Origin: a virus
Taxonomy: Duplodnaviria > Heunggongvirae > Uroviricota > Caudoviricetes
IMG/VR virus record: IMGVR_UViG_2917413769_000009
Coordinates: 1 to 44,211 of that record
Length of the DNA: 44,211 nucleotides
Strand: one strand, 5' to 3'
In this document: positions 1-44,211 of the stretch, one piece after another
How the letters are laid out: every line of letters begins with the position of its first letter
Position numbering within the stretch: the first letter of the stretch is position 1
Notes under the pieces: model-generated
Databases searched by the model: none
What the model was told of the DNA's origin: nothing
The model's input: the letters and a program-made list of their open reading frames with translations, nothing else
Program-made: the position numbers and the translations under genes

Positions 1-1929
1 TTATTCCTCCAATTGTTTAAGACTGCGGCTGCGAATCTCTTGTTGCAGCTTCTCGATCACTTCATTTACGTCCATGCTTCCCAGGTCTTTACCACGGCGG
101 GTGCGAACGGCAACTTTGCCAGATTCCACCTCTTTATCACCACAGACCAGCATATATGGGACGCGACGCAAAGTGTGCTCGCGGATTTTAAAGCCAATCT
201 TCTCATTTCTCAAGTCTGCTTTAACACGAATGCCCGCATTTGATAGTTTTTGCGTCAATTCGTTAACGTATTCAGACTGTGAATCCGTAATGTTCATGAT
301 AACAACCTGAACCGGCGCAAGCCAGGTCGGGAAGAAACCAGCGAACTCTTCGGTCAGGATACCGATGAAACGTTCCATCGACCCAAGAATTGCACGGTGA
401 ATCATTACCGGAACCTTACGCTCGTTGTCTTCGCCTACATAGGAAGCGCTCAGACGAGACGGTAAGGAGAAGTCCAGCTGTACTGTACCGCACTGCCATG
501 CACGATCGAGGCAGTCATACAGGGTAAATTCAATTTTCGGACCGTAGAACGCGCCTTCACCCAGTTGATACTCAAACGGGATGTTGTTTTCTTCCAGCGC
601 AACTGCCAGGTCCGCCTCAGCACGATCCCACATTTCGTCACTGCCAATACGTTTTTCAGGACGAGTGGAAAGCTTGACCACGATCTTCTCGAAGCCAAAA
701 GTGCTGTACATATCATAGACTAAACGGATACATCCGTTAACTTCATCGCGAATTTGTTCTTCAGTACAGAAGATATGCGCGTCATCCTGGGTAAAACCAC
801 GCACGCGCATCAGGCCGTGCAGGGATCCTGACGGCTCGTTACGGTGGCAGCTACCGAACTCGGCCATACGCAGCGGCAGATCGCGATACGACTTCAGCCC
901 CTGGTTAAAGATTTGTACGTGACCCGGACAGTTCATCGGCTTAATGCAGTATTCACGGTTCTCAGAAGAGGTGGTGAACATTGCATCTTTATAGTTTTCC
1001 CAGTGACCGGTTTTTTCCCACAGGACGCGGTCCATCATAAACGGGCCTTTAACTTCCTGATACTGGTACTCTTTCAGTTTAGAGCGAACGAACACTTCCA
1101 GTTCACGGAAGATGGTCCAGCCGTCATTATGCCAGAACACCATACCCGGCGCTTCTTCCTGCATATGGTACAGGTCGAGCTGTTTACCGATTTTACGGTG
1201 GTCGCGTTTAGCGGCTTCTTCCAGACGCTGCAGATACGCGTTGAGGGCTTTTTTATCTGCCCACGCAGTACCATAAATACGTTGCAACATTTTGTTGTTG
1301 CTGTCGCCGCGCCAGTAGGCCCCTGCCGTTTTCATCAGTTTGAAATGGTGGCAGAAACGCATATTCGGTACGTGCGGACCGCGGCACATATCGACATATT
1401 CTTCGTGGAAATAGAGGCCAGGCTGGTCATCATGGGCGATGTTTTCGTCCAGGATGGAGACTTTATAGCTCTCGCCGCGTTTAACGAACGTTTCACGCGC
1501 TTCGTGCCAGCTGACTTTCTTCTTAATGACGTCGTAGTTTTTCTCAGCAAGCTCATGCATCCGCTTCTCGAGTGCTTCGACATCTTCCTGGGTTAACGTG
1601 CGGTCAAGATCAACGTCGTAATAGAAACCGTTGTCAATAACCGGGCCGATTGCCATTTTGGTATGCGGCCAAAGTTGTTTAATTGCGTGCCCTAACAGGT
1701 GCGCACAGGAGTGACGAATGATCTCCAGACCTTCTTCGTCTTTAGCGGTAATGATCGCCAGTTTAGCGTCGTTTTCAATCAAATCGCACGCATCTACCAG
1801 TTCGCCATTAACGCGCCCTGCGATACAGGCTTTCGCCAGACCTGGACCAATGTCCAGCGCAACATCCATGGGGCTTACAGCGTGGTCGTAATGGCGTTGG
1901 CTGCCATCAGGAAGAGTAATAACAGGCAT
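1..1929 (-). CDS. thrS: threonine--tRNA ligase (ThrRS)
   Basis: 642-aa ORF, complete (stop at 1-3, ATG at 1927-1929). Translation [16 protein letters not shown]...[10 protein letters not shown] matches the E. coli ThrRS sequence as I recall it over its full length. Confidence 0.97.
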
Positions 1930-2100
1930 GTTATATCCTTATTTGCAGTGGTGACCCACACGAAAGATCACATACAAAGAGAAAATTTGTTTGTTTTCAA
2001 TTCATTGCGCATCCATCTAGCCAACAGTCGCTAAATTGGTACACAATTTGGTACACAAATGAAAAATCGACACAGCAAGTTTTTCACCCAGTAAAATCAT
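1930..2100 (-). promoter_or_regulatory. thrS 5' leader / translational operator and promoter region (approximate extent)
   Basis: Immediately upstream of the thrS ATG; E. coli thrS is known to be autoregulated through a structured leader of about 160 nt. Boundaries were not determined from the sequence. Confidence 0.35.
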
Positions 2101-2514
2101 GGTAACACTAAAAAAGTAGTGATTGCACTATCTCTGTTTGACATTGACTAACATTGTCATCGCTTCAATGAAGTACATCGTCTAACCAGGCTGTTTTAGT
2201 TGATAATTGTGACTTTATATCGCTGATTGTTGGTACAAACGGAAAAGGAATGAGACAAAAAATAACACTATTTATTCATCGAATTAATGGTAACCACAAA
2301 TTAATACAGATGCACACCATCCGAACCTAAAGAAAGATAAGCGGAAGGTTTCCTGATAGTGCCGCCAGCACCTGACAATGATCTAGTTAATTCTCACGAC
2401 TAGCGACTACTAGCACTGTCGGCATATAAAGCTCACCAGGGTATGAGGTCAGATGATGGAGAAAAGAGGCTGAGGTGATAGTTGCCGATGATACAATATC
2501 GGCAACGTGCTTTT

Positions 2515-2808
2515 TCACCCACAATTAACTAACCGCCAGACCAGCAGACATGCCACCACCGGCACAGCAAAATCCATCAGGCTTGCCACATCCCAAGCGC
2601 GCGGATCAAAACCGCCCCACCACGGCATATTCATACGCTTGCCATGCCCGAACATTTCAATCCAGCGATATTCTGCCTGGGTGTGTTCACGCGCAATGAA
2701 GAACGTACAACCGGCTATAGCACCGTAAGCCCAGTTTCCGGTAAAAAGACCAATCAGTAACTGCGCAGCCACAGCACAAAGCGCATGAAGGAAAGGTGTT
2801 ATATCCAT
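2515..2808 (-). CDS. small predicted membrane protein (97 aa), last gene of the tail-fibre operon
   Basis: ORF with strong SD (AAGGAGG) 10 nt downstream of the preceding gene. Hydrophobic segments FLHALCAVAAQLLIGLFTG and LMDFAVPVVACLLVWRLV. No recognised family. Confidence 0.5.
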   Translation of the reverse strand: MDITPFLHALCAVAAQLLIGLFTGNWAYGAIAGCTFFIAREHTQAEYRWIEMFGHGKRMNMPWWGGFDPRAWDVASLMDFAVPVVACLLVWRLVNCG

Positions 2809-2818
2809 TACTCCTCCT

Positions 2819-3523
2819 TTATCCGATATCGCTTCGGGAAGTTGATAACAACTTTAATTCTGACTCAAGTTCATCAACTCTTTCAGTCAGTTTCTGGATA
2901 TGGTGAATCAGTGGAACAACCAGACGTTCGTACATTACACCTTCGGCAACAAGGCCATTGCTGGAAATAGCTTCAGGAGCATCATTCTCGTTAGCTGGTC
3001 GCCAGTGTACAAACTGAGGGGCAATTTCTCCTAATTCCTCGGCAATCAACCCGTAGAATCCCCAGTCACGCCTGTCATTTTCGCATTGCGACCTGTACCA
3101 CACAGGGCGCATCTTGAAAATGAGATCGGCGTGCTCTGAATCTATCGTCTCTACTGAATGTTTATAGCGAATAGACGATGTTGACCGCAGTACAGACGAA
3201 ATTGCGGGGTCAGGATTAAGATAAAGGTTTGCCGCCGCTGTAGTCGTGGCCAAATTCCATAAATAAAACGCTTCTCGACCTGTCAGCGGGTAAAAATCAC
3301 CGCCATAACGACCGCTTTCCAGATCGTTCGCTTCCACTTTGTTTTTCAGCTTATTATCAACTTCAGTTTTTGTGTATCTGGTGCTGATATCCTGCTTTGC
3401 ACTGGTCATATCAATCTGAAGCGTTGATACTTTTCCGTTAATTGAGGAAATATCTTCCTTAGTTTTACTGACATCTCCCTTTAGCGTGGTGATATCTCCT
3501 GGAATTACTGTCGATGTAGCCAT
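2819..3523 (-). CDS. tail-fibre-like protein with N-terminal coiled coil and C-terminal intramolecular chaperone (peptidase S74-like) domain
   Basis: 234-aa ORF with SD GAGGAAG. C-terminal segment SIRYKHSVE...GFYGLIAEELGEIAPQFV...YERLVVPLIHHIQKLTERVDELESELKLL follows the pattern of auto-cleaving chaperone domains of tailspikes/fibres (GxIAQE-like motif followed by a coiled coil). Confidence 0.6.
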   Translation of the reverse strand: MATSTVIPGDITTLKGDVSKTKEDISSINGKVSTLQIDMTSAKQDISTRYTKTEVDNKLKNKVEANDLESGRYGGDFYPLTGREAFYLWNLATTTAAANLYLNPDPAISSVLRSTSSIRYKHSVETIDSEHADLIFKMRPVWYRSQCENDRRDWGFYGLIAEELGEIAPQFVHWRPANENDAPEAISSNGLVAEGVMYERLVVPLIHHIQKLTERVDELESELKLLSTSRSDIG

Positions 3524-3532
3524 TTTTCTTCC

Positions 3533-3814
3533 TCACATCCAGCCACGAAGTTGATGCTCAACAGCAACCGCGTATTCATCGAATAATGACGATATTTGCG
3601 AATCATTAATGATGCGCACGTTTACAAAATATCCGTCTTCCTTAACACATACCGGTTCGCCATCTTCAGTCAGTTCTCCGGTTTCTTTGTACACGTTACC
3701 TATCACGTCAATAAGAATATCATCCTGCATCGTCTCGTCGTCATAATAGCCAGTGCTATCCATAAAGGCCGAAAAGTCGGCCCTGTCTGCAAATTTGAGT
3801 GTTAAATCTTTCAT
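3533..3814 (-). CDS. hypothetical acidic protein (93 aa), translationally coupled to stf; possible fibre assembly factor
   Basis: ATG at 3812-3814 overlaps the stf stop (ATGA overlap). Acidic composition, no recognised motif. Confidence 0.5.
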   Translation of the reverse strand: MKDLTLKFADRADFSAFMDSTGYYDDETMQDDILIDVIGNVYKETGELTEDGEPVCVKEDGYFVNVRIINDSQISSLFDEYAVAVEHQLRGWM

Positions 3815-6213
3815 TTAATACTCTCCCCCATTTGTGCCTCAGTTAATTCTTTATGCCAAATGCGTAAATTTTTCACATGACCGAACAGGTGTCTGTTGCC
3901 ACTGGATGATTGTCCACCGATATTAATATTACCGGCAGTATAACGTTGCAATGTATGCAGAGACGGGGAGCTGCTACCTAAAATTCCATCAACAACAACC
4001 TGCAACTGTTTATCTTCTGTAAACTTAAAGCCAGTAACAAATTTCCTTTTCTCTCTATTCCCATATGCTTTATATTCTGTTTTTGTTCCTTTGCCATTGG
4101 TGATAATTAGCCTTTTACCACGAGTGGTAAAACCAAAATACATATAACTTTCATCAGAAACTTCAGTCGTCGCCCCTGTAATTGAGATATTAAGCAAACG
4201 CGCAGAGCCTTCTAAATTAGGCATTTCAGAATCCCAATTAACATTAACTTCCATGAGAACACTAATTGGTGGAGTTGCCCAGTTGAAAGGTATAGGTATG
4301 ATTACCTGGTCACTTGCTCTCGTGGCACCGACCTCTGTTGTGATGATAAAAGATGAGGCGTTTAGTCCCTTTTCGAATTGAGGGGTTGTTAACATTAATT
4401 TATCGCCAGACTTGATTGATCGTTGATGTGCTCCAAACTCAAAACGCCCATACATATTTTTGGCTTCTGGTGATTTGTAGGTAAACTCAACACGAATCCA
4501 TCCATTAGACTCTCTGAATATGTTATAAGTTGCCGCCTCACCTCCAGAATAACTCAACATATCGCCAGTCTCGCAATCAATATATGCGCCAGCGGTCAGT
4601 GTGTTACTTGAGCCATCGTCGTTAACATATGATATTCTTGGACGCAACGTGATAATACCATCCCCACTTACTTTTTTAACTCTGCAGGATAAAGTAACTG
4701 ATTCATTTGCCGAAACTGAAATAACCCTGGTATATCCAGTAGAAATTAATGTCGCCCTTTCAGTTGTGGATGTTTCTTTAACGCCAAACAAACCATAACT
4801 GAAACCATACTCATCAACTCCCGTGGTAATAGTTAAGTTAGCAGTGTCATAGTTCCACGATGCTGGTGTATTCGTATAAGAAAAAGTATTCGTTCTCTGA
4901 CCTTCAATGAGCAGACCATCTTTTTCAAAACGTGGTTCATTTATCACTGATTCAGCAAAACACCCAGACTTATCTATATACGTTGCAGTTGACGCCCTGG
5001 TAAATGAAACAACCTTTTCAGACGGCAATGTAATAACATCGTCACCAACTGTGATGCTCTTATACCCAGGAGCAAACCCGGTAATCATATCCAGTGAATC
5101 GTTAAACGGTATCCACACATCAGGCAGCGGCTGTAAGACATATTTATACGGCTCTGCTGCCTGGCTTGCATACTCTCTGGCTGCGTCTTCACTTTCTTTA
5201 GCTGCCGTCTGGCTTGCAGCGGATGCTTTCGCCGAGTTCGCCGCTGCAGTCTCGCTTGTCTTTGCATTGGTTTCACTGGTTTTTGCTGCTTTTTGGCTGT
5301 TGGCTGATGCAGTGGCAGAAGCAGCCGCCGCGCTTGCAGAACCAGCTGCGGCACTCTCGCTTTGGGCTGCTGCATCCTGACTGTTTTTCGCCGCAGTTTC
5401 GCTGGCTTTGGCATTTGTTTCGCTGGTCTTCGCTGCCGCCTGGCTGGACTTTGCGTTTGTTTCGCTCGTTTTCGCGGCTTTCTGGCTGTTAGCCGCAGCT
5501 GTTGCTGATCCAGCTGCTGAAGTCGCCGAACCAGCTGCAGCATTCTCGCTTTCGGCTGCTGCATCCTGACTGCTTTTCGCCGCAGTTTCACTGGCTTTGG
5601 CATTTGTTTCGCTGGTCTTCGCTGCCGTCTGGCTGGACTTTGCGTTGGTTTCGCTCGTCTTTGCGGCTGTCTCGCTGTTTTTCGCGTTGGTTTCTGATTT
5701 TTTGGCTGCTGTCGCGGAGTTTGCCGATGCAGTCTGTGAGGTCGCTGCCGCCTGTGCGCTGTTAGCTGCATTCGTTTCTGAGGTTTTCGCCGCATTTTTC
5801 GATGATGCCGCTGCAGTTTCGGATTTCTTTGCCGCCGCTGCGCTCTGAGAGGCGGCTTCGGCGTTGCGTGCCGCTTCTTCCACCATTTCCTCAAAACGAC
5901 GCAATGCCTCAGGCATGACATCATCTTCCGTCATGGCACCGAGAAAATCATTCAGCGTACCTGGTCTGGAACCTTCATAGACGGTAATGATCCCGGCATG
6001 TGAAGGCGGAAAACCTTCAACCAGCAGGGTGACGCTGTACTGGCCATACTCAACATCCATGCTGTAACGCCCGGCTTCATCCGGATTTTCAGAGGCTACC
6101 GTGTTCACCAGTACCGTGGTGCTGTTACGCTTTGCCTTCAGTTGAATAGTGCAGTTCTGTATTGGTTTTCCCGCACCATCTTTCAGCACACCTGAGATTT
6201 TTACTGCTGCCAT
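3811..6213 (-). CDS. stf: side tail fibre protein (lambda Stf-like N-terminus, Ala/Ser/Thr-rich repeat shaft, LamG/ConA-like C-terminal domain)
   Basis: N-terminus MAAVKISGVLKDGAGKPIQNCTIQLKA...YSMDVEYGQYSV matches lambda Stf as recalled; start set at the ATG at 6213 (the ORF track starts at a GTG two codons upstream). C-terminus ...HLFGHVKNLRIWHKELTEAQM resembles the end of LamG-type jelly-roll domains. Confidence 0.85.
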   Translation of the reverse strand: MAAVKISGVLKDGAGKPIQNCTIQLKAKRNSTTVLVNTVASENPDEAGRYSMDVEYGQYSVTLLVEGFPPSHAGIITVYEGSRPGTLNDFLGAMTEDDVMPEALRRFEEMVEEAARNAEAASQSAAAAKKSETAAASSKNAAKTSETNAANSAQAAATSQTASANSATAAKKSETNAKNSETAAKTSETNAKSSQTAAKTSETNAKASETAAKSSQDAAAESENAAAGSATSAAGSATAAANSQKAAKTSETNAKSSQAAAKTSETNAKASETAAKNSQDAAAQSESAAAGSASAAAASATASANSQKAAKTSETNAKTSETAAANSAKASAASQTAAKESEDAAREYASQAAEPYKYVLQPLPDVWIPFNDSLDMITGFAPGYKSITVGDDVITLPSEKVVSFTRASTATYIDKSGCFAESVINEPRFEKDGLLIEGQRTNTFSYTNTPASWNYDTANLTITTGVDEYGFSYGLFGVKETSTTERATLISTGYTRVISVSANESVTLSCRVKKVSGDGIITLRPRISYVNDDGSSNTLTAGAYIDCETGDMLSYSGGEAATYNIFRESNGWIRVEFTYKSPEAKNMYGRFEFGAHQRSIKSGDKLMLTTPQFEKGLNASSFIITTEVGATRASDQVIIPIPFNWATPPISVLMEVNVNWDSEMPNLEGSARLLNISITGATTEVSDESYMYFGFTTRGKRLIITNGKGTKTEYKAYGNREKRKFVTGFKFTEDKQLQVVVDGILGSSSPSLHTLQRYTAGNINIGGQSSSGNRHLFGHVKNLRIWHKELTEAQMGESIK
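5200..5880. repeat. tandem imperfect coding repeats within the stf shaft
   Basis: Two near-identical blocks at about 5365-5480 and 5560-5680, giving the duplicated protein blocks AAKTSETNAKSSQ...AAKTSETNAKASETAAK(S/N)SQDAAA(E/Q)SE(N/S)AAAGSA. They generate long spurious ORFs on both strands. Confidence 0.7.
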
Positions 6214-6224
6214 ATCCACTCCAC

Positions 6225-6250
6225 AAAAAAGCCCGCCTGAACCGGCGGGC
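6225..6250 (-). terminator. rho-independent terminator-like hairpin downstream of lom
   Basis: Plus-strand GCCCGCC-TGAACC-GGCGGGC (6231-6250) preceded by A6 (6225-6230), i.e. hairpin followed by U6 on the minus-strand transcript. Confidence 0.55.
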
Positions 6251-6277
6251 TGTCATAACACTGTGTTACCTGGCTAA

Positions 6278-6877
6278 TCAGAATTTATAACCGACACCCA
6301 CGATGAAACCGTCAGTGCGCCAGTCGCCACTGCCGGAACCTTCATAAGCAAGGTCAATGGCCATGGATTCGGTCGGGTTAAACTGCACGCCAGCCCCCCA
6401 CGCCAGAGACGTGTTGCTGTGGCGACCGCCATCACTTCCGGTCAGCACATCGTGCGTTTTCCCCTTGTTGTCAGTTACGCGGAGATAATCCCCGGAGAAC
6501 GTCGAAACACGGCTGTAAGCCACACCCGCCATCGCATAAGCACTGAACCATTCATTCACGCGTACAGACGGCCCCGCCATCACGCTGAACCAGCGGTTAC
6601 GCACTGAATCTTCATGCCAGCGGGTATCGCTGTAACGGGTAATCTGGCGATTCTTGTCTCCTGCATAGCTGAATGACGTCACCAGCCCCAGCGTGTCCGT
6701 AAATTCATAACGGTATTTCACGTTAATGCCCTTCAGGTCATCGTTGCCGGGCATATCAGTATGGGACTGAAGATACCCGCCGCTTAGAGTGGACTGATGC
6801 TCTGCTGCACTCGCTGGCGTACCAGCGGCGACCAGCCAGACTACTGCAGACAGAATAACAGCACATAATTTACGCAT
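6278..6877 (-). CDS. lom: Lom/Ail/PagC-family outer-membrane beta-barrel protein
   Basis: 199 aa with signal peptide [24 protein letters not shown], alternating beta-strand pattern and C-terminal ...GVGYKF. Sits in the lambda lom position between J and stf. Confidence 0.9.
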
Positions 6878-6944
6878 AATTACCTCTCGCTTTTCTGCAA
6901 TAAAAAAGGCGCCATTTCTGGCGCCCGTATTGGGGTTATAAAAT

Positions 6945-9900
6945 TCAACTGATACTGATACCGGCTGTTGATTTCTTCATCACGACAACAAGAAGGTCGC
7001 TGATACTGGTCGTTGGCGTCCAGTTATTAGCACCATATGAAGAAACATTGAAAGTCAGGGTGACATGACCGTGTCCGGCAGGCATATCAATGACGGATGA
7101 AAATACCCTGCTGACATCCGTCGCGGGTTGCTGAAAGATTTCCTGTCCGTTCTTCAGCACCTGCAGCTTACAGGTTGAATACCAGTATGACTGTTGGTTG
7201 TTGCTGTTGAAGTTTTCATGCTTACCACCGCGAAACAGAACAGGTGGGATTACTATCTGACGGTCAAAAGCCTGGTCATCGTACACCGTGACCGTTATTG
7301 TACCGCTGGCATAACTGCTATTTCTCGGAAAGGCTTTTCCCACCGTTTTGACAATATCACCTTCAATCTGGTTGGCAGACAGTTTTCCCAGAATCTGACA
7401 GTTCTGGTTAATCGTGACATTATTGAGCGTCCCGGAGTTCGCATTCACGTTACCGCTGATATCGGCATTTTTCGCCGTCAGCCGCCCGTCCGGTGTCAGG
7501 GAAAATACCGGAGGATTGCCGCCGCTGGTAATGGTGGGAGCCGTCAGATATTTCAGGAACACTTCATTCATAAATATCTGATCGCCCTGACCAACAAACA
7601 TCGGCTTTGTGTTGCCATTCGCAGGATTAATCATCGCAATCCTGTCCGCCGCCAGCAGCACCTGACTCTGCATACCGTCAGGGGTGTTCTCAATACCGGC
7701 ACCAATACCCGCGATATAAAGGCGTCCGTCCTGCATCTGCTGCAGCTTCACAGCCCACATGCTGTTCAGGTTATTATTTGTATCAACCTGAACCTTCTGT
7801 ATCTGCAGGATTGCCGCACTCTGGTCTTCCAGTTTCTTATTGACGGTCTGCGTGATTTCATTGCTGACATCCGTAATGGACATCCTGATTTCAGCCAGGT
7901 CAGGCGCAAGCTGACCATTATCAATCTGCGTCCACAGCTCCTGAGCCAGATGGGTTTTCCCTATCTCTCCTTTGAAAAAATCCAGATAGCCGGATGCATC
8001 ATCACTCGGCTGGCCAACAGCCTCCACAAATGCCGATTTGCCAACGGTGTTCACACTGCGAACGTAAAAATAATAATCATGGCCCGGTTTGATATTGATA
8101 CTGGCGGCTATCCAGTACAGCGCCGTGCCAAGATAGCGGGCTGTGGTTTCAACCTGCCTGATATCGGTAATCCGCTTTTCCGAGAACCAGAATTCAAACT
8201 GTACCGTCGGGTCATAAACGGCAAGATGCGGCGTTGCGGTTATCTGAAAATAGCCCGGCGTCAGATCAATCCTCGACGGTGCTGCCGGTGCGGCAATCCG
8301 GAACGATACCGACGCCGGATCGCCCTGCTGCCCCCACGCATTTACCGCCCGGACTGTCAGCCTGTAGTTCCCCAGCGCCAGTTGCGTGAAGCGGTATGTG
8401 GTTTCCGTCGTCCGGGCCGTGCTGACCAGCCGCTCACTGCCGTCGTCCGCTGTTACGGTCAGACGGAGCAGGAAGCTCACGCCCTTCACCACCTTCGGTG
8501 TGTCCCATCGCGCCAGCACCTGATATTCCCCGCTGTCTGCAGTGACTTCTGCGGTCAGGTGCTGCACCGCTGGCGGCGTGACACCATTCACCGTGCCACT
8601 CTGGTCGCCGTCAAAGTGCGCCCCGTTATCCACGATGGCTTCTTTTTCCGGTACATGCTGCACGGCGGTGATGGCATACGTGCCGTCGTCGTTCTCACGG
8701 ATACTCACGCAGCGGAACAGGCGCTGGCGCAGCGTCGGCAGCTTCAGCCCCCATACGCTGTATTCAGCAACACCGTCAGGAACACGGCTCACTTTTACCT
8801 TCACGCCGTCGGTGACGGACTGAACCTCCACGCTGACCGGATTGCCACTTCCGTCAACCAGGCTTATCAGCGTGGTACCGGAGGATGGCAGCGTGATTTC
8901 ACGGTCGAGCGTCAGCGTCCGGGTCTGGCTGTTCACCGCCAGCACGCGACCACCGATGCTGATACCGGCATAGTCATCATCACAGATTTCAATGACATCG
9001 CCCGGTACATGGCGAAGCCCTTCTGCGCCCACGCTGAAGTCCACGGTCTGTGTCTCCAGCAGCTCCGTTTTAATCAGCCACAGCCCGGCGCGGTGTGCCT
9101 GCCCCCGGCTGGTACAGCCAAAGGCATCCATTTTCGTGACGTTACGACCGTAACGGAGAATGGCCTGCGTGTCCTCCACAAGCTCTGTTGCCGTCTCCCA
9201 GCCGTTATCCGGGTCAATCCAGTTCACTTCAACGGCATTATGGCGGTCCTTCAGGGCGCTGAAGCTGTAGCGGAACGGCGCACCATCATCCGGCATCACC
9301 ACATTACTGCGGTTATAGGTCCATACCTTATCCGACGGTCGGTCCTGCACGAACGTCAGCGTCTGCCCGTTCCATACCGGCATACAGCGCATCGCCGAGC
9401 AGAAATCACTGAGAACATCCCACGCCTTACGCTGTGTGGTCAGGTAAGCGTTACAGGTGATGCGCGGCTCCGTGCCGCCAAAACCGTCCGGCACCGACTG
9501 GTCGCAATACTGGCCGATGACATACAGCGCCCATTTGTCCACATCCGCCGCACCAAGACGTTTCCCCATGCCGTAGCGCGGGTGGGTCAGCATATCCCAC
9601 AGACACCAGGCCATGTTGTTGCTGTATGCTGGCTTAAACGTTCCGTCCCAGATACCGCTGTATTGCCGCGTCTGCGGGTTATAGTTCGACGGCACCTGCA
9701 GAATGCGCCCGCGAAGATGATAATTACGACTCACCTGCTGGCTGCCGAACTGTTCCGAGTCCACCTGCACGCCGACCAGTGCCGTGTTCGGGTAGCACTG
9801 TTTCACATCGATGATTTCGGTGTATGACGACCAGAGCGTTTTGTTCTGCAGCTGGTCTGTGGTGCTGTCCGGCGTCATCCTGCGCATCCGGATATTAAAC

Positions 9901-10427
9901 GGGCGCGGCGGCAGGTTACCCACCACCACCGAGGCCAGATACTGCGAGGTGGTTTTGCCCTTAATGGTGATGTCTTTTTCCGTCACCCAGCCACCGTTAC
10001 GTTGTATCTGAACCAGCAGGCGGACTTCCGACGGATTCCTGTCACCCTTTGAGGTGGTTTCCACCAGTGCCTGCACACCGAAGGTAAAACGCAGACGATC
10101 GATGTTTGCAGACGTGATGGTCCGGGTGATCGGCGTGTCATATTTCACTTCCGTACCCAGCACCGTCTCGGAACCGGAGGATTCAAATCCCTCCGGCGGT
10201 GCCTGCTCCTGCTCACCTGCCCGGAACACCACCGTGACACCGGAGATGTTGGCATCCCCCTCACTGTCCAGCACCGGTGTACTGTTCAGCAGCACGCTTT
10301 TTAATCCATCCACCGGACCTTCAATCGGCCCTTCGCTGATGGCATCAATCACACTCAGTAACTGCGTGGATTTCAGGTTGTCCTTCGCTTCGCGCGGGGT
10401 ATGCCCCTTACTGCTGCCTTTACCCAT
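6945..10427 (-). CDS. J: tail tip host-specificity protein J
   Basis: 1160-aa [44 protein letters not shown]..., near-colinear with lambda J as recalled. Confidence 0.97.
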
Positions 10428-10487
10428 TCGTCATGCTCCATAAACGACAAAACCGCCCGCAGGCGGTTTCACATAAAACATTCTGCA

Positions 10488-11135
10488 TCAGCGACCAATC
10501 ACCACGATTTCACCACCATCCCCTTCGTCTGCCGTGCTGATTTCCTGCGAAATTACCCGTGACCCCACACGCATTTCACCGTACAGAACAGGCAGAACAT
10601 TGCCCTGGGCAACCATGTTATCCAGTGATGAGAAATAGGTGTTCTGTTTGCCGTTATCTGTACTGGCTGCCGTGGGCGTCCTGGCTTTCGGTGCCAGCAT
10701 CTGCGCCACACCGCCCAGGATCATACTGGCCCCTGCCGCATACATGCCCGATATAGCCGCGGCACCCAGCCAGCCCACAGGGTTCCACCATGCCACCGCA
10801 ATCAGCGCCGCCCCCAGCACAGCCTGAAACACACCGCCACTTTTAGCTCCCGCCAGACGCGGCACGATATGGATCACGGCACCATTTGCCAGCGGCTCAT
10901 TAAGACGGGCAGATAATTCGGTTTCACCTGCATCACGCCCGGCAATGCGCACCTGATACCAGCCGTCATTCAGTTTCTGACGAAACGCCGGGACCTGTGT
11001 GGACAGCGCCCGGATGGCTTCAGCCCCCGTTTTTACACGAAGGTCGATGCGGCGGCCAAATCGTTGTAAATCCCCGTAAAGGCAGATGCGTGCCATGCCC
11101 GGTGACGCCAGAGGGAGTGTGTGCGTCGCTGCCAT
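10488..11135 (-). CDS. I: tail assembly protein I
   Basis: 215 aa, MAATHTLPLASPGMARICLYGDLQRFGRRIDLRV...; lambda I-like, overlapping the 3' end of K as in lambda. Confidence 0.9.
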   Translation of the reverse strand: MAATHTLPLASPGMARICLYGDLQRFGRRIDLRVKTGAEAIRALSTQVPAFRQKLNDGWYQVRIAGRDAGETELSARLNEPLANGAVIHIVPRLAGAKSGGVFQAVLGAALIAVAWWNPVGWLGAAAISGMYAAGASMILGGVAQMLAPKARTPTAASTDNGKQNTYFSSLDNMVAQGNVLPVLYGEMRVGSRVISQEISTADEGDGGEIVVIGR

Positions 11136-11776
11136 TTGTCGGTATACCTCTCTCGTTTGCTCAGTTGTTCAGGAATATGGTGCAGCAGCTCGCCGTCACC
11201 ACAGTAAATGGCGGCATGATTCGGCACCGATGAACCAAAACAGCACAGCAGCACATCGCCCGGCTGCGCCGCTGACAACGGCACCTGATACAGCCCTGTG
11301 GCCTCCAGATTATCCAGATAGAGATTCTGACCGTGACGCCACCAGTCATCCCCGCGATGAAAATCCGGCATCTCAATCCCCGCCAGATGATAAGCATCCC
11401 GGAACAGCGTGTAACAGTCCGTCACCCCGTGCTCAAAGCACCGCCCGGTAAGATGTGGCACACAGCGGAACTTGTGAATCGCCCCGCTGCAGACCAGCCA
11501 CCACGGCAAATCACTCTGCACCTGCAGCCGCCGGTCAGCCTCACTCAGCCAGGGCAGCCCCCCGGGGTGACTGTGGACCAGCGCCACAATCTCACCCTGC
11601 GTTTCGGCCTGCAGCCAGTCCTCCGGCGACATCCGGAAATACTCCTCCGGCTCACCGGAGATATTCACGCAGGGAAAATATCTTTCCCCTTCCGGCGTTC
11701 TCACCACGAAGCCGCACGACTCCGCTGGCGCACATCGCCGGGCGTGCGCCAGAATCGCTGATTCTGTTTCTGTCAT
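11033..11776 (-). CDS. K: tail assembly protein K (NlpC/P60-like and JAB/MPN-like regions)
   Basis: Start chosen at MTETESAILAHARRC...; motifs HSHPGG and conserved Cys/His. Start uncertain (the ORF track extends to 11851). Confidence 0.85.
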   Translation of the reverse strand: MTETESAILAHARRCAPAESCGFVVRTPEGERYFPCVNISGEPEEYFRMSPEDWLQAETQGEIVALVHSHPGGLPWLSEADRRLQVQSDLPWWLVCSGAIHKFRCVPHLTGRCFEHGVTDCYTLFRDAYHLAGIEMPDFHRGDDWWRHGQNLYLDNLEATGLYQVPLSAAQPGDVLLCCFGSSVPNHAAIYCGDGELLHHIPEQLSKRERYTDKWQRRTHSLWRHRAWHASAFTGIYNDLAAASTFV

Positions 11777-11780
11777 GGGT

Positions 11781-12479
11781 TTACTGCGAAAGTTTGTTAA
11801 TGGAAAGGAAGCCGCCAAAGTTGCCGACATTATTGCGGAACTTACAGCCACTCAGGCATTTGCTGCATTTATCCTTCGTGATATCGGACGTTGGCTGGTC
11901 ATATTCATCCGCGACCGCCGGACCGTTATAACCGCACTCATCACCGCGATAGGTCCAGGTGCAGGTGTTGGCCAGCATGATACGCCCCGGGAAAACGGCA
12001 CCATCCGTTTCCGTCGGTGTGGACAACACAAAGGAGGCACTGACCGCGCTCAGTTCGCTGCACTGCTCGATGCGCCAGCGGCTGATCACCTCCTGCTCCG
12101 GATCGGCGTCGCTGTTTCCGTTGACGAAGTTCACCGCATCCAGAAAACGGGCGTAAACCTTACGCCGGACCACCGTTCCGCCGACCAGACTCTGCAGATC
12201 TTCCGCCATCCCGGTGACCATGCCGTGCAGATTAGAGACTTTCAGCGTTGGCCTTGCACTGGCTCCTTTGCCGTTCATCTCAAATCCACTTCCCTGAATG
12301 GGATAGGCCTGATACTGCCGCCCCTGCCAGGTGACTGGTTCACCTTTTTCGTTCTGCTCATTACAGAAGAAATAACGCTCTCCGCCGACCTCTGTCAGAT
12401 CAATTTCCCAGAGCACGACCAGCGCGGATTGCTCCGTTTTAGTACACTCATTGAGTGTTTCCTGCTGTATATCCTGCAT
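11781..12479 (-). CDS. L: minor tail protein L
   Basis: 232 aa, MQDIQQETLNECTKTEQSALVVLWEIDL..., same length as lambda L and with its C-terminal Cys cluster. Confidence 0.92.
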   Translation of the reverse strand: MQDIQQETLNECTKTEQSALVVLWEIDLTEVGGERYFFCNEQNEKGEPVTWQGRQYQAYPIQGSGFEMNGKGASARPTLKVSNLHGMVTGMAEDLQSLVGGTVVRRKVYARFLDAVNFVNGNSDADPEQEVISRWRIEQCSELSAVSASFVLSTPTETDGAVFPGRIMLANTCTWTYRGDECGYNGPAVADEYDQPTSDITKDKCSKCLSGCKFRNNVGNFGGFLSINKLSQ

Positions 12480-12778
12480 CAGTGAGTGACCTCTTCAAAG
12501 GTACAGTTAAAATCGGTATACATGGCATTATCCGAAATGCTCCACTCCCTGCAGACAACCCGGACAGTCCTGTTGTGTTTTGGCGGACGCCACAAAAAAG
12601 CACGCATCCCGGCATGACGGGATAAAAAACTGTCCAGCGCGGCACGGGAATATTCATCCGTGACACGAAATACCGGTTTAAACGTTTTCAGATCTGCATT
12701 CAGACCACCAGCCCGTCGCTGTTCATATCCGTCACCGAACTTTACCGTAATAACAGATGGCTTTCGTGTCGTCTCCAT
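12479..12778 (-). CDS. M: minor tail protein M
   Basis: Start at METTRKPSVITVKFGDGYEQR... (ATG 12776-12778 with SD GAGGGG); lambda M-like motif RFGDGY(S/E)QR. Confidence 0.85.
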   Translation of the reverse strand: METTRKPSVITVKFGDGYEQRRAGGLNADLKTFKPVFRVTDEYSRAALDSFLSRHAGMRAFLWRPPKHNRTVRVVCREWSISDNAMYTDFNCTFEEVTH

Positions 12779-12812
12779 CCCCTCGCGGGGGATCCAGTTA
12801 AAAACTTCAGAC

Positions 12813-15800
12813 TCAGGCACTGCATAATCCTCCGTCCCGACGTGATGACTGCATAATTGACACAACCCTGCTGTCGATCAGATCCACCAGCCCCCTGGCT
12901 GACTGCGTATCTATCTCGCCATTGCTCCCTTTATTCTGAATACTGATGTGATACACGGGAGAATAAACAAATCCCCCGCCACCATTCACATTGCCAATGG
13001 CTCTGACTCCAAGAGAGCCGTCCGCTGCCCGGGTCAGTGGCATGATAGCTTCAGGCCCGGCCTCGCCCATCAGCCCGGCACCTTTCGCAAAAGCAAAATA
13101 CGTCGGGGTATCCACAATGGTGTTACTGTAAGCACTCAAATTTGCCGATGTATAAACACCACCTTTTGCGTTTGCCACTGCACCGGAAAGCCAGTCGCCG
13201 ACTGTACCAAGCCATCCTCCGGCACCGGACATGCTTTTGGAAAGTGACTTCAGCCCGTTAACGATGGCAGCGTTCATCAGAATTTTTGAAACTTCCTGGA
13301 GAATTGAACTCCCCCAGTTTCGCCAGTCCACAACATTTCCGGCCAGTGCATCGGAAATATTTGATACCAGCCCGTCCATAGTGGAAACGACAGCATCTGC
13401 CGCCTGCGAAGCATAATCGGTGGCACTGTCTGCCCAGTTCGTCAGTCCCTCCTGGAGGCCGGCATTCCAGTCACTGCGTAAAGCATCAGCCTTTGCATAA
13501 TAATCCTGCTGATCGCTGAGACGCTCTTCCAGATATTTTTCATTCAGCGATTTTTCCTGTTTCCACAGGGCTTCTTCAATTTCTCCGGCCTGATACTGTC
13601 TCAGTAGCTCGTTATTTTTCTGCTCAAACGCCTGCCGGATACTCCACATTTCCTGGAGTCGTTCACGCATCCGTGAGCCTTCACCATATCCCAGCAACTG
13701 CGCGTCGTCAGATGCCCGGGCACTGGCATTACTGTCCGCCAGACTGCTTTCATACGCGGCAAGCTGCTCACGAATCTTTTTCTGGTCGATGAGTGCCGCA
13801 TTCTGTAAAAGCGTTTTTTTTCTGCGCTTCTGACAGGGTTGATAATTCGCCCTGACTGACCTGATATTTCATCTTAGCCAGTTCAGTATTCTGCCCTGCC
13901 AGTGCTATCTGTTCTTTTTGCTGTTTAATCAGCCGTTTATAAATATCTTCTGTTTTTTCCGCTTCGGTCTTTTTATGCGTTTTGGGTTTATTTGCCTGGT
14001 TATTTCGCCAGGCATCCAGTGAGTTATTGATATAATTCTGTCTGGCTGTCTGATACGCCTCTCCCACAAAGCCGAGATCATCCGCAGCATAGCCCAGTCG
14101 GGCACGCTCACGCGCTTCCCCCTTAAGGCGGGACAGAGCCAGTTCGCGCTTGCTGTTATTCAGTGCGGTCTGCTGTTTATCATCCAGGGTTGCCTGTGGT
14201 AGCCGTAACGGTACATTCACCAGCCCCTGTCGCTGCTGAAGTAATTCATTACCAAGCCCAAGAAGGCGATTAAACTCGGTATGCTGCCCATTCATGATCA
14301 ACAGGGACTGATACGCTTTGTTTTGTTCCGCCGCCTGTTGACGGATCAACGCCACCCGTCGCTCCTCCAGCCCGGCAAGCACATCCTGAATAGATTGCGC
14401 TTTGCCCTGCATTTGAGTGAGACGGGATTGTTCAACTGCCAGTTGATTTGTTGCTTCGGCAAGCCCTTTAAGGATGATTTCAGCACCCGAACCACTCTGC
14501 GAACTTTCATCAAGCCAACGTTGATAATCAGCAATTTGATTTTTCAGTCCGCGAATTTTTCCTTCCTGTTCGCTAATCAGGCGATTTTGTTCCTCCAGTG
14601 CCTGCCGCGTCTTTTCCTCATTATCTGACGCTTCAGGAAGCGACATTGCCGACGTTTTCTGGCGAATTTCGTCGATTGTTGCGGCATACTGACGTGCAGA
14701 TTCTCTGGCCTGCTCCTGATTCTGATACATCGTGTACCAGGCCGCAGCCCCCAGCATGACAAGCCCCGGCACACCACCAACCAGCCCCAGTGCCCCTCTT
14801 AACAGACGACTCCCCACTGACGTGACAGTATTCAGCGTTGTCTGTGCTGCTGTTCTGGCCGCAATATTACGGGTAAGTGACGCCTGAGCAGCTGTCAGCT
14901 TCGCTTCTGCGGCTGCCTGCCTTTCAGTACCACGGGTAGCCGCAACCGCCTGTTGCGCACGATAAACCGCCGCACGCGCCCTGGCTGTTGCTATCTGTGT
15001 CCCCCGAAGTTGCGCTTCCGCAAGAGCCACTTCGTTTCTGGCTGCAGTAATTAATCCGGCAGTTGCAGATCCAGCAGAAGACGCCATATTGCCAAAATAT
15101 CGGGCTACCCCGACGGCAACCAGAGCACCGGCAGCGGTTGCCACAGTGTCAATATTGCCTGCAATACCATTCAGCACACCGGAGAGCGTCTTCGTCACTC
15201 CGCTTGCCTCGTTCGCACCACCAACCCAGGCCATAAAGGCGTTTTCAACTTTGGTTGCAGAGGATGAAACCGTATCAGGCATTGCCGCATATTCATCACG
15301 TAATGCCCCAAGCTGACTAACCAGTGCAGGAACAACCTTATCGGCGGTCAACTTTCCGTTATCCGCCATGGCCTTCAGATCCTTACGGGCAACCCCCATT
15401 CCCGCAGCCAGCGCACGAATAACACGATCGCCGTTCTCATTCACCGAGTTAAACTCTTCACCGCGTAGCACTCCCTGCGCCAGTGCCTGACTGAACTGCG
15501 TGATCACCGAACTGGCTTCTGCTGTACTGGCACCGGATAATTTCAGGCCCGTGGAGATCGCCTCGGTGACTTTCAGTACCTCCTCAGAACTGTAACCATA
15601 CTCCCGCATGGAAGCTGCAGAACGTGCAAAAAGGCTGGCGTTATCAGAAAACGCCGTCCCCGTTCTCTGGCTGATCGCCATTAATTCACGCTGTGATGCC
15701 TGAAAATCATCACTGGACTGTGAGGCCTGCTTCAGACGGGCATTTACTGAATTCCACTCATCGGCGAGAGAAATAAGATGACCGGTAGCAAAAGCCCCGG

Positions 15801-16032
15801 CAAATGCCCCCGCCATATTCAGTGCCGAAGATTTAGCTGTATTTATTTGATCCGTCACTTCTGCCAGTGCACGCCGCATTTCACGGGATGCAGCAGCGGA
15901 CTGCCGGCCTCCGTTCTGCATGGTACGGTAGTAATCCTGCCCCATACGCGAAGCCCGGGAGATCTCTGACTGGAATGACCGGGAATTTGCCGAGATTTTA
16001 ATAATCAGTTCACGTAATGTCGCCACACTCAT
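12813..16032 (-). CDS. H: tail tape measure protein; reading frame interrupted at the A8 run (plus-strand T8 at 13814-13821)
   Basis: A 754-aa ORF (13768-16032) and a 294-aa ORF (12813-13697) are two frames of one gene. The C-terminal part (...AYSNTIVDTPTYFAFAKGAGLMGEAGPEAIMPL...) is lambda H C-terminus-like; removing one A from the run fuses the frames (...SEAQKKTLLQNAALID...). Confidence 0.85.
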
Positions 16033-16042
16033 TCTCCGGACG

Positions 16043-16064
16043 AAAAAAAACCGCCGAAGCGGTT
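16043..16064 (-). terminator. hairpin plus U8 between the G-T chaperone gene and the tape measure gene (possible attenuator)
   Basis: Minus-strand AACCGC-UUCG-GCGGUU followed by U8 (plus-strand A8 at 16043-16050), 11 nt upstream of the H start codon. Confidence 0.45.
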
Positions 16065-16072
16065 ATGTTGAC

Positions 16073-16384
16073 TCACTGAGACACTATTAAAAGCGCGTTT
16101 TCCAGTCCGGCAAATGGATCTGATACGCCTTCTGTCTGCTCCTTCTCCCACTGAAGAAGCGCATCATTCAGTGGCACTTTGACCCCCTGCGCACCGTAAA
16201 CAGCTGAAACAATCTGGGCAGCCCGGATATCAGCCCGTTCGTCCCCCAGCGGGCTGAACCTGTCAAATTCTGCCCACATCATGATTTCTGATGCGGACAT
16301 TTCCCGGCGTAACTCTGACAATGTGCGCCCCATCCTGAGCGCCAGCATCATCAGAAAACGCATCCCCGGAATCGCTACTTTTTT
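16073..16384 (-). CDS. T: tail assembly chaperone T extension, expressed only as a G-T fusion by -1 frameshift
   Basis: The -1 frame is open from just 3' of the slippery site to 16073 (...VAIPGMRFLMMLALRMGRTLSELRREM...), the classic lambda G/G-T arrangement. Confidence 0.75.
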   Translation of the reverse strand, partial: KKVAIPGMRFLMMLALRMGRTLSELRREMSASEIMMWAEFDRFSPLGDERADIRAAQIVSAVYGAQGVKVPLNDALLQWEKEQTEGVSDPFAGLENALLIVSQ

Positions 16385-16761
16385 TTAACCTCGCCGGCAT
16401 CACTGATCAGTTCCAGAGACTGCCGAAGAAGCCGCGCATGCACCGGGCCATACACGGCAATCACCTGTTCACGATCATCCTCTGAAAATACAGGTTGCAG
16501 TCCGGTATCACACAGAACATCGATGAACAGTTCAACATCCGCTTCCAGATTTCGGCGGGCGCGCTCCGCAACGGATAGCGGTGTCTCATCATCTTTTGCT
16601 TTAACGATCTCCTGCCAGCGCAACCAGGCTTCTGCAGAAGGTTCCCGTAATACAACCGTTGCCCCTTCCCATTCAGGCACATCAACAGTTTTATGGCGAA
16701 ACCCCGACATCGTTGCCAGTGCCAGATTACGGATATTTTTAGTCATCACATCTATCCTCAT
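16375..16761 (-). CDS. G: tail assembly chaperone G
   Basis: Position between the major tail and tape measure genes; ends ...AGEVKKK-stop within the slippery A-run. An alternative ATG start at 16746 is possible. Confidence 0.85.
   Translation of the reverse strand: MRIDVMTKNIRNLALATMSGFRHKTVDVPEWEGATVVLREPSAEAWLRWQEIVKAKDDETPLSVAERARRNLEADVELFIDVLCDTGLQPVFSEDDREQVIAVYGPVHARLLRQSLELISDAGEVKKK
16378..16384 (-). promoter_or_regulatory. programmed -1 ribosomal frameshift slippery heptamer A AAA AAG
   Basis: On the minus-strand mRNA positions 16384 to 16378 read A-AAA-AAG, with the G stop 2 codons later and the T frame open. Confidence 0.7.
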
Positions 16762-17465
16762 TAACTGACGGTTACAGTGCAGGAAGTGGAGGTCACTTTG
16801 TTAACCGGGCTTGCTGAATCAGAAATCTCGCAGGTATATGCGCCCGCATCACCGGATACTGCCGATGCCTTACTGAACGTTGCCGCCGTCTGTCCGGAAA
16901 CAGGAGAACTACCTTTCTTCCAGACATAAGAATAAGGCGGCACACCACCGGCAGCCTCAACCATCATTTCGAGTTTCGCTCCGGCAGAAACCTGCAGCGT
17001 GCTGTTTAAATCGACCTTCACTTTCAGTGGCTCTGTCGTCAGCACAGGTTTACCTTTCAGGCGCAGGGAAAACGTTGCAGCCACAACACCGTTGGTTCCT
17101 GCAGACCAGGTATGCTGACGCACCTCTGCCATAAAGGTAAATCCGTTTCCTGACGGAAAAATAACTTTAAAGCCATACGTGGTATCATTGTCATAGGCAC
17201 TGCGCAACGCGTTCTGGGCAGCATTGAGGTAAAAGTTGCCTGACATGGAAATCTCTGACGCGGCACCAAGACCGTTAATATTTTCCTGCTCAACAGAACA
17301 CAGCGTGGTGACATCAATATCCTGCTTTTGTCCTGCGGTAAACTGCACCTCTTTGATTGTACAGCTCAGGCCAAGATAGCTGGCAGAATCCAGGGTTTCT
17401 GCTGTTACCGGTGCAGACGAAATCATAATTTTCGTCAGTTGCGAACGCTCAAAATTAGAGGACAT
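16761..17465 (-). CDS. V: major tail protein with C-terminal Ig-like domain
   Basis: Start at MSSNFERSQ... (ATG 17463-17465, SD AGGAG). C-terminal 90 aa (...LEMMVEAAGGVPPYSYVWKKGSSPVSGQTAATF...AGAYTCEISD...) looks like a Big_2-type Ig domain, as in lambda V. Confidence 0.85.
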   Translation of the reverse strand: MSSNFERSQLTKIMISSAPVTAETLDSASYLGLSCTIKEVQFTAGQKQDIDVTTLCSVEQENINGLGAASEISMSGNFYLNAAQNALRSAYDNDTTYGFKVIFPSGNGFTFMAEVRQHTWSAGTNGVVAATFSLRLKGKPVLTTEPLKVKVDLNSTLQVSAGAKLEMMVEAAGGVPPYSYVWKKGSSPVSGQTAATFSKASAVSGDAGAYTCEISDSASPVNKVTSTSCTVTVS

Positions 17466-17480
17466 ACTCGTCTCCTGAAA

Positions 17481-17503
17481 ATAAAAAACCCGCCAGCGGC
17501 GGG
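17481..17503 (-). terminator. hairpin plus U-tract immediately upstream of the major tail gene
   Basis: Minus-strand CCCGCCGCUGGCGGG followed by UUUUUUAUUUU (plus-strand 17481-17503). Confidence 0.4.
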
Positions 17504-17524
17504 TGGGTAAAATCATTAACAACC

Positions 17525-17869
17525 TCAGGCTATTACCTGAAATTCAAGCGTGGCTCTGCTCAGACGGGAATCAGGATCATAACCCTGAGTTTTAGAAATA
17601 ACGGAGGGTACAAGTTGCCTTACCGCATCAAGCGCCTGTTCCCGAATATCATCTGCGTCATCAGGTACTGTCGCCCAGACATCGATCTGCACGACAATTC
17701 TGGATTCAGCCTGACCATCAAGCACATCAGACGCCGTGTCAGACACCACTGAAAACACCAGCCACGGTGGAGATACCGCAGGCTTTCCCTCCGTCAGCGG
17801 GACCACATAAGGATAAACCTGCCCTCCGGCCAGTTGGGACAAAAGAGCATACAGCGTGGCTTCTCTCAT
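17525..17869 (-). CDS. tail completion / tail terminator protein (U-like position)
   Basis: 114-aa ORF between the head-tail joining genes and the major tail gene; assignment by synteny. Confidence 0.7.
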   Translation of the reverse strand: MREATLYALLSQLAGGQVYPYVVPLTEGKPAVSPPWLVFSVVSDTASDVLDGQAESRIVVQIDVWATVPDDADDIREQALDAVRQLVPSVISKTQGYDPDSRLSRATLEFQVIA

Positions 17870-18336
17870 TTACTCAGCACCCCATCAATAGCCTGATTCA
17901 TATGCTTCATGGCAACCTGCGCTGCCAGCTCCTCTGTCGTATCGAAAGCCGGGCGAATGAATGGATGCGCGGGCATGTTTATCGTTCCCAGCTCCACGAA
18001 ACGCCAGTAAAACGCATTTCGGGGATCGCTGGCTTTCATGCTGTTATCACTGTTTCCGGTTCGCAGGTTCCGTCCACGAATGTGGACACCCGAGATAATT
18101 TCCCCCCGACGCTTTGAACGCTGAGTGAGAACAACCACATTTTTCTTCAGTTTCCCGGTTCGCTCCGGCGCACGTTCAACAACTGCATCCCGCATAACCT
18201 CTGCACCGGCACGGGAGGCATCGCGAAGCACCTTATTACTCTCTGCTCTGCTGAGAAGTTCCAGATCTCTTGCAATATCCGCCAGGCCAGAAAAATCCAG
18301 ACTAAAATCCGTCACATTCCACCTCTCTGGCTGCAA
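17866..18336 (-). CDS. tail component, HK97 gp10-like
   Basis: 156-aa ORF, ATGA-coupled to the downstream gene; assignment by synteny. Confidence 0.7.
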   Translation of the reverse strand: MQPERWNVTDFSLDFSGLADIARDLELLSRAESNKVLRDASRAGAEVMRDAVVERAPERTGKLKKNVVVLTQRSKRRGEIISGVHIRGRNLRTGNSDNSMKASDPRNAFYWRFVELGTINMPAHPFIRPAFDTTEELAAQVAMKHMNQAIDGVLSK

Positions 18337-18650
18337 AGTATTTCAAGCCTGGAGGATCGTGCGTCTGGGATCGGCGGCCCGTCGATATTCAGAATGGCTC
18401 CCTTGAATGCCCCTGTCAGCACTTTCAGACGTGAGGCGGCCGTCACATCGCGCCGGAATCGCATCCAGACTCTTACTGTTGTCTGCGCTGTTTCCGCACC
18501 GCCCGATATACGTTCCCGCCCACTGATCCCCTTAACCTCTGCCCATACCGTAGCCCCCTCTTTCAGGGTTTCCTCCAGGTGACCAGAAGGGGTACGGGAG
18601 GTCGTAATATTCAGAATAACCACGCGATCACGTAATCTTCCTGCCTGCAT
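18312..18650 (-). CDS. head closure / head-tail adaptor protein
   Basis: 112-aa ORF in the HK97 gp7-like position. Confidence 0.7.
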   Translation of the reverse strand: MQAGRLRDRVVILNITTSRTPSGHLEETLKEGATVWAEVKGISGRERISGGAETAQTTVRVWMRFRRDVTAASRLKVLTGAFKGAILNIDGPPIPDARSSRLEILCSQRGGM

Positions 18651-18659
18651 GAAATCCTC

Positions 18660-18965
18660 CTATGTTCCGGGATGAAACCGATACATTCGGAGTCCGGTAT
18701 AGAAAAAATCAGGCACAGCATCCTGCATTTCCCTGTTCTCGTACCAGTAGCCAACCAGTTGCATAAGACGCAGCTTTATCAGCGGTGTTATTACAAGCCC
18801 GGTCGTATCCTGATCAGGAACAGTTTCATCGTGAAGTGTCCGGTTTAAAAACTTTTCAGCCTCTTCTCTGGCTGCTGCCAGATACATCATAAGAAGTGCA
18901 TTCTCCTGTTCATTGTCATCATCAATCCGGCACTGAACACGAAGCTCTTCCAGAGTAGGCATCAT
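18660..18965 (-). CDS. head-tail connector protein (gp6-like)
   Basis: 101-aa ORF directly after the capsid gene region; MMPTLEELRVQCRIDDDNEQENALLMMYLAAAREEAEKFL... is typical of gp6-like connector proteins. Confidence 0.75.
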   Translation of the reverse strand: MMPTLEELRVQCRIDDDNEQENALLMMYLAAAREEAEKFLNRTLHDETVPDQDTTGLVITPLIKLRLMQLVGYWYENREMQDAVPDFFYTGLRMYRFHPGT

Positions 18966-18976
18966 TTGGGCTACCT

Positions 18977-19165
18977 CTATGAATGCTGTTTTTTAGCCTT
19001 ATCAGATACCCGTGCAACAGGTGTTCTCTTATCAGAAACAATCCCTGCTGCAGTGGCAATTTCACGTACCCGTTCGGGTAATTCTTTATCTTCATACTCA
19101 CCAGAACGAATGATCTCAACGCGCATACCGTCCGGTGACCATTTCAGATCTTGTTTCAGGATCAT
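18977..19165 (-). CDS. small hypothetical protein (62 aa)
   Basis: ORF MILKQDLKWSPDGMRVEIIRSGEYEDKELPERVREIATAAG... with SD AGGTGA; lies between the major capsid and connector genes. Confidence 0.35.
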   Translation of the reverse strand: MILKQDLKWSPDGMRVEIIRSGEYEDKELPERVREIATAAGIVSDKRTPVARVSDKAKKQHS

Positions 19166-19214
19166 GATTCTTTCACCTGTCAGAACAGGGGCGCAATTCA
19201 GCGCCCCTGAGTGA

Positions 19215-20420
19215 TTACGCCGCTGCAATCTTCAGCAGTTTGATGGCCTGCGAATCGACCAGCATGCCGCCGGTGCGCTTGGTGGTATAAAAACCGACAA
19301 ACGGTTTATTGGTGTACGGATCACGCAGAATGCGGGTACCGATACGGTCAACGATGGTGTAACCCCGCTTGAAGTTACCAAATGCAATAGCTTTCGCATC
19401 AGCGGCGATATCCGGCATCTGTTCGTTTTCAGCGATACCGTAACCCGCCAGAGAGGACGGTTGCCCCAGCTCCAGCCCCGGACGCCACAGATAGTTACCC
19501 TCGGTGTCTTTCAGCAGACGGATGGCAAACAGGCTGTTGTTGTTCATCATGAACTTCGCGCCAGTGCGGTGTGCCTTACGCAGCGTGTAAATCAGTTTGA
19601 TAATGGCGTCTGCGGTCACCGTCGTCGCTTCACCGGATACAATATGCTGAAGTTTACCGAACGCACGAACCTTATCGGTTTCATCGGTGGATTCATACGC
19701 CAGGAACCCTTTTGGCTTCTTGGTGCCATCACCGGTGGTAAAGGCAATTTCTTCCTGTTCGGCAAATTCGGTCGCCAGCTCGCTGTTGATCCAGGCCTCC
19801 ACGTTGAAGAAGGCATCATCCAGCATTTTCTGAGTGGCCTGCGGGTTACCGTAGATTTCCCCCATGAAAGGTTCAATCAGTCCCAGTTTTGAGGTGGCAG
19901 TCTGGGAGCGCGCGTCAGTCTCGCCAACCCATCCGGAAGCCGTGCCGCCCAGATTCACCAGTTTTTTGTAGTCGGAACCGCCAACGGTGATCACCGTGGC
20001 TTCCTGGCGCATCACCACTTCATCTTTCAGCAGGGTGAGAATGTTGCGATCCAGTGCTTCCGGCACGGCATAGCCGCCGTCTTCATCGGTGCCCACCTGT
20101 AATGCCTTGCGCTCCAGATCGCGCAGACCATCTTCACGGCCTTTACGCAGGAAGCCCACAAACGCTTCTTTATGCTCGGTGGCCAGTTTATTTTGCGCAC
20201 CACCTGCCGGACGTTTCAGCTCAAGCAGCTCTTTTTCAAGATCGCTTTTGAGGTTTTCCAGCTCGCTGAGTTTCCCGTTCAGGGTTTCCACCTGCCCGGC
20301 AAGTTTGCCTTTTTCCTGCTCAATCGCATCCACGCGCTTGTCGTTCTTTGCTTTGAAGTCGTCAAACTTCTGCTGCAGCTCCTGCGCGACCTGTTCCACA
20401 TCTTTAATATCAACCGCCAT
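19215..20420 (-). CDS. major capsid protein, HK97 fold, with N-terminal delta (scaffold) domain
   Basis: 401 aa; N-terminal coiled coil (...ELQQKFDDFKAKNDKRVDAIEQEKGKLAG...) followed by a capsid domain; follows the protease gene as in HK97. Confidence 0.95.
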   Translation of the reverse strand: MAVDIKDVEQVAQELQQKFDDFKAKNDKRVDAIEQEKGKLAGQVETLNGKLSELENLKSDLEKELLELKRPAGGAQNKLATEHKEAFVGFLRKGREDGLRDLERKALQVGTDEDGGYAVPEALDRNILTLLKDEVVMRQEATVITVGGSDYKKLVNLGGTASGWVGETDARSQTATSKLGLIEPFMGEIYGNPQATQKMLDDAFFNVEAWINSELATEFAEQEEIAFTTGDGTKKPKGFLAYESTDETDKVRAFGKLQHIVSGEATTVTADAIIKLIYTLRKAHRTGAKFMMNNNSLFAIRLLKDTEGNYLWRPGLELGQPSSLAGYGIAENEQMPDIAADAKAIAFGNFKRGYTIVDRIGTRILRDPYTNKPFVGFYTTKRTGGMLVDSQAIKLLKIAAA

Positions 20421-20434
20421 CGTATTTCTCCTGA

Positions 20435-21121
20435 TTAGAAGTTCAGATTTTTCAGTGCATTCAGTGCAGAGCCCACATCCTCAGCGTCGCGCAGGGACAG
20501 TGCGCCATAGCCCCCGGCCATGAATGCTTTGGCCTGGGTACGGGAGAGTCCGACATCACGCAGGACTCTTTCGATTTTTTTCTGTTCGGGGATTTCACCG
20601 CGGGCCAGCGCGTTCTTGACGTCGCTGATCCGCGCCTCGTCGTTAGACGGGAACGTCACCAGACTGACTTCCCAGAGGTCGATTTCTTTCAGCAGAAAGG
20701 CTTCTTTACTCCGGTCGTATTCCCAGTCTTTCAGGACGTACCCAATAGAAAGGCCGGTTAACGAACCGGCCTTCATGTGTGCATGTGCGCGTTTTGCGAG
20801 GGGATCATCATCAATGAGCAACCGTCCCCTGACGTAAAGCCCGACATCGTCTTCCTTCATTTCGGTATAAACACCGATGGGTTCATCCATGCGGTGCTGC
20901 CAGAGCAGCGCAGGTAACGCTTTTCTGTCACTCCACGCCCGCAGGGAAGCAGCAAATGCCCCGGACATCACCACATCATCGTGGCTGTCCTTTACACCAA
21001 AGACGGAGCCATACCCTTCAAACTCACCGGAGTCACTGACAGATTTCAGACTCAGCGGTACATCAAGACGTTGTTTCGTCTGCATTGGCGTTATCCTTCT
21101 GCTTACCGGCTTTACTGCCAT
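20435..21121 (-). CDS. prohead maturation protease (HK97 family)
   Basis: 228-aa ORF between portal and capsid genes. Start uncertain (overlaps the portal 3' end). Confidence 0.9.
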   Translation of the reverse strand: MAVKPVSRRITPMQTKQRLDVPLSLKSVSDSGEFEGYGSVFGVKDSHDDVVMSGAFAASLRAWSDRKALPALLWQHRMDEPIGVYTEMKEDDVGLYVRGRLLIDDDPLAKRAHAHMKAGSLTGLSIGYVLKDWEYDRSKEAFLLKEIDLWEVSLVTFPSNDEARISDVKNALARGEIPEQKKIERVLRDVGLSRTQAKAFMAGGYGALSLRDAEDVGSALNALKNLNF

Positions 21122-22304
21122 CGGAGGGTTTCGTGGTCATGTTCATCGGTGTGAGATAGACATCACCACCGGGACGCGGATTCATATCTTCCAGGTCGCG
21201 GCAGTCATTGGGAGAGTAAATTCCCCAGTTGATCCCGGTGGCGTAGGCTTCAAAACGGGACTTCATATCCCCGCGCAGTAACGCCCCGGCGTTAAATTTG
21301 GCGTAATAAATGCCCTGCTTACTTTTTCGTACCAGTCCGGTGTTGATCCGCTGCTCAATGCGGGTCAGATACGGCACCAGTGAATAGTTGATAAATCCCA
21401 GCCCCAGCTCTTCGATATTGTTGAAGGTGGCGCGATCGGTGTTCTGCACCATATGCAATGGCACCCGGAACAGACGACAGATTTCTTCAAGCTGAAACTT
21501 GCGGGTTTCCAGGAACTGGCTGTCCTCGGCGTTCAATGCCATCGACTTCCAGTCCAGCCCCATCTCAAGGATCATCGGGCGGTGAGCATTGCCAAGCCCG
21601 GTGTGACGCTCCTCAAAATCTTTCTTCAGGCGCTCATAAGCCTGATCCGACAGCGTCTGTTCTGTACGCAACACACCGGACGTCACCGCGCCATTGCTGA
21701 ACAGTCTGGCACCGTGTTCTTCAGTCGCTGCTGCCAGCGATATTGCCTCGCGGGCATAGGCGATGGGATTCAGTCCCACCAGACCGTCCAGCGTCAGCGT
21801 GCGCACATGCCAGATATCCTCCTGGGTCAGCACATCCGTTGAGCCGTCCGGGAATGTGACCTGATAGACCGGCTCCCAGCTACTGTTAAGCTTCGGTACC
21901 ACACAGCCGGGATCGACGGGCAGCAGTTCAGCCACTTCGCCAAATGCTTTCACTTTGTAGGCGTAAAAGTTGCCCCGCAGGCACAGACAGGTGACCACCA
22001 GCTCCCAGAACTCCTGCGGCGTCATATAGCCATTAGGATGCGAGGAGATCAGCTTATGCAGACGTTCGCCAGTGGCTCTCTGCTTCAGACCGCCATTCAG
22101 GTGATACAGGTTGCAGGGCAACATCCCGACCGACTCCGCCAGCACCCTGACGCAGGAAAAAACCGCCGTCAGTCGCATGGCCCGCTGACTGCTGATCTGC
22201 TTTCCGGTATAGGTGTCGTAGGACAACCCGATAGCATCCGCCAGCTCTGCTGGCGTGGTCACCGGTGCGTCACTTTTTCGTTGAAATAATCCCGAAAAGA
22301 ACAC
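21063..22304 (-). CDS. portal protein (HK97 family)
   Basis: 413-aa ORF downstream of the terminase, with an acidic/basic C-terminal tail. Confidence 0.93.
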   Translation of the reverse strand: MFFSGLFQRKSDAPVTTPAELADAIGLSYDTYTGKQISSQRAMRLTAVFSCVRVLAESVGMLPCNLYHLNGGLKQRATGERLHKLISSHPNGYMTPQEFWELVVTCLCLRGNFYAYKVKAFGEVAELLPVDPGCVVPKLNSSWEPVYQVTFPDGSTDVLTQEDIWHVRTLTLDGLVGLNPIAYAREAISLAAATEEHGARLFSNGAVTSGVLRTEQTLSDQAYERLKKDFEERHTGLGNAHRPMILEMGLDWKSMALNAEDSQFLETRKFQLEEICRLFRVPLHMVQNTDRATFNNIEELGLGFINYSLVPYLTRIEQRINTGLVRKSKQGIYYAKFNAGALLRGDMKSRFEAYATGINWGIYSPNDCRDLEDMNPRPGGDVYLTPMNMTTKPSDGSKAGKQKDNANADETTS

Positions 22305-22486
22305 TATTTACCTCCGCCGACAGACTGCTGTGTACGGTCGAGATATCGCGCCACCAGCCACGACCAGAACAGGCACAACGCCCCGGCAACAACAAAACCC
22401 ACCGGGGGATAAATCAGCCAGGCACCATACGCCAGCAAAAGCGCCCCCAGCACGCCTACCAGAGGCGCGAGAATCAGCATGATCAT
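22304..22486 (-). CDS. small hydrophobic protein (60 aa) between terminase and portal
   Basis: [52 protein letters not shown]..., two predicted TM helices, start/stop coupled to neighbours. Could be spurious. Confidence 0.3.
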
Positions 22487-22497
22487 AATTACCTCAG

Positions 22498-24230
22498 TTA
22501 AAGCGAGCGGATCCCGTAGGACTCAATGTGGTCAGACAGCGTGTCTTCTTTCTCGTACAGCATGGCTCTGCCAACCGCCATAATCAGCGCAACTGCACCA
22601 TCGATTTTGTTTTCCGCCTGCTCTTTGACGGGCTTCACCACATCATCGTTACCCGGAATGGTTTTTCCGACCACGTTGCCGATACACCAGGTCATGATGG
22701 GATTGCCATCATGATGAAAGCGCCCCGATTCAATTGCCGCTTCCAGCTCTTTCATCGGGTCGGACATGTTGGTGTAGTTCTGAATGATGGTGACGGGGTT
22801 CAGGTCTTCATCAGCAAGGTCATGTGACAGCCCGGTCGCCCGAAGGGGTCGATGGGTGACTCGCTGACCGGGCTGATTTTGTTCGCCGCTTTGGCCTCTT
22901 CGAGGATGTAGCGATAATCCACCTCTGCACCATCGGTAACGGTCAGAACGCCCATTTCCACCCATTTCTGAAAGCGTTCGGCTGTCCGGCGATCTTCATT
23001 TTTCTCGACGCTATACACCGTGTCATACGGTACCCAGAAACGCGGGGCCACACTGTAGTAATGCGTTTTACCGTCAATCTCGCGGGTATAAAGTCGCGCC
23101 ATGCTGTTCATATCCAGCTTACGCGCCAGGTCAAAGGCCAGAATGCACGGCTGCCCCTCGAATTGCTCAAGAGTCAGTGATTTATCCTCGCAGCTCTGCC
23201 AGCTCACCAGGTTGAAATACGCCGAACGCGCCGACACCCAGATATTGAGGTGTTTTGTTTTAAAGACGTTTGCCAGACGGGCGTTATTTTTCGCACGCTG
23301 TTGCTGACTTAACAAAAACTCACGGTAAACCGACACCCCGATATTCGGGTTGGCTTTTTCCAGCACCTGTGGGTCGGTCCAGTCGTCACCTTCGTCAACG
23401 GTATAGATGATCCCGAACAGTTCATCGTTGGGTACCGAACCGTTGAGCATCTCGATAACTTCCCGCCGTTTGTCGTAGCACGGCCCCTCAATGTTGTACC
23501 CGGCGGTAGTGATAGCCCACATCAGTGGCTGACGTCGCGCCCCCATCCCGGTAATCATCGTGGTGTAAAGCGCATCTGTGGCGTGCTCGTGATATTCATC
23601 CACCACCGCACAGTGGGGTGATGAACCATCACCGGGGTTACCGATCAGCGGTTCAAACCGCGCCCCATCCTCCGGACGGTTCATGTTTGAGGCGTTAACC
23701 TCAATCCCGAACGCTTCCGTCAGCATTGGTGTGCGTTTACACATCAGTCGCGCCGGGCGAAAAACTTCCCACGCCTGTTTCTCTGTCGTGGCACCGGAAT
23801 ACACTTCCGCGCCAAACTCGTTATCACAGGCAAAACAATACAGGGCAACACCGGCAGAGATTGCCGATTTGCCGTTTTTACGGGGAATTTCGGTATACAC
23901 CTCCCGGAAGCGGCGCAACCGGGTGCCTTTATTGACCCAGCCAAACGCACAGCAGATCACAAATAGCTGCCACGGCTCCAGCGTGATGGGCATCCGTTTA
24001 AATGCCCACTCACCCTTGGTGTGCGGCAACAGCTGAATAAATTTGGCGGCCCGTTCAGCCAGGTCCTTGTCGAAGCGGTAACGAAACGACTTACTTTTTT
24101 CCGCCATCAGGTCATCAAGATGGCGCTGGCAGGCCTGAATCACAAACTGGCAGGCAACAATCTTTCCGCGCACGACATCCCGGGCATACTGATTTGCAGC
24201 ATTTACGTTGGGGTAAGATTTCCGGCTCAT
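22498..24230 (-). CDS. terminase large subunit; reading frame interrupted near the G4 run at 22845-22848
   Basis: N-terminal ATPase part is the 476-aa ORF 22800-24230, the C-terminal nuclease part continues in another frame to 22498 (...[22 protein letters not shown]...). Adding one G/C at the run gives a continuous ...[14 protein letters not shown]... Confidence 0.85.
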
Positions 24231-24730
24231 GATTCGATAATTTTCAGAAACGGGTTAGTGGCTTTCTTCTGCCCCGCCAGGCCAATCAGACGCTGGCGGC
24301 TGCTGGGGTCGAGTCCGAGCATTGCCCCCGTACTGCTCATCTCGGACTCCTGTTCTTTTTTGGCGGTCAGCTCCGGATTTTTGACCATGCCGCCCATTGC
24401 ACCGGTGATGGTGTTGCCCTGTCTGGCAATATTTTTCACAGCACGTCGCCAGAACTCATAGGCTACGCACCACCGCTCAAGCACCGCAAGGTCAGTCACG
24501 CACAGCAGGCCCTGACCGCAGAGTTCTTTGGTTGTCAGTTGCCACATGATCGTGGCGAGAGGGAGCTCTTCTTCAGCGAACCACTCCGGTGGCTCAACAC
24601 CTTTGATGGGCGTAAAAACGGGTTCATCTTTGTTCAGGGCTCGCTTGCCGGGGTTTCCGGCCAGCGCCTTGCGCGCCGTTGGCTTGGGGCGACGCCCGGA
24701 ACGCCCCGCCGTTCCAGCCATATGCGGCAC
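24227..24730 (-). CDS. terminase small subunit (P27-like family)
   Basis: 167-aa ORF ATGA-coupled to the large subunit; basic N-terminus [30 protein letters not shown]... Confidence 0.85.
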
Positions 24731-24764
24731 TCCTGGTTAAATTTCATTTTTCGCGGGTATAAAA

Positions 24765-24825
24765 AAACGATGGGGCGGGCAGTCCGGAAGACGTCAGGTC
24801 ACAGGGATTTGACCCGCCCCTCCCC
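24765..24825. other. GC-rich inverted repeat in the HNH-terS intergenic region; candidate cos/packaging signal or terminator
   Basis: GGGGCGGG (24772-24779) and CCCGCCCC (24813-24820) flank a 33-bp spacer; the minus-strand transcript would have a U-run after the hairpin. HK97-type phages place cos upstream of terS. Confidence 0.3.
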
Positions 24826-24846
24826 TCAGACAGTTGAGAATTATTA

Positions 24847-25197
24847 TCAATTAAGCCGTTCACGGGCCGTCTTCGCCTTATGACACGGCCAGCACAGGCT
24901 CTGCAGATTACTGTCTGAATCTGTGCCGCCATGCGCTTTAGGGATGATGTGGTCAACGGTTTTCGCCTCGCGCACCACACCAGCACGCAGGCACAACTGG
25001 CACAGGCCTTTGTCACGCTTCAGCACACGCGCGCGGATACCGTCCCACTTCGAACCATAACCGCGCTGATGACGGGATTGTCCTGGCTTGTATTGCTTCC
25101 AGCCTTCGCTTTTGTGGCTTTCGCAATAGCCGGAAGGAGCAGTGGTGGTATGGCGGCAGCCGCGAACACGGCAGGCTCTGGGGATTAAGGCAGGCAT
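24847..25197 (-). CDS. HNH endonuclease
   Basis: 116 aa with Cys-rich N-terminus and HNH motif ...VDHIIPKAHGGTDSDSNLQSLCWPCHKAKT...; HNH next to terminase is typical of HK97-like packaging modules. Confidence 0.88.
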   Translation of the reverse strand: MPALIPRACRVRGCRHTTTAPSGYCESHKSEGWKQYKPGQSRHQRGYGSKWDGIRARVLKRDKGLCQLCLRAGVVREAKTVDHIIPKAHGGTDSDSNLQSLCWPCHKAKTARERLN

Positions 25198-25470
25198 GAT
25201 AAATCGACTCGTTTAACTCTTCTGTGTCTACAACGCAAATCACAAACTCCGCATTCTTCCCTCCATTAAAACTGAATATTGAAGAGGGATTATGAAAAAA
25301 GATCATTTAATCAATCTGATAATCAATATCTTACTTAAGATGATAATAAAGCTTTGCGCAAATTGGATATTGGAACACTTCCACATATGGTTGAACCATC
25401 TGCTGTCTTACATGAGCTGACACTGTTCATCCGCACACGAGTGGTGTGGTAGGCATATTGATTCGAGCGT

Positions 25471-25917
25471 TTATGAATGCAGCCCGGGTATTGTGAGCTG
25501 CAGCTGGGTAGCCAGGCTACTAATTTCGGCCATCAGAACTGGCTTGGTGTAACGCCATGCAGCCAGGCCCTGCCCGCAGAAGCTCGCCATATCTTTCTTC
25601 TGATCAAACTCGTGACACTTCATATTGAGCTGTGCACTTAAGCTGCTGCGATGCTGAAGCTCTCCGGTGAAGTAGTCATCGAGGACTTTATAGGCTGCAT
25701 ATTTAAACCCAGGGTTTAGCCATGCCGCGTAATCATAAGCAACAAACTTTCCTCCATATGTTCCACCGTGTACACCGCGCTCCGTAAAAACCACAGATTC
25801 GTGGTTTTTCTCCAGCTCGGCTAAGAACTCTTTGGTCTGCTTGTTTCGCAGGTAGTGGTACGGAGATTCAGATTCACTTTTACCACTGGCTTTCCACATG
25901 TCAGTGAGGCAGATCAT
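25471..25917 (-). CDS. KilA-N domain protein
   Basis: 148 aa; ICLTDMWKASGK...YLRNKQTKEFLAEL...ERGVHGGTYGGKFVAYDYAAWLNPGFKYAAYKVL fits the KilA-N pattern (INATQMCKAAGK...WLRLKSTKEF...GTWVHPDLAIEFARWLSPEF) as I recall it. Confidence 0.6.
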   Translation of the reverse strand: MICLTDMWKASGKSESESPYHYLRNKQTKEFLAELEKNHESVVFTERGVHGGTYGGKFVAYDYAAWLNPGFKYAAYKVLDDYFTGELQHRSSLSAQLNMKCHEFDQKKDMASFCGQGLAAWRYTKPVLMAEISSLATQLQLTIPGLHS

Positions 25918-26143
25918 TCCTGATTCATCAACACGGATCGAATATTAAAAAGCGTGATTGCTTTCATAGCGTTTTTACCTTTTAGAAAATTGAGCCTGTC
26001 CCACAGAAAAGCCGCCCCGAGATGGTCGCCACCATATACGGCAGTTCTCAGGCTCAACTTTCTGAAAGGCTCGGGTGATAATATGCGCGTGGGAGGCGCG
26101 GTGAATTTCAGATGTCAAAAAGCCAGCGATTAATCTGGCTCTG

Positions 26144-26581
26144 TTAATTCAAACACTGCGTTCTGATGTACTCCTGCAAGTAGTTAACCTGCGCGGTTAT
26201 CCTGTCGATTCCACTTCGGAGACGGTAATAATTGAGTTCAGCATCTGCTGTAAGTCTTGGGCTTTCTCCATCGCCCATGCCGCTGGCTCCGGTCGTTGAC
26301 TTTGCACAGGTGGCGGCGACTTGCAGGCGCTTACGACCAGCAGAAACATCAGCACGGAGACTTTCGATAGTCGCGTTAGCATCAGCAAGCTCCTTTGTGT
26401 ATCTGGCGTCGAGTTCTGCTACATCACGTTGACGCTTCTGCATGTCAGCGATGATGTACGTGGCTTTATCGCGCTGGTCTTTGTAGGCGATGGCGTTATC
26501 ACGGTAATGATTAACAGCCCATGACAGGCAGACGATGATGCAGATAACCAGAACAGAGATAATCGCGGTTACCCTGCTCAT
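26144..26581 (-). CDS. Rz: i-spanin Rz
   Basis: Start at [31 protein letters not shown]..., matching the lambda Rz N-terminus as recalled; coupled to the endolysin stop. Confidence 0.85.
26197..26388 (-). CDS. Rz1: o-spanin Rz1 (lipoprotein) embedded in the +1 frame of Rz
   Basis: 63-aa ORF inside Rz with lipobox LVVSAC and a proline-rich segment. Confidence 0.8.
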
Positions 26582-27075
26582 TGTTGCCCCCACAAACAGA
26601 CCTCACGCTCAATCTCACGACGAGTCATCAGGCCTTTCCATTGCTTACCGCCAGCGTATGTCCAGCGACGTAGCTGGTCACATGCGCCCTTGATATCGCC
26701 CTGGTTTATTTTGCGAAGAAGAGTAGATGTTCTGAAATTGCCTGCGCCCACGTTATAGACGAACGAGTAAAGAGCGCCGCGCGTTGTTTCCGGTATATCG
26801 ACTTTGATGTACGGGTTAATTTGTCTGGCGACAGTGGCAAGGTCTTTATTCAGGAGGGCTTTGCATTCTGCTTCGGTATACGTTTTACCGAGCATAATGT
26901 CTTTTCCGGTGTGCCCGTAACATACAGTCCATACACCAACGATATCTTTATATGGTATGTAGCTGACGCCTTCCAGACCATCGTTACCACTTGGGCCAGT
27001 GATTAACACAGATGCTATAGCAATAGCCCCGCCACCAATAGCCGCAGCAACGGCTTTTCGTAATGATGGAGGCAT
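26578..27075 (-). CDS. R: SAR endolysin (phage-21 R21-type lysozyme)
   Basis: 165 aa; N-terminal Gly/Ala-rich weakly hydrophobic signal-anchor-release segment [20 protein letters not shown] followed by a lysozyme-like domain. Confidence 0.9.
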
Positions 27076-27290
27076 TATTCACCTCTCGCAGCCTTTCTTC
27101 TGTCTTCTCTGATTTTGAAGTACAGATTTGTCAGATAGGTGAGAAAGCCCAACACAAGGCTTCCAAGCACTCCAATCGCAGCCCACTGTGATGGACTGAC
27201 CTGATCCAACCACTGCAAAAACCAGTATCCCGCACTACCAGCGGATGTTCCGTAGGCAATGCCAGTTGAGATTTTGTCCATTGATTTCAT
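27075..27290 (-). CDS. S: pinholin (phage-21 S21-type) with dual-start motif
   Basis: 71 aa, [71 protein letters not shown], which I recognise as the S21 holin/antiholin sequence. Confidence 0.9.
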
Positions 27291-27560
27291 AGCAACGCCT
27301 CCGCAAGTAACGGATTGCGTAGTTCTTATATTGGGAAGGGAGGAAAGAAGGCCGCAGCGTAACTATCACTGATGAGTTCAGGATAGCCAGTGGCTACGGC
27401 TCAGTTTGGGTTGTGCTGTTACTGGGCGGCGATGACGCCTGTACGCATTTGGTGATCCGGTTCTGCTTCCGGCATTCGCTTAATTCAGCACAACGGAAAG
27501 AGCACTCAATGCATTTAAACCAAGCCCCATAAAGGAGAATGCTCTTACCTGTTGCACAGA

Positions 27561-27622
27561 TATAAAAAATCCCGAAACCGTTATGCAGGCTCTAACTATT
27601 ACCTGCGAACTGTTTCGGGATT
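27561..27622 (-). terminator. tR' late terminator
   Basis: Minus-strand hairpin AAUCCCGAAACAG...ACGGUUUCGGGAUUUUUUAU, near-identical to lambda tR' as recalled. Confidence 0.75.
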
Positions 27623-27756
27623 GCATTTTGCAGACCTCTCAGCCTGCGATGGTTGGAGTTCCAGACGATACGTCGAAGTGACCAACTAGGCGGAATCGGT
27701 AGTAAGCGCCGCCTCTTTTTATCTCACTACCACAACGAGCGAATTAACCCATCGTT
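27563..27756 (-). ncRNA. 6S RNA (short PR' transcript including qut), about 194 nt
   Basis: Distance from the predicted PR' start to tR' is about 194 nt and the sequence is lambda-like (ACGAUGGGUUAAUUCGCUCGUUGUGGUAGUGAGAU...). Confidence 0.55.
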
Positions 27757-27762
27757 GGGTCA

Positions 27763-27791
27763 AATTTACCCAACTTTATTCAAAAAGTCAA
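27763..27791 (-). promoter_or_regulatory. late promoter PR' (-35 TTGACT, -10 TAAATT, 17-bp spacer) with adjacent qut
   Basis: Minus-strand TTGACTTTTTGAATAAAGTTGGGTAAATT downstream of Q, closely resembling lambda PR'. Confidence 0.75.
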
Positions 27792-27833
27792 TATCATGCC
27801 GTTAATATGTTGCTATCCGTGGCAATCATGCTG

Positions 27834-28457
27834 CTAACGTGTGACCGCATTCAAAATGTTGTCTGCGATTGACTCTTCTTTGTGGCATTGCACCACCAGA
27901 GCGTCATACAGCGGCTTAACAGTGCGTGACCAGGTGGGTTGAGTAAGGTTTGGGATTAGCATCGTTACAGCGCGATATGCGGCGCTTGCTGGCATTCTTG
28001 AATAGCCGACACCTTTGCATCTTCCGCACTCTTTCTCAACAACTCTCCCCCACTGCTCTGTTTTGGCTATATCAACCGCACGGCCTGTACCGTGGCAATC
28101 TCTGCATCTTGCGCCCGGCGTCGCGGCACTACGGCAATAATCCGCATAAGCGAATGTTGCGAGCACTTGCAGTACCTTTGCCTTAGTATTTCCTTCAAGC
28201 TTTGCCACACCACGGTATTTCCCCGATACCTTGTGTGCAAATTGCATCAGATAGTTGATAGCCTTTTGTTTGTCGTTCTGGCTGAGTTCATGCTTACCGC
28301 AGAATGCAGCCATTCCGAATCCGGCTTGTGATTGCGCCATCCCCATAGCAGCCATCACATCAGTACCGGAAAGAGAGTCAGAAGCCGTAGCCCGTGGTGA
28401 GTCGCTCATCATCGGGCTTTTTGGCGAATGAAATTTAGCTACGCTTTCGAGTCTCAT
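27834..28457 (-). CDS. Q: late antiterminator Q (lambda type)
   Basis: 207 aa, [60 protein letters not shown]..., essentially lambda Q as recalled. Confidence 0.95.
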
Positions 28458-29119
28458 GCGCCTTCTCCCTGTACCTGAATCAATGTGAGATTTCCGCAGA
28501 ACACTGCCCCAGTATCGATATACATCTGGTTGGCAAATTTGAGTGGTTTCACTGCTGGCGTATGACCAAAGATAAACGTGTCCGCGCCTTTAATTTCTTT
28601 CACGATCCCGTCTTGTGAGTTGCTGATTCGTTCGCGGTTCCAGATTACCTGCTGATGATCAACTGGCTTTCCGAACTCGTATTCATCACAAGGATAATCG
28701 GCGTGGCAGATGACATATTTTTTATCTTTGCTCACCAGTTCGATGATTAACGGAAGTTCTTCTGCTTTATGGGCAAGAGCTTTAGCCAGAATTTCTTTGT
28801 CGTAATCGAGATTAAAGAACCAGCCACCGCCATTAAGCAGCCAGTGATTGACGTTTCCACGCTCTGATAAGCCATCAATCATCATGTGCTCATGGTTTCC
28901 ACGTACAGCTCTGAACCAGGGGAATGTGATTAATTCCAGGCATTCAACGTTCTCTGCACCACGATCAACCAAATCGCCAACCGAGATAAGCAGGTCTTTT
29001 TTGGTGTCGAATCCAATCGTATCCAGTTTGTTCATCAGGTTCGTGTAGCATCCGTGCAGGTCGCCAGCTACCCAAATATTTCGGTATTTGCTGCCATCAA
29101 TTCTTTCGTAGATATTCAT
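28454..29119 (-). CDS. ninI: NinI serine/threonine protein phosphatase
   Basis: 221 aa with metallophosphatase motifs GDLHG, GDLVDRG, GNHE. Confidence 0.92.
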
Positions 29120-29727
29120 GCTGCCTCACTTCTGCTGTTTCGCAGATTTTTAAGTTTCTGCTGATACTCCGCCTTGATGGCCCTGCACTCTTCGACAGTC
29201 CAGCGATGGCGGTTATGGTTTGATTCGATTTCGTCTACTGCTTCCTGCCCGATGCGATTAATCAGTTCGACGCGATACGGAACGAGATTTCCGCTTTTGT
29301 GCTGGTTGCACACCACGCATTGCTTGTGAATATTGCGTTCATCAAATCGGAGTTGAGGTGCCGCAGCAGTTGTCCGGTAATGTCCGGCATCCCACTGAGC
29401 AGACGTGAGCGTTCCGCACGAGATACATGGTAAGTCGCGGTCTCTTTCTCTGATGAAGGCGTTTACGGCTTGTTGGGCTTGTTTAATCCAGTAACTGCGG
29501 GGCTTTAAGGCGAGTTTTCGAATCTTAAGTTTATCTTTCTGTTTCTGCTCCTCTCGTCGTCGTTTCTTCTCTGCTGCTTTTTCCGCTTTTTCGCGTTCTT
29601 TGCTTCGTCGTTCGAGTGCTATCTTTGTTCCACACTCTGGAGAGCACCACCACTGATTAGCGAATGCAGGGTGAAACCATTTCCGACATTCATCGTTTTT
29701 ACATCGTCTTCGCGCTGGTTTAGCCAT
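29116..29727 (-). CDS. ninG: NinG (Rap recombination endonuclease)
   Basis: 203 aa with Cys clusters and basic coiled stretch; [33 protein letters not shown]... as in lambda NinG. Confidence 0.9.
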
Positions 29728-29896
29728 CGTCTTCTTCCTCGTACATTGAGCTATTCGGATCGCTCATCAGTTCTGCGCAGCAGTGCTCACACACGTGAAC
29801 TTCAAGCACATGCAGCTTCTGACCGCAGTTAGCGCACGTTAAAGCCCGCTCGACGCTTTCTTTCTGGTATTGAAGGGATTGGGATGGGCTAAGCAT
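29720..29896 (-). CDS. ninF: NinF
   Basis: Hand translation [58 protein letters not shown] (58 aa), lambda NinF-like; overlaps the ninG start. Confidence 0.8.
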
Positions 29897-30261
29897 TATT
29901 GGATTCTCTGCATCATGAGAAAGACAATCATGGCGGCGCGGAGGGGATTTTCATGTATAGCTCGCTTAGATTTACAGTAGGCCACACCGCGTGCACCCCA
30001 CTCGTCTTCATCGAGATTGATAATGCTAATCCTGTATTTTTCAATAATCGGCCATGCGTCTGCTGGGTTTACGCATGGGTTAAATGATCCGCGCTCAACT
30101 TCTACTTCAACTGCGTCTCCGTTTACAATGTCTCCCTCAAATGAGACAAACACCATATCGCCATTCTCACCTTCTTTGTAATCCGGTGATCCGTTATGAA
30201 TGGATTCGAATACCGCCACGTTAATTTCAAAATCACTTAACTGTGAATAATCCATTGTCAT
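29896..30261 (-). CDS. hypothetical nin-region protein (121 aa) inserted between ninE and ninF
   Basis: ORF ATGA-coupled on both sides (start overlaps ninE stop, stop overlaps ninF start); acidic, no recognised motif. Confidence 0.6.
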
Positions 30262-30434
30262 TTCCTCGCGCGTTCTCTAAGCCACCGGATATCCCACAGG
30301 TGAGCCGTGTAATTGAAGGTTTTTACGTCAGATTCTTTTGGGATTGGCTTGCGTTTATTTCTGGAGCGTTTCGTTGGAAGGTATTTGCAGTTTTCGCAGA
30401 TTATGTCGGTGATACTTCGTCGCTGTCTCGCCAC
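30258..30434 (-). CDS. ninE: NinE (GTG start)
   Basis: Hand translation (M)[66 protein letters not shown] 4 nt upstream of GTG 30432-30434; lambda NinE-like. Confidence 0.6.
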
Positions 30435-30574
30435 ACGTCCTCCTTTTCCTGCGGTAGTGGTAACACCCCTGTTGGTGTTCTTTCACACCGGAGACACCAT
30501 CGATTCCAGTAAGGTTGATTTGGTCGGAAGCGGTTATCGTCTTTGCATTCACCGCACCGATAACATCGCATCAT
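30401..30574 (-). CDS. ninD: NinD
   Basis: Start at [31 protein letters not shown]... (57 aa, zinc-ribbon-like Cys pairs); ATGA-coupled to ninC. Confidence 0.75.
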
Positions 30575-31443
30575 GCAGCTTCCCTCCCGAAGTCGAAATA
30601 AAGCTGCCCTCCAAATATTTCGCATGACTCAGAACAAGAGCCGGTATCGAATCTTTTAGCTCGTACCATGTCCTGATACAGGGCTTGATAATCATTTTCT
30701 GAATACATTTTCGCGATACCATCCAGCGACATTCTTCCTCGGTACATAATCTCCTTTGGTGTTTCCCGATGTCCGTCACGCACATGCGATCCCGTGATGA
30801 CCTCATTAAAAACACGCTGCAATCCCTCCTCATCTTTGCAGGCAAGTCCGATTTTTTGCGTTGATTTTTTAATGCAGAATATGCAGTTACCGAGATGTTC
30901 CGGTATTTGCAAATCGAATGGTTGTTGCTTCCACCATGCGAGGATATCTTCCTTCTCAAAGTCTGACAGTTCAGCAAGATATCTGATTCCAGGCTTTGGC
31001 TTTAGCCGCTTCGGTTCATCAGCTCTGATTCCAATCCACGTGGTGTAATTCCCTCGCCCGAAATGGTCATCACAGTATTTGGTGAAGGGAACGAGTTTTA
31101 ATCTGTCAGTGCAGAACGCGCCGCCGACGTATGGAGTGCCATATTTCTTTACCATATCGATAAATGGCTTCAGAACAGGCATTTTCGTCTGAATATCCTT
31201 TGGTTCCCATACCGTATAACCATTTGGCTGTCCAGGCTCTGGATTGATATCAACCTGCAATACGGTGAGCGGTATATCCCAGAACTTCACAACTTCCCTG
31301 ACAAACCGATATGTCATTGGATGTTCACAACCTGTATCCATGAAAACGTAATGCACGTCTTCACCTGCCTGTCGCTTTTGCTCCATTAGCCAGAGCAAAT
31401 ATGCTGACGTCCTGCCACCGGAGAAACTAACGACATTTATCAT
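30571..31443 (-). CDS. ninC: NinC (PAPS reductase-like)
   Basis: 290 aa from [24 protein letters not shown]...; the SGGxxS PP-loop motif; lambda NinC-like. Confidence 0.9.
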
Positions 31444-31880
31444 GCAGCCCTGTCTCCCCATCTTGCTTTCCACTCCAGAGCCAGTCGCGCTTCGTCTGAC
31501 CACTTAACGCCACGCTCTGTACCAAATGCCTGTATAAGCTCTAATAGCTCCGCAAATTCGCTTACACGCATCCTGCTGGTTGACTGGCCTATTACCACAA
31601 AGCCATTCCCGGCAAGGTTAGGAACAACGTCCTGCTGCTTTAATGCTGCTGTAAAAACGCACTTCCAGCTTTCTGTATCCAGCCAGCGACCATGCCATTC
31701 AACCTGACGCGAGACGTCACCAAGGCAAGCCCAAAGTTTCCGATTTTGGTCTAAGCTGCGGTTACGTTCCTGAATGGTTACTACGATTGGTTTGGTTGGG
31801 TCTGGAAGGATTTGCTGTACTGCGTGAATAGCGTTTTGCTGATGTGCTGGAGATCGAATTTCAAAGGTCAGTTTTTTCAT
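31440..31880 (-). CDS. ninB: NinB (recombination mediator)
   Basis: 146 aa from MKKLTFEIRSPAHQQNAIHAVQQILPDPTKPIVVTIQERNRSLDQNRKLWACLGDVSRQVEWHG..., near-identical to lambda NinB as recalled. Confidence 0.9.
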   Translation of the reverse strand: MKKLTFEIRSPAHQQNAIHAVQQILPDPTKPIVVTIQERNRSLDQNRKLWACLGDVSRQVEWHGRWLDTESWKCVFTAALKQQDVVPNLAGNGFVVIGQSTSRMRVSEFAELLELIQAFGTERGVKWSDEARLALEWKARWGDRAA

Positions 31881-31896
31881 GACTTCCCTCTCCCCC

Positions 31897-31928
31897 AAAT
31901 AAAAAGGCCTGCGATTACCAGCAGGCCT
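31897..31928 (-). terminator. tR2-like rho-independent terminator between the replication and nin genes
   Basis: Minus-strand AGGCCUGC-UGGUAAUC-GCAGGCCU followed by UUUUAUUU. Confidence 0.55.
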
Positions 31929-31953
31929 GTTATTAGCTCAGTGATGTAGATGG

Positions 31954-33330
31954 TCATACGTCAGCCCCTTGTGCATATCGTCTGCCACGTGCAGCAGGTG
32001 CATTTGATGCTGTGCAAATCTGTCTGGCTTCATCCTGGTCACATGCAACAAAGTGTCCGTTGCAGAACCGCTGGTAAACCGTACCAAGTGAGCCAAAACG
32101 GTTTTTCGTCACGATGATTTCAGCAAATGGCGCGGCGCTACTGTTCTCGTCATATACTGCTTCCCGATAGAGCATGATGATTGAGTCTGCGTCCTGTTCA
32201 ATGCTTCCTGAATCACGCAAATCTGCGTTTGTCGGGCGTTTGTTTGGTCGCTTCTCAACATCGCGCGAAAGCTGACTCAGGGAGATAACAGGCGTTTTCA
32301 GGTCTTTCGCCATCGCCTTAAGGCTTCCTGAGATGTGAGCAATTGCGAGGTCGTTGCGGTCTGCTTTCGGCTTCTCAATCAGGCCAAGATAATCCACCAT
32401 GATTAGTGACAGGTTTGGATTTTCCTGTTTGTGCCGTTCTGCGATTGAGCGTATTTCTTCGACCGATAACCGCGAGGCATCGACCACCCATACATCCAAA
32501 TCTGCAAGCTGACTCATGCCGTTAGCAACGCGCGCCCAGCCTTCGTCATCCATCGATGCAGGATTTCGCAGCACGCTAACCGACATCCTCCCGGCGTTGG
32601 CGATGCTTCGCTCTGCAATCTGCAATGCGCTCATTTCCATCGAGAAAATCAACACTCCGCGCCGGACGTCAGAACCAGGAATAACGCGGCTTGCAACGCC
32701 TTCGGCAATCTTCAGCGCCAGTTCGGTTTTCCCCATACCAGGACGAGCAGCGATTATCACCAGGTCTTCTGCGTTCATCCCTCCGGTGATGGCATCAAGT
32801 TCTTCGATTCCGGTCTTCAGGGTATCTGACTCTTCTCCGTTCCTCAGACGCCTGTCAAGCGTGTCAGTGTAGTCAGTGATGATTTCCCCTAACCGCACCG
32901 GTTTAACCTCGTCACGGGGCTTTCTGATGGCTGAAAGACGCTTTACAAGTTCATCCATCGCCTGACTCGATGCGTCGATGGTTCCGCTCTGAATTGGTTC
33001 ACGCATTTCATCCATGATTTCCAGCACCAGACGGCGGTGATAGTTATCCGCGACCATTCCGGCATATCCCTTCAGGTTTGCGGCACTCGGGCAGTTTTTG
33101 CTGGTCATCAGGATTGACGTGAAATGCTCCTCTCCGCATTCCTCAGCAACCATCAGCGCGTCGATTAGGTTTCTGTTTCTCGCCTGCTTGCGGATAACCT
33201 CGAAGGCTTTCCGGTAGAGCGGAATTGAAAACGCTTCCGGCTCAAGCGTTGCCAGAACGTCACTGGCGGTTGGAGTTAATCCACCAATCAGCAGGCCACC
33301 GATAACGCTCGCTTCGATATCCTGTCTCAT
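31954..33330 (-). CDS. DnaB-family replicative helicase
   Basis: 458 aa with Walker A GMGKT, Walker B IMVDYLG and the C-terminal RecA-like core; in the position of lambda P. Confidence 0.92.
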
Positions 33331-34148
33331 GCAATCCCCCTGTCTGCAAACTTCCCTTCCCGAACTCCCGTTAACGAGTCTTCCCTCAACAGGTAATCAA
33401 AATCAGCCGTCCAGCCCGTGTCGTTGTCTCCGAAGTAAAACGGCTTGGCCTGATGCACAAACGCCCTGACATACGCTCTGAAACCGTCTACGTTTGGCGT
33501 TTTCAGTTGTGGGATGATTTTCTTCAGGCGGCGTTTTCGTTTCTCGTTGACCGCAACAGCGTGTGGAAGTCTGTCACCGACTTCGGTGTTGTAGGCGTTC
33601 AGGAAGGATTCGTAGTCGATTCGTTCTGCCTTGCGACGTTCAGGTTTAACCTGCCCATCGCCGCCCCCGTTAGGGGGTAAGGGGGTATTTGTATTTATTG
33701 TCTTTTGTATATTGTCTTTTGTGTTTAGCTGACTTGGCTTATACCCATTAGCCGACTCGGCTAATGTTTTATTAGCTGTTTTAGCTAATGTTAAGCTGTC
33801 CTGGCTAATCCACTGAGAAACCACCTTGTTCACTCCTATTTTCACGCCATCAGCAATGAGGAATTTACGCTCAATAAGCTGGCGCTTGGCAGCGCAAACA
33901 TGAGTGTGATGAATACCTGTCATGGCTGCTATCTGCGTATTTGTGAGTCGATCCATCGGCTTATTGAATCCGTATGTCTTGCGCATGATAGCGAGCATCA
34001 CCTTCAACTGCCGGACGGTTAAATCAGCCATCAGCAGACTGTCGGTAATCTCGTTAGCAACGCGCATGAAACCATCTTCGGTATCTGCCACGCGATGCTC
34101 CACGACCTCCAGTTGAGGCCTGTAATCAGCTAACTTAACGACGCCCAT
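33327..34148 (-). CDS. O: replication initiator (O-like)
   Basis: 273 aa with ori iterons inside the coding sequence and a proline/glycine linker ([10 protein letters not shown]); ATGA-coupled to the helicase gene. Confidence 0.88.
33685..33808. other. origin of replication: four iterons (consensus TTAGCYGAYTYGGCTAA) followed by an AT-rich tract, inside O
   Basis: Iterons at 33725-33741, 33748-33764, 33772-33788, 33791-33808, each an inverted repeat; AT-rich tract 33685-33724; same architecture as lambda ori. Confidence 0.65.
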
Positions 34149-34296
34149 GTTTCACTCCTGCTTTGGCTAGTCTGTAAACACCAACAAGGCGCTCTGCGAA
34201 CGCCCTGTTATTTGCTGCGGCTACCACTAATCCCTCAGGTGAATCAGGGTGTCGAATCTCTTCTTTTTCCTGGTATTTCTTACGACGTTTTGTCAT
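34135..34296 (-). CDS. small basic ORF (53 aa) between cII and O
   Basis: [53 protein letters not shown] with SD AGGAG 5 nt upstream; its stop overlaps the O start. Confidence 0.35.
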   Translation of the reverse strand: MTKRRKKYQEKEEIRHPDSPEGLVVAAANNRAFAERLVGVYRLAKAGVKHGRR

Positions 34297-34328
34297 AATT
34301 ACTCCTGTGGATTGATCCAGTAATTCCC

Positions 34329-34625
34329 TCAGAATTTCATATCAATTTGCTTAGAGTCCCCGGCGGCCACCGGGGATTTTTTCTTTGTGATTCCATCAAG
34401 CGCATACTTAAAAGCCCTGCTAATCGGACTGATGTCTGATGCCATTCCGAAAGCACACAAGACCGAAGCAATAAATCTCCAGTCCGTTCTGCTTATCTTC
34501 GATTCATGACAGCCAATCATCTTTGCCAGACCGCGCTGTGTAAGCGTTGACAGGTTGATGAGTAAATCTGTTTCTGCGCGATCAACGTCGCGCTGTGATA
34601 GTTTGCTGTAACTTGTTCGTTCCAT
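34329..34625 (-). CDS. cII: CII-family transcriptional activator
   Basis: 98 aa in the cro-cII-O position; HTH region and C-terminus ...TKKKSPVAAGDSKQIDMKF parallel lambda CII (...TNKKRPAATERSEQIQMEF). Confidence 0.85.
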   Translation of the reverse strand: MERTSYSKLSQRDVDRAETDLLINLSTLTQRGLAKMIGCHESKISRTDWRFIASVLCAFGMASDISPISRAFKYALDGITKKKSPVAAGDSKQIDMKF

Positions 34626-34710
34626 TTCTTAAGATTTCCAATAGTGAATAGTTAGTTGAAAGGTATGCGTTGAAACGCATATGGCCTTAGTTGGTCAGAT
34701 ATCTTGGGAC

Positions 34711-34756
34711 TCGCTTTTCAGCGACGTAGGACGAATGTCCGTTGTTACAAAGAGCG
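34711..34756 (-). promoter_or_regulatory. nutR (boxA CGCUCUUUGUAACAA plus boxB hairpin UCGCUGAAAAGCGA)
   Basis: Between cro and cII on the minus strand; the boxB-like hairpin shares the core ACGU(G/C)GCUGAAAAGC with the element downstream of PL. Confidence 0.5.
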
Positions 34757-34763
34757 GGGTTAC

Positions 34764-34973
<210 letters not shown>

Positions 34974-34984
34974 TTAGTACATAC

Positions 34985-35060
34985 AGTCATTATCACCGCC
35001 AGAGGTAAAAGAGTCAACATCTGCGGTGTTAGATATTTATCCCCTGCGGTGATAGATTTA
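34985..35060. promoter_or_regulatory. right operator region OR1-OR2-OR3 with divergent PR and PRM
   Basis: OR1 TATCACCGCCAGAGGTA (34991-35007), OR2 CAACATCTGCGGTGTTA (35015-35031), OR3 TATCCCCTGCGGTGATA (35038-35054); PR -35 TTGACT / -10 GATAAT on the minus strand; leaderless cI start. Confidence 0.9.
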
Positions 35061-35061
35061 A

Positions 35062-35778
<717 letters not shown>

Positions 35779-35864
35779 CACGAAATAAACGTCCGACAAG
35801 CACAGCAGCCAATACCTAAAAAAAATATTTTGCCGAATATTCAGTTCGTTATAAAGGTTAAGCA

Positions 35865-36443
35865 TTGAGTATACCAACTGTCTCTCTATGGAATGAGATG
35901 GGGTTAATCCCCCCAATAGACGAGGCTGATCCTACAAGCCATACTCGTTCCCCATACAAAATGGATATAGTACGCTTTGTTAGTACTTTTTCGCTTAGCC
36001 CTGCAAGGATTAAAATCCTTAAGGGTTTTCTTAATTTTCGTGTTTCACTCACTCAAGCAGGGCTGGTTGAAGGTTTTCAGTGGGTAGATGGAAGCTTCAC
36101 AGAACATATTGAACTTATTGAAAAAAGGCCACCGAATGATGTCGATGTTGTGACCTTTTTTCAATTCAGTAATGGCGATAATGATGCAATCGTAATCGGT
36201 AGAAAGCCAGAGCTATTTGATCATGATTTTGTTAAGAAGGAGTTTTTCGTAGATTCCTACTTCCAAGAACTTAATCTACCAAGTCATGAGCTTGTTGAAA
36301 TGACTGTATATTGGTACAGTATGTGGGCACATAGACGCGATCTGTCGTGGAAGGGATTTATCCAAATCCCGTTAAACCCACAACTTGATGTTGTGGCAAT
36401 GACTATACTTAATTCGGCTGCTACTGAGGGGGTCAAACAATGA
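35865..36443 (+). CDS. hypothetical protein A of the cI-linked two-gene cassette (rexA position); possible nucleotidyltransferase-like fold
   Basis: 192-aa ORF from a TTG start (AAGG 7 nt upstream), or 181 aa from the ATG at 35898. Not hydrophobic; motif GFQWVDGSF-x14-DVDVV. Confidence 0.7.
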   Translation: MSIPTVSLWNEMGLIPPIDEADPTSHTRSPYKMDIVRFVSTFSLSPARIKILKGFLNFRVSLTQAGLVEGFQWVDGSFTEHIELIEKRPPNDVDVVTFFQFSNGDNDAIVIGRKPELFDHDFVKKEFFVDSYFQELNLPSHELVEMTVYWYSMWAHRRDLSWKGFIQIPLNPQLDVVAMTILNSAATEGVKQ

Positions 36444-37309
36444 ATCGTAATGATTATGTTTTCGCTCTCAGTGAGCGCGAGCAAATAAGTAATCTATTAA
36501 AAAATATGCCAACAAGTCATTCTATTAGCCGAAAAAGCTTAGAAGACCGTCTGGAGAAAGTTGAGCGATTAATTTCACAAGCTGACGTTCGAGAACATGA
36601 ACCTACGCATGCTGTGTTAACTTTTAGAGGCCCAACAGTAGTTGGCACGCATGGCATTTCAGCAGTATTTGGAACAAAAGCTATATCTTGTTTTAATGAT
36701 GCAATAGCTTACTTGGCAACCTCTTTCAATGGCCCACTTCCTGCATCAGGCAAGATACCAAACATAGAAAATAATCATCTCATGATTACCGCGTCAGCCC
36801 GTGGTTCTTTCGGATTCGTACTTGAAGAGTTTAGACCTGATGCTCCTCTTGAATTCGATGAAGAAACCCCAGTAGCAAAAGCTATTAATAAGGCCAGAAA
36901 AATATTTCAGGCAAGCTTGGATAATGATGATGAAGAATTGTCTGATGCTATAGAAAACTTAGACTCTCGGGCCTTAGATAAAATCAGAGCGTTCATTCAT
37001 TATCTGCATGAAAATAAAACAGTTTTTACACTTAAAAGCCAAGGTTTTAGCATCGTTTTTAGAGAGCCAAAACAGCTTGAAGCTGTATATCAACATCTCA
37101 GCAATGATAATATTCAGCAGGAAAAAATTATTGAGAACGTTATATTTTTGGGAACTCTTCCTAACAAGCGCCAATGTGAATTTATAGTTTTAGGTAACAC
37201 TGATATCAGAACCGCTAGCATTGACAAAGCTGTAGATGACCCAGATATTATAAACAAGCACTTAGGAAGCGTTGCAACAGCCACGTTCCTGAAAAAAAAC
37301 TGTTGGTAA
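36440..37309 (+). CDS. hypothetical protein B of the cI-linked two-gene cassette (rexB position)
   Basis: 289-aa ORF, ATG overlaps the stop of gene A (ATGA), SD GAGGGGG; AT-rich; no TM segments; the only motif noted is R-x6-H (RAFIHYLH) in a helical stretch. Confidence 0.7.
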   Translation: MNRNDYVFALSEREQISNLLKNMPTSHSISRKSLEDRLEKVERLISQADVREHEPTHAVLTFRGPTVVGTHGISAVFGTKAISCFNDAIAYLATSFNGPLPASGKIPNIENNHLMITASARGSFGFVLEEFRPDAPLEFDEETPVAKAINKARKIFQASLDNDDEELSDAIENLDSRALDKIRAFIHYLHENKTVFTLKSQGFSIVFREPKQLEAVYQHLSNDNIQQEKIIENVIFLGTLPNKRQCEFIVLGNTDIRTASIDKAVDDPDIINKHLGSVATATFLKKNCW

Positions 37310-37385
37310 GGGCAAACCCAGATACACTCTGGTTTCTCGACCTCAATGGGATATTAAATCTATCGATTAGAATGAGCCCCTTCAA

Positions 37386-37412
37386 CCCGGCCTCCGCGCC
37401 GGGTTTTCTTTT
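37386..37412 (+). terminator. rho-independent terminator after the cI-linked cassette (t_imm-like)
   Basis: CCCGGC-CTCCGC-GCCGGG followed by TTTTCTTTT. Confidence 0.65.
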
Positions 37413-37560
37413 ACCATCACCCCGTCAAAAACACACCTAACGAATTGTATTTATTGAATAAATATAAATCACACTTATCACATTGCGCAATTCAGCTCCT
37501 ACACATCCAGACTAGCTCTGCAAAACTTTAAAAAATAAATCAATAGTAAAAACATGCACA

Positions 37561-37632
37561 TAACCATTTGCGGTAATATTTTATCTCTAGCGGTGTTGAC
37601 GAAAATACCTCCAGCGGTGATACTAAACACAT
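37561..37632 (+). promoter_or_regulatory. left operator OL1-3 and promoter PL
   Basis: OL3 TAACCATTTGCGGTAATA (37561-37578), OL2 TATCTCTAGCGGTGTTG (37582-37598), OL1 TACCTCCAGCGGTGATA (37606-37622); PL -35 TTGACG (37596-37601), -10 GATACT (37619-37624), 17-bp spacer; start region ATCAGCAGG as in lambda. Confidence 0.85.
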
Positions 37633-37670
37633 CAGCAGGACGCTGGAAGCCAAATGGAACAGACTGGCAG

Positions 37671-37715
37671 GCTCTTTAAACAACGTCGACTCTCGACTAC
37701 GTGGCTGAAAAGCCA
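37671..37715 (+). promoter_or_regulatory. nutL (boxA GCUCUUUAAACAA plus boxB hairpin UGGCUGAAAAGCCA)
   Basis: About 40-85 nt downstream of the PL start; the boxB-like hairpin shares its core with the nutR element. Confidence 0.5.
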
Positions 37716-37813
37716 GATCACCCAACCACATAAGCTGTGGGATGCAATGCCGAAGCAACCGTCTCAGGAGGAGCTTCGAGATTGCATCGCCAAAGTTTAT
37801 TCGGGAGGAATCT

Positions 37814-38086
37814 ATGTCCAGAAAAACAGAATTTAAAGGCACCGCAGCTTCTCGCCGTAGAGCACGTCGCGCAAATCTGCAAAGTCAGGAGGCGATCAGC
37901 TCCGACAAGCTACACAGGCCAACCCCTTCACGAGTGGTCTTGCAATGCAAGCGCAAACCAGCAATGAGAGCAGAAGTTATAACTCTGACAACGTTGACCA
38001 GAAAATATGAAGGTTCAACTTGTCTTCCGAACGTAGCTCTTTACGCGGCAGGCTACCGGAAATCAAAACAACTGACAGCGAGGTAA
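37814..38086 (+). CDS. N: N-like early antiterminator (arginine-rich motif)
   Basis: First gene of the PL operon; MSRKTEFKGTAASRRRARRANLQSQEAI... has an N-terminal arginine-rich motif like lambdoid N proteins; SD GGGAGG. Not lambda N itself. Confidence 0.7.
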   Translation: MSRKTEFKGTAASRRRARRANLQSQEAISSDKLHRPTPSRVVLQCKRKPAMRAEVITLTTLTRKYEGSTCLPNVALYAAGYRKSKQLTAR

Positions 38087-38144
38087 CCTGCACTGTTCGC
38101 CAGAAAATGAAATTAGGCAGCAAACCACTTATTTGAGGTGATAT

Positions 38145-38231
38145 ATGGAAGAAGAATTTGAAGAGTTCGAAGAGCATCCGCAGGATGTGATGGAACAATA
38201 CCAGGACTACCCTTATGACTACGACTATTGA
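38145..38231 (+). CDS. acidic 28-aa peptide (lambda orf28-like position)
   Basis: MEEEFEEFEEHPQDVMEQYQDYPYDYDY, overlapping the ral start in another frame. Confidence 0.45.
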   Translation: MEEEFEEFEEHPQDVMEQYQDYPYDYDY

Positions 38232-38415
38232 TAAGAATCAATGGTGTGGACAATTCAAGCGATGCAATGGATGCAAGCTGCAATCGGAATGCATGGTTAA
38301 GCCTGAAGAAATGTTTCCTGTAATGGAAGATGGGAAATATGTCGATAAATGAGCAATACGAACGACGGCAATGATTGCCAGAGAACTTGGTAAACAGAAC
38401 AACAAGGCTGCCTGA
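38215..38415 (+). pseudogene. ral: ral (restriction alleviation) interrupted by an in-frame TGA at 38350-38352
   Basis: MTTTIDKNQWCGQFKRCNGCKLQSECMVKPEEMFPVMEDGKYVDK-stop-AIRTTAMIARELGKQNNKAA; lambda Ral as recalled has Trp (TGG) at this codon and runs on to the same C-terminus. Confidence 0.6.
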
Positions 38416-38549
38416 TGGTGGCCTTTATTTTTGGCATAAACAACAGAATAAACACAGCACTGTGTATTCATTCCAACGAGTGAATACACGGAGCAATGTC
38501 GCTCGTAACTAAACAGGAGCCGACTTGTTCTGATTATTGGAAATCTTCT

Positions 38550-38580
38550 TTGCCCTCCAATGTGAGGGCGATTTTTTATC
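38550..38580 (+). terminator. rho-independent terminator within the PL operon (tL-like)
   Basis: GCCCTC-CAATGT-GAGGGC followed by GATTTTTTAT (stem 38552-38569, T-run 38572-38577). Confidence 0.55.
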
Positions 38581-38589
38581 TATGAGGAT

Positions 38590-38967
38590 ATGAATAGATG
38601 TCAAACATCAAAAAAATACATCATTGATTACGACTGGAAAGCATCAATAGAAATTGAAATCGACCATGACGTAATGACAGAGGAAAAACTTCACCAGATT
38701 AATAATTTCTGGTCAGACTCTGAATACCGACTCAATAAACACGGCGCTGTATTAAATGCTGTATTAATCATGCTGGCGCAACATGCTCTGCTTATAGCAA
38801 TTTCGAAAGACTTAAATGCATATGGTGTTGTTTGTGAGTTCGACTGGGATGATGGAAATGGTCAGGAAGGATGGCCTCCAATGGATGGTAGTGAAGGAAT
38901 AAGAATTACCGATATCGATACATCAGGAATATTTGATTCAGATGATATGACTATCAAAGCCGCCTGA
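38590..38967 (+). CDS. Ea10-like early protein; probable true start at the ATG at 38598, disrupted by an extra A in the A7 run
   Basis: The long ORF starts at an ATG with SD spacing of only 1 nt. The ATG at 38598 has good SD spacing but reads MSNIKKIHH-stop; with A6 instead of A7 (38610-38616) it would read MSNIKKYIIDYDWK... into the long ORF. Confidence 0.5.
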   Translation: MNRCQTSKKYIIDYDWKASIEIEIDHDVMTEEKLHQINNFWSDSEYRLNKHGAVLNAVLIMLAQHALLIAISKDLNAYGVVCEFDWDDGNGQEGWPPMDGSEGIRITDIDTSGIFDSDDMTIKAA

Positions 38968-39042
38968 GCGCGGCTTTACCGCATACCAACAATGCTTCAC
39001 GAGAGGCATTTTCGTTATGCAATCAAATATAAGGAGTTACCC

Positions 39043-39177
39043 ATGATGCACTTTCAGCTCGCGGGTAGCGGCGTCATGTCCGCTTTCTACCCGCACGAAT
39101 CTGAATTATCACGCCGAGTTAAACAATTAATCAGAGCAGCAAAGAAACAACTGGAGGCGTTATGCGCAATGAAATAG
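39043..39177 (+). CDS. cIII: CIII-like protease inhibitor
   Basis: Start at MMHFQLAGSGVMSAFYPHESELSRRVKQLIRAAKKQLEALCAMK (SD AAGGAG); amphipathic helix pattern and position resemble lambda CIII. Confidence 0.6.
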   Translation: MMHFQLAGSGVMSAFYPHESELSRRVKQLIRAAKKQLEALCAMK

Positions 39178-39314
39178 CCATTAATCACCAGATGCTTCGT
39201 GCTGCACAGAACAAGGCAGTAATAGCCCGATTTATTGGTGATTCAAAAATGTGGCTTGAAGCAAATAAAGCGATGAAATCAGCTATCAACCTTCCGTGGT
39301 ATCGCAGGAAATGA
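39162..39314 (+). CDS. kil: Kil-like small protein
   Basis: Hand translation MRNEIAINHQMLRAAQNKAVIARFIGDSKMWLEANKAMKSAINLPWYRRK (50 aa), SD GGAGG; position after cIII as in lambda. Confidence 0.45.
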   Translation: MRNEIAINHQMLRAAQNKAVIARFIGDSKMWLEANKAMKSAINLPWYRRK

Positions 39315-39469
39315 GTTTTACAGATAACTGGTCAGACGAAGAATTCATTCGTCAGATGAAAGAATTAATCGGTAACGAAGGAGATATTCATGTCACTTGC
39401 AACCACAGTGAAGGAGAGCAAGTTACAGAGACGCATGTACACGCAGAAAGCTCTCTGGTATCGCCATAA
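39311..39469 (+). CDS. small hypothetical ORF (52 aa) coupled to kil
   Basis: ATG overlaps the kil stop (ATGA); MSFTDNWSDEEFIRQMKELIGNEGDIHVTCNHSEGEQVTETHVHAESSLVSP. Confidence 0.3.
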   Translation: MSFTDNWSDEEFIRQMKELIGNEGDIHVTCNHSEGEQVTETHVHAESSLVSP

Positions 39470-39568
39470 TGGCGACCGCGAAGGAATGCGGGTATGCCTT
39501 AATTTGTCCCGAGTCGAAGTATTAAATCAGCGTTATTTCATTGGGCCATGTCCATTCTGAGGTGAATT

Positions 39569-44211: not shown

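What the first reader, a model, noticed from the sequence alone, without database searches (positions are those of the whole stretch)
2515..2808. Small membrane protein at the prophage end after the fibre genes: candidate superinfection-exclusion factor
A 97-aa protein with two hydrophobic helices and a strong RBS is the last gene before the host junction. Small membrane or lipoprotein genes at this position (for example cor-type) often block receptors or DNA entry.
Basis: inference. Interest (0 to 1): 0.4.

Follow-up and report, generated by a model that had tools for sequence, protein, structure and literature searches.

The report
Small membrane protein trailing fibre genes
This is a real gene for a 97-residue inner-membrane protein from a large, uncharacterised phage family that nearly always sits directly behind the genes for a phage's host-recognition fibres; blocking other phages is a plausible job for it but is untested, and it is not a Cor-type receptor blocker.

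Summary
The ORF at 2515..2808 (- strand) is real. It has AGGAGG 4 nt before the ATG, dN/dS of about 0.1, and 443 homologue clusters. It is the last gene before the prophage/host junction at about 2147, upstream of thrS. AlphaFold gives a confident three-helix membrane bundle. The family (PHROG 1443, "unknown function") has no Pfam, NCBIfam, PADLOC, PDB or fold match. Its invariant residues (H8, R40-E41, Q44, E46, W72, P83) lie on one membrane face, probably the cytoplasmic one.

The gene is a one-ORF cassette attached to the 3' end of receptor-binding-protein genes of unrelated types: lambdoid side fibres, P22-like and pectate-lyase tailspikes, T7-like fibres, DGR Mtd-like targets and P2-type fibre/chaperone pairs. 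It often overlaps the upstream gene by 4 nt. In this window it has no detectable promoter and lies behind two terminators, which suggests late expression.

It is not the holin, because canonical holins coexist with it. It is not needed for fibre assembly, because virulent phages carry the same fibre module without it. It is not a lipoprotein.

My best guess, at about 0.35, is an exclusion or conversion-type accessory factor that acts from the inner membrane. The function remains open.

The parts
2515..2808 (-). The gene in question ('FAM'). It encodes a 97-aa, three-helix predicted inner-membrane protein of PHROG 1443. Conserved residues are H8, Q16, G29, R40, E41, Q44, E46, W72, D79 and P83.
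   Evidence: ORF; PHROG match; alignments; AlphaFold model; dN/dS of 0.10.
2813..2818 (-). Shine-Dalgarno AGGAGG, 4 nt before the ATG and directly after the TAA (2819-2821) of the upstream fibre gene.
   Evidence: Sequence read. Homology between cassettes in different phages starts at this RBS.
2819..3523 (-). Distal lateral-fibre protein of 234 aa with a Peptidase_S74 intramolecular chaperone domain. It is the receptor-binding-protein gene the cassette is attached to.
   Evidence: Pfam PF13884 and tail-fibre PHROGs. It is 57% identical to gp83 of the virulent phage tunus.
3533..3814 (-). A 93-aa acidic protein (PHROG 1361) that belongs to the lateral-fibre module.
   Evidence: It lies next to lateral fibre genes in 179 phage records.
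3811..6219 (-). Side tail fibre (Stf-like) of 802 aa, with the 'Prophage tail fibre N-terminal' domain.
   Evidence: Pfam PF08400 at E=1.8e-66 and PHROG 1419.
6230..6251 (-). Terminator-like hairpin after the lom-like gene and immediately before stf. Together with a second hairpin at 6907-6926, it separates the fibre-FAM genes from upstream transcription unless transcription is antiterminated.
2481..2506 (+). A 10-bp stem-loop abutting the FAM stop codon. The T-run is on the + strand, so it reads as a terminator for convergent transcription; on the FAM strand it lacks a U-tract.
2148..2514 (.). Non-coding right arm of the prophage, between FAM and the host junction at about 2147/2148.
   Evidence: Prophage-free E. 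coli genomes match only 1931-2147, while 71 genomes with a prophage at this site match 1931-2505.

Best explanation
**What it is (high confidence).** A functional gene for a small integral inner-membrane protein. It has three helices: a TM1-TM2 hairpin, a 34-residue conserved basic and aromatic loop, and TM3. It belongs to a large, phage-restricted, uncharacterised family found in phages and prophages of Proteobacteria and Desulfovibrio. The gene behaves as a one-ORF cassette (RBS plus ORF) attached to the 3' end of receptor-binding-protein genes. In most settings it is transcribed, and often translationally coupled, with them.

**What it most likely does (inference, about 0.35).** It is an accessory, non-structural, non-lytic factor that makes the producing cell refractory to phage from the inner membrane. 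That is an exclusion or conversion-type function, mechanistically unlike Cor or Llp. The invariant H8 / R40-E41 / Q44 / E46 / W72 / D79 site lies at one membrane interface, which the positive-inside rule places on the cytoplasmic side. This site would bind a conserved inner-membrane component.

Two sub-mechanisms are compatible:
- (a) Interference with lipid-linked surface-glycan assembly or export, which would remove or alter the glycans recognised by the adjacent fibres and spikes. I slightly favour this one, because the upstream receptor-binding proteins are mostly glycan-directed and the slot is the one used by gtr, oac and similar conversion genes.
- (b) A block of DNA translocation across the inner membrane.

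**Shown:** gene reality, fold, family size, linkage to receptor-binding-protein genes, cassette boundaries, coexistence with holins, dispensability for the fibre module.

**Inferred:** membrane location, topology, timing of expression, and all of the function.
For: **Real gene under constraint.**
- PHROG 1443 match at E=8e-58.
- 443 clusters, nearly all stand-alone proteins of 90-120 aa.
- dN/dS of 0.10.
- Invariant R40, E41 and W72; H8, G29, Q44, A45, E46 and P83 conserved in at least 90% of distant members.

**Membrane protein.** Hydropathy is. The three-helix model has pLDDT 89.9. The loop carries 5.4-5.5 Lys+Arg, against 0.6 or fewer in each tail, which places the loop in the cytoplasm.

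**Linkage to receptor-binding-protein genes.**
- Phage 21: stf, then a 92-aa gene, then FAM.
- P22-like JEP4: the tailspike overlaps FAM by 4 nt, in the slot before int.
- phiHAP-1: the fibre-assembly gene overlaps FAM, in the slot where P2 carries the conversion gene fun(Z).
- A T7-like contig: gp17-like gene, then FAM.
- A DGR cassette: Mtd-like gene, then FAM, then bAvd, then RT.
- An SU10-like contig: a 1082-aa tail-fibre protein, then a 133-aa ORF, then FAM.
- Of 78 diverse IMG/VR loci, 52 have a tightly abutting same-strand upstream gene, 34 of which overlap FAM. In 40 of those 52, a fibre or spike gene lies within two genes upstream.

**Upstream proteins are mostly glycan-directed.** They include pectate-lyase-like spikes, S74/endosialidase-type fibres, a ConA-like lectin Stf and a P22-type spike. 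Lateral fibres of small siphoviruses are proposed to target O-antigen glycans (PMC8594841).

**Accessory, not essential.** The virulent phages tunus and KarlBarth carry the same Stf-p93-distal-fibre module (57% identity) without FAM. Phage HC6 keeps only a decayed remnant after its tailspike.

**Mosaic cassette.** Homology among five phages starts at the RBS and stops at the stop codon. GC content is 0.52, against 0.43-0.46 for the fibre genes.

**Moron-like in phage Gally.** The order there is terminator, AT-rich spacer with a promoter-like site, then the gene.

**Retention in prophages.** The gene is intact in the cryptic Rac remnant of E. coli B-type strains, where the tail genes are gone. 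It is present in 35% of complete E. coli genomes.
Against: - There is no homology to any known exclusion, conversion or defence protein.
- No promoter belongs to the cassette and none is detected in this window.
- Two terminator-like hairpins precede the fibre operon. In E. coli 2452 a terminator sits 21 nt before the start codon. Expression may therefore be late-lytic only, which is an odd time for exclusion.
- The protein does not co-vary with the type of receptor-binding protein, unlike Cor, Llp or Gtr.
- It also occurs in apparently virulent phages: T7-like, SU10-like and jumbo.
- Topology is not settled. One family member has a lipoprotein-like N-terminal extension that would put the N-terminus outside.
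- A 97-residue protein with no enzyme homology is a weak candidate for glycan chemistry. It would have to act as an inhibitor or binder.
Confidence: 0.35

Rival explanations
1. Lysis-timing or membrane-energetics modulator. The protein would be a small oligomeric membrane protein made together with the last structural genes. It would perturb the membrane potential or interact with the holin, so that lysis follows completion of the fibres. It would be an auxiliary holin or antiholin-like factor, not the primary holin.
For: - It is co-expressed, and often translationally coupled, with late receptor-binding-protein genes.
- Size and helix count fit a class I holin-like protein. GxxxG-like small-residue spacing and a conserved mid-membrane Gln16 are present.
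- Precedent from my own knowledge: the T4 holin gene t follows fibre gene 38, and T7 holin gene 17.5 follows fibre gene 17.
- In the T7-like contig L115, FAM sits directly between the gp17-like gene and the T7-type holin.
- In L159 an endolysin follows FAM.
- Several other downstream neighbours are small membrane or coiled-coil proteins.
Against: - Canonical holins coexist with it: a P21-type pinholin, lysozyme and Rz in this window about 24 kb away, and a T7-type holin in L115.
- It has no charged C-terminal tail.
- An invariant polar motif is atypical of holins, which are very poorly conserved.
- Downstream genes are heterogeneous: adaptor, Avd, structural and host genes.
- The gene persists intact in cryptic prophage remnants without the tail genes (in E. 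coli 2452 next to a fragmentary rrrD lysozyme pseudogene).
Confidence: 0.15
2. Helper for the biogenesis of receptor-binding proteins. The protein would be a membrane-anchored factor whose cytoplasm-facing conserved loop assists folding, trimerisation, localisation or attachment of fibres and spikes, or prevents them from being titrated by lipid-linked glycans at the inner leaflet.
For: - The position and coupling are those typical of fibre chaperone genes, immediately 3' of the receptor-binding-protein gene with frequent 4-nt overlaps.
- The conserved face is predicted to be cytoplasmic, which is where fibres fold.
- No classical tfa gene is present in this window's fibre module.
Against: - The same fibre module works without it in the virulent phages tunus and KarlBarth, where a terminator follows the distal fibre gene directly.
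- Phage HC6 has only a decayed copy.
- The upstream proteins have unrelated folds, including self-folding beta-helix spikes and fibres with their own S74 chaperone.
- Known fibre chaperones are soluble, and there is no match to Tfa families.
Confidence: 0.12
3. Host-fitness moron unrelated to phage resistance. The protein would be a small membrane protein, for example an ion or metal-binding protein or a small transporter or regulator subunit, that benefits the lysogen. It would hitch-hike with receptor-binding-protein modules because these are the most frequently exchanged parts of phage genomes.
For: - Cassette-like mosaic boundaries and a GC jump.
- Terminator-promoter-gene layout in phage Gally.
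- The gene sits at prophage ends next to other cargo, such as sitABCD in phage 21 and a P-loop NTPase in strain 2452.
- The conserved His, Glu and Asp residues could bind a metal.
- The gene is retained in a cryptic Rac remnant.
Against: - The linkage to receptor-binding-protein genes is far tighter than hitch-hiking needs. The gene sits even inside a DGR cassette, and between T7 gp17-like and holin genes.
- No promoter travels with the cassette.
- It is present in phages that do not lysogenise.
Confidence: 0.15
4. Cor/Llp-type outer-membrane lipoprotein that masks the receptor used by the phage's own tail.
For: - The position after the tail-fibre genes matches.
- A lipobox-like I-A-G-C lies at residues 31-34 and is invariant in the enterobacterial clade.
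- The phage 21 record notes a SignalP signal sequence of 29 aa.
Against: - There is no Lys or Arg in the first 33 residues, so the PROSITE lipoprotein rule fails (rule recalled from my own knowledge).
- The Cys is absent in 44 of 50 distant members.
- A confident three-helix bundle includes the supposed signal peptide.
- There is no homology to Cor or Llp families.
- The neighbouring proteins are lateral fibres and spikes of many types, not FhuA-type tip proteins.
Confidence: 0.03

Closest known systems
Cor (phi80, N15, T1-like phages) and Llp (T5): receptor-blocking exclusion lipoproteins
   Same: Both are small envelope proteins encoded next to receptor-binding-protein genes and carried along with the host-recognition module.
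   Different: Cor and Llp are outer-membrane lipoproteins specific for one receptor, FhuA. This protein has no homology to them. It fails the lipoprotein criteria, is a three-helix integral membrane protein, and stays the same next to unrelated fibre and spike types.
Serotype-conversion genes beside tailspike genes: gtrABC (P22, Shigella phages), oac (Sf6), and the small hydrophobic polymerase inhibitors of epsilon15 and D3 (Iap). Recalled from my own knowledge.
   Same: It occupies the same slot between the tailspike gene and att/int in the P22-like phages JEP4 and Gally. It is a predicted inner-membrane protein. The neighbouring receptor-binding proteins are glycan-directed.
   Different: There is no match to GtrA or acyltransferase families, and no partner genes. 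It is usually on the same strand as, and coupled to, the late fibre gene rather than being an independently expressed lysogenic unit. No glycan phenotype is known.
P2 Fun(Z), the lysogenic-conversion gene between tail-fibre assembly gene G and sheath gene FI
   Same: In the P2-type tail cluster of phiHAP-1 the homologue occupies the same slot, between the fibre-assembly and sheath genes. The P2 record states that cloned fun(Z) blocks T5.
   Different: Fun(Z) is a 528-aa protein on the opposite strand behind a terminator. It is unrelated in size and sequence.
Inner-membrane exclusion proteins that block DNA entry: T4 Imm, P22 SieA, HK97 gp15
   Same: These are small phage-encoded inner-membrane proteins, and a DNA-entry block is one of the two sub-mechanisms I consider.
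   Different: No sequence relationship was found through Pfam or PHROG. Those genes are not linked to receptor-binding-protein genes and are expressed early or from the prophage.
Holins encoded just after fibre genes: T7 gp17.5 and T4 gpt
   Same: Small membrane proteins directly 3' of the tail-fibre gene and co-expressed late.
   Different: Canonical holins are present alongside it. It has no charged C-terminus, and its strongly conserved polar motif is unlike holins.
Tail-fibre assembly chaperones (Tfa, gp38 and similar)
   Same: The gene position and frequent translational coupling to the receptor-binding-protein gene are the same.
   Different: The chaperones are soluble, whereas this protein is membrane-embedded. 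The homologous fibre module exists without it in virulent phages.

Membership tests
PHROG 1443 (uncharacterised phage protein family) | Full-length profile match | tested here: met
   E=8e-58, with residues 1-95 aligned to profile positions 1-95 of 97. It is 94% identical to phage 21 CPT_21_24.
Cor / Llp receptor-blocking lipoproteins | Sequence homology to Cor or Llp families | tested here: not met
   No Pfam, PHROG, NCBIfam or PADLOC hit other than two PHROGs of unknown function.
Cor / Llp receptor-blocking lipoproteins | Lipoprotein signal peptide: a basic n-region plus a lipobox Cys, conserved across the family | tested here: not met
   A lipobox-like IAGC lies at 31-34, but there is no Lys or Arg before it. 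The Cys is present in all 32 closer members but in only 6 of 50 distant ones.
Cor / Llp receptor-blocking lipoproteins | Pairing with one receptor-specific tip protein | tested here: not met
   Upstream genes are unrelated lateral fibres and tailspikes.
Superinfection-exclusion proteins in general | Reduced plating, adsorption or DNA entry of challenge phages when the gene is expressed | not testable with these tools
   This needs expression and phage challenge experiments.
Moron (independent add-on transcription unit) | Own promoter and terminator, with composition different from the neighbours | tested here: inconclusive
   GC is 0.52 against 0.43-0.46 and the boundaries are mosaic. However, no promoter is found in this window, and the hairpin after the gene has its T-run on the other strand. 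Only phage Gally shows the terminator-promoter-gene layout.
Holins | Membership of the lysis cassette, or being the sole holin candidate; a charged C-terminal tail | tested here: not met
   A P21 holin (PF04971, E=8.6e-36) and a lysozyme lie at 26.6-27.3 kb in the window. A T7-type holin sits next to the homologue in L115. The C-terminus ends 2-3 residues after TM3.
Tail-fibre assembly chaperones | Homology to Tfa families, or a requirement for the adjacent fibre | tested here: not met
   There is no Pfam match. The homologous fibre module occurs without the gene in tunus and KarlBarth. The requirement itself was not tested experimentally.
GtrA-type or acyltransferase conversion proteins | Family homology and partner genes (gtrB, gtrC) | tested here: not met
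   There is no match for the query or for 50 distant members, and no partner genes lie between the ORF and thrS.
Integral inner-membrane protein | Transmembrane helices and topology | tested here: inconclusive
   Three hydrophobic or amphipathic helices are predicted. The positive-inside rule puts the conserved loop in the cytoplasm, but N-terminal extensions in two family members disagree with each other. Localisation was not tested.

The most novel reading that the evidence does not exclude
The family is a new, widespread class of accessory factor coupled to receptor-binding-protein genes. It would be a roughly 100-residue inner-membrane protein that uses a conserved cytoplasm-facing His/Arg-Glu/Gln-x-Glu/Trp site to bind a universal envelope-biogenesis component, such as undecaprenyl-phosphate-linked glycan intermediates or the enzymes that start, flip or ligate them. 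Surface-glycan display would then be shut off or altered whenever the glycan-binding fibres or spikes are made. That would be a generic way to stop superinfection, progeny loss on debris, or titration of newly made fibres, whatever the receptor specificity.
Probability: 0.2. Interest if true: 0.7.

Novelty: new variant of a known kind. Interest (0 to 1): 0.45.

Why it matters
Genes next to receptor-binding-protein genes are where phages keep functions tied to host recognition, such as chaperones, receptor blockers and serotype converters. Here a single conserved membrane protein follows fibre and spike genes of unrelated architecture in siphoviruses, podoviruses, myoviruses, a jumbo phage and DGR cassettes.

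The family comprises 443 sequence clusters and occurs in about a third of complete E. coli genomes, including BL21-type laboratory strains. It has no annotation anywhere.

Working out its function would do three things. It would fill a recurrent blank in phage genome maps. It would matter for engineering host range by swapping fibre modules, because the cassette travels with them. It could also reveal a receptor-independent way in which phages manipulate the envelope. If it turns out to be a dispensable passenger, that is still useful for annotation.

Tried and rejected
**Remote homology gave nothing.**
- Pfam, NCBIfam and PADLOC on the query.
- Pfam on 50 distant members: only scattered sub-threshold hits such as PhoR, VirB3 and one Phage_holin_8.
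- A family profile against PDB sequences: no hit even at E=10.

**Literature.** Searches by accession, PHROG number, phage 21 and positional descriptors found no study of this protein. The infant-gut coliphage paper, which sequenced many carriers, does not single it out.

**Hypotheses considered and rejected.**
- Holin: rejected because canonical holins coexist with it.
- Lipoprotein: rejected.
- Exclusive link to the S74 chaperone domain: rejected because upstream proteins also include pectate-lyase spikes, T7-type fibres, P22-type spikes and lectin-type Stf.
- Obligate partnership with the 93-aa neighbour: rejected because JEP4 and most metagenomic loci lack it, and it is common without FAM.
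- Downstream neighbours as a clue: they are heterogeneous, or are host genes.

**Technical dead ends.** Short metagenomic contigs gave no context. The distant alignment was too divergent for the locus finder.
Full report
**1. The observation.**
The - strand ORF at 2515..2808 encodes 97 aa. Read on the - strand, the junction with the upstream gene is TAA-AGGAGG-AGTA-ATG. A consensus Shine-Dalgarno therefore sits 4 nt from the start and directly after the upstream stop codon.

Hydropathy shows two strongly hydrophobic segments (about 5-23 and 74-95) and a weaker Gly/Ala-rich one (25-39). AlphaFold2, run with a 32-sequence alignment, gives a confident model (mean pLDDT 89.9, pTM 0.71) with helices at 4-23, 26-52 and 74-96.

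thrS occupies 1..1929 on the - strand. Prophage-free E. coli genomes match the window only up to about 2147, whereas 71 genomes with a prophage at the same site match up to about 2505. The junction is therefore near 2147/2148, and this ORF is the last credible prophage gene; the largest ORF between them is 45 aa.

The gene is real:
- It gives a full-length match to PHROG 1443 at E=8e-58.
- It has 575 homologues in the protein database and 443 clusters at 50% identity.
- The median dN/dS among 18 E. coli alleles is 0.10.
- It is present in 1918 of 5426 complete E. coli genomes, with a median of two copies in the genomes that have it.

**2. What the protein looks like.**
No Pfam, NCBIfam or PADLOC family matches. 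The same holds when 50 distant members are scanned individually. A family profile finds nothing among PDB sequences. Fold searches return only generic helical bundles. All source names are "hypothetical protein"; the phage 21 record calls it a "putative membrane protein".

Family members are almost all stand-alone proteins of 90-120 aa. Conservation is striking for a small phage membrane protein:
- In closer relatives the motif A-R-E-H-T-Q-A-E-Y-R-W-I...G-K-R-x-N-M-P-W-W-G-G-F-D-x-R-x-W is nearly invariant.
- Across members that are 30-50% identical, R40, E41 and W72 are invariant. H8, G29, Q44, A45, E46 and P83 are conserved in at least 90%, and Q16, D79 and R58 are frequent.

These residues lie at the N-terminal end of helix 1, the C-terminal end of helix 2, the loop, and the N-terminal end of helix 3. 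In a three-helix bundle that is a single membrane face. The loop carries on average 5.4-5.5 Lys+Arg, against 0.6-0.7 in each tail and none in the helix 1-2 turn. The positive-inside rule therefore puts the conserved face in the cytoplasm, with the N-terminus in and the C-terminus out.

This is an inference. N-terminal extensions in two family members give conflicting hints, and the phage 21 annotators reported two TMDs with a signal sequence.

**3. Where the gene sits.**
The constant feature is the upstream neighbour.
- In this window it is a 234-aa distal fibre protein with a Peptidase_S74 chaperone domain. That gene is preceded by a 93-aa protein (PHROG 1361) and an 802-aa Stf-like fibre.
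- Among 81 close E. coli copies (80 IMG/VR loci plus this window), three main architectures occur: 93 aa + 234-aa fibre; 93 aa + 346-aa fibre; and Stf + 92 aa as in phage 21.
- In P22-like JEP4 the gene overlaps the tailspike stop by 4 nt and precedes int. That tailspike is unrelated to the window's fibre, although the two membrane proteins are 78% identical.
- In Halomonas phage phiHAP-1 (P2-type tail) it overlaps the fibre-assembly gene and precedes the sheath gene. This is the slot where P2 carries the conversion gene fun(Z).
- In an SU10-like contig a 1082-aa tail-fibre protein and a 133-aa ORF precede it.
- In the jumbo Aeromonas phage ACP1 it lies next to a spike-like gene.

I then pulled 80 diverse IMG/VR loci with a degenerate pattern for a divergent subgroup of the family. 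Of these, 78 contain the ORF. The counts are:
- 61 have a same-strand upstream gene.
- 52 of those abut tightly, between -40 and +30 nt.
- 34 overlap, 23 of them by the classic 4 or 1 nt.
- In 40 of the 52, the first or second upstream gene belongs to a cluster whose representative is annotated as a tail fibre or tailspike, or is an Mtd-like DGR target.

The upstream proteins are of unrelated types: pectate-lyase-like spikes, S74/endosialidase-type fibres, a T7 gp17-type fibre, a P22 head-binding spike and a lectin-type Stf. In L166 the order is Mtd-like target, this gene, bAvd, then reverse transcriptase, so the gene sits inside a diversity-generating retroelement cassette. Exceptions exist: an early-gene region, a portal gene and a Rha-like regulator as neighbours.

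A species-level genome scan finds the family in prophage regions of Gamma-, Beta- and Alphaproteobacteria and Desulfovibrio. It often lies at the prophage edge next to host genes.

**4. Cassette structure and expression.**
Aligning the gene with 150-bp flanks from this window, phage 21, JEP4, Gally and E. coli 2452 shows homology starting at the RBS and stopping at the stop codon; the flanks are unrelated. GC content jumps from 0.43-0.46 in the fibre genes to 0.52 in this gene. It is therefore a mobile one-ORF cassette with no promoter of its own.

In this window no sigma-70-like promoter is found on the - strand between 1900 and 4000. Two terminator-like hairpins, after J and after the lom-like gene, precede stf. 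In E. coli 2452 a terminator-like hairpin sits 21 nt before the start codon.

Together with the frequent overlaps, this suggests expression with the antiterminated late fibre transcript. Consensus scans are weak evidence for this.

Gally is the counter-example. There the order is a strong terminator after the tailspike gene, 190 bp of AT-rich DNA with a promoter-like site, and then the gene.

The hairpin at 2481-2506, abutting the stop codon, has its T-run on the opposite strand.

**5. What it is not.**
- **Not the holin.** The window has a P21-type pinholin, a lysozyme and an Rz-like gene at 26.1-27.3 kb. In the T7-like contig L115 the order is gp17-like fibre, this gene, a T7-family holin (PF10746), small terminase, then large terminase.
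- **Not required for the fibre.** The virulent phages tunus and KarlBarth carry the same Stf / 93-aa / distal-fibre module. The tunus distal fibre is 57% identical over its full length. A terminator follows it directly and this gene is absent. Phage HC6 retains only a frame-disrupted remnant right after its 859-aa spike.
- **Not a Cor/Llp-type lipoprotein.** The IAGC at 31-34 resembles a lipobox. However, no basic residue precedes it, the Cys is missing in 44 of 50 distant members, and the region is part of a confidently modelled helical hairpin.

**6. Best explanation and rivals.**
The identity of the gene is secure. It is an accessory, conserved inner-membrane protein that travels with, and is usually expressed with, receptor-binding-protein genes.

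Its function is inferred only. I put about 0.35 on an exclusion or conversion-type role exerted from the inner membrane. The reasons are:
- It occupies the classical slots of receptor-related accessory genes: after lambdoid fibres, between tailspike and int in P22-like phages, and at the P2 fun(Z) position.
- The neighbouring receptor-binding proteins are mostly glycan-directed. Lateral fibres of small siphoviruses are proposed to target O-antigen (PMC8594841).
- It is dispensable for virion function, decays in a virulent phage, and is kept intact in the cryptic Rac remnant of E. coli B-type strains.
- It is restricted to diderm hosts.

The main counter-arguments are the apparent late-only expression, the lack of co-variation with the receptor-binding protein, and its presence in T7-like, SU10-like and jumbo phages.

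The rivals are:
- a lysis-timing or membrane-potential modulator (0.15);
- a helper for receptor-binding-protein biogenesis (0.12);
- a host-fitness moron that merely hitch-hikes with the most mobile phage module (0.15);
- the Cor-type lipoprotein reading (0.03).

The remainder is "something else".

**7. Novelty and verdict.**
The family is catalogued only as a PHROG of unknown function, and I found no paper on it. The tight, architecture-independent linkage to receptor-binding-protein genes, and the invariant one-sided polar motif, appear not to have been described.

Relative to known accessory proteins linked to receptor-binding-protein genes (Cor, Llp, Gtr, Oac, Fun(Z), fibre chaperones, T7 and T4 holins), it is at most a new variant of that kind. 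Nothing shows a new principle yet.

Its interpretation is partly supported: the positional reasoning holds, while the Cor analogy and the lysogen-protection timing do not. Interest is moderate at 0.45. The gene is easy to test because BL21-type strains carry an intact copy.

Noticed in passing
window 2819..6219 (- strand): The three-gene lateral-fibre module (802-aa Stf, 93-aa PHROG 1361 protein, 234-aa S74 distal fibre) is shared with virulent T1-like, Dhillonvirus, T5-like and rV5-like phages. The distal fibre is 57% identical to tunus gp83, and the 93-aa protein is found in 179 phage records. Fibre modules are evidently exchanged between temperate and virulent coliphages.
   Followed up: partly
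window 4900..5950, inside the Stf gene: The Stf gene contains long Ala/Ser/Thr/Glu-rich tandem repeats (AAKTSETNAKSSQ-like). These generate large spurious ORFs in other frames and on the other strand, for example 5085..5924 (- strand, 279 aa) and 4907..5380 (+ strand, 157 aa).
   Followed up: no
window 6230..6926 (- strand): The lom-like gene (6278..6877, 199 aa; its homologue is annotated Ail/Lom family in E. coli CFSAN061763) is bracketed by two strong terminator-like hairpins at 6907-6926 and 6230-6251. This is a textbook moron layout. The T-run of the second hairpin overlaps the GTG start of stf.
   Followed up: partly
window 26144..27290 (- strand): A phage 21-type lysis cassette: pinholin (PF04971, 71 aa), a lysozyme whose N-terminus is hydrophobic and SAR-like (165 aa), and an overlapping 149-aa Rz-like ORF. 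A 207-aa ORF at 27834..28457 upstream is probably the late antiterminator.
   Followed up: partly
window 1930..2514; L004 (E. coli 2452): The prophage is integrated upstream of thrS. 71 complete E. coli genomes share the 575-bp junction arm at 98.8% identity. In strain 2452 a P-loop NTPase gene sits between the membrane-protein homologue and thrS, and the prophage there is a remnant in which a lysozyme fragment abuts a fibre fragment. thrS and its leader are only about 80-95% identical to E. coli, and the best genomic match for the membrane protein is Escherichia ruysiae, so the window is probably from a non-coli Escherichia.
   Followed up: partly
L266 (E. coli T7Express_Crystal, BL21-type) 4976..6424: The cryptic Rac remnant of this B-type laboratory strain keeps an intact copy of the membrane protein (WP_000355360.1) and the 92-aa protein between trkG/ynaK and pinR, although the tail genes are gone. 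This makes a convenient system for testing expression and phenotype.
   Followed up: partly
L166 4181..7450 (also L114, L164, L219 and L220 by gene-size pattern): A homologue lies inside a diversity-generating retroelement cassette, between the Mtd-like variable target gene and bAvd/reverse transcriptase.
   Followed up: partly
L264 (phage HC6) 2938..3093: A frame-disrupted remnant of the gene (…RRRANIPWWGGFDWRAWDLPSLLD) follows the 859-aa tailspike directly. Similar unannotated fragments occur in Salmonella phage ST1UNAM and Escherichia phages PBM-2 and PBM-3, and PHROG 34165 is a 46-aa family matching only residues 52-97. I did not resolve whether these half-length forms are pseudogenes or functional mini-proteins.
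   Followed up: partly
alignment A3, window about 2600..2720: Roughly 105 nt encoding helix 2 and the REHTQAEYRW motif are almost identical at the DNA level, including at synonymous sites, between copies whose N- and C-terminal parts have diverged (78% protein identity overall). This suggests intragenic recombination, or a constraint acting on the nucleotide sequence itself.
   Followed up: no
L001 (phage 21) 5386..8835: In phage 21 and many infant-gut lambdoid phages, the sitABCD iron/manganese transporter operon lies immediately beyond this gene on the opposite strand. In this window that cargo is absent and the gene abuts the att arm.
   Followed up: no

What the first reader, a model, noticed from the sequence alone, without database searches (positions are those of the whole stretch)
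2819..3523. Short fibre-like protein consisting of a coiled coil plus an intramolecular chaperone domain
The C-terminal 110 or so aa have the hallmarks of auto-cleaving intramolecular chaperone (peptidase S74) domains of tailspikes and fibres, but the N-terminal part is only about 100 aa of coiled coil with no obvious receptor-binding domain. It sits in the place where lambda has tfa. It could be a second minimal fibre or an adapter cassette.
Basis: partly seen in the sequence, partly recalled or inferred. Interest (0 to 1): 0.45.

Follow-up and report, generated by a model that had tools for sequence, protein, structure and literature searches.

The report
Minimal second tail-fibre subunit, self-cleaving chaperone
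This prophage gene encodes a very short tail-fibre-type protein (docking peptide, short coiled coil, small tip, self-cleaving folding domain) that is common and already annotated in E. coli phages, so it is an ordinary member of a known class whose exact role has never been tested.

Summary
ORF 2819-3523 (minus strand, 234 aa) passes Pfam's Peptidase_S74 threshold. It has the Ser116/Lys121 pair with the same spacing as phage T5 pb1, and its predicted C-terminal domain matches solved intramolecular-chaperone structures. Residues 11-49 are a clean heptad coiled coil.

The gene is not a decayed remnant: dN/dS is 0.14, and full-length homologues at 55-60% identity occur in virulent T1-like phages. 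It is the third gene of a conserved cassette: a large lateral fibre with a lectin-like end, a 93-aa acidic protein, then the S74 protein. The cassette is shared by lambdoid, T1-like and 9g-like coliphages.

The slot holds alternative alleles of 234, 294, 346 and 351 aa. They share only the first 27-32 residues, and all end in S74.

Residues 50-234 are a generic C-terminal cassette also found on hundreds of longer fibres. No specific receptor-binding domain is evident.

Best reading (inferred): a minimal accessory subunit that docks by its N-terminus on the lateral fibre, trimerises, and sheds its chaperone after Thr115.

The main rival is a trans-acting fibre chaperone, which is how two BASEL phage records annotate it. 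I rate it less likely.

This is a known family of low novelty. Function is untested.

The parts
2819..3523 (-). Whole ORF, 234 aa (26.2 kDa): short S74-terminated fibre-type protein
   Evidence: dN/dS is 0.14 among 13 distinct 234-aa alleles.
3494..3523 (-). Residues 1-10 (MATSTVIPGD): conserved N-terminal peptide, inferred docking element
   Evidence: All 77 evaluable downstream ORFs in IMG/VR loci start MATSTVIP (one reads MAISTVIP). The peptide is shared by the 234-, 294-, 346- and 351-aa alleles and by T1-like and 9g-like phages. Model confidence is low here. The docking role is inferred, not shown.
3377..3493 (-). Residues 11-49: heptad coiled coil, presumed trimeric
   Evidence: Heptad register. 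Indels among homologues are in multiples of 7. AlphaFold2 helix 9-47 has pLDDT about 80. Weak similarity to the P22-type tail needle gp26 and to DT57C LtfA repeats.
3314..3376 (-). Residues 50-70: YTKTEVDNKL motif and linker, where the generic C-terminal cassette begins
   Evidence: Longer fibres (P0177-P0183) align with the window protein from residue 50 onward at 56-58% identity. The motif also occurs in DT57C LtfA.
3179..3313 (-). Residues 71-115: conserved beta-rich segment ending at Thr115 (the predicted mature C-terminus)
   Evidence: Conserved across the short family, with dN/dS 0.09. The motif TTxxAN...RSTSS is generic to this S74 subfamily. Confidence in the monomer model is low.
3161..3178 (-). 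Codons for S116 (3176-3178) to K121 (3161-3163): predicted autocleavage site T115|S116 and the Ser/Lys dyad
   Evidence: Pfam alignment starts at S116. S116 is nearly invariant and K121 invariant. Same spacing as T5 pb1 Ser1264/Lys1269. Codons read directly from the sequence.
2822..3178 (-). Residues 116-234: S74 intramolecular chaperone domain (13.7 kDa), ending in a heptad helix (residues 197-230)
3533..3814 (-). 93-aa acidic protein (pI 4.05), always found between the large fibre gene and the S74 gene; role unknown
   Evidence: phrog_1361. Linkage. AlphaFold2 pLDDT 84. No informative structural relative.
3811..6219 (-). Stf-like lateral fibre, 802 aa as listed (homologues suggest the ATG at 6213): phage_tail_N anchor, Ala-rich repeat shaft, lectin-like distal domain
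   Evidence: Pfam phage_tail_N E 2e-66. NCBIfam GTA_spike_fiber E 1e-18. Alignment A2. Variable distal block 3886-4888.
2515..2808 (-). 97-aa predicted membrane protein, the last gene of the operon and of the prophage. It is a neighbour and probably not part of the fibre.
   Evidence: phrog_1443. Present in phage 21 and lambda-like phages that did not match the S74 gene in the near-identity DNA search. Host DNA begins at about 2505.

Best explanation
The gene encodes a minimal accessory subunit of the phage's lateral (side) tail fibre.

Inferred steps:
1. Three chains associate through the C-terminal S74 intramolecular chaperone domain.
2. That domain templates folding of the short beta-rich segment (residues 71-115) and zips up the 40-residue coiled coil.
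3. Ser116, with Lys121 as partner, then cuts the chain after Thr115.
4. The 13.7-kDa chaperone leaves. A 3 x 12.5-kDa stub remains: docking peptide, coiled coil about 6 nm long, and a small generic tip.
5. The conserved N-terminal peptide (MATSTVIPGD...) attaches the stub to a conserved part of the Stf-like fibre or to the 93-aa protein. This would make a branched or extended fibre, as proposed for LtfB on LtfA in phage DT57C.

The 234-aa allele is the shortest of several exchangeable alleles in this slot and has no specific receptor-binding domain that I can detect. It may bind something invariant, or mainly fill and stabilise the docking site.

Shown here: domain identity, conserved catalytic residues, heptad coil, purifying selection, cassette linkage and allele exchange. 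Inferred: trimer state, cleavage, presence in virions, docking partner and ligand.
For: - S74 domain by HMM, by fold and by the conserved Ser/Lys pair.
- Heptad register, and coil length changes in multiples of 7, as expected for a structural shaft.
- Purifying selection in every segment: dN/dS 0.09-0.22.
- Full-length homologues at 55-60% identity in about 45 virulent T1-like phages.
- The large fibre, the 92/93-aa protein and the S74 protein are linked in lambdoid, Drexlerviridae and Nonagvirus phages. All 77 evaluable IMG/VR loci keep the MATSTVIP start.
- Alleles of 234, 294, 346 and 351 aa share only the first 27-32 residues, and all carry S74. The 346-aa allele has weak, non-significant similarity to T4 gp34 in its middle part.
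- DNA mosaic: conserved blocks flank two variable blocks, the S74 body and the Stf distal domain.
- The two S74 alleles each pair with 7-8 different Stf distal alleles, four of them shared. That argues against a chaperone matched to one fibre tip.
- Precedent: in DT57C and phiEco32 the second fibre protein docks by a conserved 45-aa N-terminus, both fibre proteins end in S74, and LtfA appeared unstable without LtfB (PMC4728585).
Against: - No virion proteomics, cleavage assay or complex structure exists for this protein or any close homologue in the literature I could search.
- The mature part has no identifiable receptor-binding domain. Its tip segment is generic and conserved rather than variable.
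- The monomer model is unreliable for residues 58-123, and no multimer prediction was possible.
- The docking partner is unknown. The 93-aa protein's fold gave no clue.
- S74 and Stf distal alleles are still statistically associated, though that may only reflect linkage.
Confidence: 0.55

Rival explanations
1. Trans-acting assembly chaperone. The protein is not a virion component. It docks transiently on the nascent Stf-like fibre and uses its trimerising S74 domain and coiled coil to nucleate trimerisation of that fibre, playing the part Tfa plays for lambda Stf.
For: - It sits just downstream of the stf-like gene, near where lambda has tfa.
- It lacks a receptor-binding domain.
- The BASEL phages KarlJaspers and PeterMerian annotate the 57-60%-identical homologue as 'putative lateral tail fiber chaperone'; others call it 'chaperone of endosialidase'.
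- The Pfam scan returned nothing but weak coiled-coil-type hits besides S74, so no lambda-type Tfa is evident in the cassette.
Against: - The S74 domains whose mechanism I read about (T5 pb1; the DT57C fibres) act on the polypeptide they are part of and then cut themselves off.
- The catalytic Ser/Lys pair and the segment before the cut are conserved under strong constraint. A pure trans-chaperone would not need that.
- Other alleles in the same slot, with the same N-terminus, are 294-351 aa and look like fibre proteins rather than chaperones (weak gp34 similarity).
- The same 234-aa allele is found with 7 different Stf distal alleles.
- Those database names come from the Pfam family title ('Chaperone of endosialidase'), not from experiments.
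Confidence: 0.2
2. Receptor-binding mini-fibre in its own right. The small tip exposed after cleavage (residues 71-115) binds a conserved surface structure such as an LPS core sugar, giving a second, invariant adhesin beside the variable lectin-like Stf domain.
For: - In T5 pb1 the binding site lies at the very end of the fibre and is unmasked when the chaperone leaves.
- The tip segment is the most constrained part of the protein: dN/dS 0.09.
- It is conserved between lambdoid and T1-like phages that plate on E. coli K-12.
Against: - The same segment is generic to hundreds of S74 fibres with very different upstream domains. That suggests a structural interface with the chaperone rather than a ligand site.
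- 45 residues per chain is very small for a binding domain.
- There are no binding data.
Confidence: 0.15
3. Non-functional leftover. The ORF is a deletion derivative of a longer allele (such as the 346-aa one) that lost its receptor-binding middle and is drifting.
For: - It is the shortest allele in the slot and lacks the middle domain.
- The 1385-position profile phrog_3299 aligns it to its C-terminal end only.
Against: - dN/dS is 0.14 overall.
- It is intact in 28 of 68 complete downstream ORFs from the IMG/VR loci.
- It is present in inducible or plaque-forming phages (IdasGreatGrand, PhiR49_1).
- It is conserved at 55-60% identity over its full length in about 45 virulent T1-like phages with compact genomes.
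- Its coil is unrelated in sequence to the 346-aa allele beyond residue 32.
Confidence: 0.03

Closest known systems
L-shaped/lateral tail fibre proteins of T5-like phages: T5 pb1, and DT57C LtfA and LtfB
   Same: - A C-terminal S74 intramolecular chaperone with the T|S....K cleavage motif.
- YTKTEVD-type helical repeats shared with LtfA.
- A two-gene fibre locus in which the second protein carries a conserved short N-terminus thought to dock on the first.
   Different: - Those proteins are 600-1400 aa with large receptor-binding regions; this one has 115 mature residues and none evident.
- A 93-aa gene intervenes here.
- The first fibre here (Stf-like) ends in a lectin-like domain and has no S74 domain of its own.
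Endosialidase (K1F endoNF) C-terminal chaperone and MyRF ICA domain (Pfam PF13884, peptidase family S74)
   Same: - Passes the Pfam threshold.
- The predicted fold matches 7dc3, 3gud and 3gw6.
- The Ser/Lys pair is conserved.
   Different: - Sequence identity is only about 25% or less.
- The upstream cargo here is a coiled coil plus about 45 residues, not a triple beta-helix tailspike or a transcription-factor domain.
- Autoproteolysis has not been tested.
Homologues annotated 'putative lateral tail fiber chaperone', 'chaperone of endosialidase' or 'tail fiber domain-containing protein' (KarlJaspers bas06_0035, SECphi27 gp79, BEBK14, E. coli PGAP entries)
   Same: True homologues with the same architecture and the same three-gene cassette, at 55-97% identity.
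   Different: They differ only in coil length (in heptad steps) and in host phage family. None has been characterised experimentally as far as I could find.
Lambda Tfa and other tail fibre assembly proteins
   Same: A small gene downstream of stf in a lambdoid late operon.
   Different: - The Pfam scan of this protein at E <= 1 listed only S74 and weak coiled-coil-type hits, no tail fibre assembly family.
- The domain present here acts on its own chain in the proteins where it has been studied.
- It is not the first gene after stf.
- PhiR49_1 keeps a separate tfa remnant further downstream.
P22-type tail needle gp26
   Same: Similar size. Trimeric heptad coiled coil with weak sequence similarity in the repeats.
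   Different: - gp26 has no S74 domain.
- It has a different location and role (it plugs the portal channel).
- The similarity is not significant (E 0.025).

Membership tests
[quoted passage not shown] | Match to the family HMM above the curated threshold | tested here: met
   26.1 bits against a cut-off of 22, E 1e-5, residues 116-172 aligned to profile positions 1-57 of 58.
[quoted passage not shown] | Catalytic Ser and Lys five residues apart at the start of the domain | tested here: met
   S116 and K121. K121 is invariant and S116 at least 90% conserved in 39 homologues. Same spacing as T5 pb1 S1264/K1269, with Thr before the Ser in both.
[quoted passage not shown] | ICA fold ending in a long C-terminal helix | tested here: met
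   AlphaFold2 pLDDT about 80 for residues 124-232. Foldseek: 7dc3 at E 1e-4 and probability 1.0; 3gud and 3gw6 follow but are weak (E 0.14 and 0.38). Heptad helix at 197-230. The model is a monomer, so the trimeric arrangement is not shown.
[quoted passage not shown] | Autoproteolytic release of the domain after trimer folding | not testable with these tools
   Needs expression of wild type and S116A followed by SDS-PAGE or mass spectrometry.
Phage tail fibre structural protein (virion component) | Trimeric fibrous region with an N-terminal attachment element, encoded in the tail-fibre locus | tested here: inconclusive
   The locus and operon fit. Heptad coil. The conserved N-terminus is shared by exchangeable alleles. 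Attachment and trimer state are inferred only.
Phage tail fibre structural protein (virion component) | Presence in purified virions | not testable with these tools
   No proteomic report found for this protein or a close homologue.
Tail fibre assembly protein (lambda Tfa / Mu gpU type) | Sequence match to a tail fibre assembly family | tested here: not met
   The Pfam scan at E <= 1 lists only S74 and weak coiled-coil-type hits. NCBIfam gives nothing relevant.
Branched two-protein lateral fibre (DT57C LtfA/LtfB type) | The second fibre protein's N-terminus is conserved independently of its distal part and is linked to a conserved region of the first protein | tested here: met
   The first 27-32 residues are shared by alleles that are otherwise unrelated up to the S74 domain. 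A conserved 400-bp DNA block spans the Stf 3' end, the 93-aa gene and the S74 gene's 5' end.
Branched two-protein lateral fibre (DT57C LtfA/LtfB type) | Physical attachment of protein 2 to protein 1 | not testable with these tools
   No multimer prediction or structure was available.

The most novel reading that the evidence does not exclude
The 234-aa allele is a receptor-blind 'placeholder' subunit. It docks on the lectin-type lateral fibre through the shared N-terminal peptide, possibly via the 93-aa protein. Its purpose would be only to stabilise or cap that fibre, or to regulate its exposure. Phages could then swap between a null stub and real second adhesins (the 294-351-aa alleles) by recombination in the flanking conserved DNA. 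A related variant: its S74 domain works in trans on the partner fibre.
Probability: 0.15. Interest if true: 0.5.

Novelty: new member of a known kind. Interest (0 to 1): 0.27.

Why it matters
S74-terminated fibres are a well-understood class, and this protein belongs to it, so the finding is mostly confirmatory.

Its modest value lies in the context. It is the smallest natural example I saw of a protein made of a docking peptide, a coiled coil and the generic S74 cassette. It sits in an exchangeable slot of a three-gene lateral-fibre cassette that moves between lambdoid, T1-like and 9g-like coliphages.

That makes it a convenient minimal system for three questions:
- What does the S74 chaperone need in order to fold and cleave?
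- How do second fibre subunits dock on a primary fibre?
- Can the slot be used to graft new receptor-binding modules onto temperate coliphages?

It also shows that the database label 'chaperone' for these genes rests on a Pfam family title and not on evidence.

Tried and rejected
- Profile search of alignment A4 against PDB sequences found nothing. A single-sequence search of the C-terminal domain gave only a weak DT57C LtfA hit. Residue-level mapping to solved S74 structures therefore rests on the Pfam alignment, Foldseek and the T5 paper.
- The AlphaFold2 monomer model is unreliable for residues 58-123. The tools offer no multimer prediction, so the tip structure and docking could not be modelled.
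- Fusion search. The top 120 listed homologues in each of the two searches (242 and 138 hits in all) are stand-alone 91-114-aa proteins, nearly all 92-93 aa. No fusion to a fibre protein was seen.
- PhiR49_1 against PhiR49_1_star. I hoped the 'star' variant carried a host-range change in the cassette. Its 31 differences lie in the terminase, portal and J genes.
- PADLOC gave no hit for the S74, 93-aa or 97-aa proteins, so a defence role was dropped.
- Seven literature searches found no experimental work on this short protein or on the three-gene cassette.
- Pseudogene or remnant reading rejected on dN/dS and cross-family conservation.
- Lambda-type Tfa assignment rejected: no tail fibre assembly family appeared in the Pfam scan.

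Full report
**What is there.** The window is a lambdoid prophage lying next to the host thrS gene. It has an HK97-type capsid, a large terminase, a DnaB-type helicase and a cI-like repressor with an S24 domain. Host DNA runs from 1 to about 2505.

The tail genes are on the minus strand in this order:

| Gene | Coordinates | Size |
|---|---|---|
| J | 6945-10427 | 1160 aa |
| lom | 6278-6877 | 199 aa |
| Stf-like fibre | 3811-6219 | 802 aa |
| small acidic ORF | 3533-3814 | 93 aa |
| flagged ORF | 2819-3523 | 234 aa |
| membrane protein | 2515-2808 | 97 aa |

The last four genes are packed like an operon. The stf stop overlaps the 93-aa start (ATGA). GAGGAAG lies 4 nt before the 234-aa ATG. AGGAGG precedes the 97-aa ATG.

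**Checking the observation.**
- Pfam Peptidase_S74 matches residues 116-172 at 26.1 bits, above the cut-off of 22.
- In 39 homologues K121 is invariant and S116 nearly so.
- The T5 pb1 paper gives the mature chain ending at Thr1263, with catalytic Ser1264 and Lys1269 (PMC4690869). The window protein reads Thr115-Ser116-Ser-Ile-Arg-Tyr-Lys121, the same pattern.
- An AlphaFold2 model built from the 39-sequence alignment is confident for helix 9-47 and for residues 124-232, and poor for residues 58-123.
- Foldseek against the PDB puts the MyRF ICA domain first (7dc3, E 1e-4, probability 1.0). The intramolecular chaperones 3gud and 3gw6 follow but are weak (E 0.14 and 0.38).
- Residues 11-49 have an unbroken heptad register: 75% I/L/V/M at a/d positions against 3% elsewhere.
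- Homologues differ in this segment by -7, -14 and +21 residues, with one of -11.

Only about 40-50 residues are coiled coil. Residues 71-115 are a conserved beta-rich segment before the cut.

**Is it a real, working gene?** Among 13 distinct 234-aa alleles from IMG/VR loci, dN/dS is 0.14 overall: 0.22 in the coil, 0.09 in the pre-cleavage segment and 0.12 in S74. Near-identical genes occur in the phages IdasGreatGrand and PhiR49_1. Homologues at 55-60% identity over the full length occur in about 45 virulent T1-like phages (Drexlerviridae). A decaying remnant is excluded.

**How common and how known.** A 1.5-kb query spanning the gene and its two small neighbours matches 1,920 of 5,426 complete E. 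coli genomes, 720 of them over at least 80% of the query. PGAP calls the gene 'tail fiber domain-containing protein'. Phage records call it 'chaperone of endosialidase', 'tail fiber protein' or, in two BASEL phages, 'putative lateral tail fiber chaperone'. I found no experimental study of it.

**The cassette.** The same three genes recur in several phage groups: a large fibre, a 92/93-aa protein, and an S74 protein.
- Lambdoid: the window, IdasGreatGrand, Tritos, PhiR47_1, PhiR49_1.
- Nonagvirus: ESCO3, JenP1.
- Drexlerviridae: BEBK14, KarlJaspers, SECphi27.

The large fibres have family-specific N-termini. They share a C-terminal region of about 440 residues. That region hits NCBIfam 'GTA_spike_fiber' and, weakly and in two homologues only, Laminin_G_3. 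This points to a lectin-like, probably glycan-binding end.

In 80 IMG/VR loci found through the 93-aa protein, all 77 that continue downstream have an ORF starting MATSTVIP (one reads MAISTVIP).

**Alleles in the slot.** Of 68 complete downstream ORFs, 28 are the 234-aa type (27 of them 91-97% identical to the window over the full length) and about 38 are a 346-aa type. The two types share only the first 27-32 residues. PhiR47_1 has a 294-aa allele, and JenP1 and ESCO3 have a 351-aa one. All carry S74. The middle of the 346-aa allele shows only weak, non-significant similarity to T4 gp34 fibre domains (E 0.15-0.26). Its C-terminal part, including the S74 domain, resembles phage S16 gp37 at a borderline E of 0.0014.

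At the DNA level there are three conserved blocks:
- 2511-2809, the 97-aa gene;
- 3480-3885, the first codons of the S74 gene, the whole 93-aa gene and the 3' end of stf;
- 4889-6230, the stf shaft and anchor.

They flank two variable blocks: 2810-3479 (the S74 body) and 3886-4888 (the Stf distal domain). This is the mosaic pattern expected for modules exchanged by recombination.

In 66 loci the Stf distal part falls into 11 clusters. The 234-aa allele occurs with 7 of them and the 346-aa allele with 8. Four clusters are shared.

**What the protein is made of.** An exhaustive profile search found 19,342 representative clusters at E <= 0.001.
- The best hits are mostly 300-1250-aa fibres whose C-termini align with window residues 50-234 at 56-58% identity.
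- Many more align from about residue 90 onward.
- Other short S74 proteins (212-281 aa) exist. They have Gly/Thr-rich N-terminal parts and the same TTxxAN...RSTSS motif before the cut.

So only residues 1-49 are specific to this family. The rest is a generic C-terminal cassette.

**Most likely mechanism (inferred).**
1. The S74 domain trimerises.
2. It folds the short tip and the coil.
3. It cuts after Thr115 and leaves.
4. The remaining 37.5-kDa trimer (three 12.5-kDa chains) docks through its N-terminal peptide on a conserved part of the lateral fibre or on the 93-aa protein.

The nearest documented precedent is DT57C and phiEco32. There a second S74-ended fibre protein has a conserved 45-residue N-terminus and is thought to attach to the first fibre protein. 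The first protein also appeared unstable without the second (PMC4728585, PMC10713586). I put this reading at 0.55.

**Rivals.**
- *Trans-acting chaperone (0.2).* This fits the position of the gene and the database labels. It fits poorly with the conserved cleavage site, with the larger fibre-like alleles that share the N-terminus, and with the pairing of one S74 allele with many Stf distal alleles.
- *Small adhesin for an invariant receptor (0.15).* This is compatible with the strong constraint on the tip and with T5, where the binding site is unmasked by cleavage. However, the tip segment is generic across unrelated fibres.
- *Remnant (0.03).* Contradicted by the selection data.

**Verdict.** The protein is an ordinary, widespread and already annotated member of the S74-terminated fibre class. 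Its exact role is untested. Interest is low to moderate.

Noticed in passing
[not shown]
   Followed up: partly
window 2515-2808 (-) and the junction at about 2505-2511: A 97-aa predicted membrane protein (phrog_1443) is the last prophage gene. Its stop codon lies within about 10 bp of where host DNA begins (host match 1-2505). The gene also occurs in phage 21 and lambda-like phages that showed no match to the S74 gene. The b region, tfa remnant and other genes that follow it in PhiR49_1 are absent here.
   Followed up: partly
window 3811-6219 (-): The Stf-like fibre combines a phage_tail_N anchor, an Ala-rich shaft and a lectin-like distal domain (NCBIfam GTA_spike_fiber). The shaft has a 189-bp tandem duplication (5339-5679) and a 42-bp periodicity. 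The variable part of the distal domain (3886-4888) falls into at least 11 allele clusters. The listed GTG start at 6219 is probably wrong, because homologues start at the ATG at 6213.
   Followed up: partly
window 35865-37309 (+): Directly after the cI-like repressor (35065-35778) lie a DUF6932 protein, which hits the PADLOC candidate defence family PDC-M63A (E 2e-10), and an overlapping 289-aa ORF with no family match. Together they may be a prophage-encoded defence pair in the position rexAB occupies in lambda.
   Followed up: partly
window 42155-42799 (+): A 214-aa ORF with an Invasin_D4 domain (E 3.5e-8) in the early-left region of the prophage. This is unusual cargo.
   Followed up: no
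window 1-2505: The thrS gene and its upstream region are only 96.5% identical to the best of 5,426 complete E. coli genomes. The host may be a divergent Escherichia lineage rather than typical E. coli.
   Followed up: no
L090/L091 (PhiR49_1 and PhiR49_1_star): The two deposited variants differ at 31 positions clustered in the terminase (18319-18718), the portal (20806-21162) and the start of J (32903-33448). None lies in the fibre cassette. The clustered pattern looks like recombination tracts rather than point mutations.
   Followed up: partly

What the first reader, a model, noticed from the sequence alone, without database searches (positions are those of the whole stretch)
13800..13830. 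Tape measure gene split by a one-base shift in an A8 homopolymer
The 754-aa ORF and the downstream 294-aa ORF (lambda H C-terminus-like) are two frames of one gene. The break maps to the plus-strand T8 run at 13814-13821; a 7-nt run restores a continuous protein of roughly 1070 aa. Either a homopolymer sequencing/assembly error or a genuine inactivating mutation that would make the prophage tail-defective.
Basis: seen in the sequence. Interest (0 to 1): 0.45.

Follow-up and report, generated by a model that had tools for sequence, protein, structure and literature searches.

The report
Sequencing-error frameshift in tape measure gene
The phage tail "tape measure" gene looks broken in two here, but the extra base in a run of eight A's is almost certainly an Ion Torrent sequencing error, because a second assembly of the same bacterial strain has seven A's and an intact gene.

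Summary
T8 sits at 13814-13821 (A8 on the coding minus strand). The 754-aa ORF and the downstream +1 frame are two pieces of one lambda/HK97-type tape measure gene, and removing one A gives a 1070-aa protein.

The break is very likely not biological. The window is contig PDIL01000009.1 of Escherichia sp. E1130 (cryptic clade II), an Ion Torrent-only draft. A second NCBI assembly of the same strain (VATL01) matches 39.6 kb of the window with 0 substitutions and only 6 one-base homopolymer differences. Five are +1 in A/T runs, including this one. One is -1 in a G4 run, which splits the terminase large subunit gene. The second assembly carries A7 and an intact 1070-aa tape measure protein.

All 38 other relatives fetched have A7, and none of 861 E. 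coli complete genomes matches the A8 stretch exactly. A sister Ion Torrent assembly from the same project shows the same signature in housekeeping genes, including essential rplT.

Verdict: a homopolymer over-call, not a tail-defective prophage and not a programmed frameshift. Low interest, except as a warning about this assembly.

The parts
13814..13821 (-). A8 homopolymer (T8 on the plus strand). One base too many compared with every relative. This is the site of the apparent +1 frame break in the tape measure gene.
   Evidence: It is A7 in the same-strain assembly VATL01000010.1 and in 38 other relatives. IMG/VR and metagenome scans found no A6, A8, A9 or A10 alleles.
13768..16032 (-). 5' piece of the tape measure gene as recorded: 754 aa from the ATG at 16032, or 752 aa from the GTG at 16026 used in relatives. 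It ends in 13 out-of-frame residues (NAFTECGTHRPEKDS after QKK) and a stop.
   Evidence: Pfam TMP_3 and Phage_HK97_TLTM. tblastn against an intact relative covers residues 1-737.
12813..13868 (-). 3' piece of the tape measure gene in the +1 frame. The frame is open from 13868. The listed 294-aa ORF starts at a TTG at 13697, which is not a real start. Stop at 12813-12815.
   Evidence: Pfam Tape_meas_lam_C. tblastn against an intact relative covers residues 713-1070.
12813..16026 (-). The whole tape measure gene. With A7 it encodes a 1070-aa protein identical to NCBI TLI72233.1 / WP_138211462.1 of Escherichia sp. E1130.
   Evidence: NCBI calls no product here in the PDIL record.
22839..22841 (-). 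G3 run (G4 in the same-strain assembly and in relatives). This second one-base homopolymer discrepancy splits the terminase large subunit gene (22498..24230) into 476-aa and 155-aa ORFs.
37292..37299 (.). A8 on the plus strand, against a 7-base run in the same-strain assembly. It shortens a 309-aa ORF to 289 aa.
38610..38616 (.). A7 on the plus strand, against a 6-base run in the same-strain assembly. It alters the N-terminus of the DUF2528 gene (125 aa against 122 aa).
42090..42096 (.). T7 on the plus strand, against a 6-base run in the same-strain assembly. It lies at the start of the Invasin_D4-domain gene.
42144..42151 (.). A8 on the plus strand, against a 7-base run in the same-strain assembly. 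It truncates the N-terminus of the Invasin_D4-domain gene (214 aa against 233 aa).

Best explanation
The extra A is a homopolymer-length over-call by the Ion Torrent platform that was carried into the deposited assembly PDIL01000009.1 of Escherichia sp. E1130. The real prophage has A7 and one intact 1070-aa lambda/HK97-type tape measure gene. That gene lies between the G/GT tail chaperone genes and the gene for minor tail protein M. Shown here: the platform, the same-strain A7 assembly, the indel-only pattern of differences, and the same error signature in housekeeping genes of a sister assembly. Inferred: that the A8 reads are wrong rather than the culture having changed. The raw reads could not be inspected.
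For: (1) Source. The window is identical to PDIL01000009.1 over the 20,427 overlapping bases. PDIL00000000 is strain E1130, sequenced only on Ion Torrent (single-end 35-400 nt, 50x, MIRA/SPAdes).

(2) Same strain, second assembly. The repaired 1070-aa protein is exactly NCBI TLI72233.1 / WP_138211462.1, 'phage tail tape measure protein [Escherichia sp. E1130]', on a 16,644-nt contig. That contig is VATL01000010.1 of GCA_005781065.1.

(3) Indel-only differences. VATL contigs match the window over 43330-26915, 26604-9961 and 9602-3014, 39,649 nt in total. There are 0 substitutions and 6 one-base indels, all in homopolymers: five +1 in A/T runs (6 to 7 twice, 7 to 8 three times) and one G4 to G3. 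Of the 13 A/T runs of 7 or more bases in that span, 5 are discrepant.

(4) Polarity. A7 is found in all 38 other relatives fetched. IMG/VR gave 20 A7 matches and metagenomes gave 4, with no A6, A8, A9 or A10. None of 861 E. coli complete genomes carrying this 96-nt stretch matches it at 100%; the best matches differ only by the one-base gap. All relatives have an intact gene of 1070 or 1079 aa.

(5) Same-project control. The Ion Torrent assembly PDIH and its zero-substitution twin VATN differ at 13 gap positions in 21.9 kb of the thrS-pheT chromosomal region. Eleven of the 12 events are +1 or +2 in A/T runs. One is a frameshift at codon 5 of rplT. Five other clade II genomes have no gaps among themselves while differing by 96-334 substitutions.

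(6) The prophage is otherwise pristine. The other 33 genes compared are full length.

(7) Homopolymer indels are the dominant Ion Torrent error, A and T flows are error-prone, and they cause frameshifts in assemblies (PMC3623719).
Against: Raw reads were not examined. An independent (Logan) assembly of run SRR6148301, presumably the same Ion Torrent reads, also gives A8 and the terL G3. The over-call is therefore the read consensus, not an assembler quirk. On that evidence alone a true A8 in the culture sequenced cannot be excluded. The platform behind the VATL assembly could not be established. Bragg et al. (PMC3623719) found that early PGM chemistry mostly under-called long homopolymers, whereas here the long A/T runs are over-called. 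The same-project control shows that over-calling is this project's error profile.
Confidence: 0.93

Rival explanations
1. A genuine +1 slippage mutation (A7 to A8) inactivated the tape measure gene in the E1130 culture that was sequenced on Ion Torrent. That lineage's prophage would then be tail-defective. It would also be packaging-defective through the terL G4 to G3 change.
For: Homopolymers are real mutational hot spots (established knowledge). Two assemblers of the presumed same read set agree on A8 and G3. Prophage structural genes are not under selection in a lysogen.
Against: The second assembly of the same strain has A7 and G4. Six homopolymer indels with 0 substitutions in 39.6 kb is not a natural mutation spectrum, because substitutions outnumber indels even in mismatch-repair mutants (established knowledge). 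A sister assembly from the same project shows the same pattern in an essential ribosomal protein gene. There are no other marks of prophage decay.
Confidence: 0.05
2. The A8 is real and functional. Transcriptional slippage or +1 ribosomal frameshifting on the A run would produce both a 752-aa truncated product and a full-length tape measure protein. A mixed A7/A8 population acting as an on/off switch is a related possibility.
For: Runs of 8 or more A's are known sites of RNA polymerase slippage (established knowledge). The same gene cluster uses a real programmed -1 frameshift on A AAA AAG at the end of gene G.
Against: A programmed site should be conserved, yet the run is A7 and in frame in every relative and in the same strain's other assembly. 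By contrast, the G/GT A8 run is A8 in 34 of 34 loci. No tape measure gene of this family is known to need recoding (own knowledge).
Confidence: 0.02

Closest known systems
Tail length tape measure proteins of lambda (gpH) and HK97-like siphophages, as in E. coli prophages and phages phi467, Evi and HK544
   Same: Same position between the G/T chaperone genes and gene M. Same Pfam domains (TMP_3, Phage_HK97_TLTM, Tape_meas_lam_C). 95-98% nucleotide identity to phi467 and Evi, and 96% protein identity to an E. coli prophage protein.
   Different: Only the one extra A in the deposited record. The corrected protein is an ordinary member.
Homopolymer indel errors of flow-based sequencing (Ion Torrent PGM, 454)
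   Same: A single-base length change inside a homopolymer, clustered with other such changes and with no substitutions. It is present in an Ion Torrent-only assembly and absent from another assembly of the same strain.
   Different: The direction is over-calling of long A/T runs. Early PGM data mostly under-called long runs.
Programmed -1 frameshift of tail assembly chaperones G/GT (lambda G GGA AAG; here A AAA AAG)
   Same: An A-rich run in the same gene cluster that joins two frames.
   Different: The G/GT site is conserved (A8 in 34 of 34 loci), shifts by -1, and sits at the end of gene G. The tape measure run is A7 and in frame everywhere else, and A8 would need a +1 shift.
Rescue of poly(A)-tract frameshifts by transcriptional slippage (described for insect endosymbionts; own knowledge, not checked here)
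   Same: A frameshifting A run of about 8 or more bases inside an otherwise intact gene.
   Different: There is no evidence that the A8 exists in the DNA of the strain.

Membership tests
Lambda/HK97-type tail tape measure protein | Matches to the tape-measure profile families above their curated cut-offs | tested here: met
   Repaired protein: PF06120 at 277 bits, PF20155 at 195 bits, PF09718 at 52 bits.
Lambda/HK97-type tail tape measure protein | Gene lies between the tail chaperone genes G/T and minor tail gene M, as one long ORF | tested here: met
   Gene order is Phage_TAC_1, Phage_tail_T, TMP, Phage_min_tail. It is a single ORF of 1070 aa once the run is A7, as in the same-strain assembly.
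Flow-sequencing homopolymer artefact | The record was produced on a flow-based platform without polishing by another technology | tested here: met
   Ion Torrent only, assembled with MIRA/SPAdes (PMC6639607).
Flow-sequencing homopolymer artefact | The discrepancy is a length change within a homopolymer and is accompanied by other such changes without substitutions | tested here: met
   Six homopolymer indels and 0 substitutions in 39,649 nt against the same-strain assembly.
Flow-sequencing homopolymer artefact | An independent assembly of the same strain lacks the change | tested here: met
   VATL01000010.1 of Escherichia sp. E1130 has A7 and an intact TMP. Its sequencing platform is unknown.
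Flow-sequencing homopolymer artefact | Raw reads show a spread of run lengths or strand bias at the site | not testable with these tools
The Logan assembly of SRR6148301 reproduces A8.
Genuine pseudogene in a decaying prophage | The lesion is reproducible in independent data from the same strain | tested here: not met
   The same-strain assembly has A7.
Genuine pseudogene in a decaying prophage | Other marks of decay, such as nonsense substitutions, deletions or IS insertions | tested here: not met
   33 of 35 compared genes are full length. The only other lesion is the terL homopolymer indel.
Programmed frameshift or slippage site | The out-of-frame arrangement and slippery run are conserved among relatives | tested here: not met
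   A7 and in frame in 38 fetched relatives, 20 IMG/VR loci and 4 metagenome loci. None of 861 E. coli genomes matches the A8 stretch.
Programmed frameshift or slippage site | Both the short and the long product are made | not testable with these tools
   This needs protein or RNA data.

The most novel reading that the evidence does not exclude
The A8 allele really exists in part of the E1130 population. Slippage at this run would then switch tail production, and so phage release, off and on, with transcriptional slippage giving leaky full-length tape measure protein.
Probability: 0.03. Interest if true: 0.35.

Novelty: not a real feature. Interest (0 to 1): 0.04.

Why it matters
It matters only as quality control. 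This prophage should not be scored as tail-defective or cryptic. Pseudogene counts, prophage-intactness calls and functional-divergence analyses built on the PDI* Ion Torrent assemblies of Escherichia cryptic clade II will be inflated by homopolymer frameshifts. The rate seen here is roughly one per 2-7 kb: 6 in 39.6 kb for this window and 12 events in 21.9 kb in a sister assembly. The VAT* assemblies of the same strains are the better references.

Tried and rejected
- The exact look-up of the 754-aa ORF from the ATG at 16032 found nothing. The 752-aa form from the GTG at 16026 exists only in one Logan contig.
- A scan of the species-representative genome collection for the run with 6-10 A's found nothing, so the source genome is not held there.
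- Literature searches for VATL00000000, GCA_005781065, SRR8835199 and SRR6148301 gave no usable paper.
- The follow-up clade II paper and the EnteroBase paper say nothing about re-sequencing. The platform behind the VAT* assemblies therefore stays unknown.
- I considered that the VAT* assemblies, rather than the PDI* assemblies, carry the errors as under-calls. I rejected this because outgroups from other laboratories agree with VAT* and all relatives of the tape measure gene have A7.
- I considered a programmed frameshift and rejected it for lack of conservation.
- I did not run the large protein homology searches or structure prediction. The protein family was already unambiguous.

Full report
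**Observation**

The plus strand carries T8 at 13814-13821, which is A8 on the coding minus strand. The 754-aa ORF (16032..13768, minus strand) ends 44 nt downstream of the run. The +1 frame is open from 13868 to its stop at 12815-12813. Both frames are open only within 13771-13868, and the run lies in that zone.

The 1070-aa tape measure protein of an intact E. coli prophage aligns to the window in two pieces. Residues 1-737 align at 96% identity in one frame, and residues 713-1070 at 94% in the other. Removing one A gives a continuous 1070-aa protein from the GTG at 16026 that relatives use as the start. That protein matches Pfam TMP_3, Phage_HK97_TLTM and Tape_meas_lam_C. The lambda-H C-terminal domain is in the downstream piece.

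**Setting**

The window is a lambdoid, HK97-like prophage on the minus strand. The late genes run in this order: terS, terL, portal, protease, capsid, connector proteins, major tail, G, T, tape measure, M, L, K, I, J, Lom and tail fibres. The early region follows. The prophage abuts the chromosome about 51 nt upstream of thrS, at window position ~1980.

**Relatives**

- Phages phi467 and Evi, and many E. coli prophages, carry the gene at 95-98% identity as one ORF of 1070 or 1079 aa.
- Every relative fetched has A7: 38 independent loci.
- Pattern scans allowing 6 to 10 A's found 20 IMG/VR loci and 4 metagenome loci, all A7. The A8 pattern found none.
- Of 861 E. coli complete genomes that hold the 96-nt stretch around the run, none matches at 100%. 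The best matches differ only by the one-base gap.

**Where the window comes from**

The J protein of the window occurs on one contig, PDIL01000009.1 of GCA_004745435.1. That contig is identical to the window over the 20,427 overlapping bases. NCBI calls no product between genes T and M there.

PDIL00000000 is Escherichia sp. E1130, a cryptic clade II isolate from Hong Kong intertidal sediment. It was sequenced only on Ion Torrent (single-end 35-400 nt reads, 50x) and assembled with MIRA and SPAdes (PMC6639607).

**The decisive comparison**

A second NCBI assembly, GCA_005781065.1 (VATL01), holds the same prophage on three contigs. The repaired 1070-aa protein is exactly NCBI TLI72233.1 / WP_138211462.1, named 'phage tail tape measure protein [Escherichia sp. 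E1130]', on a 16,644-nt contig. That contig is VATL01000010.1. VATL01 is therefore a second assembly of the same strain.

It matches the window over 43330-26915, 26604-9961 and 9602-3014, 39,649 nt in all. There are no substitutions and six one-base indels, all in homopolymers:

| Window position | Window | VATL | Effect |
|---|---|---|---|
| 13814-13821 | 8 | 7 | splits the tape measure gene |
| 37292-37299 | 8 | 7 | shortens a 309-aa ORF to 289 aa |
| 42144-42151 | 8 | 7 | truncates the Invasin_D4-domain gene (214 aa against 233 aa) |
| 38610-38616 | 7 | 6 | alters the DUF2528 gene N-terminus (125 aa against 122 aa) |
| 42090-42096 | 7 | 6 | lies at the start of the Invasin_D4-domain gene |
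| 22839-22841 | G3 | G4 | splits terL into 476-aa and 155-aa ORFs |

The terL split is supported. Five of the 13 A/T runs of 7 or more bases in the compared span disagree. In every case the VATL version gives the longer or intact ORF.

**Same-project control**

Around thrS, the Ion Torrent assembly PDIH (strain E2586) and its twin VATN differ by 0 substitutions and 13 gap positions in 21.9 kb. Eleven of the 12 events are +1 or +2 in A/T runs. Five other clade II genomes, some from other laboratories, show no gaps among themselves while differing by 96-334 substitutions.

One PDIH indel is an A4 to A5 change at codon 5 of rplT, the gene for ribosomal protein L20, which is essential in E. coli (established knowledge). 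It cannot be real. This shows the project's error profile directly: over-called A/T homopolymers at roughly one per 2-7 kb.

**Explanation**

The extra A is an Ion Torrent homopolymer over-call carried into the deposited consensus. The real gene has A7 and is intact. Homopolymer indels are the dominant error of this platform, A and T flows are the most error-prone, and frameshifts in assemblies are a stated consequence (PMC3623719).

Caveats:

- I could not see reads.
- A Logan assembly of run SRR6148301, presumably the same Ion Torrent reads, also gives A8 and G3, plus one more G3 to G2 at window position 23518. The error is therefore in the read consensus, not in one assembler.
- The platform behind VATL01 is not documented in anything I could find.
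- Early PGM data mostly under-called long runs, whereas this project over-calls them.

**Rivals**

A genuine A7 to A8 mutation in the culture sequenced is not excluded by the reads I could reach. However, it would require six homopolymer indels and no substitution between two datasets of one strain. It would also have to be coincidence that a sister assembly shows the same pattern in essential genes. I give it about 5%.

A programmed +1 frameshift or slippage site is contradicted by the complete lack of conservation. By contrast, the real programmed -1 site of this cluster, A AAA AAG at the end of gene G (16384-16378), has its A8 run in 34 of 34 loci. I give this about 2%.

**Comparison with known things, and novelty**

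The corrected gene is an ordinary lambda/HK97-type tape measure gene. The 'split' is a known kind of artefact. It is not a real feature, and its only value is as a caution about the PDI* assemblies.

Noticed in passing
window 22839-22841 (terL, 22498..24230, minus strand): The terminase large subunit gene is also split, into 476-aa and 155-aa ORFs. The cause is a G3 run that is G4 in the same-strain assembly VATL01, in Logan SRR8835199 and in E. coli relatives, where the protein is 577 aa. NCBI calls no product here either.
   Followed up: yes
window 37292-37299, 38610-38616, 42090-42096, 42144-42151: Four more +1 A/T homopolymer discrepancies against the same-strain assembly. They silently change three early-region ORFs: 289 aa against 309 aa, 125 aa against 122 aa, and the Invasin_D4-domain protein at 214 aa against 233 aa. 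None is flagged as a pseudogene.
   Followed up: yes
window 16378-16386 (minus strand), end of gene G (16375..16761): GTT AAA AAA AAG TAG. The slippery heptamer A AAA AAG sits directly before the stop of the tail assembly chaperone gene, and gene T is in the -1 frame. This is the expected programmed G/GT frameshift. The A8 run is the same in both E1130 assemblies and in 34 of 34 fetched loci.
   Followed up: partly
L052 (PDIH01000055.1) against L048 (VATN01000009.1); also L047 (PDID): Sister Ion Torrent assemblies of the same project carry homopolymer frameshifts in chromosomal housekeeping genes. In PDIH, rplT is frameshifted at codon 5, and no product is called for pfkB, the fructosamine-kinase-family gene, the SDF-family transporter gene, the ABC-transporter ATPase gene downstream of the glutathione peroxidase gene, or an EAL-domain gene. 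The whole PDI* series should be treated as indel-error-rich.
   Followed up: partly
L041 (Logan SRR6148301_476), corresponds to window 23518: The Logan assembly of the presumed E1130 Ion Torrent run has a further G3 to G2 deletion in terL that the PDIL assembly lacks. Homopolymer calls from these reads are therefore unstable between assemblers.
   Followed up: partly
window ~1980: The chromosome-prophage junction lies about 51 nt upstream of the thrS start codon. Other clade II strains have a yniD-like gene and ydiY/pfkB upstream of thrS instead. The other prophage end lies beyond the right edge of the window.
   Followed up: partly
window ~5242-5679 (tail fibre gene 3811..6219, minus strand): An internal 249-nt segment matches itself at an offset of 189 nt with 39 mismatches. 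This points to tandemly repeated modules inside the tail fibre gene.
   Followed up: no

What the first reader, a model, noticed from the sequence alone, without database searches (positions are those of the whole stretch)
16073..16761. Programmed -1 frameshift site for the G/G-T tail chaperones
The slippery heptamer A-AAA-AAG lies 2 codons before the G stop, and the -1 frame is open for a further 96 codons, as in lambda G-T. The run is a true recoding site, not an error; annotation pipelines often miscall it.
Basis: partly seen in the sequence, partly recalled or inferred. Interest (0 to 1): 0.4.

Follow-up and report, generated by a model that had tools for sequence, protein, structure and literature searches.

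The report
Prophage tail chaperone G/G-T frameshift site
This is an ordinary, already well-known kind of signal: a slippery A-AAA-AAG in an E. coli prophage that lets a few ribosomes slip back one base at the end of a tail-assembly chaperone gene and make a longer fusion protein, which automatic annotation does not record.

Summary
G (16746..16375) ends ...GTT AAA AAA AAG TAG. The heptamer A_AAA_AAG (16384..16378) is in X_XXY_YYZ phase. The -1 frame has a TAA just before it (16387..16385) and G's TAG directly after it, so the only place the two frames can be joined is the heptamer. After the shift, 101 codons (not 96) run to TGA 16075..16073, giving a 224-aa G-T fusion.

G matches Pfam PF06222 (HK97 gp13-type chaperone, not lambda G's PF06894). 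T matches PF06223, as lambda T does. The pair lies between the major tail and tape measure genes.

- **Survey of 141 loci:** T is in the -1 frame in 136, and an in-phase A_AAG is present in 134 of those.
- **Codon constraint:** the slip codon is AAG in 36/36 lineages, against 30% of other Lys codons.
- **Linker:** it is conserved as protein in the -1 frame, while the window's 'T start' ATG is Met in only 12/36.
- **Run length:** the run is A8 in at least 119 viral contigs, A7 in 4 and A9 in 0.
- **RNA structure:** no conserved stimulatory structure was found.

HK97-like phages annotate the join. Sharma et al. 2014 list an A_AAA_AAG tail chaperone cluster as a true case. PGAP and the close phage records inspected do not join the two genes.

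The parts
16375..16746 (-). Gene G: tail assembly chaperone, 123 aa, stop TAG at 16377..16375. The longest ORF starts at ATG 16761, but ATG 16746 is the likely start.
   Evidence: Pfam PF06222 Phage_TAC_1, E=2.8e-58, matching from residue 6 of the long ORF. PGAP annotates a 372-nt CDS in relatives. GAGGA lies 8 nt upstream of ATG 16746.
16755..16759 (-). Shine-Dalgarno-like GAGGA serving the G start at 16746
   Evidence: Read from the sequence.
16378..16384 (-). Slippery heptamer A_AAA_AAG in X_XXY_YYZ phase; it forms the last two sense codons of G
   Evidence: An in-phase A_AAG is present in 134/136 related loci in the -1 arrangement, and a full A_AAA_AAG in 34 of 54 distinct junction contexts. 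The slip codon is AAG in 36/36 lineages against 30% of other Lys codons.
16379..16386 (-). A8 homopolymer run containing the heptamer
   Evidence: In viral contigs of this clade the run is A8 in at least 119, A7 in 4 and A9 in 0.
16385..16387 (-). TAA stop in the -1 frame immediately 5' of the heptamer. Together with G's TAG (16377..16375) it limits the shift-permissive window to the 7-nt heptamer.
16073..16378 (-). -1-frame extension (T segment): 101 sense codons, V-A-I-P-G plus the 96-aa 'T' ORF, with stop TGA at 16075..16073
   Evidence: Pfam PF06223 Phage_tail_T, E=3.5e-19. Translations. The linker is conserved as protein in the -1 frame: Pro in 33/36 lineages using all four Pro codons. 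The window's ATG position is Met in only 12/36.
16761..17465 (-). Upstream neighbour: major tail (tube) protein with a C-terminal Ig-like domain. Its TAA stop overlaps the ATG at 16761.
   Evidence: phrog_158 major tail protein, 2.3e-109. Pfam Ig_2 and Ig_3 matches plus weak tail-tube matches. PGAP annotates a 705-nt CDS in relatives.
16041..16064 (-). Terminator-like hairpin AACCGC-TTCG-GCGGTT followed by T8, between the T stop and the tape measure start
   Evidence: HK446 annotates rho-independent terminators at comparable positions in its tail operon.
12813..16032 (-). Downstream neighbour: tape measure protein gene. It is split in this window into a 754-aa ORF and a 294-aa ORF by one extra A (A8 at 13814..13821; relatives have A7).
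   Evidence: Pfam PF06120 and PF20155 on the 5' ORF and PF09718 on the 3' ORF. Alignment to an intact 3228-nt homolog. A8 variant in 0 viral contigs, A7 in at least 120.

Best explanation
This is a programmed -1 ribosomal frameshift of the lambda G/G-T type, in an HK97-like tail module of an E. coli prophage.

Most ribosomes translating G (123 aa) terminate at TAG 16377..16375 and release the G chaperone. A minority slip back one nucleotide on A_AAA_AAG. E. coli's single tRNA-Lys pairs better with AAA than with AAG, so it re-pairs from AAA-AAG to AAA-AAA. Alternatively, the peptidyl-tRNA-Lys slips from AAG to AAA while the adjacent TAG waits in the A site. Either way, translation then continues GTA GCG ATT CCG GGG ATG... 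in the -1 frame and yields a 224-aa G-T fusion.

By homology with lambda, the G part of both proteins binds the tape measure protein and the T part recruits the major tail protein. On that basis the frameshift frequency would set a fixed G:G-T ratio needed for tail assembly.

Shown here: the anatomy, the family membership, and the conservation of frame, phase and slip codon. Inferred: that the shift occurs, its efficiency, and the protein functions.
For: 1. Anatomy. The in-phase A_AAA_AAG is bounded by a -1-frame TAA and the zero-frame TAG, so G and T can be joined only there.
2. Family. G matches PF06222 and T matches PF06223. phrog_14766 (224 positions) covers both halves, matching the predicted 224-aa fusion. 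The pair lies between the major tail and tape measure genes.
3. Comparative survey. Of 141 loci analysed (140 fetched plus the window), spanning E. coli, Serratia, Pectobacterium, Brenneria, Xenorhabdus, Morganella, Proteus, Providencia, Kosakonia, Pantoea and Burkholderia phage, T is in the -1 frame in 136. Of those, 134 have an in-phase A_AAG in the permissive window, and the other two have A_AAA_AAA. The slip site sits a fixed 7 codons before the conserved F-L-M of T, whereas the G stop lies 0-33 nt downstream of it.
4. Codon constraint. The slip codon is AAG in 36/36 lineages, against 30% of 293 other Lys codons. The neighbouring Ala codon uses all four synonyms.
5. Linker. The linker upstream of any conserved start is under protein-level selection in the -1 frame (Pro in 33/36 with CCC, CCG, CCT and CCA). 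The window's 'T ATG' position is Met in only 12/36 and is Thr, Val or other residues in most of the remaining lineages. Neither candidate T start has a well-spaced SD.
6. Population. The run is A8 in at least 119 contigs, A7 in 4 and A9 (the in-frame state) in 0.
7. Precedent. HK446 (64% identical in G, notes citing HK97 gp13/gp14) and Bcep176 annotate a joined CDS. Sharma et al. 2014 (PMC4066793, Table S4) list cluster A_AAA_AAG_25 'tail assembly chaperone [true]'. O157/Stx prophage relatives have the same AGA AAA AAG TAG junction. A_AAA_AAG is reported as especially shift-prone in E. coli, and G-T frameshifting as widely conserved (PMC5009743).
Against: - There is no direct expression evidence for this locus.
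- The heptamer alone is not statistically unusual in the window.
- No conserved stimulatory RNA structure lies downstream. The single-sequence fold has z=-1.87 and its main stem starts about 22 nt from the site, and RNAalifold predicts 0 pairs over 34 lineages.
- The upstream GAGG is only 4 nt from the heptamer and is not conserved, so efficiency is probably low.
- The A8 run could also produce the identical fusion by RNA-polymerase slippage.
- An ATG at 16363 and a conserved Met codon at 16351 could in principle start a free T.
- This copy of the prophage carries frame-breaking indels in the tape measure and large terminase genes, so the site may not be used productively here.
Confidence: 0.88

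Rival explanations
1. Transcriptional slippage rather than ribosomal slippage. RNA polymerase stutters on the A8 run (T8 in the template) and adds one A to a fraction of transcripts. Those mRNAs encode G-T in a single frame, and the protein product (...EVKKKVAIPG...) is identical to the frameshift product.
For: The site is an uninterrupted A8 run. Inserting one A gives exactly the in-frame fusion, as seen at the DNA level in L043, which has A9. Baranov et al. 2005 (PMC1088944) report that selection against A/T runs becomes evident at 9 nt in many bacteria, that A8 appears productive in some IS elements, and that about a tenth of apoB product comes from A8 slippage in human cells.
Against: Relatives keep the same -1 arrangement and the same register with A-runs of only 3-4: GCA_AAG, GAA_AAG and G_GGA_AAG, in 20 of 54 junction contexts. 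RNA-polymerase slippage is not expected on runs that short. What is invariant is the in-phase AAG codon (36/36), which is a property read by the ribosome and not by the polymerase. A8 is below the 9-nt threshold that Baranov et al. report for many bacteria. The two mechanisms could both contribute.
Confidence: 0.06
2. There is no recoding. T is made as a separate small protein by independent initiation, or by termination-reinitiation, at ATG 16363 (11 nt after the G stop) or ATG 16351. This is how PGAP annotates it.
For: An ATG-initiated 96-aa ORF exists. RefSeq annotates a stand-alone T or DUF4035 CDS. The Met of the F-L-M motif is ATG in 32/36 lineages. In some relatives (L023, L028) the G stop overlaps that ATG as TGATG.
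Against: The ATG at 16363 is not conserved (Met in 12/36, otherwise mostly Thr or Val) and has GGGG directly abutting it. ATG 16351 has no SD within normal spacing. PGAP's own start choice is inconsistent, at 279 or 291 nt. The codons upstream of these ATGs are conserved as protein in the -1 frame. The invariant in-phase A_AAG and the fixed distance to T are unexplained by this model. In lambda the frameshift is required to make the T-containing product, and it is the G-T fusion that links the tape measure to the major tail protein (Levin 1993 and Xu 2013/2014, as cited or summarised in PMC5009743).
Confidence: 0.04
3. Relic reading, which does not exclude the best explanation. The site is an intact, inherited recoding signal, but in this particular copy it is not used productively because the prophage is defective.
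For: In this window the tape measure gene is broken by an extra A (A8 at 13814..13821). At least 120 viral contigs carry A7 and none carries A8. The large terminase gene is broken by a missing G (G3 at 22839..22841 against G4 in a relative).
Against: Both differences are single-base homopolymer length changes, which are typical sequencing or assembly errors. The G/T region itself is 99-100% identical to that of many other copies.
Confidence: 0.3

Closest known systems
HK97 gp13/gp14 tail assembly chaperone pair, as annotated in HK97-like phages such as HK446 (NC_019714, joined CDS F846_gp11 with F846_gp12)
   Same: The Pfam families are the same: G is PF06222 and T is PF06223. G is 64% identical. 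The position between the major tail and tape measure genes is the same, as is the -1 arrangement. The distance from the slip register to the F-L-M of T is also the same.
   Different: HK446 has CGG_GAA_AAG in the zero frame: an A_AAG tetramer and no canonical X_XXY_YYZ heptamer. Its G continues 5 codons past the site, whereas the window has a full A_AAA_AAG with the stop adjacent. HK446 also has an extra small gene (gp15) before the tape measure gene.
E. coli O157 / Stx prophage tail assembly chaperone. Sharma et al. 2014 (PMC4066793, Table S4) list cluster A_AAA_AAG_25, ECs1801, marked [true].
   Same: The Stx-phage relatives examined here have the same heptamer A_AAA_AAG followed directly by TAG, with T in the -1 frame. 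Stx2a_WGPS8 is 68% identical in G and reads AGA AAA AAG TAG.
   Different: The lineage differs (68% identity), and the linker is V-A-R-P-E-I rather than V-A-I-P-G-M. I did not verify that ECs1801 itself is the PF06222-type gene. That link is an inference from the O157 origin and the matching motif.
Bacteriophage lambda G / G-T (Levin, Hendrix & Casjens 1993; Xu, Hendrix & Duda 2004, 2013, 2014, as cited in PMC5009743)
   Same: A -1 frameshift near the end of the chaperone gene, between the major tail gene V and the tape measure gene H. The T domain matches the same Pfam family, PF06223. No downstream structure was found here.
   Different: Lambda G is PF06894, not PF06222. Pairwise BLASTP of the two T segments is not significant. 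Lambda's heptamer is G_GGA_AAG, 6 codons before the G stop. Lambda G-T is about 279 aa against 224 aa here.
E. coli dnaX gamma/tau frameshift site
   Same: It uses the identical slippery heptamer A_AAA_AAG, read by the single E. coli tRNA-Lys (PMC5009743).
   Different: From my own knowledge, dnaX has an upstream SD-like stimulator about 10 nt away and a downstream stem-loop, and shifts at roughly 50%. Here no conserved stimulator was found. In dnaX the shifted product is the shorter one; here it is the longer one.

Membership tests
G/G-T-type programmed -1 frameshift of long-tailed phage tail assembly chaperones (Levin 1993; Xu et al. 2004) | Two overlapping ORFs located between the major tail protein gene and the tape measure protein gene | tested here: met
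   The minus-strand order is V (17465..16761), G (16746..16375), T (16378..16073), H (16032..).
G/G-T-type programmed -1 frameshift of long-tailed phage tail assembly chaperones (Levin 1993; Xu et al. 2004) | The downstream ORF is in the -1 frame relative to the upstream ORF, and this is conserved in relatives | tested here: met
   -1 in the window. -1 in 136 of 141 loci analysed (the lambda locus L006 gave no match and was not scored). The four scored exceptions all differ by A-run length: A6, A7, A7 and A9.
G/G-T-type programmed -1 frameshift of long-tailed phage tail assembly chaperones (Levin 1993; Xu et al. 2004) | A slippery sequence in the correct phase inside the region where both frames are open | tested here: met
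   A_AAA_AAG at 16384..16378 exactly fills the 7-nt permissive window.
G/G-T-type programmed -1 frameshift of long-tailed phage tail assembly chaperones (Levin 1993; Xu et al. 2004) | The downstream ORF lacks its own conserved start codon and ribosome binding site | tested here: met
   The position of ATG 16363 is Met in only 12/36 lineages. There is no well-spaced SD before 16363 or 16351. The linker upstream is conserved as protein. Caveat: the Met codon at 16351 is conserved (32/36) as part of the F-L-M motif.
G/G-T-type programmed -1 frameshift of long-tailed phage tail assembly chaperones (Levin 1993; Xu et al. 2004) | Two products, G and G-T, made in a fixed ratio (about 30:1 in lambda), with both required for tail assembly and neither present in the virion | not testable with these tools
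   This needs protein analysis and genetics. The lambda values come from PMC5009743.
Pfam PF06222 Phage_TAC_1 (HK97 gp13-type chaperone) | Score above the family's gathering threshold over the full profile | tested here: met
   195.7 bits against a cutoff of 25, covering profile positions 1-124 of 124. HK446 and Bcep176 G match the same family.
Pfam PF06223 Phage_tail_T (lambda T-type domain) | Score above the family's gathering threshold | tested here: met
   69.4 bits against a cutoff of 25.9, covering profile positions 1-69 of 73. Lambda T scores 54.1 bits.
Pfam PF06894 Phage_TAC_2 (lambda G family proper) | The G protein matches the lambda G profile | tested here: not met
   The window's G hits only PF06222 at E<=0.01, and lambda G hits only PF06894. 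The window's G is therefore a functional analogue of lambda G, or a relative too remote for these profiles to detect, and not a member of that family.
dnaX / IS911-type stimulated A_AAA_AAG frameshift cassette | An upstream SD-like element at stimulatory spacing (Sharma et al. searched 6-17 nt upstream), a downstream stem-loop or pseudoknot 5-9 nt from the site, or both | tested here: not met
   GAGG ends 4 nt before the heptamer and is absent in the 90%-identical L003 clade. The downstream fold has z=-1.87 and its main stem starts about 22 nt away. RNAalifold gives 0 consensus pairs over 34 lineages.
Programmed transcriptional slippage sites (Baranov et al. 2005) | A homopolymeric A or T run of 9 or more, conserved as a run in homologs | tested here: not met
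   The run is A8. Homologs in the same register have runs of 3, 4, 6, 7 or 8. A8 is described as sometimes productive (PMC1088944), so a contribution is not excluded.

The most novel reading that the evidence does not exclude
In this PF06222/PF06223 family the essential shift element may be only the in-phase A_AAG read by tRNA-Lys. In most lineages it would be helped by the zero-frame stop codon placed immediately 3' of it, a 'shifty stop' acting through P-site slippage while release factor is awaited, and not by any RNA structure. In this clade, expansion of the run to A8 may add a second layer: RNA-polymerase slippage, or A7/A8/A9 length variation at the DNA level. That layer could tune the G:G-T ratio or switch tail production.
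Probability: 0.08. Interest if true: 0.35.

Novelty: already known. Interest (0 to 1): 0.1.

Why it matters
It matters mainly for annotation. This prophage module is present in 902 of 5,426 complete E. coli genomes. In the RefSeq copies inspected, the T domain is annotated as a free-standing small protein with an arbitrary start, and the 224-aa G-T fusion is not recorded. A joined CDS with ribosomal slippage would be the correct model.

Biologically it adds nothing new to the established G/G-T paradigm. The family-wide survey does give a clean picture of how the slip motif varies (A_AAA_AAG, G_GGA_AAG, A_AAA_AAA, or a bare A_AAG with an adjacent stop) while its phase and its distance to the T domain stay fixed.

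Tried and rejected
1. Downstream stimulatory structure. The 88 nt after the site fold only marginally better than shuffles (z=-1.87, 8/200 shuffles as good). A gap-free alignment of 34 lineages gives no consensus pairs. The local GCGCUC/GGGCGC hairpin coincides with the conserved A-L-R-M-G-R codons and is lost where R becomes K. I rejected it as a conserved stimulator.
2. Upstream SD stimulator. GAGG lies 4 nt upstream and is not conserved. Rejected.
3. Sequencing error at the run. Rejected, because A8 is the state in at least 119 viral contigs and in other species.
4. Single-frame G-T proteins in the protein database (P0001-P0003). P0001 and P0003 show further frame changes within the protein, so they look like low-quality contigs. 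P0002 lacks the V-A-R-P linker. None is evidence for a natural in-frame fusion in this clade, and A9 was found in 0 viral contigs.
5. Direct homology to lambda T by BLASTP. Not significant; only the Pfam profile links the two.
6. Xu et al. 2004 could not be read because it is not held, so I cite it only through PMC5009743 and PMC10885494.
7. Rfam and tRNA scans of the window found nothing.
Full report
**What is there**

The finding's coordinates cover two adjacent ORFs on the minus strand.
- The upstream ORF (longest form 16761..16375) ends ...GGC GAG GTT AAA AAA AAG TAG.
- The heptamer A_AAA_AAG occupies 16384..16378, in X_XXY_YYZ phase relative to that ORF, inside an A8 run at 16386..16379.
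- In the -1 frame a TAA lies at 16387..16385, immediately before the heptamer. The zero-frame TAG (16377..16375) lies immediately after it.
- The stretch in which a -1 shift can join the two frames is therefore exactly the 7-nt heptamer.
- After the shift the -1 frame reads V-A-I-P-G and then the 96-aa ATG-initiated ORF (16363..16076), stopping at TGA 16075..16073.
- The upstream ORF most likely starts at ATG 16746. GAGGA lies 8 nt upstream, PGAP uses this start in relatives, and the Pfam profile begins at residue 6 of the longer ORF. This gives G = 123 aa and a predicted fusion of 224 aa.

**Is it more than chance?**

The bare heptamer is not unusual. The window holds 19 copies on both strands against 10.5 +/- 3.1 expected. 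The case rests on phase, position, gene identity and conservation.

**What the genes are**

- G matches Pfam PF06222 (Phage_TAC_1) at 2.8e-58 over the whole profile.
- The -1 ORF matches PF06223 (Phage_tail_T) at 3.5e-19.
- One PHROG family of 224 positions (phrog_14766) aligns to G over positions 1-121 and to T over positions 129-220, so fused forms are already in phage annotation.
- Upstream lies the major tail protein with an Ig-like C-terminal domain (phrog_158, 2.3e-109). Downstream lies the tape measure gene (PF06120 HK97-type, PF20155).
- The wider window is E. coli chromosome: thrS at 1..1929, followed by a lambdoid prophage. The prophage has an HK97-type capsid, prohead protease, portal and terminase, a lambda-J-like tip protein, a DnaB-like helicase and a cI-like repressor.
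- The module is common, with matches in 902 of 5,426 complete E. coli genomes. It is 96-98% identical to induced E. coli phages such as vB_EcoM-606R7, Evi and phi467.

**Comparative test**

I fetched 53 loci from different bacterial species and 80 viral contigs using an alignment of G homologs. I added several annotated phage records.

- *Frame.* Of 141 loci analysed (140 fetched plus the window), 140 could be scored. The lambda locus L006 gave no tblastn match to either query. T is in the -1 frame relative to G in 136. The four exceptions differ only in A-run length (A6, A7, A7, A9) and look like homopolymer variants or errors.
- *Slip motif.* Of the 136, 134 have an in-phase A_AAG in the permissive window, and the other two have A_AAA_AAA.
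- *Motif classes.* The 54 distinct junction contexts break down as follows: 34 carry the full A_AAA_AAG, in lineages down to 46% G identity within Enterobacterales and in the 29%-identical Burkholderia phage Bcep176; 4 carry lambda's G_GGA_AAG; 5 are the HK97 type CGG/CAG_GAA_AAG; 11 have only xxA_AAG followed directly by a stop.
- *Fixed register.* The slip register lies a constant 7 codons before the conserved F-L-M at the start of the T domain, so 34 lineages align without gaps from the slip site. The G stop, by contrast, lies 0, 12, 15, 24 or 33 nt downstream. This locates the shift at the A_AAG and not elsewhere.
- *Slip codon.* The A-site codon is AAG in 36/36 lineages, whereas AAG makes up 30% of the other 293 Lys codons in the same genes. 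The Ala codon three positions upstream uses all four synonyms. The lineages are related, so this is not a formal probability, but the contrast is clear.
- *Linker.* The linker between the slip site and the T domain is conserved as protein in the -1 frame. Pro at the fourth codon is present in 33/36, encoded by CCC, CCG, CCT and CCA.
- *T start.* The position of the window's 'T start' ATG is Met in only 12/36 and is Thr, Val or other residues in most of the remaining lineages.
- *Ribosome binding.* Neither ATG 16363 nor ATG 16351 has a Shine-Dalgarno at normal spacing.
The out-of-frame state is the one that is maintained.

**Stimulators**

- The 88 nt downstream fold only slightly better than shuffled sequence (z=-1.87), and the main stem begins about 22 nt from the site.
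- RNAalifold predicts no consensus pair across 34 lineages.
- The upstream GAGG is 4 nt from the heptamer and is absent in a 90%-identical clade.
- The only recurrent flanking feature is the zero-frame stop immediately 3' of AAG, in 37 of 54 contexts, including all 11 that lack a heptamer. This is compatible with P-site slippage while a stop codon occupies the A site, but I did not test it.

**Mechanism**

The best-supported reading is low-level -1 ribosomal frameshifting on A_AAA_AAG. This motif is reported to be much more shift-prone in E. coli than related heptamers, because the single tRNA-Lys pairs more strongly with AAA than with AAG (PMC5009743; PMC4066793). The products would be G (123 aa) and G-T (224 aa).

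In lambda, G and the G part of G-T bind the tape measure protein, the T part binds the major tail protein, and a ratio of about 30:1 is needed for tail assembly (PMC5009743). Transferring those roles here rests on profile-level homology for T and on analogy for G.

**Rivals**

1. *RNA-polymerase slippage on A8.* It would give the identical protein, and L043 shows that one extra A puts T in frame. A8 is below the 9-nt length at which Baranov et al. see selection in many bacteria, although A8 can be productive (PMC1088944). Relatives with runs of 3-4 A keep the same arrangement, and the invariant feature is a codon-phase property. This is therefore at most a contributor (0.06).
2. *Separate initiation of T.* The non-conserved ATG, the lack of an SD, PGAP's inconsistent starts and the protein-level conservation upstream all argue against it (0.04).
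3. *Relic in a defective copy.* This does not exclude the main reading. The window's tape measure gene carries an extra A (A8 at 13814..13821; A7 in at least 120 contigs and A8 in none). The large terminase lacks a G (G3 at 22839..22841 against G4). These may be real inactivating mutations or homopolymer sequencing errors.

**Comparison with what is known**

- The closest described relatives are the HK97 gp13/gp14-type pairs. HK446 annotates a 2-piece joined CDS, with notes pointing to HK97 Gp14 and the HK97 tail assembly chaperone.
- Bcep176 annotates 69/69' as the 'lambda G equivalent' and 'lambda T equivalent'.
- Sharma et al. 2014 list an E. coli prophage cluster 'A_AAA_AAG_25, ECs1801, tail assembly chaperone; [true]'. 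O157/Stx prophage relatives, 68% identical, have AGA AAA AAG TAG in the same arrangement. I did not verify that ECs1801 is this family.
- Relative to lambda itself, the mechanism, gene position and T family are shared. The G family differs (PF06894 for lambda), the heptamer differs (G_GGA_AAG), and pairwise BLASTP of the T segments is not significant.

**Annotation**

- PGAP records G plus a stand-alone 'phage tail assembly protein T' or 'DUF4035 domain-containing protein' of 279 or 291 nt, without a join.
- Phage vB_EcoM-606R7 has three short 'tail assembly chaperone' CDS, and phage Evi has two.
- The PRFect paper documents the same problem at scale. [quoted passage not shown] The authors attribute this to incomplete annotation (PMC10885494).

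**Verdict**

The feature is a textbook G/G-T recoding site in a very common E. coli prophage. It is already known in kind, and known in close relatives. Its value is as an annotation correction.

Noticed in passing
window 13814..13821 (minus strand A8), within the tape measure gene 16032..12813: The tape measure gene is split into a 754-aa ORF (16032..13768) and a 294-aa ORF (13697..12813). The cause is one extra A in a run that is A7 in an intact 3228-nt homolog. The A8 form occurs in 0 viral contigs and the A7 form in at least 120. It is either a recent inactivating mutation or a homopolymer sequencing error.
   Followed up: yes
window 22839..22841 (minus strand), within the large terminase gene 24230..22498: The large terminase is split into overlapping ORFs 24230..22800 and 22965..22498. 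The window has CTTCGGGCG where a 95.5%-identical relative (L256) has CTTCGGGGCG and an uninterrupted frame. This is a second frame-breaking homopolymer difference in the same prophage.
   Followed up: partly
window 16041..16064 and 17478..17504 (minus strand): There are terminator-like GC hairpins followed by T runs inside the late operon. One lies between the T stop and the tape measure start (AACCGCTTCGGCGGTT + T8). The other lies just upstream of the major tail gene start (ACCCGCCGCTGGCGGGT + TTTTTATTTT). HK446 annotates rho-independent terminators at comparable places.
   Followed up: partly
L005 (HK446) 1561..1575; also L008-L010, L019, L129-L140: HK97-type relatives that annotate the G-T join have CGG_GAA_AAG in the zero frame. 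This is an A_AAG tetramer inside GGGAAAAG, not a canonical X_XXY_YYZ heptamer, and G continues 5 more codons. The P-site codon GAA would re-pair with GGA with a mismatch.
   Followed up: partly
L020, L021, L032, L033, L035-L037, L055, L056, L060, L012 (Klebsiella, Raoultella, Pantoea, Kalamiella, Erwinia, Silvania, Phytobacter): Eleven junction contexts have only GCA/GTA/GAA_AAG followed immediately by TAA. In every case a bare A_AAG tetramer is paired with an adjacent stop, which suggests the stop may act as the stimulator in this family.
   Followed up: no
L043 (Candidatus Symbiopectobacterium endolongispinus); L102, L118, L150, L217, L264, L265; L025: These are A-run length variants at the slip site. 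A9 in L043 puts G and T in one frame in a symbiont genome. A7 occurs in 4 viral contigs of the window's clade. A6 in Serratia sp. L9 puts T in the +1 frame. I did not determine whether these are real variants or assembly errors.
   Followed up: partly
L003 2283..2624 (E. coli 19KM1863) and L005 1932..2120 (HK446 gp15): Some relatives carry an extra small gene between T and the tape measure gene (a zinc-ribbon protein in L003; gp15 in HK446). The window has only the terminator-like hairpin at that position.
   Followed up: no
window 1..1929 (minus strand): thrS (threonyl-tRNA synthetase; Pfam tRNA-synt_2b, HGTP_anticodon, tRNA_SAD and TGS domains) lies at the left end of the window, next to the tail-fibre end of the prophage. 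No tRNA or tmRNA gene and no Rfam family was found anywhere in the window.
   Followed up: partly

Follow-up and report, generated by a model that had tools for sequence, protein, structure and literature searches.

In the viral DNA analysed here, a stretch of 44,211 nucleotides (hereafter, the window), the gene for the large subunit of the terminase (terL) is split by a frameshift, which is very probably (roughly 93%, in our estimate) a sequencing artefact, namely an Ion Torrent consensus base-calling error. A coding-strand run of four G would have been shortened to three in the consensus of the draft genome of strain E1130, and the real gene would most likely be a single 1734-nt open reading frame (ORF) encoding a normal 577-aa large terminase of the HK97/P27 type, with the packaging genes of the prophage most likely being intact. 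The comparison of assemblies suggests that the fault lies in the reads and that the DNA itself is correct. This reading is supported by differences confined to homopolymer length, the absence of substitutions, the recurrence of the differences by project instead of by lineage, and the documented Ion Torrent origin of the genome. The terL split is, hence, not a biological feature, and the terminase is an ordinary member of a known family.

On the minus strand of the window, terL is present as two overlapping ORFs in different frames, at 22800..24230 (476 aa) and 22498..22965 (155 aa), with an overlap of 166 nt, confirming the split that had been reported in a sequence-only reading of this DNA. 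The gene as a whole (minus strand, 24230..22498) is 1733 nt in length, compared with 1734 nt (577 aa) in all intact homologues, and the shift represents a 1-nt deletion, equivalent to a -1 change of frame. The 1733-nt query (22498-24230) had matches in 1426 records of complete E. coli genomes and in 21 records of phages, and every time the query was fully covered, the match was 1734 nt in length and annotated as a single 'terminase large subunit' gene. An alignment with five intact relatives (the E. coli ECONIH1 prophage, SfII, SfIV, vB_EcoM-720R4, and ST64B), the type of comparison with intact terminases that the sequence-only reading had proposed for placing the indel, located the gap in the coding-strand G run at 22839..22841 (minus strand; CCC on the plus strand), which corresponds to positions 81211-81213 of PDIL01000009.1 and is GGG in the window and GGGG in the relatives. 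At this site, the closest relatives (ECONIH1 and 720R4) read CCCTTCGGGGCGACC, and the window reads CCCTTCGGGCGACC. The CCCC run at 22845-22848, which had been named as the most likely site of the indel, was found to be unchanged in the closest relatives, the actual site being 4-7 nt downstream of it. The restoration of one G resulted in a 1734-nt ORF, the 577-aa product of which is identical to TerL of a sister strain, and the repaired junction peptide is ...SPIDPFGATGLSHD..., which replaces the 14-letter peptide proposed earlier.

The break follows residue 464 (of 577) and falls within the nuclease domain. The 476-aa ORF (22800..24230, minus strand), which is the 5' reading frame of terL, contains residues 1-464 of true TerL, comprising the ATPase domain and the first ~60% of the nuclease domain, and its last 12 residues are out-of-frame read-through. 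The 3' segment at 22498..22838 (minus strand), in the frame of the 155-aa ORF, encodes residues 465-577 of the intact protein with the remaining nuclease domain, and the first ~42 codons of the 155-aa ORF (22498..22965) are spurious. In the Pfam analysis, TerL_ATPase (PF03354) was present at residues 86-256 with an E value of 5.5e-26 and a score of 91.8 bits (cut-off, 23.7), and, of the 286 positions of TerL_nuclease (PF20441), 4-170 were matched by the longer ORF and 183-284 by the shorter. A complete nuclease domain in one polypeptide is absent from the gene as deposited and is obtained once one G is restored. The earlier description of the two ORFs as an ATPase part and a nuclease part was, therefore, right as to the presence of two ORFs but not as to a boundary between the domains, as it is the nuclease itself that is split.

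The extra base was present, with the gene uninterrupted, in 114 of the 117 loci fetched for the terL site, and the three loci without it came from the source contig (two stretches) and from a Logan contig (SRR6148301). The allele with three G (G3) was found in 0 of 697 complete E. coli records matching the site, and exact-pattern scans did not find it in GTDB representatives, in JGI metagenomes, or in IMG/VR, where the intact 39-mer was present in 107 contigs. The accession number SRR6148301 would fit the SRA batch of the E1130 project. Along with G3 in terL, this Logan contig had a further unique deletion (CCC to CC; 1 of 109 loci) at the window-equivalent positions 23516-23518 and no substitutions over 5.5 kb.

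The window could be traced to its source assembly, as positions 1781-43330 were 100.000% identical, in three overlapping stretches and with the terL deletion included, to PDIL01000009.1 (GCA_004745435.1), in which the position is given by the window position + 58372. Four contigs, including PDIL01000009.1, encode a portal protein that exactly matches that of the window. PDIL00000000 is the genome of Escherichia cryptic clade II strain E1130, which was sequenced by Ion Torrent with single-end reads of 35-400 bp at 50x, assembled by MIRA and SPAdes, and annotated by PGAP, and all 16 genomes of the project of E1130 were obtained with this platform, read type, pair of assemblers, and annotation pipeline (PMC6639607). 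The errors of Ion Torrent are mostly homopolymer indels, with 'high frequency indel' errors at ~1 per kb of reference, and, according to Bragg et al., the usual bias of raw reads is towards too many bases in short runs and too few in long runs (PMC3623719). Neither terL nor the tape measure gene has a protein on record in GCA_004745435.1, which fits the treatment of these genes as pseudogenes by PGAP. Exact look-ups of both truncated terL products resulted in no match, which is also consistent with a PGAP pseudogene but is uninformative alone.

To compare the window with a close counterpart, we used GCA_005781065.1 (VATL01000010.1 and VATL01000009.1), in which the prophage of the window is found at the identical locus, between thrS and yniD; this sister may be a related strain or the same strain re-sequenced. 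A search with the protein encoded at 43488..43859 matched neither the contig of the source nor that of the sister. Over 16,644 + 16,420 nt (~33 kb), the window and this sister differed by 0 substitutions and exactly six one-base changes in homopolymer length, two of which (terL G run and tape measure A run) are in the stretch 9961-26604 and four of which, all in A/T runs, are in the stretch 26915-43334, with 0 substitutions in each of the stretches. The five differences besides that in terL are all in A/T runs of 6-8, and the runs that differ represent 5 of the 13 runs of at least 7 nt and 1 of the 1200 three-base runs. In the sister, neither of the two genes is broken, TerL being 577 aa and the tape measure protein 1070 aa in length. 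The tape measure run at 13814..13821 (minus strand) is A8 in the window and A7 in the sister and four other relatives, and the gene (minus strand, 12813..16032) is split in the window into ORFs of 754 aa and 294 aa, compared with the single 1070-aa ORF. In the early region, the run at 37292..37299 (plus strand) is A8 in the window and A7 in the sister, because of which the product of the ORF at 36440..37309 is 289 aa instead of 309 aa. The run at the 5' end of the DUF2528 gene (38610..38616, plus strand) is A7 in the window and A6 in the sister and four unrelated assemblies, and the product is 125 aa in the window and 122 aa in the sister. At every run that they span, the outgroups agree with the sister, by 5 to 1 at the tape measure run and also by 5 to 1 at the 38610 run. 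The last two differences concern the Invasin_D4-like gene. The run between its RBS and ATG (42090..42096, plus strand) is T7 in the window and PDII and T6 in VATL and RHJI, and another run at the gene (42144..42151, plus strand) is A8 in four assemblies of the Ion Torrent project, compared with A7 in six assemblies of other projects, and A8 removes 19 N-terminal residues (214 aa vs 233 aa). Separately, the C run at ~24817, between terS and the HNH gene, has one C more than that in the E. coli AVS0655 prophage; the sister agrees with the window at this run, indicating ordinary non-coding divergence and no miscall.

The foremost alternative is that the deletion is real, having occurred very recently by strand slippage in E1130 and leaving a defective prophage in the first stage of decay. 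TerL would then lack the C-terminal 113 residues of the nuclease domain, making the prophage incapable of cutting and packaging DNA. We consider this improbable. Homopolymer runs are natural hotspots of replication slippage, and the fact that PGAP called no protein for either split gene of E1130 (terL and tape measure) indicates that the lesion is in the deposited sequence, but six homopolymer indels accompanied by no substitution in 33 kb are unlike spontaneous mutation. In mutation-accumulation experiments in E. coli, substitutions outnumber indels in repair-proficient and mismatch-repair-deficient lines alike. Furthermore, a second strain of the E1130 project showed this excess confined to homopolymers. 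Between PDIH01 and RHJN01, which carries a near-identical prophage and is from another project, there were 0 substitutions and eight one-base homopolymer indels over 20,161 nt; these indels run in both directions, and one of them is GG to G in a short run. Three assemblies from other projects showed no indels among themselves over 22 kb. The run at 42144-42151 was altered alike, to A8, in all four of the project assemblies (PDIH, PDII, PDIJ, and PDIL), whereas A7 was read in each of the six assemblies produced by other projects, a pattern that implicates the platform rather than biology. The occurrence of G3 in the Logan contig SRR6148301 as well as in the NCBI assembly would be in line with a real deletion, but the extra unique CCC to CC deletion of the Logan contig looks like more noise.

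A variant of this alternative is that G3 is real and common by descent to E1130 and the isolate of SRR6148301, with the homopolymer tracts of late genes (terL and the tape measure gene) serving as mutational switches. If so, virion production could be quickly disabled in the clade II lineage, and the window would be an unusually clean snapshot of early prophage domestication; this is, in our view, more improbable still. Prophage decay was rejected as the main reading. Typical lesions of decayed prophages are deletions, rearrangements, insertion elements, and substitutions, and the window has no substitutions, deletions, or insertion elements compared with the sister and is complete in gene order. 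The terminase pseudogenes of decayed prophages, such as ymfN in e14 of E. coli K-12 (similar to ST64B terL according to the record of that phage), are likewise terL homologues without a single intact ORF, but, unlike them, the window is collinear with intact relatives and shows 0 substitutions vs the sister. Thus, of the two explanations that the sequence-only reading had offered, a cryptic prophage was not borne out, and an indel error was strongly supported by the Ion Torrent source and the homopolymer-only differences. Lastly, programmed recoding, by which a -1 ribosomal frameshift or transcriptional slippage would join the frames to make a full-length terminase, is effectively excluded, as the one point in its favour is the 166-nt ORF overlap, within which a -1 shift would join both ORFs, but this zone has no in-frame X_XXY_YYZ heptamer anywhere and no runs longer than A4 and C4, a shift elsewhere than at the G run would change the conserved PFGATG peptide, and the two-frame layout is not conserved, every relative, otherwise identical copies included, having one uninterrupted ORF.

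With regard to the base-calling error, the window and its source showed run-length changes of +/-1, a flow-based platform, and an excess of indels over substitutions across the project. The pattern has in common with the homopolymer errors of flow-based sequencing (Ion Torrent PGM and also 454) that runs change by +/-1, that long runs are hit far more, and that the errors recur within a project; unlike the typical bias of raw flow errors, the long runs of the window are mostly over-called. Two points run counter to the artefact. Most of the differences (G4 to G3 and A/T7 to 8) are opposite to the bias described by Bragg et al., although consensus errors of MIRA and SPAdes need not follow the bias of raw reads, and the comparison of PDIH with RHJN shows both directions. 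In addition, the G3 call was reproduced from at least one read set (SRR6148301), which may consist of the E1130 reads themselves, of those of a different strain within its Ion Torrent project, or of those of an independent isolate.

An implication of the artefact is that apparent pseudogenes in the drafts of this project should be re-sequenced before they are interpreted as gene loss or as decay of a prophage. This caution covers terL, the tape measure gene, the Invasin_D4-like gene, and, in all probability, a transporter gene of one sister strain. The project drafts have ~1 homopolymer-length error per 2.5-5.5 kb in the regions compared. As the 16 genomes are among the principal public resources on Escherichia cryptic clade II, pseudogene counts and calls of prophage intactness would be inflated for the lineage. 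As for the transporter gene, a one-base insertion (T to TT) was observed at position 3623 of PDID01000048.1, from the same project, and removes the gene call of a conserved 463-aa sodium:dicarboxylate-symporter-family gene adjoining cedA; this insertion may be a real indel, as the contig is 1.3-1.6% diverged from the assemblies compared.

The prophage is of a lambdoid siphovirus with a head module of the HK97 type and is inserted between thrS and yniD. The genes for head and packaging are in the order of HNH endonuclease, terS (P27 family), terL, ymfR, portal, prohead protease, and major capsid, and the position of terL in this module matches that in annotated relatives. The group of SfV, SfII, SfIV, ST64B, and phiP27 has the same gene order and the same Pfam domains, and terL of the window is set apart from this group only by the missing G, its nucleotide identity being 95-98% to E. 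coli prophage and Shigella phage genes, 81% to ST64B, and 75% to phiP27. Unlike in that group, the tail module of the window is lambda-like (J, Lom, tape measure, and G/T chaperones). The prophage is also collinear, from the tail fibre to the early genes, with the intact E. coli AVS0655 prophage at ~96% identity. At the left end of the window (1-2505), thrS shares 95.9% identity with its nearest counterpart among 5426 complete E. coli genomes; the differences are nearly all synonymous, and third codon positions account for 74 of the 79. This divergence indicates that the host is of a diverged Escherichia lineage and that thrS itself is not noisy in substitutions. In the identical locus of the sister, an integrase (402 aa) is encoded just past the position of the right end of the window. 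The accessory genes are those of an Ail/Lom-family outer membrane protein (6278-6877), a PAPS-reductase-like protein in the nin region (30571-31503), a homologue of DNA polymerase III theta (41665-41823), and the Invasin_D4-like protein (42155-42799). The genes for tail assembly chaperones of the lambda G/T type, Phage_TAC_1 and then Phage_tail_T, are at 16073-16761 on the minus strand, and lambda-like G/T chaperone genes are joined by a genuine programmed -1 frameshift.

Follow-up and report, generated by a model that had tools for sequence, protein, structure and literature searches.

A KilA-N reading frame behind the lysis cassette of a prophage, a probable remnant of an hkbK-type gene

HkbK and other KilA-N proteins

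The closest described relative of the gene treated here is hkbK of phage HK620. Its product (NP_112071.1) and the orthologues that RefSeq lists as 'KilA-N domain-containing protein' consist of two domains, and their genes follow Rz on the late strand, each preceded by a leader. These features recur in the sequence that we analysed, a stretch of 44,211 bp from a virus record (IMGVR_UViG_2917413769_000009) which is referred to as the window. DNA identity between HK620 and the window is about 89% over the gene and its 157-nt leader. HkbK is intact with 165 residues and is followed by hkbL with an ATGA overlap, while the gene in the window is frameshifted at codon 9 and is followed by an AT-rich spacer.

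P1 KilA, the host-killing protein that founded the KilA-N family, is homologous in its N-terminal domain, with 29% identity over residues 11-127 (E 2e-9). It is longer (about 266 residues) and carries a C-terminal ANT/KilA-C domain. The protein from the window differs from it by a C-terminus of 54 residues that is of the ORF11CD3 type, and its gene belongs to a late operon, whereas kilA of P1 is located beside the lytic replicon. The same domain combination, KilA-N followed by ORF11CD3, is found in Orf11 of Pseudomonas phage D3, the protein of 166 residues from which the ORF11CD3 domain has its name. The D3 gene is also co-directional with a late operon, that for head and tail, but the protein is only about 26% identical and, instead of following Rz, the gene is located between head-tail adaptor and tail genes. 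At the D3 locus (L005), the covariance model R1 for the enterobacterial leader RNA (see below) gave no match.

The original prediction had stated that KilA-N domains occur in prophage-encoded abortive-infection proteins, which the literature bears out for BstA from prophages of Salmonella, Klebsiella and E. coli, where remote homology places a KilA-N(-like) domain at residues 32-147 (PMC8585504). However, BstA is a much longer two-domain protein with a conserved C-terminal domain of its own (PMC8585504), and this description sets it apart from the reading frame in the window, which codes for 148 residues (165 when intact) and ends in ORF11CD3. The fungal APSES domain of Mbp1 (PDB 1bm8) has a sequence identity of 12% and belongs to a eukaryotic transcription factor; it is uninformative on the target sequence or the role of the phage protein. 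Among PDB chains, the family profile found no relatives by sequence, and the protein is not represented by a model in NCBIfam.

The hkbK-type family itself is widespread. Of 5426 complete E. coli genomes searched by BLAST, 1059 carry the gene, and so do 146 phage records, including HK620, many Stx-converting phages and Salmonella phages. These genes are among the commonest uncharacterised late-operon accessory genes in phages of E. coli, Shigella and Salmonella, Stx phages included. In the relatives, the gene is annotated with 498 bp, coding for 165 aa, and starts with MKAITLFNTPIRVDESGMICL. It is found directly after Rz and before TerS in HK620, in Stx2a phages, in Salmonella phages, in E. 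coli prophages and in Erwinia phage phiEt88, the copy of which shows 51% identity. The position behind Rz is constant across three terminase types (P22, 933W, and HK97/P27 with HNH). Judged by gene order, members of the family are regularly part of late operons and share their orientation.

At 83 of 89 loci the KilA-N gene overlaps by ATGA with a following, translationally coupled gene, hkbL, which codes for 85-95 aa (85 aa in HK620, positions 3647-3904 of locus L002). The HkbL protein starts with MSDRVIECASRAGRDF, ends in a very basic tail (KAERKEERRRKRAEAKAK) and matches no Pfam family. HkbL looks like an obligate partner of the KilA-N gene. A literature search for hkbK returned nothing relevant, and for ORF11CD3 the relevant work was confined to papers on HE-PICI and the Bro network. 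The gene family is already catalogued (RefSeq WP_240782904.1, HK620 hkbK type).

Domain swapping at the junction between KilA-N and ORF11CD3 is evident from a protein alignment (A3). Three proteins (P0022-24) have near-identical ORF11CD3 domains (>90%) behind divergent KilA-N domains (about 40-50% identical), while three others (P0021, P0027 and P0029) have the same KilA-N domain with a different C-terminus. ORF11CD3 is also found behind a P22_AR_N domain in an O157 prophage. Phage proteins that behave in this way have been described as the 'Bro network' (PMC10111431), and proteins of the hkbK type, with an N-terminal KilA-N domain (APSES-like) and a C-terminal ORF11CD3 hairpin, belong to this domain-swapping network of DNA-binding proteins. 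In two further proteins (P0014 and P0015) a different N-terminal head is fused to the body of the gene.

The truncated gene and its surroundings

The late region of the window is encoded on the minus strand. It begins with the gene for the Q antiterminator (27834-28457), followed by a holin-sized ORF of 71 aa (27075-27290) and an endolysin-sized ORF of 165 aa (26578-27075), both of which are putative assignments from position and size alone. The lysis cassette ends with the gene for the Rz spanin (26144-26593; Pfam Phage_lysis, E 5.6e-36), and the ORF list has Rz1 embedded in it (26197-26388). The ORF of interest codes for 148 aa from ATG to stop (25471-25917, minus strand, according to the ORF list). 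Beyond it lie the HNH endonuclease gene of an HK97-type packaging module (24847-25197; Pfam HNH, E 8e-17) and the gene for a P27-family TerS (24227-24730; Pfam Terminase_4, E 2.4e-21), with TerL next. The location between the lysis and packaging modules, with Rz on one side and HNH on the other, is thus as originally predicted. That this slot frequently harbours accessory genes also holds: its content is variable in the relatives, where it includes genes for DUF6979, hkbL/M/N, DUF3950, HNH_3-AP2 endonucleases and P22_AR_N proteins.

The KilA-N gene and the HNH gene are separated by an AT-rich spacer of 273 bp (25198-25470) with a GC content of 0.33-0.40, compared to 0.5-0.6 in the flanks. It occupies the place that is taken by hkbL and other small genes in most relatives. 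An hkbL homologue was not found anywhere in the window (tblastn), and hkbL is also missing from E. coli KS-NP019 and from one further locus (L011). The spacer is 98% identical in KS-NP019, while a 1-kb query that includes it was covered to at least 80% in only 6 E. coli genomes. On the plus strand, the spacer contains an ORF of 42 aa (25292-25420, MKKDHLINLIINILLKMIIKLCANWILEHFHIWLNHLLSYMS) without Pfam match.

The protein had been described as a stand-alone KilA-N-like protein of 148 aa, and an HMM search had been proposed, in which lack of a KilA-N hit would speak against the assignment. The search returned a clear match to Pfam KilA-N (PF04383, E 4.9e-13, 49.3 bits with a cut-off of 23.8), and the ORF belongs to a family with the APSES-like DNA-binding fold. 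It does not stand alone, because a second domain, ORF11CD3 (PF10549), covers residues 92-144 (nt 25486-25644) and is matched over its full length (profile positions 1-54 of 54, E 3.8e-13, 49.9 bits, gathering threshold 25 bits). Neither is 148 aa the proper length, since the ORF is a 5'-truncated version of a gene for 165 aa. The residual KilA-N domain (residues 1-84, nt 25666-25917) matches positions 17-106 of a profile of 107 positions, whereas the match starts at position 6 in intact orthologues. Besides these two domains, no other Pfam domain was found in the ORF at E values up to 1, and this includes the C-terminal ANT/KilA-C and P22_AR_C domains.

The ATG used by the 165-aa orthologues is preserved in the window at position 25967, 50 nt upstream of the 148-aa ORF. 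The relatives have AATACACCGATC where the window has AATAT-TCGATC, which corresponds to a deletion of 1 bp and two adjacent substitutions. This lesion (about 25941-25943, minus strand; ACACC in the relatives, AT-TC in the window) is outside of a homopolymer and falls within codon 9; relative to the prophage of E. coli AVS0655, the deletion is set at 25943. What is left of the original 5' end (25914-25967, minus strand) consists of the eight native codons for MKAITLFN, nine out-of-frame codons and TGA. The original frame has been reduced to these 17 codons, and its TGA overlaps the ATG of the 148-aa ORF (ATGA, 25914-25917). The window copy is located directly downstream of Rz on the late strand and has the conserved leader, but the 165-aa frame that starts with MKAITLFN is absent. 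From this comparison, the 148-aa ORF represents the 3' part of an hkbK-type gene that has been broken, and it begins at an internal methionine.

When compared over 156 aa, the sequence and the intact protein from KS-NP019 (165 aa) share 98.7% identity. Because of this high identity to intact relatives the lesion must be recent, and selection cannot be judged. The exact 148-aa protein corresponds to RefSeq WP_240782904.1, a single entry in NCBI nr that is listed only from Escherichia sp. E1130 and for which a contig search gave no record, while the other full-length members among those listed in its 90% cluster have 165-169 aa. An exact 35-mer covering the context of the lesion had no match in 185,579 species-representative genomes. 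A programmed frameshift, or a natural arrangement of two ORFs, was considered and rejected since only one record has it.

The consequences for the protein were assessed on an AlphaFold2 model of a 165-aa orthologue (P0001), computed from an alignment of 18 sequences, with a mean pLDDT of 83. In the model, residues 4-6 and 9-11 form strands, as do residues 71-72 (a short one); there are helices at 21-28, 36-41, 43-55 and 74-84, and a long helical hairpin (86-130 and 132-155) that corresponds to ORF11CD3. Residues 1-17, which are lost to the frameshift, contain strands 1 and 2 of the small sheet in this model. A 148-aa product would retain all of the most conserved KilA-N residues (L21-W25, GGT at 68-70, AYxYA at 77-81) and the whole of ORF11CD3, and the model suggests that any such product is probably destabilised. 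Termination and reinitiation at the ATGA would yield the 148-aa product at best, which would probably be unstable. This overlap could nevertheless allow real expression of the 148-aa product, and residual or dominant-negative activity is conceivable.

The DNA of the window was also compared with a prophage of E. coli AVS0655 that looks intact and is 95-97% identical over the late region. Isolated and uncompensated indels of 1 bp were found in three conserved late genes, one of them being the KilA-N gene (deletion at 25943, minus strand, non-homopolymer). In the tape measure gene (minus strand), a T6 run has been extended to T7 at position 13821, so that the gene appears split into ORFs of 754 aa (13768-16032) and 294 aa (12813-13697), compared to 1070 aa in AVS0655. 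In the TerL gene (minus strand), a G4 run has been reduced to G3 at about position 22842 (run at 22839-22842), and the protein, of 577 aa in relatives, is represented by ORFs of 476 aa (22800-24230) and 155 aa (22498-22965). The lesions in TerL and tape measure suggest either a defective prophage or sequencing errors in homopolymers; the prophage is defective if both of these indels are real. Two further indels of 1 bp relative to AVS0655 are intergenic and are located in a run of C between HNH and TerS (24820) and between Q and the holin gene (27758).

We consider the window copy to be, with a probability of roughly 0.78, a non-functional remnant of an hkbK-type gene in a decaying prophage. 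This reading is based on the loss of the start, of two strands of the DNA-binding fold and of the partner gene, and on the other lesions in the prophage. What speaks against it is that, of the three frameshifts, two occur in homopolymers (T6/T7 at 13821, G4/G3 at 22842), which is also typical of read errors. The frameshift might then be a sequencing or assembly artefact, in line with the restriction of the truncated allele to a single record, and the real genome would have an intact 165-aa gene that lacks hkbL, like that of E. coli KS-NP019, possibly within an intact prophage. We regard this as unlikely. The lesion in the KilA-N gene is not in a homopolymer and comes with two adjacent substitutions, which is unusual for a read error, and broken copies arise independently, as the gene is interrupted at codon 50 in 3 of 89 other loci. 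Homopolymer slippage is, in addition, the commonest real mutation in decaying prophages.

With the remnant thus being the preferred reading, the finding itself is a minor one, a damaged copy of a catalogued family, and the gene has no place in a list of defence candidates. It illustrates that ORF callers and PGAP call the ORF from the internal methionine as a normal 'KilA-N domain-containing protein', so that pseudogenisation is hidden.

A functional accessory protein was also considered, either an antirepressor or a prophage-encoded factor for abortive infection or exclusion, which would be expressed from the prophage and target incoming phages or other repressors. It would fit the KilA-N(-like) domain of BstA (PMC8585504), the similarity to P1 KilA described above and the accessory gene content of the slot in relatives. 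There is also a weak match to a PADLOC candidate system (PDC-S22, E 4e-8, 30.5 bits). However, this sole match in PADLOC-DB 2.0 aligns residues 43-73 with positions 100-130 of a profile of 281 positions, about 30 residues of the KilA-N core, and is thus far from covering a defence model over its full length; PDC-S22 is itself unvalidated. The C-terminal domain is ORF11CD3 and neither the C-terminal domain of BstA nor ANT/KilA-C, and the gene has lost its 5' end and is not accompanied by hkbL, its usual partner. Moreover, the gene is common in plaque-forming phages, where it resides within late operons. A functional role of this kind for the window copy is very improbable, and the signals upstream of the gene, described in the next section, also speak against it.

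A structured leader RNA

The gene travels together with about 157 nt of DNA that precede its ATG. Directly after the Rz stop codon, there is a hairpin followed by a U-run that resembles an intrinsic terminator (26116-26142, minus strand; AGAGCCAG..CUGGCUUU; -10.8 kcal/mol, z -2.7). Relatives have different GC-rich stems at this site, each followed by U5-6 (z -3.6 to -6.0). Next comes a small hairpin, GCGC-N7-GCGC (26085-26099, minus strand), the stem of which is kept with changed sequence in other copies (UUGCAU/GUGCAA, UGCGCUU/AAGCGUA, AUGCGU/ACGCAU). The third element is a long imperfect hairpin of about 95 nt (25977-26070, minus strand; predicted RNA, MFE -47.3 kcal/mol, z -5.7). At its base, GCCUUU (26065-26070) pairs with the Shine-Dalgarno sequence AAAGGU (25977-25982), 10 nt before the ancestral ATG. 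The leaders of the Stx type and of the phiEt88 type have only about 55-60% sequence identity to that of the window type but show the same architecture, each with its own Shine-Dalgarno sequence being paired.

Within the subfamily that comprises the window and HK620, leader variation is almost entirely structure-preserving. A covariance model (R1) was built from this subfamily; it matches the window at 25962-26075 with 122 bits and detects the leader in front of the gene at each of 80 viral loci from IMG/VR. In an alignment of 25 distinct leaders, 96.5% of the cells are paired and 24 of the 31 pairs have changed on both sides, although the number of independent covariation events is overstated, as the alignment was fitted to the model and represents few lineages. 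None of 500 shuffles reached the observed values, and in controls where the partners were slid by 1-3 columns, pairing dropped to 38-52% with at most 8 pairs changed on both sides. Despite the model-fitted alignment, the comparative data indicate that the structure is well supported. When all leader types were simply aligned with MAFFT, RNAalifold recovered only the inner stem since the outer arms were misaligned; this was resolved by the alignment from the covariance model.

Several known RNAs were considered as the identity of the leader and were rejected. Rfam contained no relevant family (24800-26700 of the window at E up to 1; loci L002, L003 and L010 at E up to 0.1), and the families C4, isrK, AsxR and AgvB gave no match. 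Anti-sRNAs map to the moron site proximal to pR' (PMC4104026). The preprint on Pas sRNAs makes no mention of KilA, antirepressor, terminase or spanin genes (10.64898/2026.05.13.724894). An RNA at the junction between Rz and terminase is described in neither of the two.

A promoter-like sequence (TTCACC-16-TATTAT, 26105-26078) overlaps the small hairpin. Taken at face value, it would support expression of the gene from a promoter of its own, as in a 'moron', and hence the functional reading. The case for such a promoter is weak, because sites of this type are as frequent as expected from shuffled sequence, leaders of the Stx type and of the type found at locus L016 do not conserve the -35 hexamer, and the spacer coincides with the small hairpin that covaries. 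In addition, a terminator and a hairpin that occludes the Shine-Dalgarno sequence precede the gene. The orientation within the late operon, the terminator and the lack of a conserved promoter of its own argue against expression in the lysogen, which would be needed for prophage defence.

For intact members of the family, we envisage that transcription starts at pR' and that RNA polymerase modified by Q reads through the terminator into the gene. The leader hairpin that buries the Shine-Dalgarno sequence, a structure derived from covariation, would then throttle translation. The protein would bind DNA via its APSES-like domain and would oligomerise or dock via the ORF11CD3 hairpin. Domain homology and gene position thus suggest that the intact protein is most likely a DNA-binding accessory regulator of the late lytic phase and probably not a defence protein that is expressed in the lysogen.

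The leader is not restricted to hkbK-type genes. R1 detected at least 13 further copies, always on the strand of the late operon and ending at a start codon (among them L010 1737-1851, L004 2833-2940, L023 1518-1625, L008 5016-5111, L086 5492-5599 and L079 5627-5720). The genes behind them code for a P22_AR_N+ORF11CD3 protein, which is located between R and Rz in O157 prophages, for HNH_3+AP2 endonucleases, for another HNH endonuclease and for tail-tip-like proteins. It is conceivable, at somewhat less than even odds, that the leader represents an undescribed portable module for expression control, which travels with the selfish accessory cargo of lambdoid late operons and gates its translation. 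Gating might be achieved, for example, by RNase III processing or by ribosome-dependent unfolding. If the leader does control translation, this would explain how such cargo is tolerated in lambdoid late operons, and the leader would serve as a handle for finding more of it. A covarying leader RNA that is common to hkbK-type genes, homing endonucleases and other inserts deserves a separate look.

In Escherichia phage Dewey, a gene for an HNH_3+AP2 endonuclease with its own leader (L004 2833-3506) is located between Rz and the KilA-N gene, and its 3' end runs into the last 35 nt or so of the KilA-N leader. This looks like a homing-type insertion into the leader, by which the 5' arm that pairs with the Shine-Dalgarno sequence of the KilA-N gene has been removed.

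Follow-up and report, generated by a model that had tools for sequence, protein, structure and literature searches.

In phage P22 the nin genes follow the order ninD-ninE-ninX-ninF-ninG, and ninX was named in this phage about 25 years ago. Phage lambda carries NinB and NinG without NinX, and its slot between ninE and ninF is empty. Overlapping start and stop codons are the rule across nin regions (PMC8022706). The NinX family is recorded in Pfam as PF10765 (Phage_P22_NinX, formerly DUF2591). No function is assigned to it in Pfam, PHROGs, NCBIfam, PADLOC, PDB, BFVD or the searchable literature, where NinX/DUF2591 and related structures are mentioned in genome annotations only, with no functional data and no phenotype, partner or ligand. 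The stretch of viral DNA analysed here, 44,211 nucleotides long and hereafter called the window, contains on its minus strand an open reading frame (ORF, 29896..30261) that an initial annotation had singled out as an extra, tightly coupled, acidic gene of 121 aa between ninE and ninF, in a nin region devoid of ninH. Taken as a whole, the data are best explained if this ORF is ninX, located in the canonical ninE/ninF slot of a lambda-like nin region, and we consider this reading very probable.

The window protein matched PF10765 with 68.1 bits and E=1e-18 (gathering cut-off of the family, 22.6 bits), its residues 4-118 covering profile positions 1-114 of 114, i.e. the full length of the profile. 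It also matched PHROG 444, annotated as function unknown. P22 ninX was aligned by tblastn over 98% of the query with 48.3% identity (E=7e-19). All three motifs of the family were found in the window protein, Y-x3-SDFEIN at the N-terminus, C-x-NP-x-DAWPII in the centre and a motif of 11 residues at the C-terminus, each of them at least 90% conserved among 376 members. In checks directed against this identity, the window protein aligned with P22 NinX and no other reading frame proved to be the conserved one. The two proteins belong to the same family, have the same size, occupy the same slot between ninE and ninF, are coupled to their neighbours by overlapping codons in the same manner and have in common conserved motifs of 12, 15 and 11 residues (48% identity overall), but both variable beta segments (about 22-59 and 81-104) differ in the window allele. 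The surrounding nin set also differs from that of P22, the window phage being of lambda type, with NinC and NinI and without NinY, NinZ and NinH. The gene is thus additional relative to lambda, as had been noted, but it is not an unusual insertion: it belongs to a known family at a known position, and its allele is common and already labelled NinX by PGAP.

Counted from its first ATG, the ORF encodes 121 aa. The ninE stop codon overlaps this ATG in the sequence ATGA (30261-30258), which has three bases in common with TGA; the 3' end of ninE reads ...AGG AAA TGA on the minus strand. At the other end, the ninX stop TAA overlaps the ninF start in TAATG (29898-29894), the last A being common to both codons. 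Asp and Glu residues number 21 against 10 Lys and Arg, giving a pI of 4.42 and a net charge of -11 (family median, -10), so that the tight coupling and the acidic character described by the initial annotation were both confirmed. Its figure of 121 aa is correct for the ORF but probably not for the product. The GAGG Shine-Dalgarno sequence lies 7 nt from a second ATG (30255) and just 2 nt from the first, 84% of the 376 aligned members start at the position of the second methionine while 94% have a gap at position 1, and the product that PGAP predicts for this allele has 119 aa. Because these three features favour the second ATG, it is probably the true start, judging from the sequence, and the product would have 119 aa (29896-30255).

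The genes flanking ninX are those of a lambda-type nin region. All were found on the minus strand, and the neighbours named by the initial annotation, together with Q, scored above the Pfam cut-offs. Downstream of ninX come ninF (29720..29896, 58 aa, PF05810 NinF, 47 bits), ninG/rap (29116..29727, 203 aa, a junction-specific endonuclease family, PF05766 NinG, 304 bits), ninI (28454..29119, a 221-aa Ser/Thr phosphatase, PF00149 Metallophos and lambda NinI annotation) and the late-gene antiterminator Q (27834..28457, PF03589 Antiterm, 192 bits). Upstream lie ninE (30258..30434, 58 aa, PF05322 NinE, 150 bits), ninD (30401..30574, 57 aa from an internal Met, with PF17466 NinD at 139 bits on residues 18-74 of a longer ORF), ninC (30571..31443, 290 aa from an internal Met, PAPS-reductase-like, PF01507; lambda NinC has 290 aa) and the recombination mediator gene ninB/orf (31440..31880, PF05772 NinB, 184 bits). 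The 4.2-kb nin stretch is 97% identical to lambda across 89% of its length, and ninX lies inside the uncovered part. A terminator scan located an intrinsic terminator hairpin upstream of ninB (31905..31928, minus strand), with an 8-bp stem including 6 GC pairs followed by a T run, which we take, from its position and from established knowledge of lambda, to correspond to the position of tR2. No convincing promoter was found ahead of ninX in the window sequence, which argues against ninX being an independently transcribed moron; neither RNA families nor tRNAs were found in the window. By analogy with lambda, we infer that the nin genes, ninX included, would belong to the delayed-early portion of the pR operon, whose expression depends on antitermination by N: transcripts started at pR would read through the terminator that precedes ninB and reach ninX along with the other nin genes. 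The gene is translationally coupled to its neighbours ninE and ninF.

The slot between ninE and ninF is variable among related phages. It is empty in lambda, filled by NinX in the window and occupied in the E. coli A3 prophage by an unrelated ORF of 133 aa, and because this ORF stands there in place of NinX the ninE/ninF boundary can be regarded as a cassette-exchange site. The A3 ORF (NZ_CP028771; locus L019, 3830-4231, minus strand) encodes the hypothetical protein WP_024190674.1, which belongs to PHROG 1511 and has no Pfam family. The ninG/ninI junction of the A3 prophage is 100% identical to that of the window. Slots neighbouring ninX carry either the PAPS-reductase-like NinC or a Dam-type methyltransferase that replaces it.

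The absence of ninH, with ninG running directly into ninI, was borne out by both the junction itself and the alignment to lambda. The ninG stop at 29116 and the ninI start at 29119 overlap in an ATGA (29116..29119, minus strand) at the site where lambda and P22 have ninH, which is cleanly missing; in the alignment to lambda the ninH cassette is gone, including its overlap with ninI, and the flanks still align. The same order, NinE-NinX-NinF-NinG-phosphatase without NinH, was found in the E. coli NS-NP030 prophage. A 121-nt probe spanning the ninG/ninI junction was covered to at least 80% in 809 of 5426 complete E. coli genomes, about 1 in 7. Among the best-covered rows, taken as an evenly spaced sample of the coverage ranking, 41 of 44 showed a single uninterrupted piece annotated NinG/phosphatase, many of them from O157:H7, and the other three were split by a NinH gene. 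We also considered that NinX might functionally replace NinH, and rejected this idea: NinH is carried by most of the IMG/VR loci with the window's NinX allele, and P22 has both ninX and ninH. The two genes vary independently, and the loss of ninH is ordinary module mosaicism. The presence and position of ninX in the window are textbook lambdoid mosaicism as well, the ninE/ninF slot being filled in P22 and in many coliphages and ninH behaving as an on/off cassette.

The allele found here is widespread. The closest protein cluster (97-98% identity, 119 aa, 786 member sequences) bears the NCBI name "phage protein NinX family protein". Coliphages HK446, HK106, mEp234, HK544, IME10 and APC_JM3.2, like E. 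coli prophages, carry the same gene in a nin backbone 97% identical to that of the window, but most of these lambdoid phages and prophages differ from it in having ninH and other NinX alleles (66-82% identity). Of 80 IMG/VR loci whose NinX allele is this one or resembles it, 76 had the order NinE-NinX-NinF, one flank being missing from the tblastn table for the remaining four; as the scan yielded near-identical E. coli prophage loci only, this count informs on local order and not on distant context. A predicted NinE-NinX fusion of 179 aa (PF05322 + PF10765), 98% identical to the window NinX, was seen in Logan assemblies (13 member sequences, 2 contigs). The two frames were most likely merged at the ATGA overlap by a difference, or an error, of one base.

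Beyond this allele, the family is very large. A profile search yielded more than 7,000 clusters at 90% identity and an exhaustive HMM search 2,032 clusters at 50% identity. The best 150 of these 2,032 representatives measured 85-170 aa and had no fused domains, 149 of them with a single match. NinX proteins are thus stand-alone, single-domain proteins of about 100-135 aa, a range that includes the 119-121 aa of the window member. They were found in phages of Escherichia/Salmonella, Vibrio, Pseudoalteromonas, Klebsiella and Hafnia and in marine metagenomes; among phage GenBank records, 623 have NinX, the majority of them from Vibrio phages, and prophages add protein clusters by the thousand. 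A profile built from six diverse phage NinX sequences brought almost no added diversity among the matches listed, and it was a separate search, started from a Vibrio phage member, that supplied the diversity of our alignment. In unrelated phages NinX was recurrently located in an accessory cluster between replication and late genes, and its recurring neighbours were NinB, NinG, NinH, a DnaB-type helicase, DNA polymerase, a methyltransferase and an HNH endonuclease. Guilt by association is nevertheless weak for NinX, because its context varies outside lambdoid phages. In Vibrio phages with NinX (loci L008-L011, 2199-3239, plus strand), a 346-aa protein encoded about 800 bp upstream of NinX gave a faint PAPS_reduct (NinC-like) match, pointing to co-occurrence of NinC-like proteins and NinX beyond enterobacterial lambdoid phages. 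NinX is extremely common, has been known for about 25 years and ranks among the more widespread phage protein families with no assigned function.

The window product is predicted to be a stand-alone, soluble, acidic protein of 13.5 kDa. An AlphaFold2 model computed from an alignment of 92 sequences (31-97% identity) reached a pLDDT of 92.6 and a pTM of 0.84. It comprises a helix (10-22), three strands (28-30, 36-46 and 49-60), a second helix (66-75), three further strands (79-84, 87-94 and 97-103) and a last helix (106-120), so that the fold is predicted with high confidence to be a compact alpha-beta3-alpha-beta3-alpha three-layer sandwich. A membrane role for the hydrophobic C-terminal segment AAMIVFLMM was considered and discarded, as this segment is too short and was modelled with high confidence as the last packed helix. 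Conservation is bipartite. Residues at least 90% conserved in the 376-member alignment are grouped in an N-terminal set (Tyr5, Ser9, Asp10, Glu12, Ile13, Asn14, Val17), a central set (Cys63, at 99%, Asn65, Pro66, Asp68, Ala69, Trp70, Pro71, Ile72, Ile73, Ile78) and a C-terminal set (Asn105, Pro106, Leu107, Arg108, Ala109, Ala110, Met111, Ile112, Leu115, Met117), and they cap the three helices at their N-terminal ends and make up their inner faces. The beta segments (positions 22-59 and 81-104) are variable, gap-rich and exchanged among alleles: the window protein has its first hairpin, and not its second sheet, in common with APC_JM3.2 NinX, and the reverse holds for P22 NinX.

The initial annotation had proposed homology and structure searches; these led to the NinX family, but the closest solved structures, 4PUP and 1R7L, are uncharacterised structural-genomics proteins. 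1R7L, a Bacillus cereus prophage protein, has the same three-layer alpha/beta/alpha fold with the same alpha-beta3-alpha-beta3-alpha order and can be superimposed on the NinX model, and 4PUP, from Burkholderia cenocepacia J2315, has the same fold as predicted for NinX; both, however, are only 14-16% identical to NinX, and the NinX profile picked up neither of them among PDB sequences. Whether the query was the single protein or the 92-sequence profile, sequence searches of PDB returned nothing meaningful, and all fold matches in BFVD were unnamed or uncharacterised proteins. Pfam PF18066 (Phage ABA sandwich domain) has 1R7L as its type structure. The HMM of this family was not matched by the window NinX, and two of the 92 relatives gave sub-threshold matches (best E=0.02); the relation of NinX to the Phage ABA sandwich is one of fold or superfamily only. 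As no function is recorded for 1R7L or 4PUP, the match adds a fold and no mechanism.

On the basis of this model and of the conservation pattern, we tentatively put forward, as a possibility, that NinX would act by stoichiometric binding through one putative conserved site. This site would be made of Tyr5, Ser9-Asp10 and Asn14, of Cys63, Asn65-Pro66, Asp68 and Trp70, and of Asn105-Pro-Leu-Arg108, nearly invariant residues that lie at the starts of the three helices. The partner, present in conserved form in different hosts, would be either a macromolecule (a core DNA-metabolism protein or another host protein) or a small ligand; a host-conserved target is suggested because the polar invariants hold in phages of enterobacteria, Vibrio and Pseudoalteromonas as well as in marine metagenomic contigs. 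In this view NinX would not bind DNA, but would serve phage DNA metabolism or the takeover of the host as a dispensable accessory factor. S-x-x-E, N-P-x-D and N-P-L-R are typical helix N-capping motifs, and the invariant residues may, at least partly, be purely structural N-caps.

Two further readings overlap with the single-site binding model. The initial annotation had raised anti-restriction or anti-defence activity, and NinX could be an early counter-defence protein that blocks a host defence protein, or mimics or sequesters its substrate or signal. This appears unlikely to us. The protein is small, strongly acidic (pI 4.4; family median net charge, -10) and encoded in an early operon, it would be dispensable by analogy with nin deletions, its slot is a mosaic site, empty in lambda and filled by the unrelated 133-aa ORF in the A3 prophage, its hypervariable beta segments are swapped between alleles, and adjoining slots contain DNA-modification genes (NinC or a Dam-type methyltransferase). 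However, small size, acidity, early expression and a mosaic accessory slot are generic features. NinX resembles T7 Ocr and ArdA by functional analogy only, as small, acidic, early-expressed phage or plasmid proteins; Ocr and ArdA are elongated helical DNA mimics, whereas the NinX model is a compact alpha/beta sandwich, and sequence and fold searches of PDB showed no similarity between them and NinX. In PDB and BFVD, no known anti-defence protein was matched by fold or by sequence, nor was any characterised inhibitor (Ocr, ArdA, Acr, Tad, Acb, Gad and others), PADLOC and NCBIfam returned no match, and NinX was not mentioned in the anti-defence literature searched. Moreover, its broad spread among phages and its near-invariant polar residues are more easily reconciled with a conserved target than with a defence system that varies between strains. 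The family counts show NinX to be common in nin regions, but no function is on record for it. We likewise regard as doubtful the idea that NinX founds a class of its own among host-takeover or counter-defence factors and uses the helix-start site to bind a small signalling molecule or a conserved protein of the host. If true, such a role would be a discovery on the whole NinX family and not on the window.

In the second of these readings, to which we also give a low probability, NinX assists the phage in recombination, replication or DNA repair as an accessory factor, working with or modulating NinB/Orf, NinG/Rap or a conserved host DNA-metabolism protein. Its recurrent adjacency to NinB, NinG, NinH, helicase, polymerase, methyltransferase and HNH genes in unrelated phages speaks for it, and the strong cross-host conservation fits a conserved partner. 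Co-occurrence is not strict, however: lambda has NinB and NinG in the absence of NinX, and Vibrio and marine phages have NinX with neither NinB nor NinG nearby. The acidic charge also speaks against direct DNA binding, and no experimental data were found in the literature searched. Much less probable still is that NinX binds dsRNA or another nucleic acid through a dsRBD-like fold; an alpha-beta-beta-beta-alpha topology is indeed present in the model, but the pI of 4.4, the net charge of -11 and the lack of a conserved Lys-rich motif are opposed to it. Finally, although long shadow ORFs are numerous in the window, the chance that the ORF is an accidental open frame or a pseudogene with no functional product is negligible and is ruled out by the homology data, as the full-length Pfam match (E=1e-18) and the 2,032 clusters at 50% identity establish a real gene, with start, stop and motifs consistent across thousands of homologues, a high-confidence predicted fold and overlapping start and stop codons typical of nin genes. 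The fold prediction and the sharply defined invariant residues make the NinX family an easy target for directed experiments.

Other parts of the window drew our attention. A cI-like S24 repressor gene (35065-35778, plus strand) is followed just downstream by two overlapping ORFs (35865-36443 and 36440-37309, plus strand), at the position of rexA/rexB in lambda. The first encodes a 192-aa DUF6932 protein that matched the PADLOC candidate defence family PDC-M63A (E=2e-10), and the second a 289-aa protein of PHROG 18731 with no Pfam domain; the pair (35865-37309) is possibly a prophage-encoded defence pair expressed with the repressor. The replication module, on the minus strand, consists of a DnaB-type helicase of 458 aa (31954-33330) and an initiator of 273 aa (33327-34148), and no ren gene was seen among the window ORFs between the helicase and ninB. 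This module replaces the O/P type of lambda and resembles those of HK544 and Stx2 phages; gene 12 of P22 is likewise a helicase. The early-left recombination module (39569-41090, plus strand) is of P22 and not of lambda type, and encodes a Rad52/Erf-like annealase (39569-40276), a phage SSB (40277-40783) and the anti-RecBCD protein Abc2 (40797-41090, PF11043, 207 bits), which makes the window a lambda/P22 mosaic outside the nin region as well.

What the first reader, a model, noticed from the sequence alone, without database searches (positions are those of the whole stretch)
35865..37412. Unrecognised two-gene cassette in the rexAB slot, linked to cI
Directly downstream of a lambda-type cI, on the same strand and before the t_imm-like terminator and PL, lambda carries rexA-rexB (abortive infection). 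Here that slot holds two different genes (192 aa and 289 aa) with ATGA start/stop overlap and visibly AT-rich sequence. Neither product is a membrane protein like RexB, and neither resembles RexA/RexB or any family I recognise. Genes here are expressed in the lysogen from PRM and almost always serve prophage-encoded exclusion, so this is the best candidate for an undescribed defence module in the window.
Basis: partly seen in the sequence, partly recalled or inferred. Interest (0 to 1): 0.85.

Follow-up and report, generated by a model that had tools for sequence, protein, structure and literature searches.

The report
Prophage nucleotidyltransferase–OB-fold gene pair
Downstream of the phage repressor, where lambda carries rexAB, this prophage has an uncharacterised gene pair (a small nucleotidyltransferase and an OB-fold partner) that is always inherited together; it is a credible but untested anti-phage candidate, and this copy carries a frameshift.

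Summary
Its GC is 39% against 50% for the window.

Two corrections are needed. Gene A belongs to a known family: Pfam DUF6932. It has a Pol-beta-type nucleotidyltransferase motif (invariant GS, DxD, D), a weak NTase fold match, and a hit to the PADLOC candidate PDC-M63A. Gene B is 309 aa in every relative. The window has A8 instead of A7 at 37292-37299, which cuts off the conserved end of a C-terminal OB fold. This could be a sequencing error or real decay; the terminase gene has a second homopolymer frameshift.

Gene B belongs to an unnamed family of about 1,465 clusters at 50% identity, with no Pfam or PDB relative. A and B were adjacent in all 55 other loci fetched, from Enterobacterales to Planctomycetes. 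Most distinct upstream neighbours are unrelated CI-type repressors. Other copies sit in other prophage cargo sites, in solitary islets, and once beside a CBASS system.

My best reading is a lysogen-expressed, NTase-regulated conflict module, probably phage exclusion. Function is unproven, and the only test of the related PDC-M63 was negative.

The parts
35065..35778 (+). cI-type repressor (237 aa). It is the first gene of the presumed cI-A-B transcription unit.
   Evidence: HTH_3 (5e-12) and Peptidase_S24 (6e-27) domains. The divergent PR-like promoter TTGACT-17-GATAAT lies at 35017-34989 on the - strand.
35779..35864 (+). cI-A intergenic spacer (86 nt) with no terminator.
   Evidence: No terminator-like site was found here. 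The RNA is unstructured (MFE -5.2 kcal/mol, z = +1.77). A purine-rich AAAGG lies 7 nt before the TTG start.
35865..36443 (+). Gene A: a 192-aa soluble protein of Pfam DUF6932 with a predicted Pol-beta-type nucleotidyltransferase core.
36440..37309 (+). Gene B as it reads in the window (289 aa), truncated by a frameshift.
   Evidence: It is identical to the 309-aa P0001 except K80Q, up to residue 286. phrog_18731 1.4e-46. No Pfam, NCBIfam or PADLOC family.
36440..37371 (+). Gene B over its full ancestral extent (309 aa in relatives). Predicted layout: N-terminal helical hairpin, an alpha/beta domain carrying the invariant GSFGFxLE motif, a helical region, and a C-terminal OB fold at residues ~225-297.
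37292..37299 (+). A8 homopolymer, the site of the +1 frameshift (A7 in relatives).
   Evidence: Pairwise alignment with CE10 and motif search in the IMG/VR copies.
37384..37413 (+). Intrinsic terminator that closes the cassette (8-bp, 6-GC stem followed by a U-run).
   Evidence: Equivalent terminators lie directly after B in Salmonella, Pectobacterium and Proteus loci.
37596..37624 (+). PL-like promoter. It marks the right boundary of the slot and is not part of the cassette.
   Evidence: TTGACG-17-GATACT. An N-like ORF lies downstream at 37742-38086.

Best explanation
The cassette is an autonomous, strictly paired two-gene module carried as prophage cargo behind the repressor gene. It is probably co-transcribed with cI and therefore made in the lysogen.

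Gene A encodes a small soluble Pol-beta-superfamily nucleotidyltransferase (DUF6932) whose catalytic GS / DxD / D residues are under strict selection. Gene B encodes a soluble ~309-aa protein of an unnamed family. Its C-terminal OB fold probably binds a nucleic acid or oligonucleotide.

The most likely role is a conflict system that excludes other phages. In this model the NTase controls its partner in one of two ways. It could nucleotidylate B, following the logic of MNT-HEPN type VII toxin-antitoxin pairs, where the NTase gene also comes first. Or it could make a nucleotide or oligonucleotide ligand that the OB fold of B holds, following the logic of Hailong and Clover. Infection would then break that control.

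Shown: gene structure, pairing, family membership, motif conservation, predicted folds, and genomic contexts. Inferred: co-transcription with cI, enzymatic activity, what B binds, and the defence role itself.

In this particular window B is frameshifted at an A-run and loses the last conserved strand of the OB fold. This copy is therefore either inactive or mis-sequenced.
For: - Pairing: a DUF6932 gene lies immediately upstream of a B homologue, on the same strand, with a gap of -65 to +12 nt, in all 55 other loci fetched.
- Depth of pairing: B homologues are 43% identical in Proteus, 34% in Burkholderia and 32% in a planctomycete.
- Co-inheritance: pairwise identities of A and B correlate across 31 distinct pairs (Pearson r = 0.95, Spearman 0.77).
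- Active-site conservation in A: G76, S77, D92, D94 and D130 are invariant.
- OB fold in B.
- Operon structure: no terminator before A and a terminator after B, in four divergent loci.
- Cargo behaviour: of 26 distinct upstream same-strand genes, 17 carry HTH_3, 11 Peptidase_S24 and 5 Phage_CI_repr, at only 12-62% identity to this cI.
- Other contexts: a Raoultella prophage between the lysis genes and terminase; solitary chromosomal islets in Caulobacter and Burkholderia; beside an inovirus; beside an integrase on a P. aeruginosa megaplasmid.
- Defence neighbourhood: neighbour genes pooled from seven non-lambdoid loci hit PADLOC CBASS cyclase, capH and capP models. These are most likely the SMODS, HTH and M78 genes of integrase island L009.
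- Foreign composition: 39% GC against 50%.
- Variable slot: related phages carry other cargo here, including the toxin-antitoxin pair hicAB.
- Candidate status of relatives: A hits PDC-M63A and one B homologue hits PDC-M63B at 6.7e-7. PDC systems were proposed because they are embedded inside BREX, DISARM, Hma or type I RM loci.
- Tolerated loss of B: B is disrupted while A stays intact in two independent cases, the window and L042. This fits B as the dispensable effector better than B as an essential antitoxin.
Against: - There is no experimental evidence for any function of DUF6932 or the B family. No paper mentions DUF6932.
- Deleting PDC-M63AB in E. coli NILS69 changed nothing for 10 virulent phages.
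- B has no recognisable effector domain: no nuclease, transmembrane segment, HEPN or HD domain.
- The top OB-fold matches include metal-binding SilF, so nucleic-acid binding is only a guess.
- The B protein of this window does not match the PDC-M63B models.
- B is absent from 50,697 deposited phage genomes.
- Most contexts are prophage cargo sites, which also carry toxin-antitoxin pairs and virulence genes.
- Transcription from PRM was not measured.
Confidence: 0.42

Rival explanations
1. The pair is a toxin-antitoxin or addiction module that stabilises the prophage or other mobile element, with no role against phages. One protein would be toxic and the other would neutralise it.
For: The layout fits: two small overlapping genes, strict pairing and co-inheritance. 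The closest structural neighbours of A include MNT antitoxins of HEPN-MNT pairs (8xeh, 5yep, 1no5). The same slot in HK106 and mEp234 holds hicAB. Solitary islets and plasmid copies exist.
Against: B has no known toxin fold or motif, and is not HEPN. No hit to any TA-type model in PADLOC apart from the PDC-M63 candidate. Many toxin-antitoxin systems also defend against phages, so this rival overlaps with the main reading.
Confidence: 0.2
2. The pair serves the phage itself rather than protecting the host. It could tune lysogeny or induction, modify nucleic acid, or counter a host defence, for example by sequestering or altering a nucleotide signal.
For: It is operon-linked to the master regulator cI in many unrelated immunity regions. 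Transcripts from a lambda-type PRE promoter would also cross it early in infection; this rests on established lambda biology, and no PRE was located here. An NTase plus an OB fold could act on DNA or RNA ends.
Against: The same pair occurs outside prophages, in chromosomal islets next to housekeeping genes and on a megaplasmid. It also occurs at a quite different prophage site, next to the lysis genes. It is absent from all 50,697 deposited phage genomes. This argues against a function tied to the phage life cycle.
Confidence: 0.13
3. In this window the cassette is a dead remnant. The A8 frameshift is real, B lacks its last OB-fold strand, and the prophage as a whole is decaying.
For: A8 against A7 removes 23 residues, including the nearly invariant G289, P293, L297 and P301. 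The terminase large subunit of the same prophage is also split by a 1-nt homopolymer deletion at about 22838. Another locus, L042, has an independently split B.
Against: Both indels are in homopolymers, which is the classic signature of sequencing or assembly error. Apart from the indel, A and B differ from the CE10 copy by only a handful of substitutions. All nine 100%-identical IMG/VR copies are intact.
Confidence: 0.4
4. The pair is a functional analogue of RexAB, with a sensor and a membrane channel that depolarises the cell.
For: Only the position between cI and the terminator/PL.
Against: Neither protein has a hydrophobic segment. There is no PADLOC hit to RexA or RexB. The predicted folds are an NTase and an OB fold.
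Confidence: 0.02

Closest known systems
PADLOC phage-defence candidate PDC-M63 (A+B), predicted by 'guilt-by-embedding' (bioRxiv 10.1101/2024.01.29.577857)
   Same: Same two-gene layout: a small protein (profiles of 133-152 positions) followed by a protein whose profile is 309 positions long. Gene A and all A homologues tested hit PDC-M63A (1e-10 to 1e-17). One B homologue from Burkholderia hits PDC-M63B co-linearly at 6.7e-7.
   Different: The window's B and 22 other B homologues do not reach the PDC-M63B models. PADLOC v2 would therefore probably not call this locus. PDC-M63 is itself unvalidated, and its only test was negative.
Type VII toxin-antitoxin HEPN-MNT (minimal nucleotidyltransferase antitoxin that AMPylates its HEPN toxin)
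   Different: The partner is not HEPN. It has no Rx4-6H motif, no HEPN hit in Pfam or PADLOC, and a different predicted fold ending in an OB barrel. A is about 190 aa and has extra conserved N- and C-terminal elements. The AMPylation mechanism is from my own knowledge and was not checked in a paper here.
Hailong (HalB NTase + HalA channel) and Clover (CloB NTase + CloA dNTPase): NTase-made inhibitory nucleotide signals (PMC12265719)
   Same: A Pol-beta NTase is paired with a single partner protein. The idea that a constitutively made nucleotide or oligonucleotide restrains the partner would fit an OB-fold ligand-binding domain.
   Different: B is neither a membrane channel nor an HD dNTPase. 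No homology of A to HalB or CloB was demonstrated. This is a mechanistic analogy only. The Hailong details are from my own knowledge plus the mention in PMC12265719.
Lambda RexAB
   Same: Same genomic slot (cI, cargo, terminator, PL) and presumably the same lysogen expression.
   Different: No sequence or fold similarity. Neither protein is a membrane protein.
AbiE (AbiEi/AbiEii) and MenAT nucleotidyltransferase toxins
   Same: A Pol-beta-fold NTase in a two-gene abortive-infection or toxin-antitoxin module.
   Different: There the NTase is the second gene and is a larger DUF1814-type toxin, with a DNA-binding or MenA antitoxin. There was no PADLOC AbiE hit here. The comparison rests on my knowledge of those families.

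Membership tests
Pfam DUF6932 (PF22014) | Score above the curated gathering threshold over the full model. | tested here: met
   93.6 bits against a cut-off of 27, covering model positions 3-141 of 142. All 43 aligned homologues also match.
Pol-beta superfamily nucleotidyltransferase | hG[GS] motif, then [DE]h[DE]h on the next strand, plus a third carboxylate on a later strand. | tested here: met
   G76-S77, D92-x-D94 and D130 are invariant in 43 sequences. They lie on or next to predicted strands 69-75, 93-100 and 129-135.
Pol-beta superfamily nucleotidyltransferase | Alpha/beta NTase core fold. | tested here: inconclusive
Pol-beta superfamily nucleotidyltransferase | Nucleotidyl-transfer activity. 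| not testable with these tools
   Needs biochemistry.
PADLOC PDC-M63 | Component A matches a PDC-M63A model. | tested here: met
   PDLC04744 2.2e-10 and PDLC04745 1.5e-4.
PADLOC PDC-M63 | Adjacent component B matches a PDC-M63B model. | tested here: not met
   No hit at E <= 1 for the window protein or for the intact 309-aa form. Only 1 of 24 B proteins scanned (the two forms of this cassette's B plus 22 other homologues) reaches significance, L013 at 6.7e-7; a second gives a marginal 0.036.
PADLOC PDC-M63 | Demonstrated anti-phage activity. | not testable with these tools
   The literature reports one negative test of the candidate itself.
RexAB | Homology to RexA and RexB, with RexB a polytopic membrane protein. 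| tested here: not met
   No PADLOC Rex hit. Maximum 19-residue hydropathy is 1.1-1.2.
RexAB | Location between cI and the immunity terminator/PL, on the cI strand. | tested here: met
HEPN-MNT type VII toxin-antitoxin | Partner protein is a HEPN domain with an Rx4-6H motif. | tested here: not met
   No HEPN family in Pfam or PADLOC. No invariant R...H pair in the alignment. The predicted fold is mixed alpha/beta with an OB barrel.
CBASS / CD-NTase | NTase matches cyclase models and is linked to an effector with a signal-binding domain. | tested here: not met
OB-fold single-stranded nucleic-acid binding proteins (SSB/PriB/RPA type) | Five-stranded OB barrel. | tested here: met
OB-fold single-stranded nucleic-acid binding proteins (SSB/PriB/RPA type) | Sequence-family membership or demonstrated nucleic-acid binding. 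| tested here: not met
   No Pfam or PDB sequence match. Binding is not testable here.

The most novel reading that the evidence does not exclude
The DUF6932 NTase and its OB-fold partner form a new kind of soluble 'guarded' immune pair. The NTase would constitutively make, or attach, a nucleotide or oligonucleotide that the OB fold of B holds. Phage nucleases, single-strand binding proteins or nucleotide-pool changes would release B to act through its unclassified N-terminal domains. This would be a widespread family (about 1,465 clusters at 50% identity) that current defence finders miss, and it would ride mainly in the repressor operon of temperate phages.
Probability: 0.15. Interest if true: 0.85.

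Novelty: new variant of a known kind. Interest (0 to 1): 0.55.

Why it matters
If the pair is a defence system, it adds a new partner class to the NTase-based immune modules (MNT-HEPN, AbiE, CBASS, Hailong, Clover). That partner is a soluble protein with an OB fold and no Pfam family. It would also show that the repressor operon of many unrelated temperate phages carries the same exclusion cargo.

Because PADLOC v2 models miss component B, hundreds of such loci may currently go uncounted in defence surveys. The pair is also compact (1.5 kb) and cleanly bounded, so it is easy to clone and test.

If it turns out to be only a stabilising toxin-antitoxin pair, or this copy is dead, the finding is of modest interest.

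Tried and rejected
- Sequence searches for B against Pfam, NCBIfam, PADLOC and PDB, with a single sequence and with profiles, gave nothing significant.
- The PDB profile search for A returned only spurious repeat matches to designed PPR proteins. I ignored them.
- Foldseek of the B model against PDB gave no hit better than E = 0.02. Only the OB fold could be named, and the N-terminal and middle domains remain unclassified.
- Weak hits to Cmr3 (phmmer E = 1.7, Foldseek E = 0.3) were considered as a possible RAMP-like glycine loop. I rejected them as noise.
- Megablast and tblastn against 50,697 deposited phage genomes found no copy of the cassette.
- An Rfam scan and a repeat search of the slot found no RNA component and no repeat array, so this is not a ToxIN- or retron-like system.
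- The 16-nt inverted repeat inside gene A was tested for conservation. It is kept only in close relatives, so it is probably a by-product of the codons used.
- Literature searches for DUF6932 and for the RefSeq accessions of both proteins found nothing.
- Brenes & Laub 2025, on E. coli prophage defence systems, could not be read. I therefore cannot exclude that this pair was tested there.
- RexAB-like, HEPN-MNT, AbiE, CBASS, Hailong and Clover membership were each considered and rejected on the partner protein.
Full report
**1. Observation**

The + strand of this window runs in lambda's leftward direction. The gene order is as follows:

| Feature | Coordinates | Strand |
|---|---|---|
| cII-like | 34329-34625 | - |
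| cro-like | 34764-34964 | - |
| PR-like promoter | 35017-34989 | - |
| cI (237 aa; HTH_3 + Peptidase_S24) | 35065-35778 | + |
| spacer (86 nt) | 35779-35864 | + |
| gene A | 35865-36443 | + |
| gene B | 36440-37309 | + |
| GC-rich hairpin + U-run | 37384-37405 | + |
| PL-like promoter (TTGACG-17-GATACT) | 37596-37624 | + |
| N-like ORF | 37742-38086 | + |

A and B overlap by ATGA. The spacer has no terminator and is unstructured. The hairpin after B is stable.

The cassette is 39.2% GC against 49.6% for the window, which puts it in the lowest 0.8% of equal-sized windows. Neither protein has a hydrophobic segment. The sequence-level observation is therefore correct.

**2. Two corrections**

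First, gene B is frameshifted in this window. In E. coli CE10 (99.3% identical DNA) B is 309 aa. All nine 100%-identical IMG/VR copies are also 309 aa. The window has A8 at 37292-37299 where CE10 and the IMG/VR copies checked have A7. This replaces the last 23 residues with NCW-stop. The lost tail, TVGxGKPR[YF]xLxxxPxW, is conserved across the family. It forms the end of the predicted OB barrel.

The same prophage has a second homopolymer indel. A C3-versus-C4 difference at about 22838 splits the terminase large subunit. Two homopolymer frameshifts in 44 kb point either to sequencing error or to a decaying prophage. I cannot decide between these.

Second, gene A is not an orphan. It is a clear member of Pfam DUF6932 and of phrog_9194. 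It also hits the PADLOC candidate PDC-M63A.

**3. What the proteins are**

*Gene B.* It has no Pfam, NCBIfam, PADLOC or PDB sequence relative. The AF2 model (pLDDT 86) shows five parts:
- an N-terminal helical hairpin;
- an alpha/beta domain carrying the invariant GSFGFxLE and GxxGIxxxFG motifs;
- a helical segment;
- a small beta unit;
- a C-terminal OB fold at residues ~225-297.

The family is sizeable and uniform. It has 1,465 representatives at 50% identity with E <= 1e-3, and 608 with E <= 1e-30. Nearly all listed members are 295-325 aa with a single full-length match, so there are no domain fusions that would give a clue.

**4. The pair is one unit**

In all 55 other loci fetched, a DUF6932 gene lies immediately upstream of a B homologue on the same strand. 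The gap ranges from -65 to +12 nt. The loci include CE10, Salmonella, Pectobacterium, Proteus, Burkholderia, a planctomycete, Caulobacter, Bradyrhizobium, Raoultella, a Bacillota MAG, a P. aeruginosa megaplasmid and 32 IMG/VR contigs.

Profile comparison confirms that the distant partners are true B homologues (probability 100%, E 1e-52 to 1e-60). Pairwise identities of A and B correlate across 31 distinct pairs (Pearson r = 0.95, Spearman 0.77). The two genes are co-inherited and presumably work together.

**5. Context**

The immunity region is HK97/lambda-like. Related phages carry other cargo in the same slot: gp49/gp48 in HK97, hicAB in HK106 and mEp234, and an NYN-domain gene in 2B8. By established knowledge, lambda carries rexAB there.

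I examined the 26 distinct genes found just upstream of A on the same strand. Of these, 17 carry HTH_3, 11 Peptidase_S24 and 5 Phage_CI_repr, yet they are only 12-62% identical to this cI. The module has therefore been placed behind many different repressors. In Salmonella, Pectobacterium and Proteus loci, a strong terminator again follows B directly, and no convincing terminator precedes A.

The pair also occurs in other settings:
- between the lysis genes and the terminase of a Raoultella prophage;
- as solitary two-gene islets next to housekeeping genes in Caulobacter, Burkholderia gladioli and a planctomycete;
- beside an inovirus;
- next to an integrase on a P. aeruginosa megaplasmid.

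When neighbour genes from seven non-lambdoid loci were pooled and scanned, they hit PADLOC CBASS cyclase, capH and capP models. The output does not say which locus. The most likely source is integrase island L009, which has SMODS, HTH and M78 genes.

The pair is rare in E. coli, with 8 of 5,426 complete genomes carrying it. It is absent from 50,697 deposited phage genomes. This pattern of an autonomous, mobile, patchy module in cargo sites is typical of defence and toxin-antitoxin systems. It does not prove either.

**6. Relation to known systems**

The nearest catalogued entity is PADLOC's PDC-M63. It is one of 145 candidates proposed because homologues are embedded inside BREX, DISARM, Hma or type I RM loci.

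All A homologues tested match PDC-M63A. Only one of the 24 B proteins scanned reaches significance against PDC-M63B: the Burkholderia homologue, at 6.7e-7, co-linear with a 309-position model. A second gives a marginal 0.036. I read this cassette as a sister branch of PDC-M63 that current models would not call.

PDC-M63 is itself unvalidated. Its deletion in E. coli NILS69 did not change sensitivity to 10 virulent phages, and the authors note that their phage panel was narrow.

Membership in RexAB, HEPN-MNT, AbiE, CBASS, Hailong and Clover is rejected because the partner protein does not fit. See the membership table.

**7. Mechanism**

My best reading (confidence about 0.4) is a lysogen-expressed conflict module in which the NTase controls the OB-fold partner. 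Two sub-models fit the anatomy:
- A nucleotidylates B. This is the logic of type VII toxin-antitoxin pairs, and the NTase gene comes first there too.
- A makes a nucleotide or oligonucleotide that the OB fold of B binds. This is the logic of Hailong and Clover (PMC12265719).

B is disrupted twice independently while A stays intact, in the window and in L042. This weakly suggests that B is a dispensable effector rather than an indispensable antitoxin.

The rivals are a pure addiction module, a phage-benefit function, and a dead copy in this window. All mechanistic steps beyond gene structure, motif conservation and predicted fold are inference.

**8. Verdict**

The finding is real and reasonably interesting. 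It is a widespread, strictly paired NTase and OB-fold module of unknown function, sitting in the rexAB slot. It is only distantly related to an unvalidated candidate system, and its second component has no family name.

Three things temper the interest: there are no functional data, the one test of the related candidate was negative, and this copy is frameshifted.

- Novelty: new variant of a known kind (NTase-based two-gene conflict modules).
- Interest: 0.55.

Noticed in passing
window 22498-24230 (- strand), indel at ~22838: The terminase large subunit is split into 476-aa and 155-aa ORFs by a 1-nt deletion in a C/G homopolymer. A 98.2%-identical E. coli prophage has one intact 577-aa gene. 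With the A8 run in gene B, this makes two homopolymer frameshifts in the window, from either sequencing error or prophage decay.
   Followed up: partly
window 36117-36165 (inside gene A): A 16-nt inverted repeat (ATTGAAAAAAGGCCAC / GTGACCTTTTTTCAAT, dG about -16 kcal/mol) spans the codons of the catalytic DxD motif and looks like a terminator on both strands. It is kept in the close E. coli/Salmonella clade but not in distant homologues, so it is probably a by-product of the IEKR...TFFQ codons.
   Followed up: yes
L016 (HK97), L017 (phage 2B8), hits H21-H25 (HK106, mEp234): The slot between cI and PL/N is a cargo hotspot in HK97-like phages. It holds gp49/gp48 in HK97, hicAB in HK106 and mEp234, and an NYN-domain gene in 2B8. 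A systematic census of this slot could yield more candidate systems.
   Followed up: partly
L010-L012 4614-4949 (Proteus mirabilis prophage): In Proteus an extra DUF3024 gene sits between the S24 repressor and the A-B pair, so the repressor operon there carries three cargo genes.
   Followed up: no
L042 5001-5890: This IMG/VR prophage also has gene B split into two ORFs while gene A is intact. It is a second, independent disruption of B.
   Followed up: partly
L009 5096-10370: A distant A-B pair lies on an integrase-bearing island next to genes with DUF4238, SMODS, Tle1-like lipase, HTH and M78 peptidase domains. These probably account for the CBASS cyclase, capH and capP hits found when neighbours were pooled. 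It looks like a small defence island.
   Followed up: partly
window 38215-39560 (+ strand): A run of small ORFs of unknown function (45-125 aa) lies between the N-like gene and the ORFs at 39569-40783. They were not examined.
   Followed up: no
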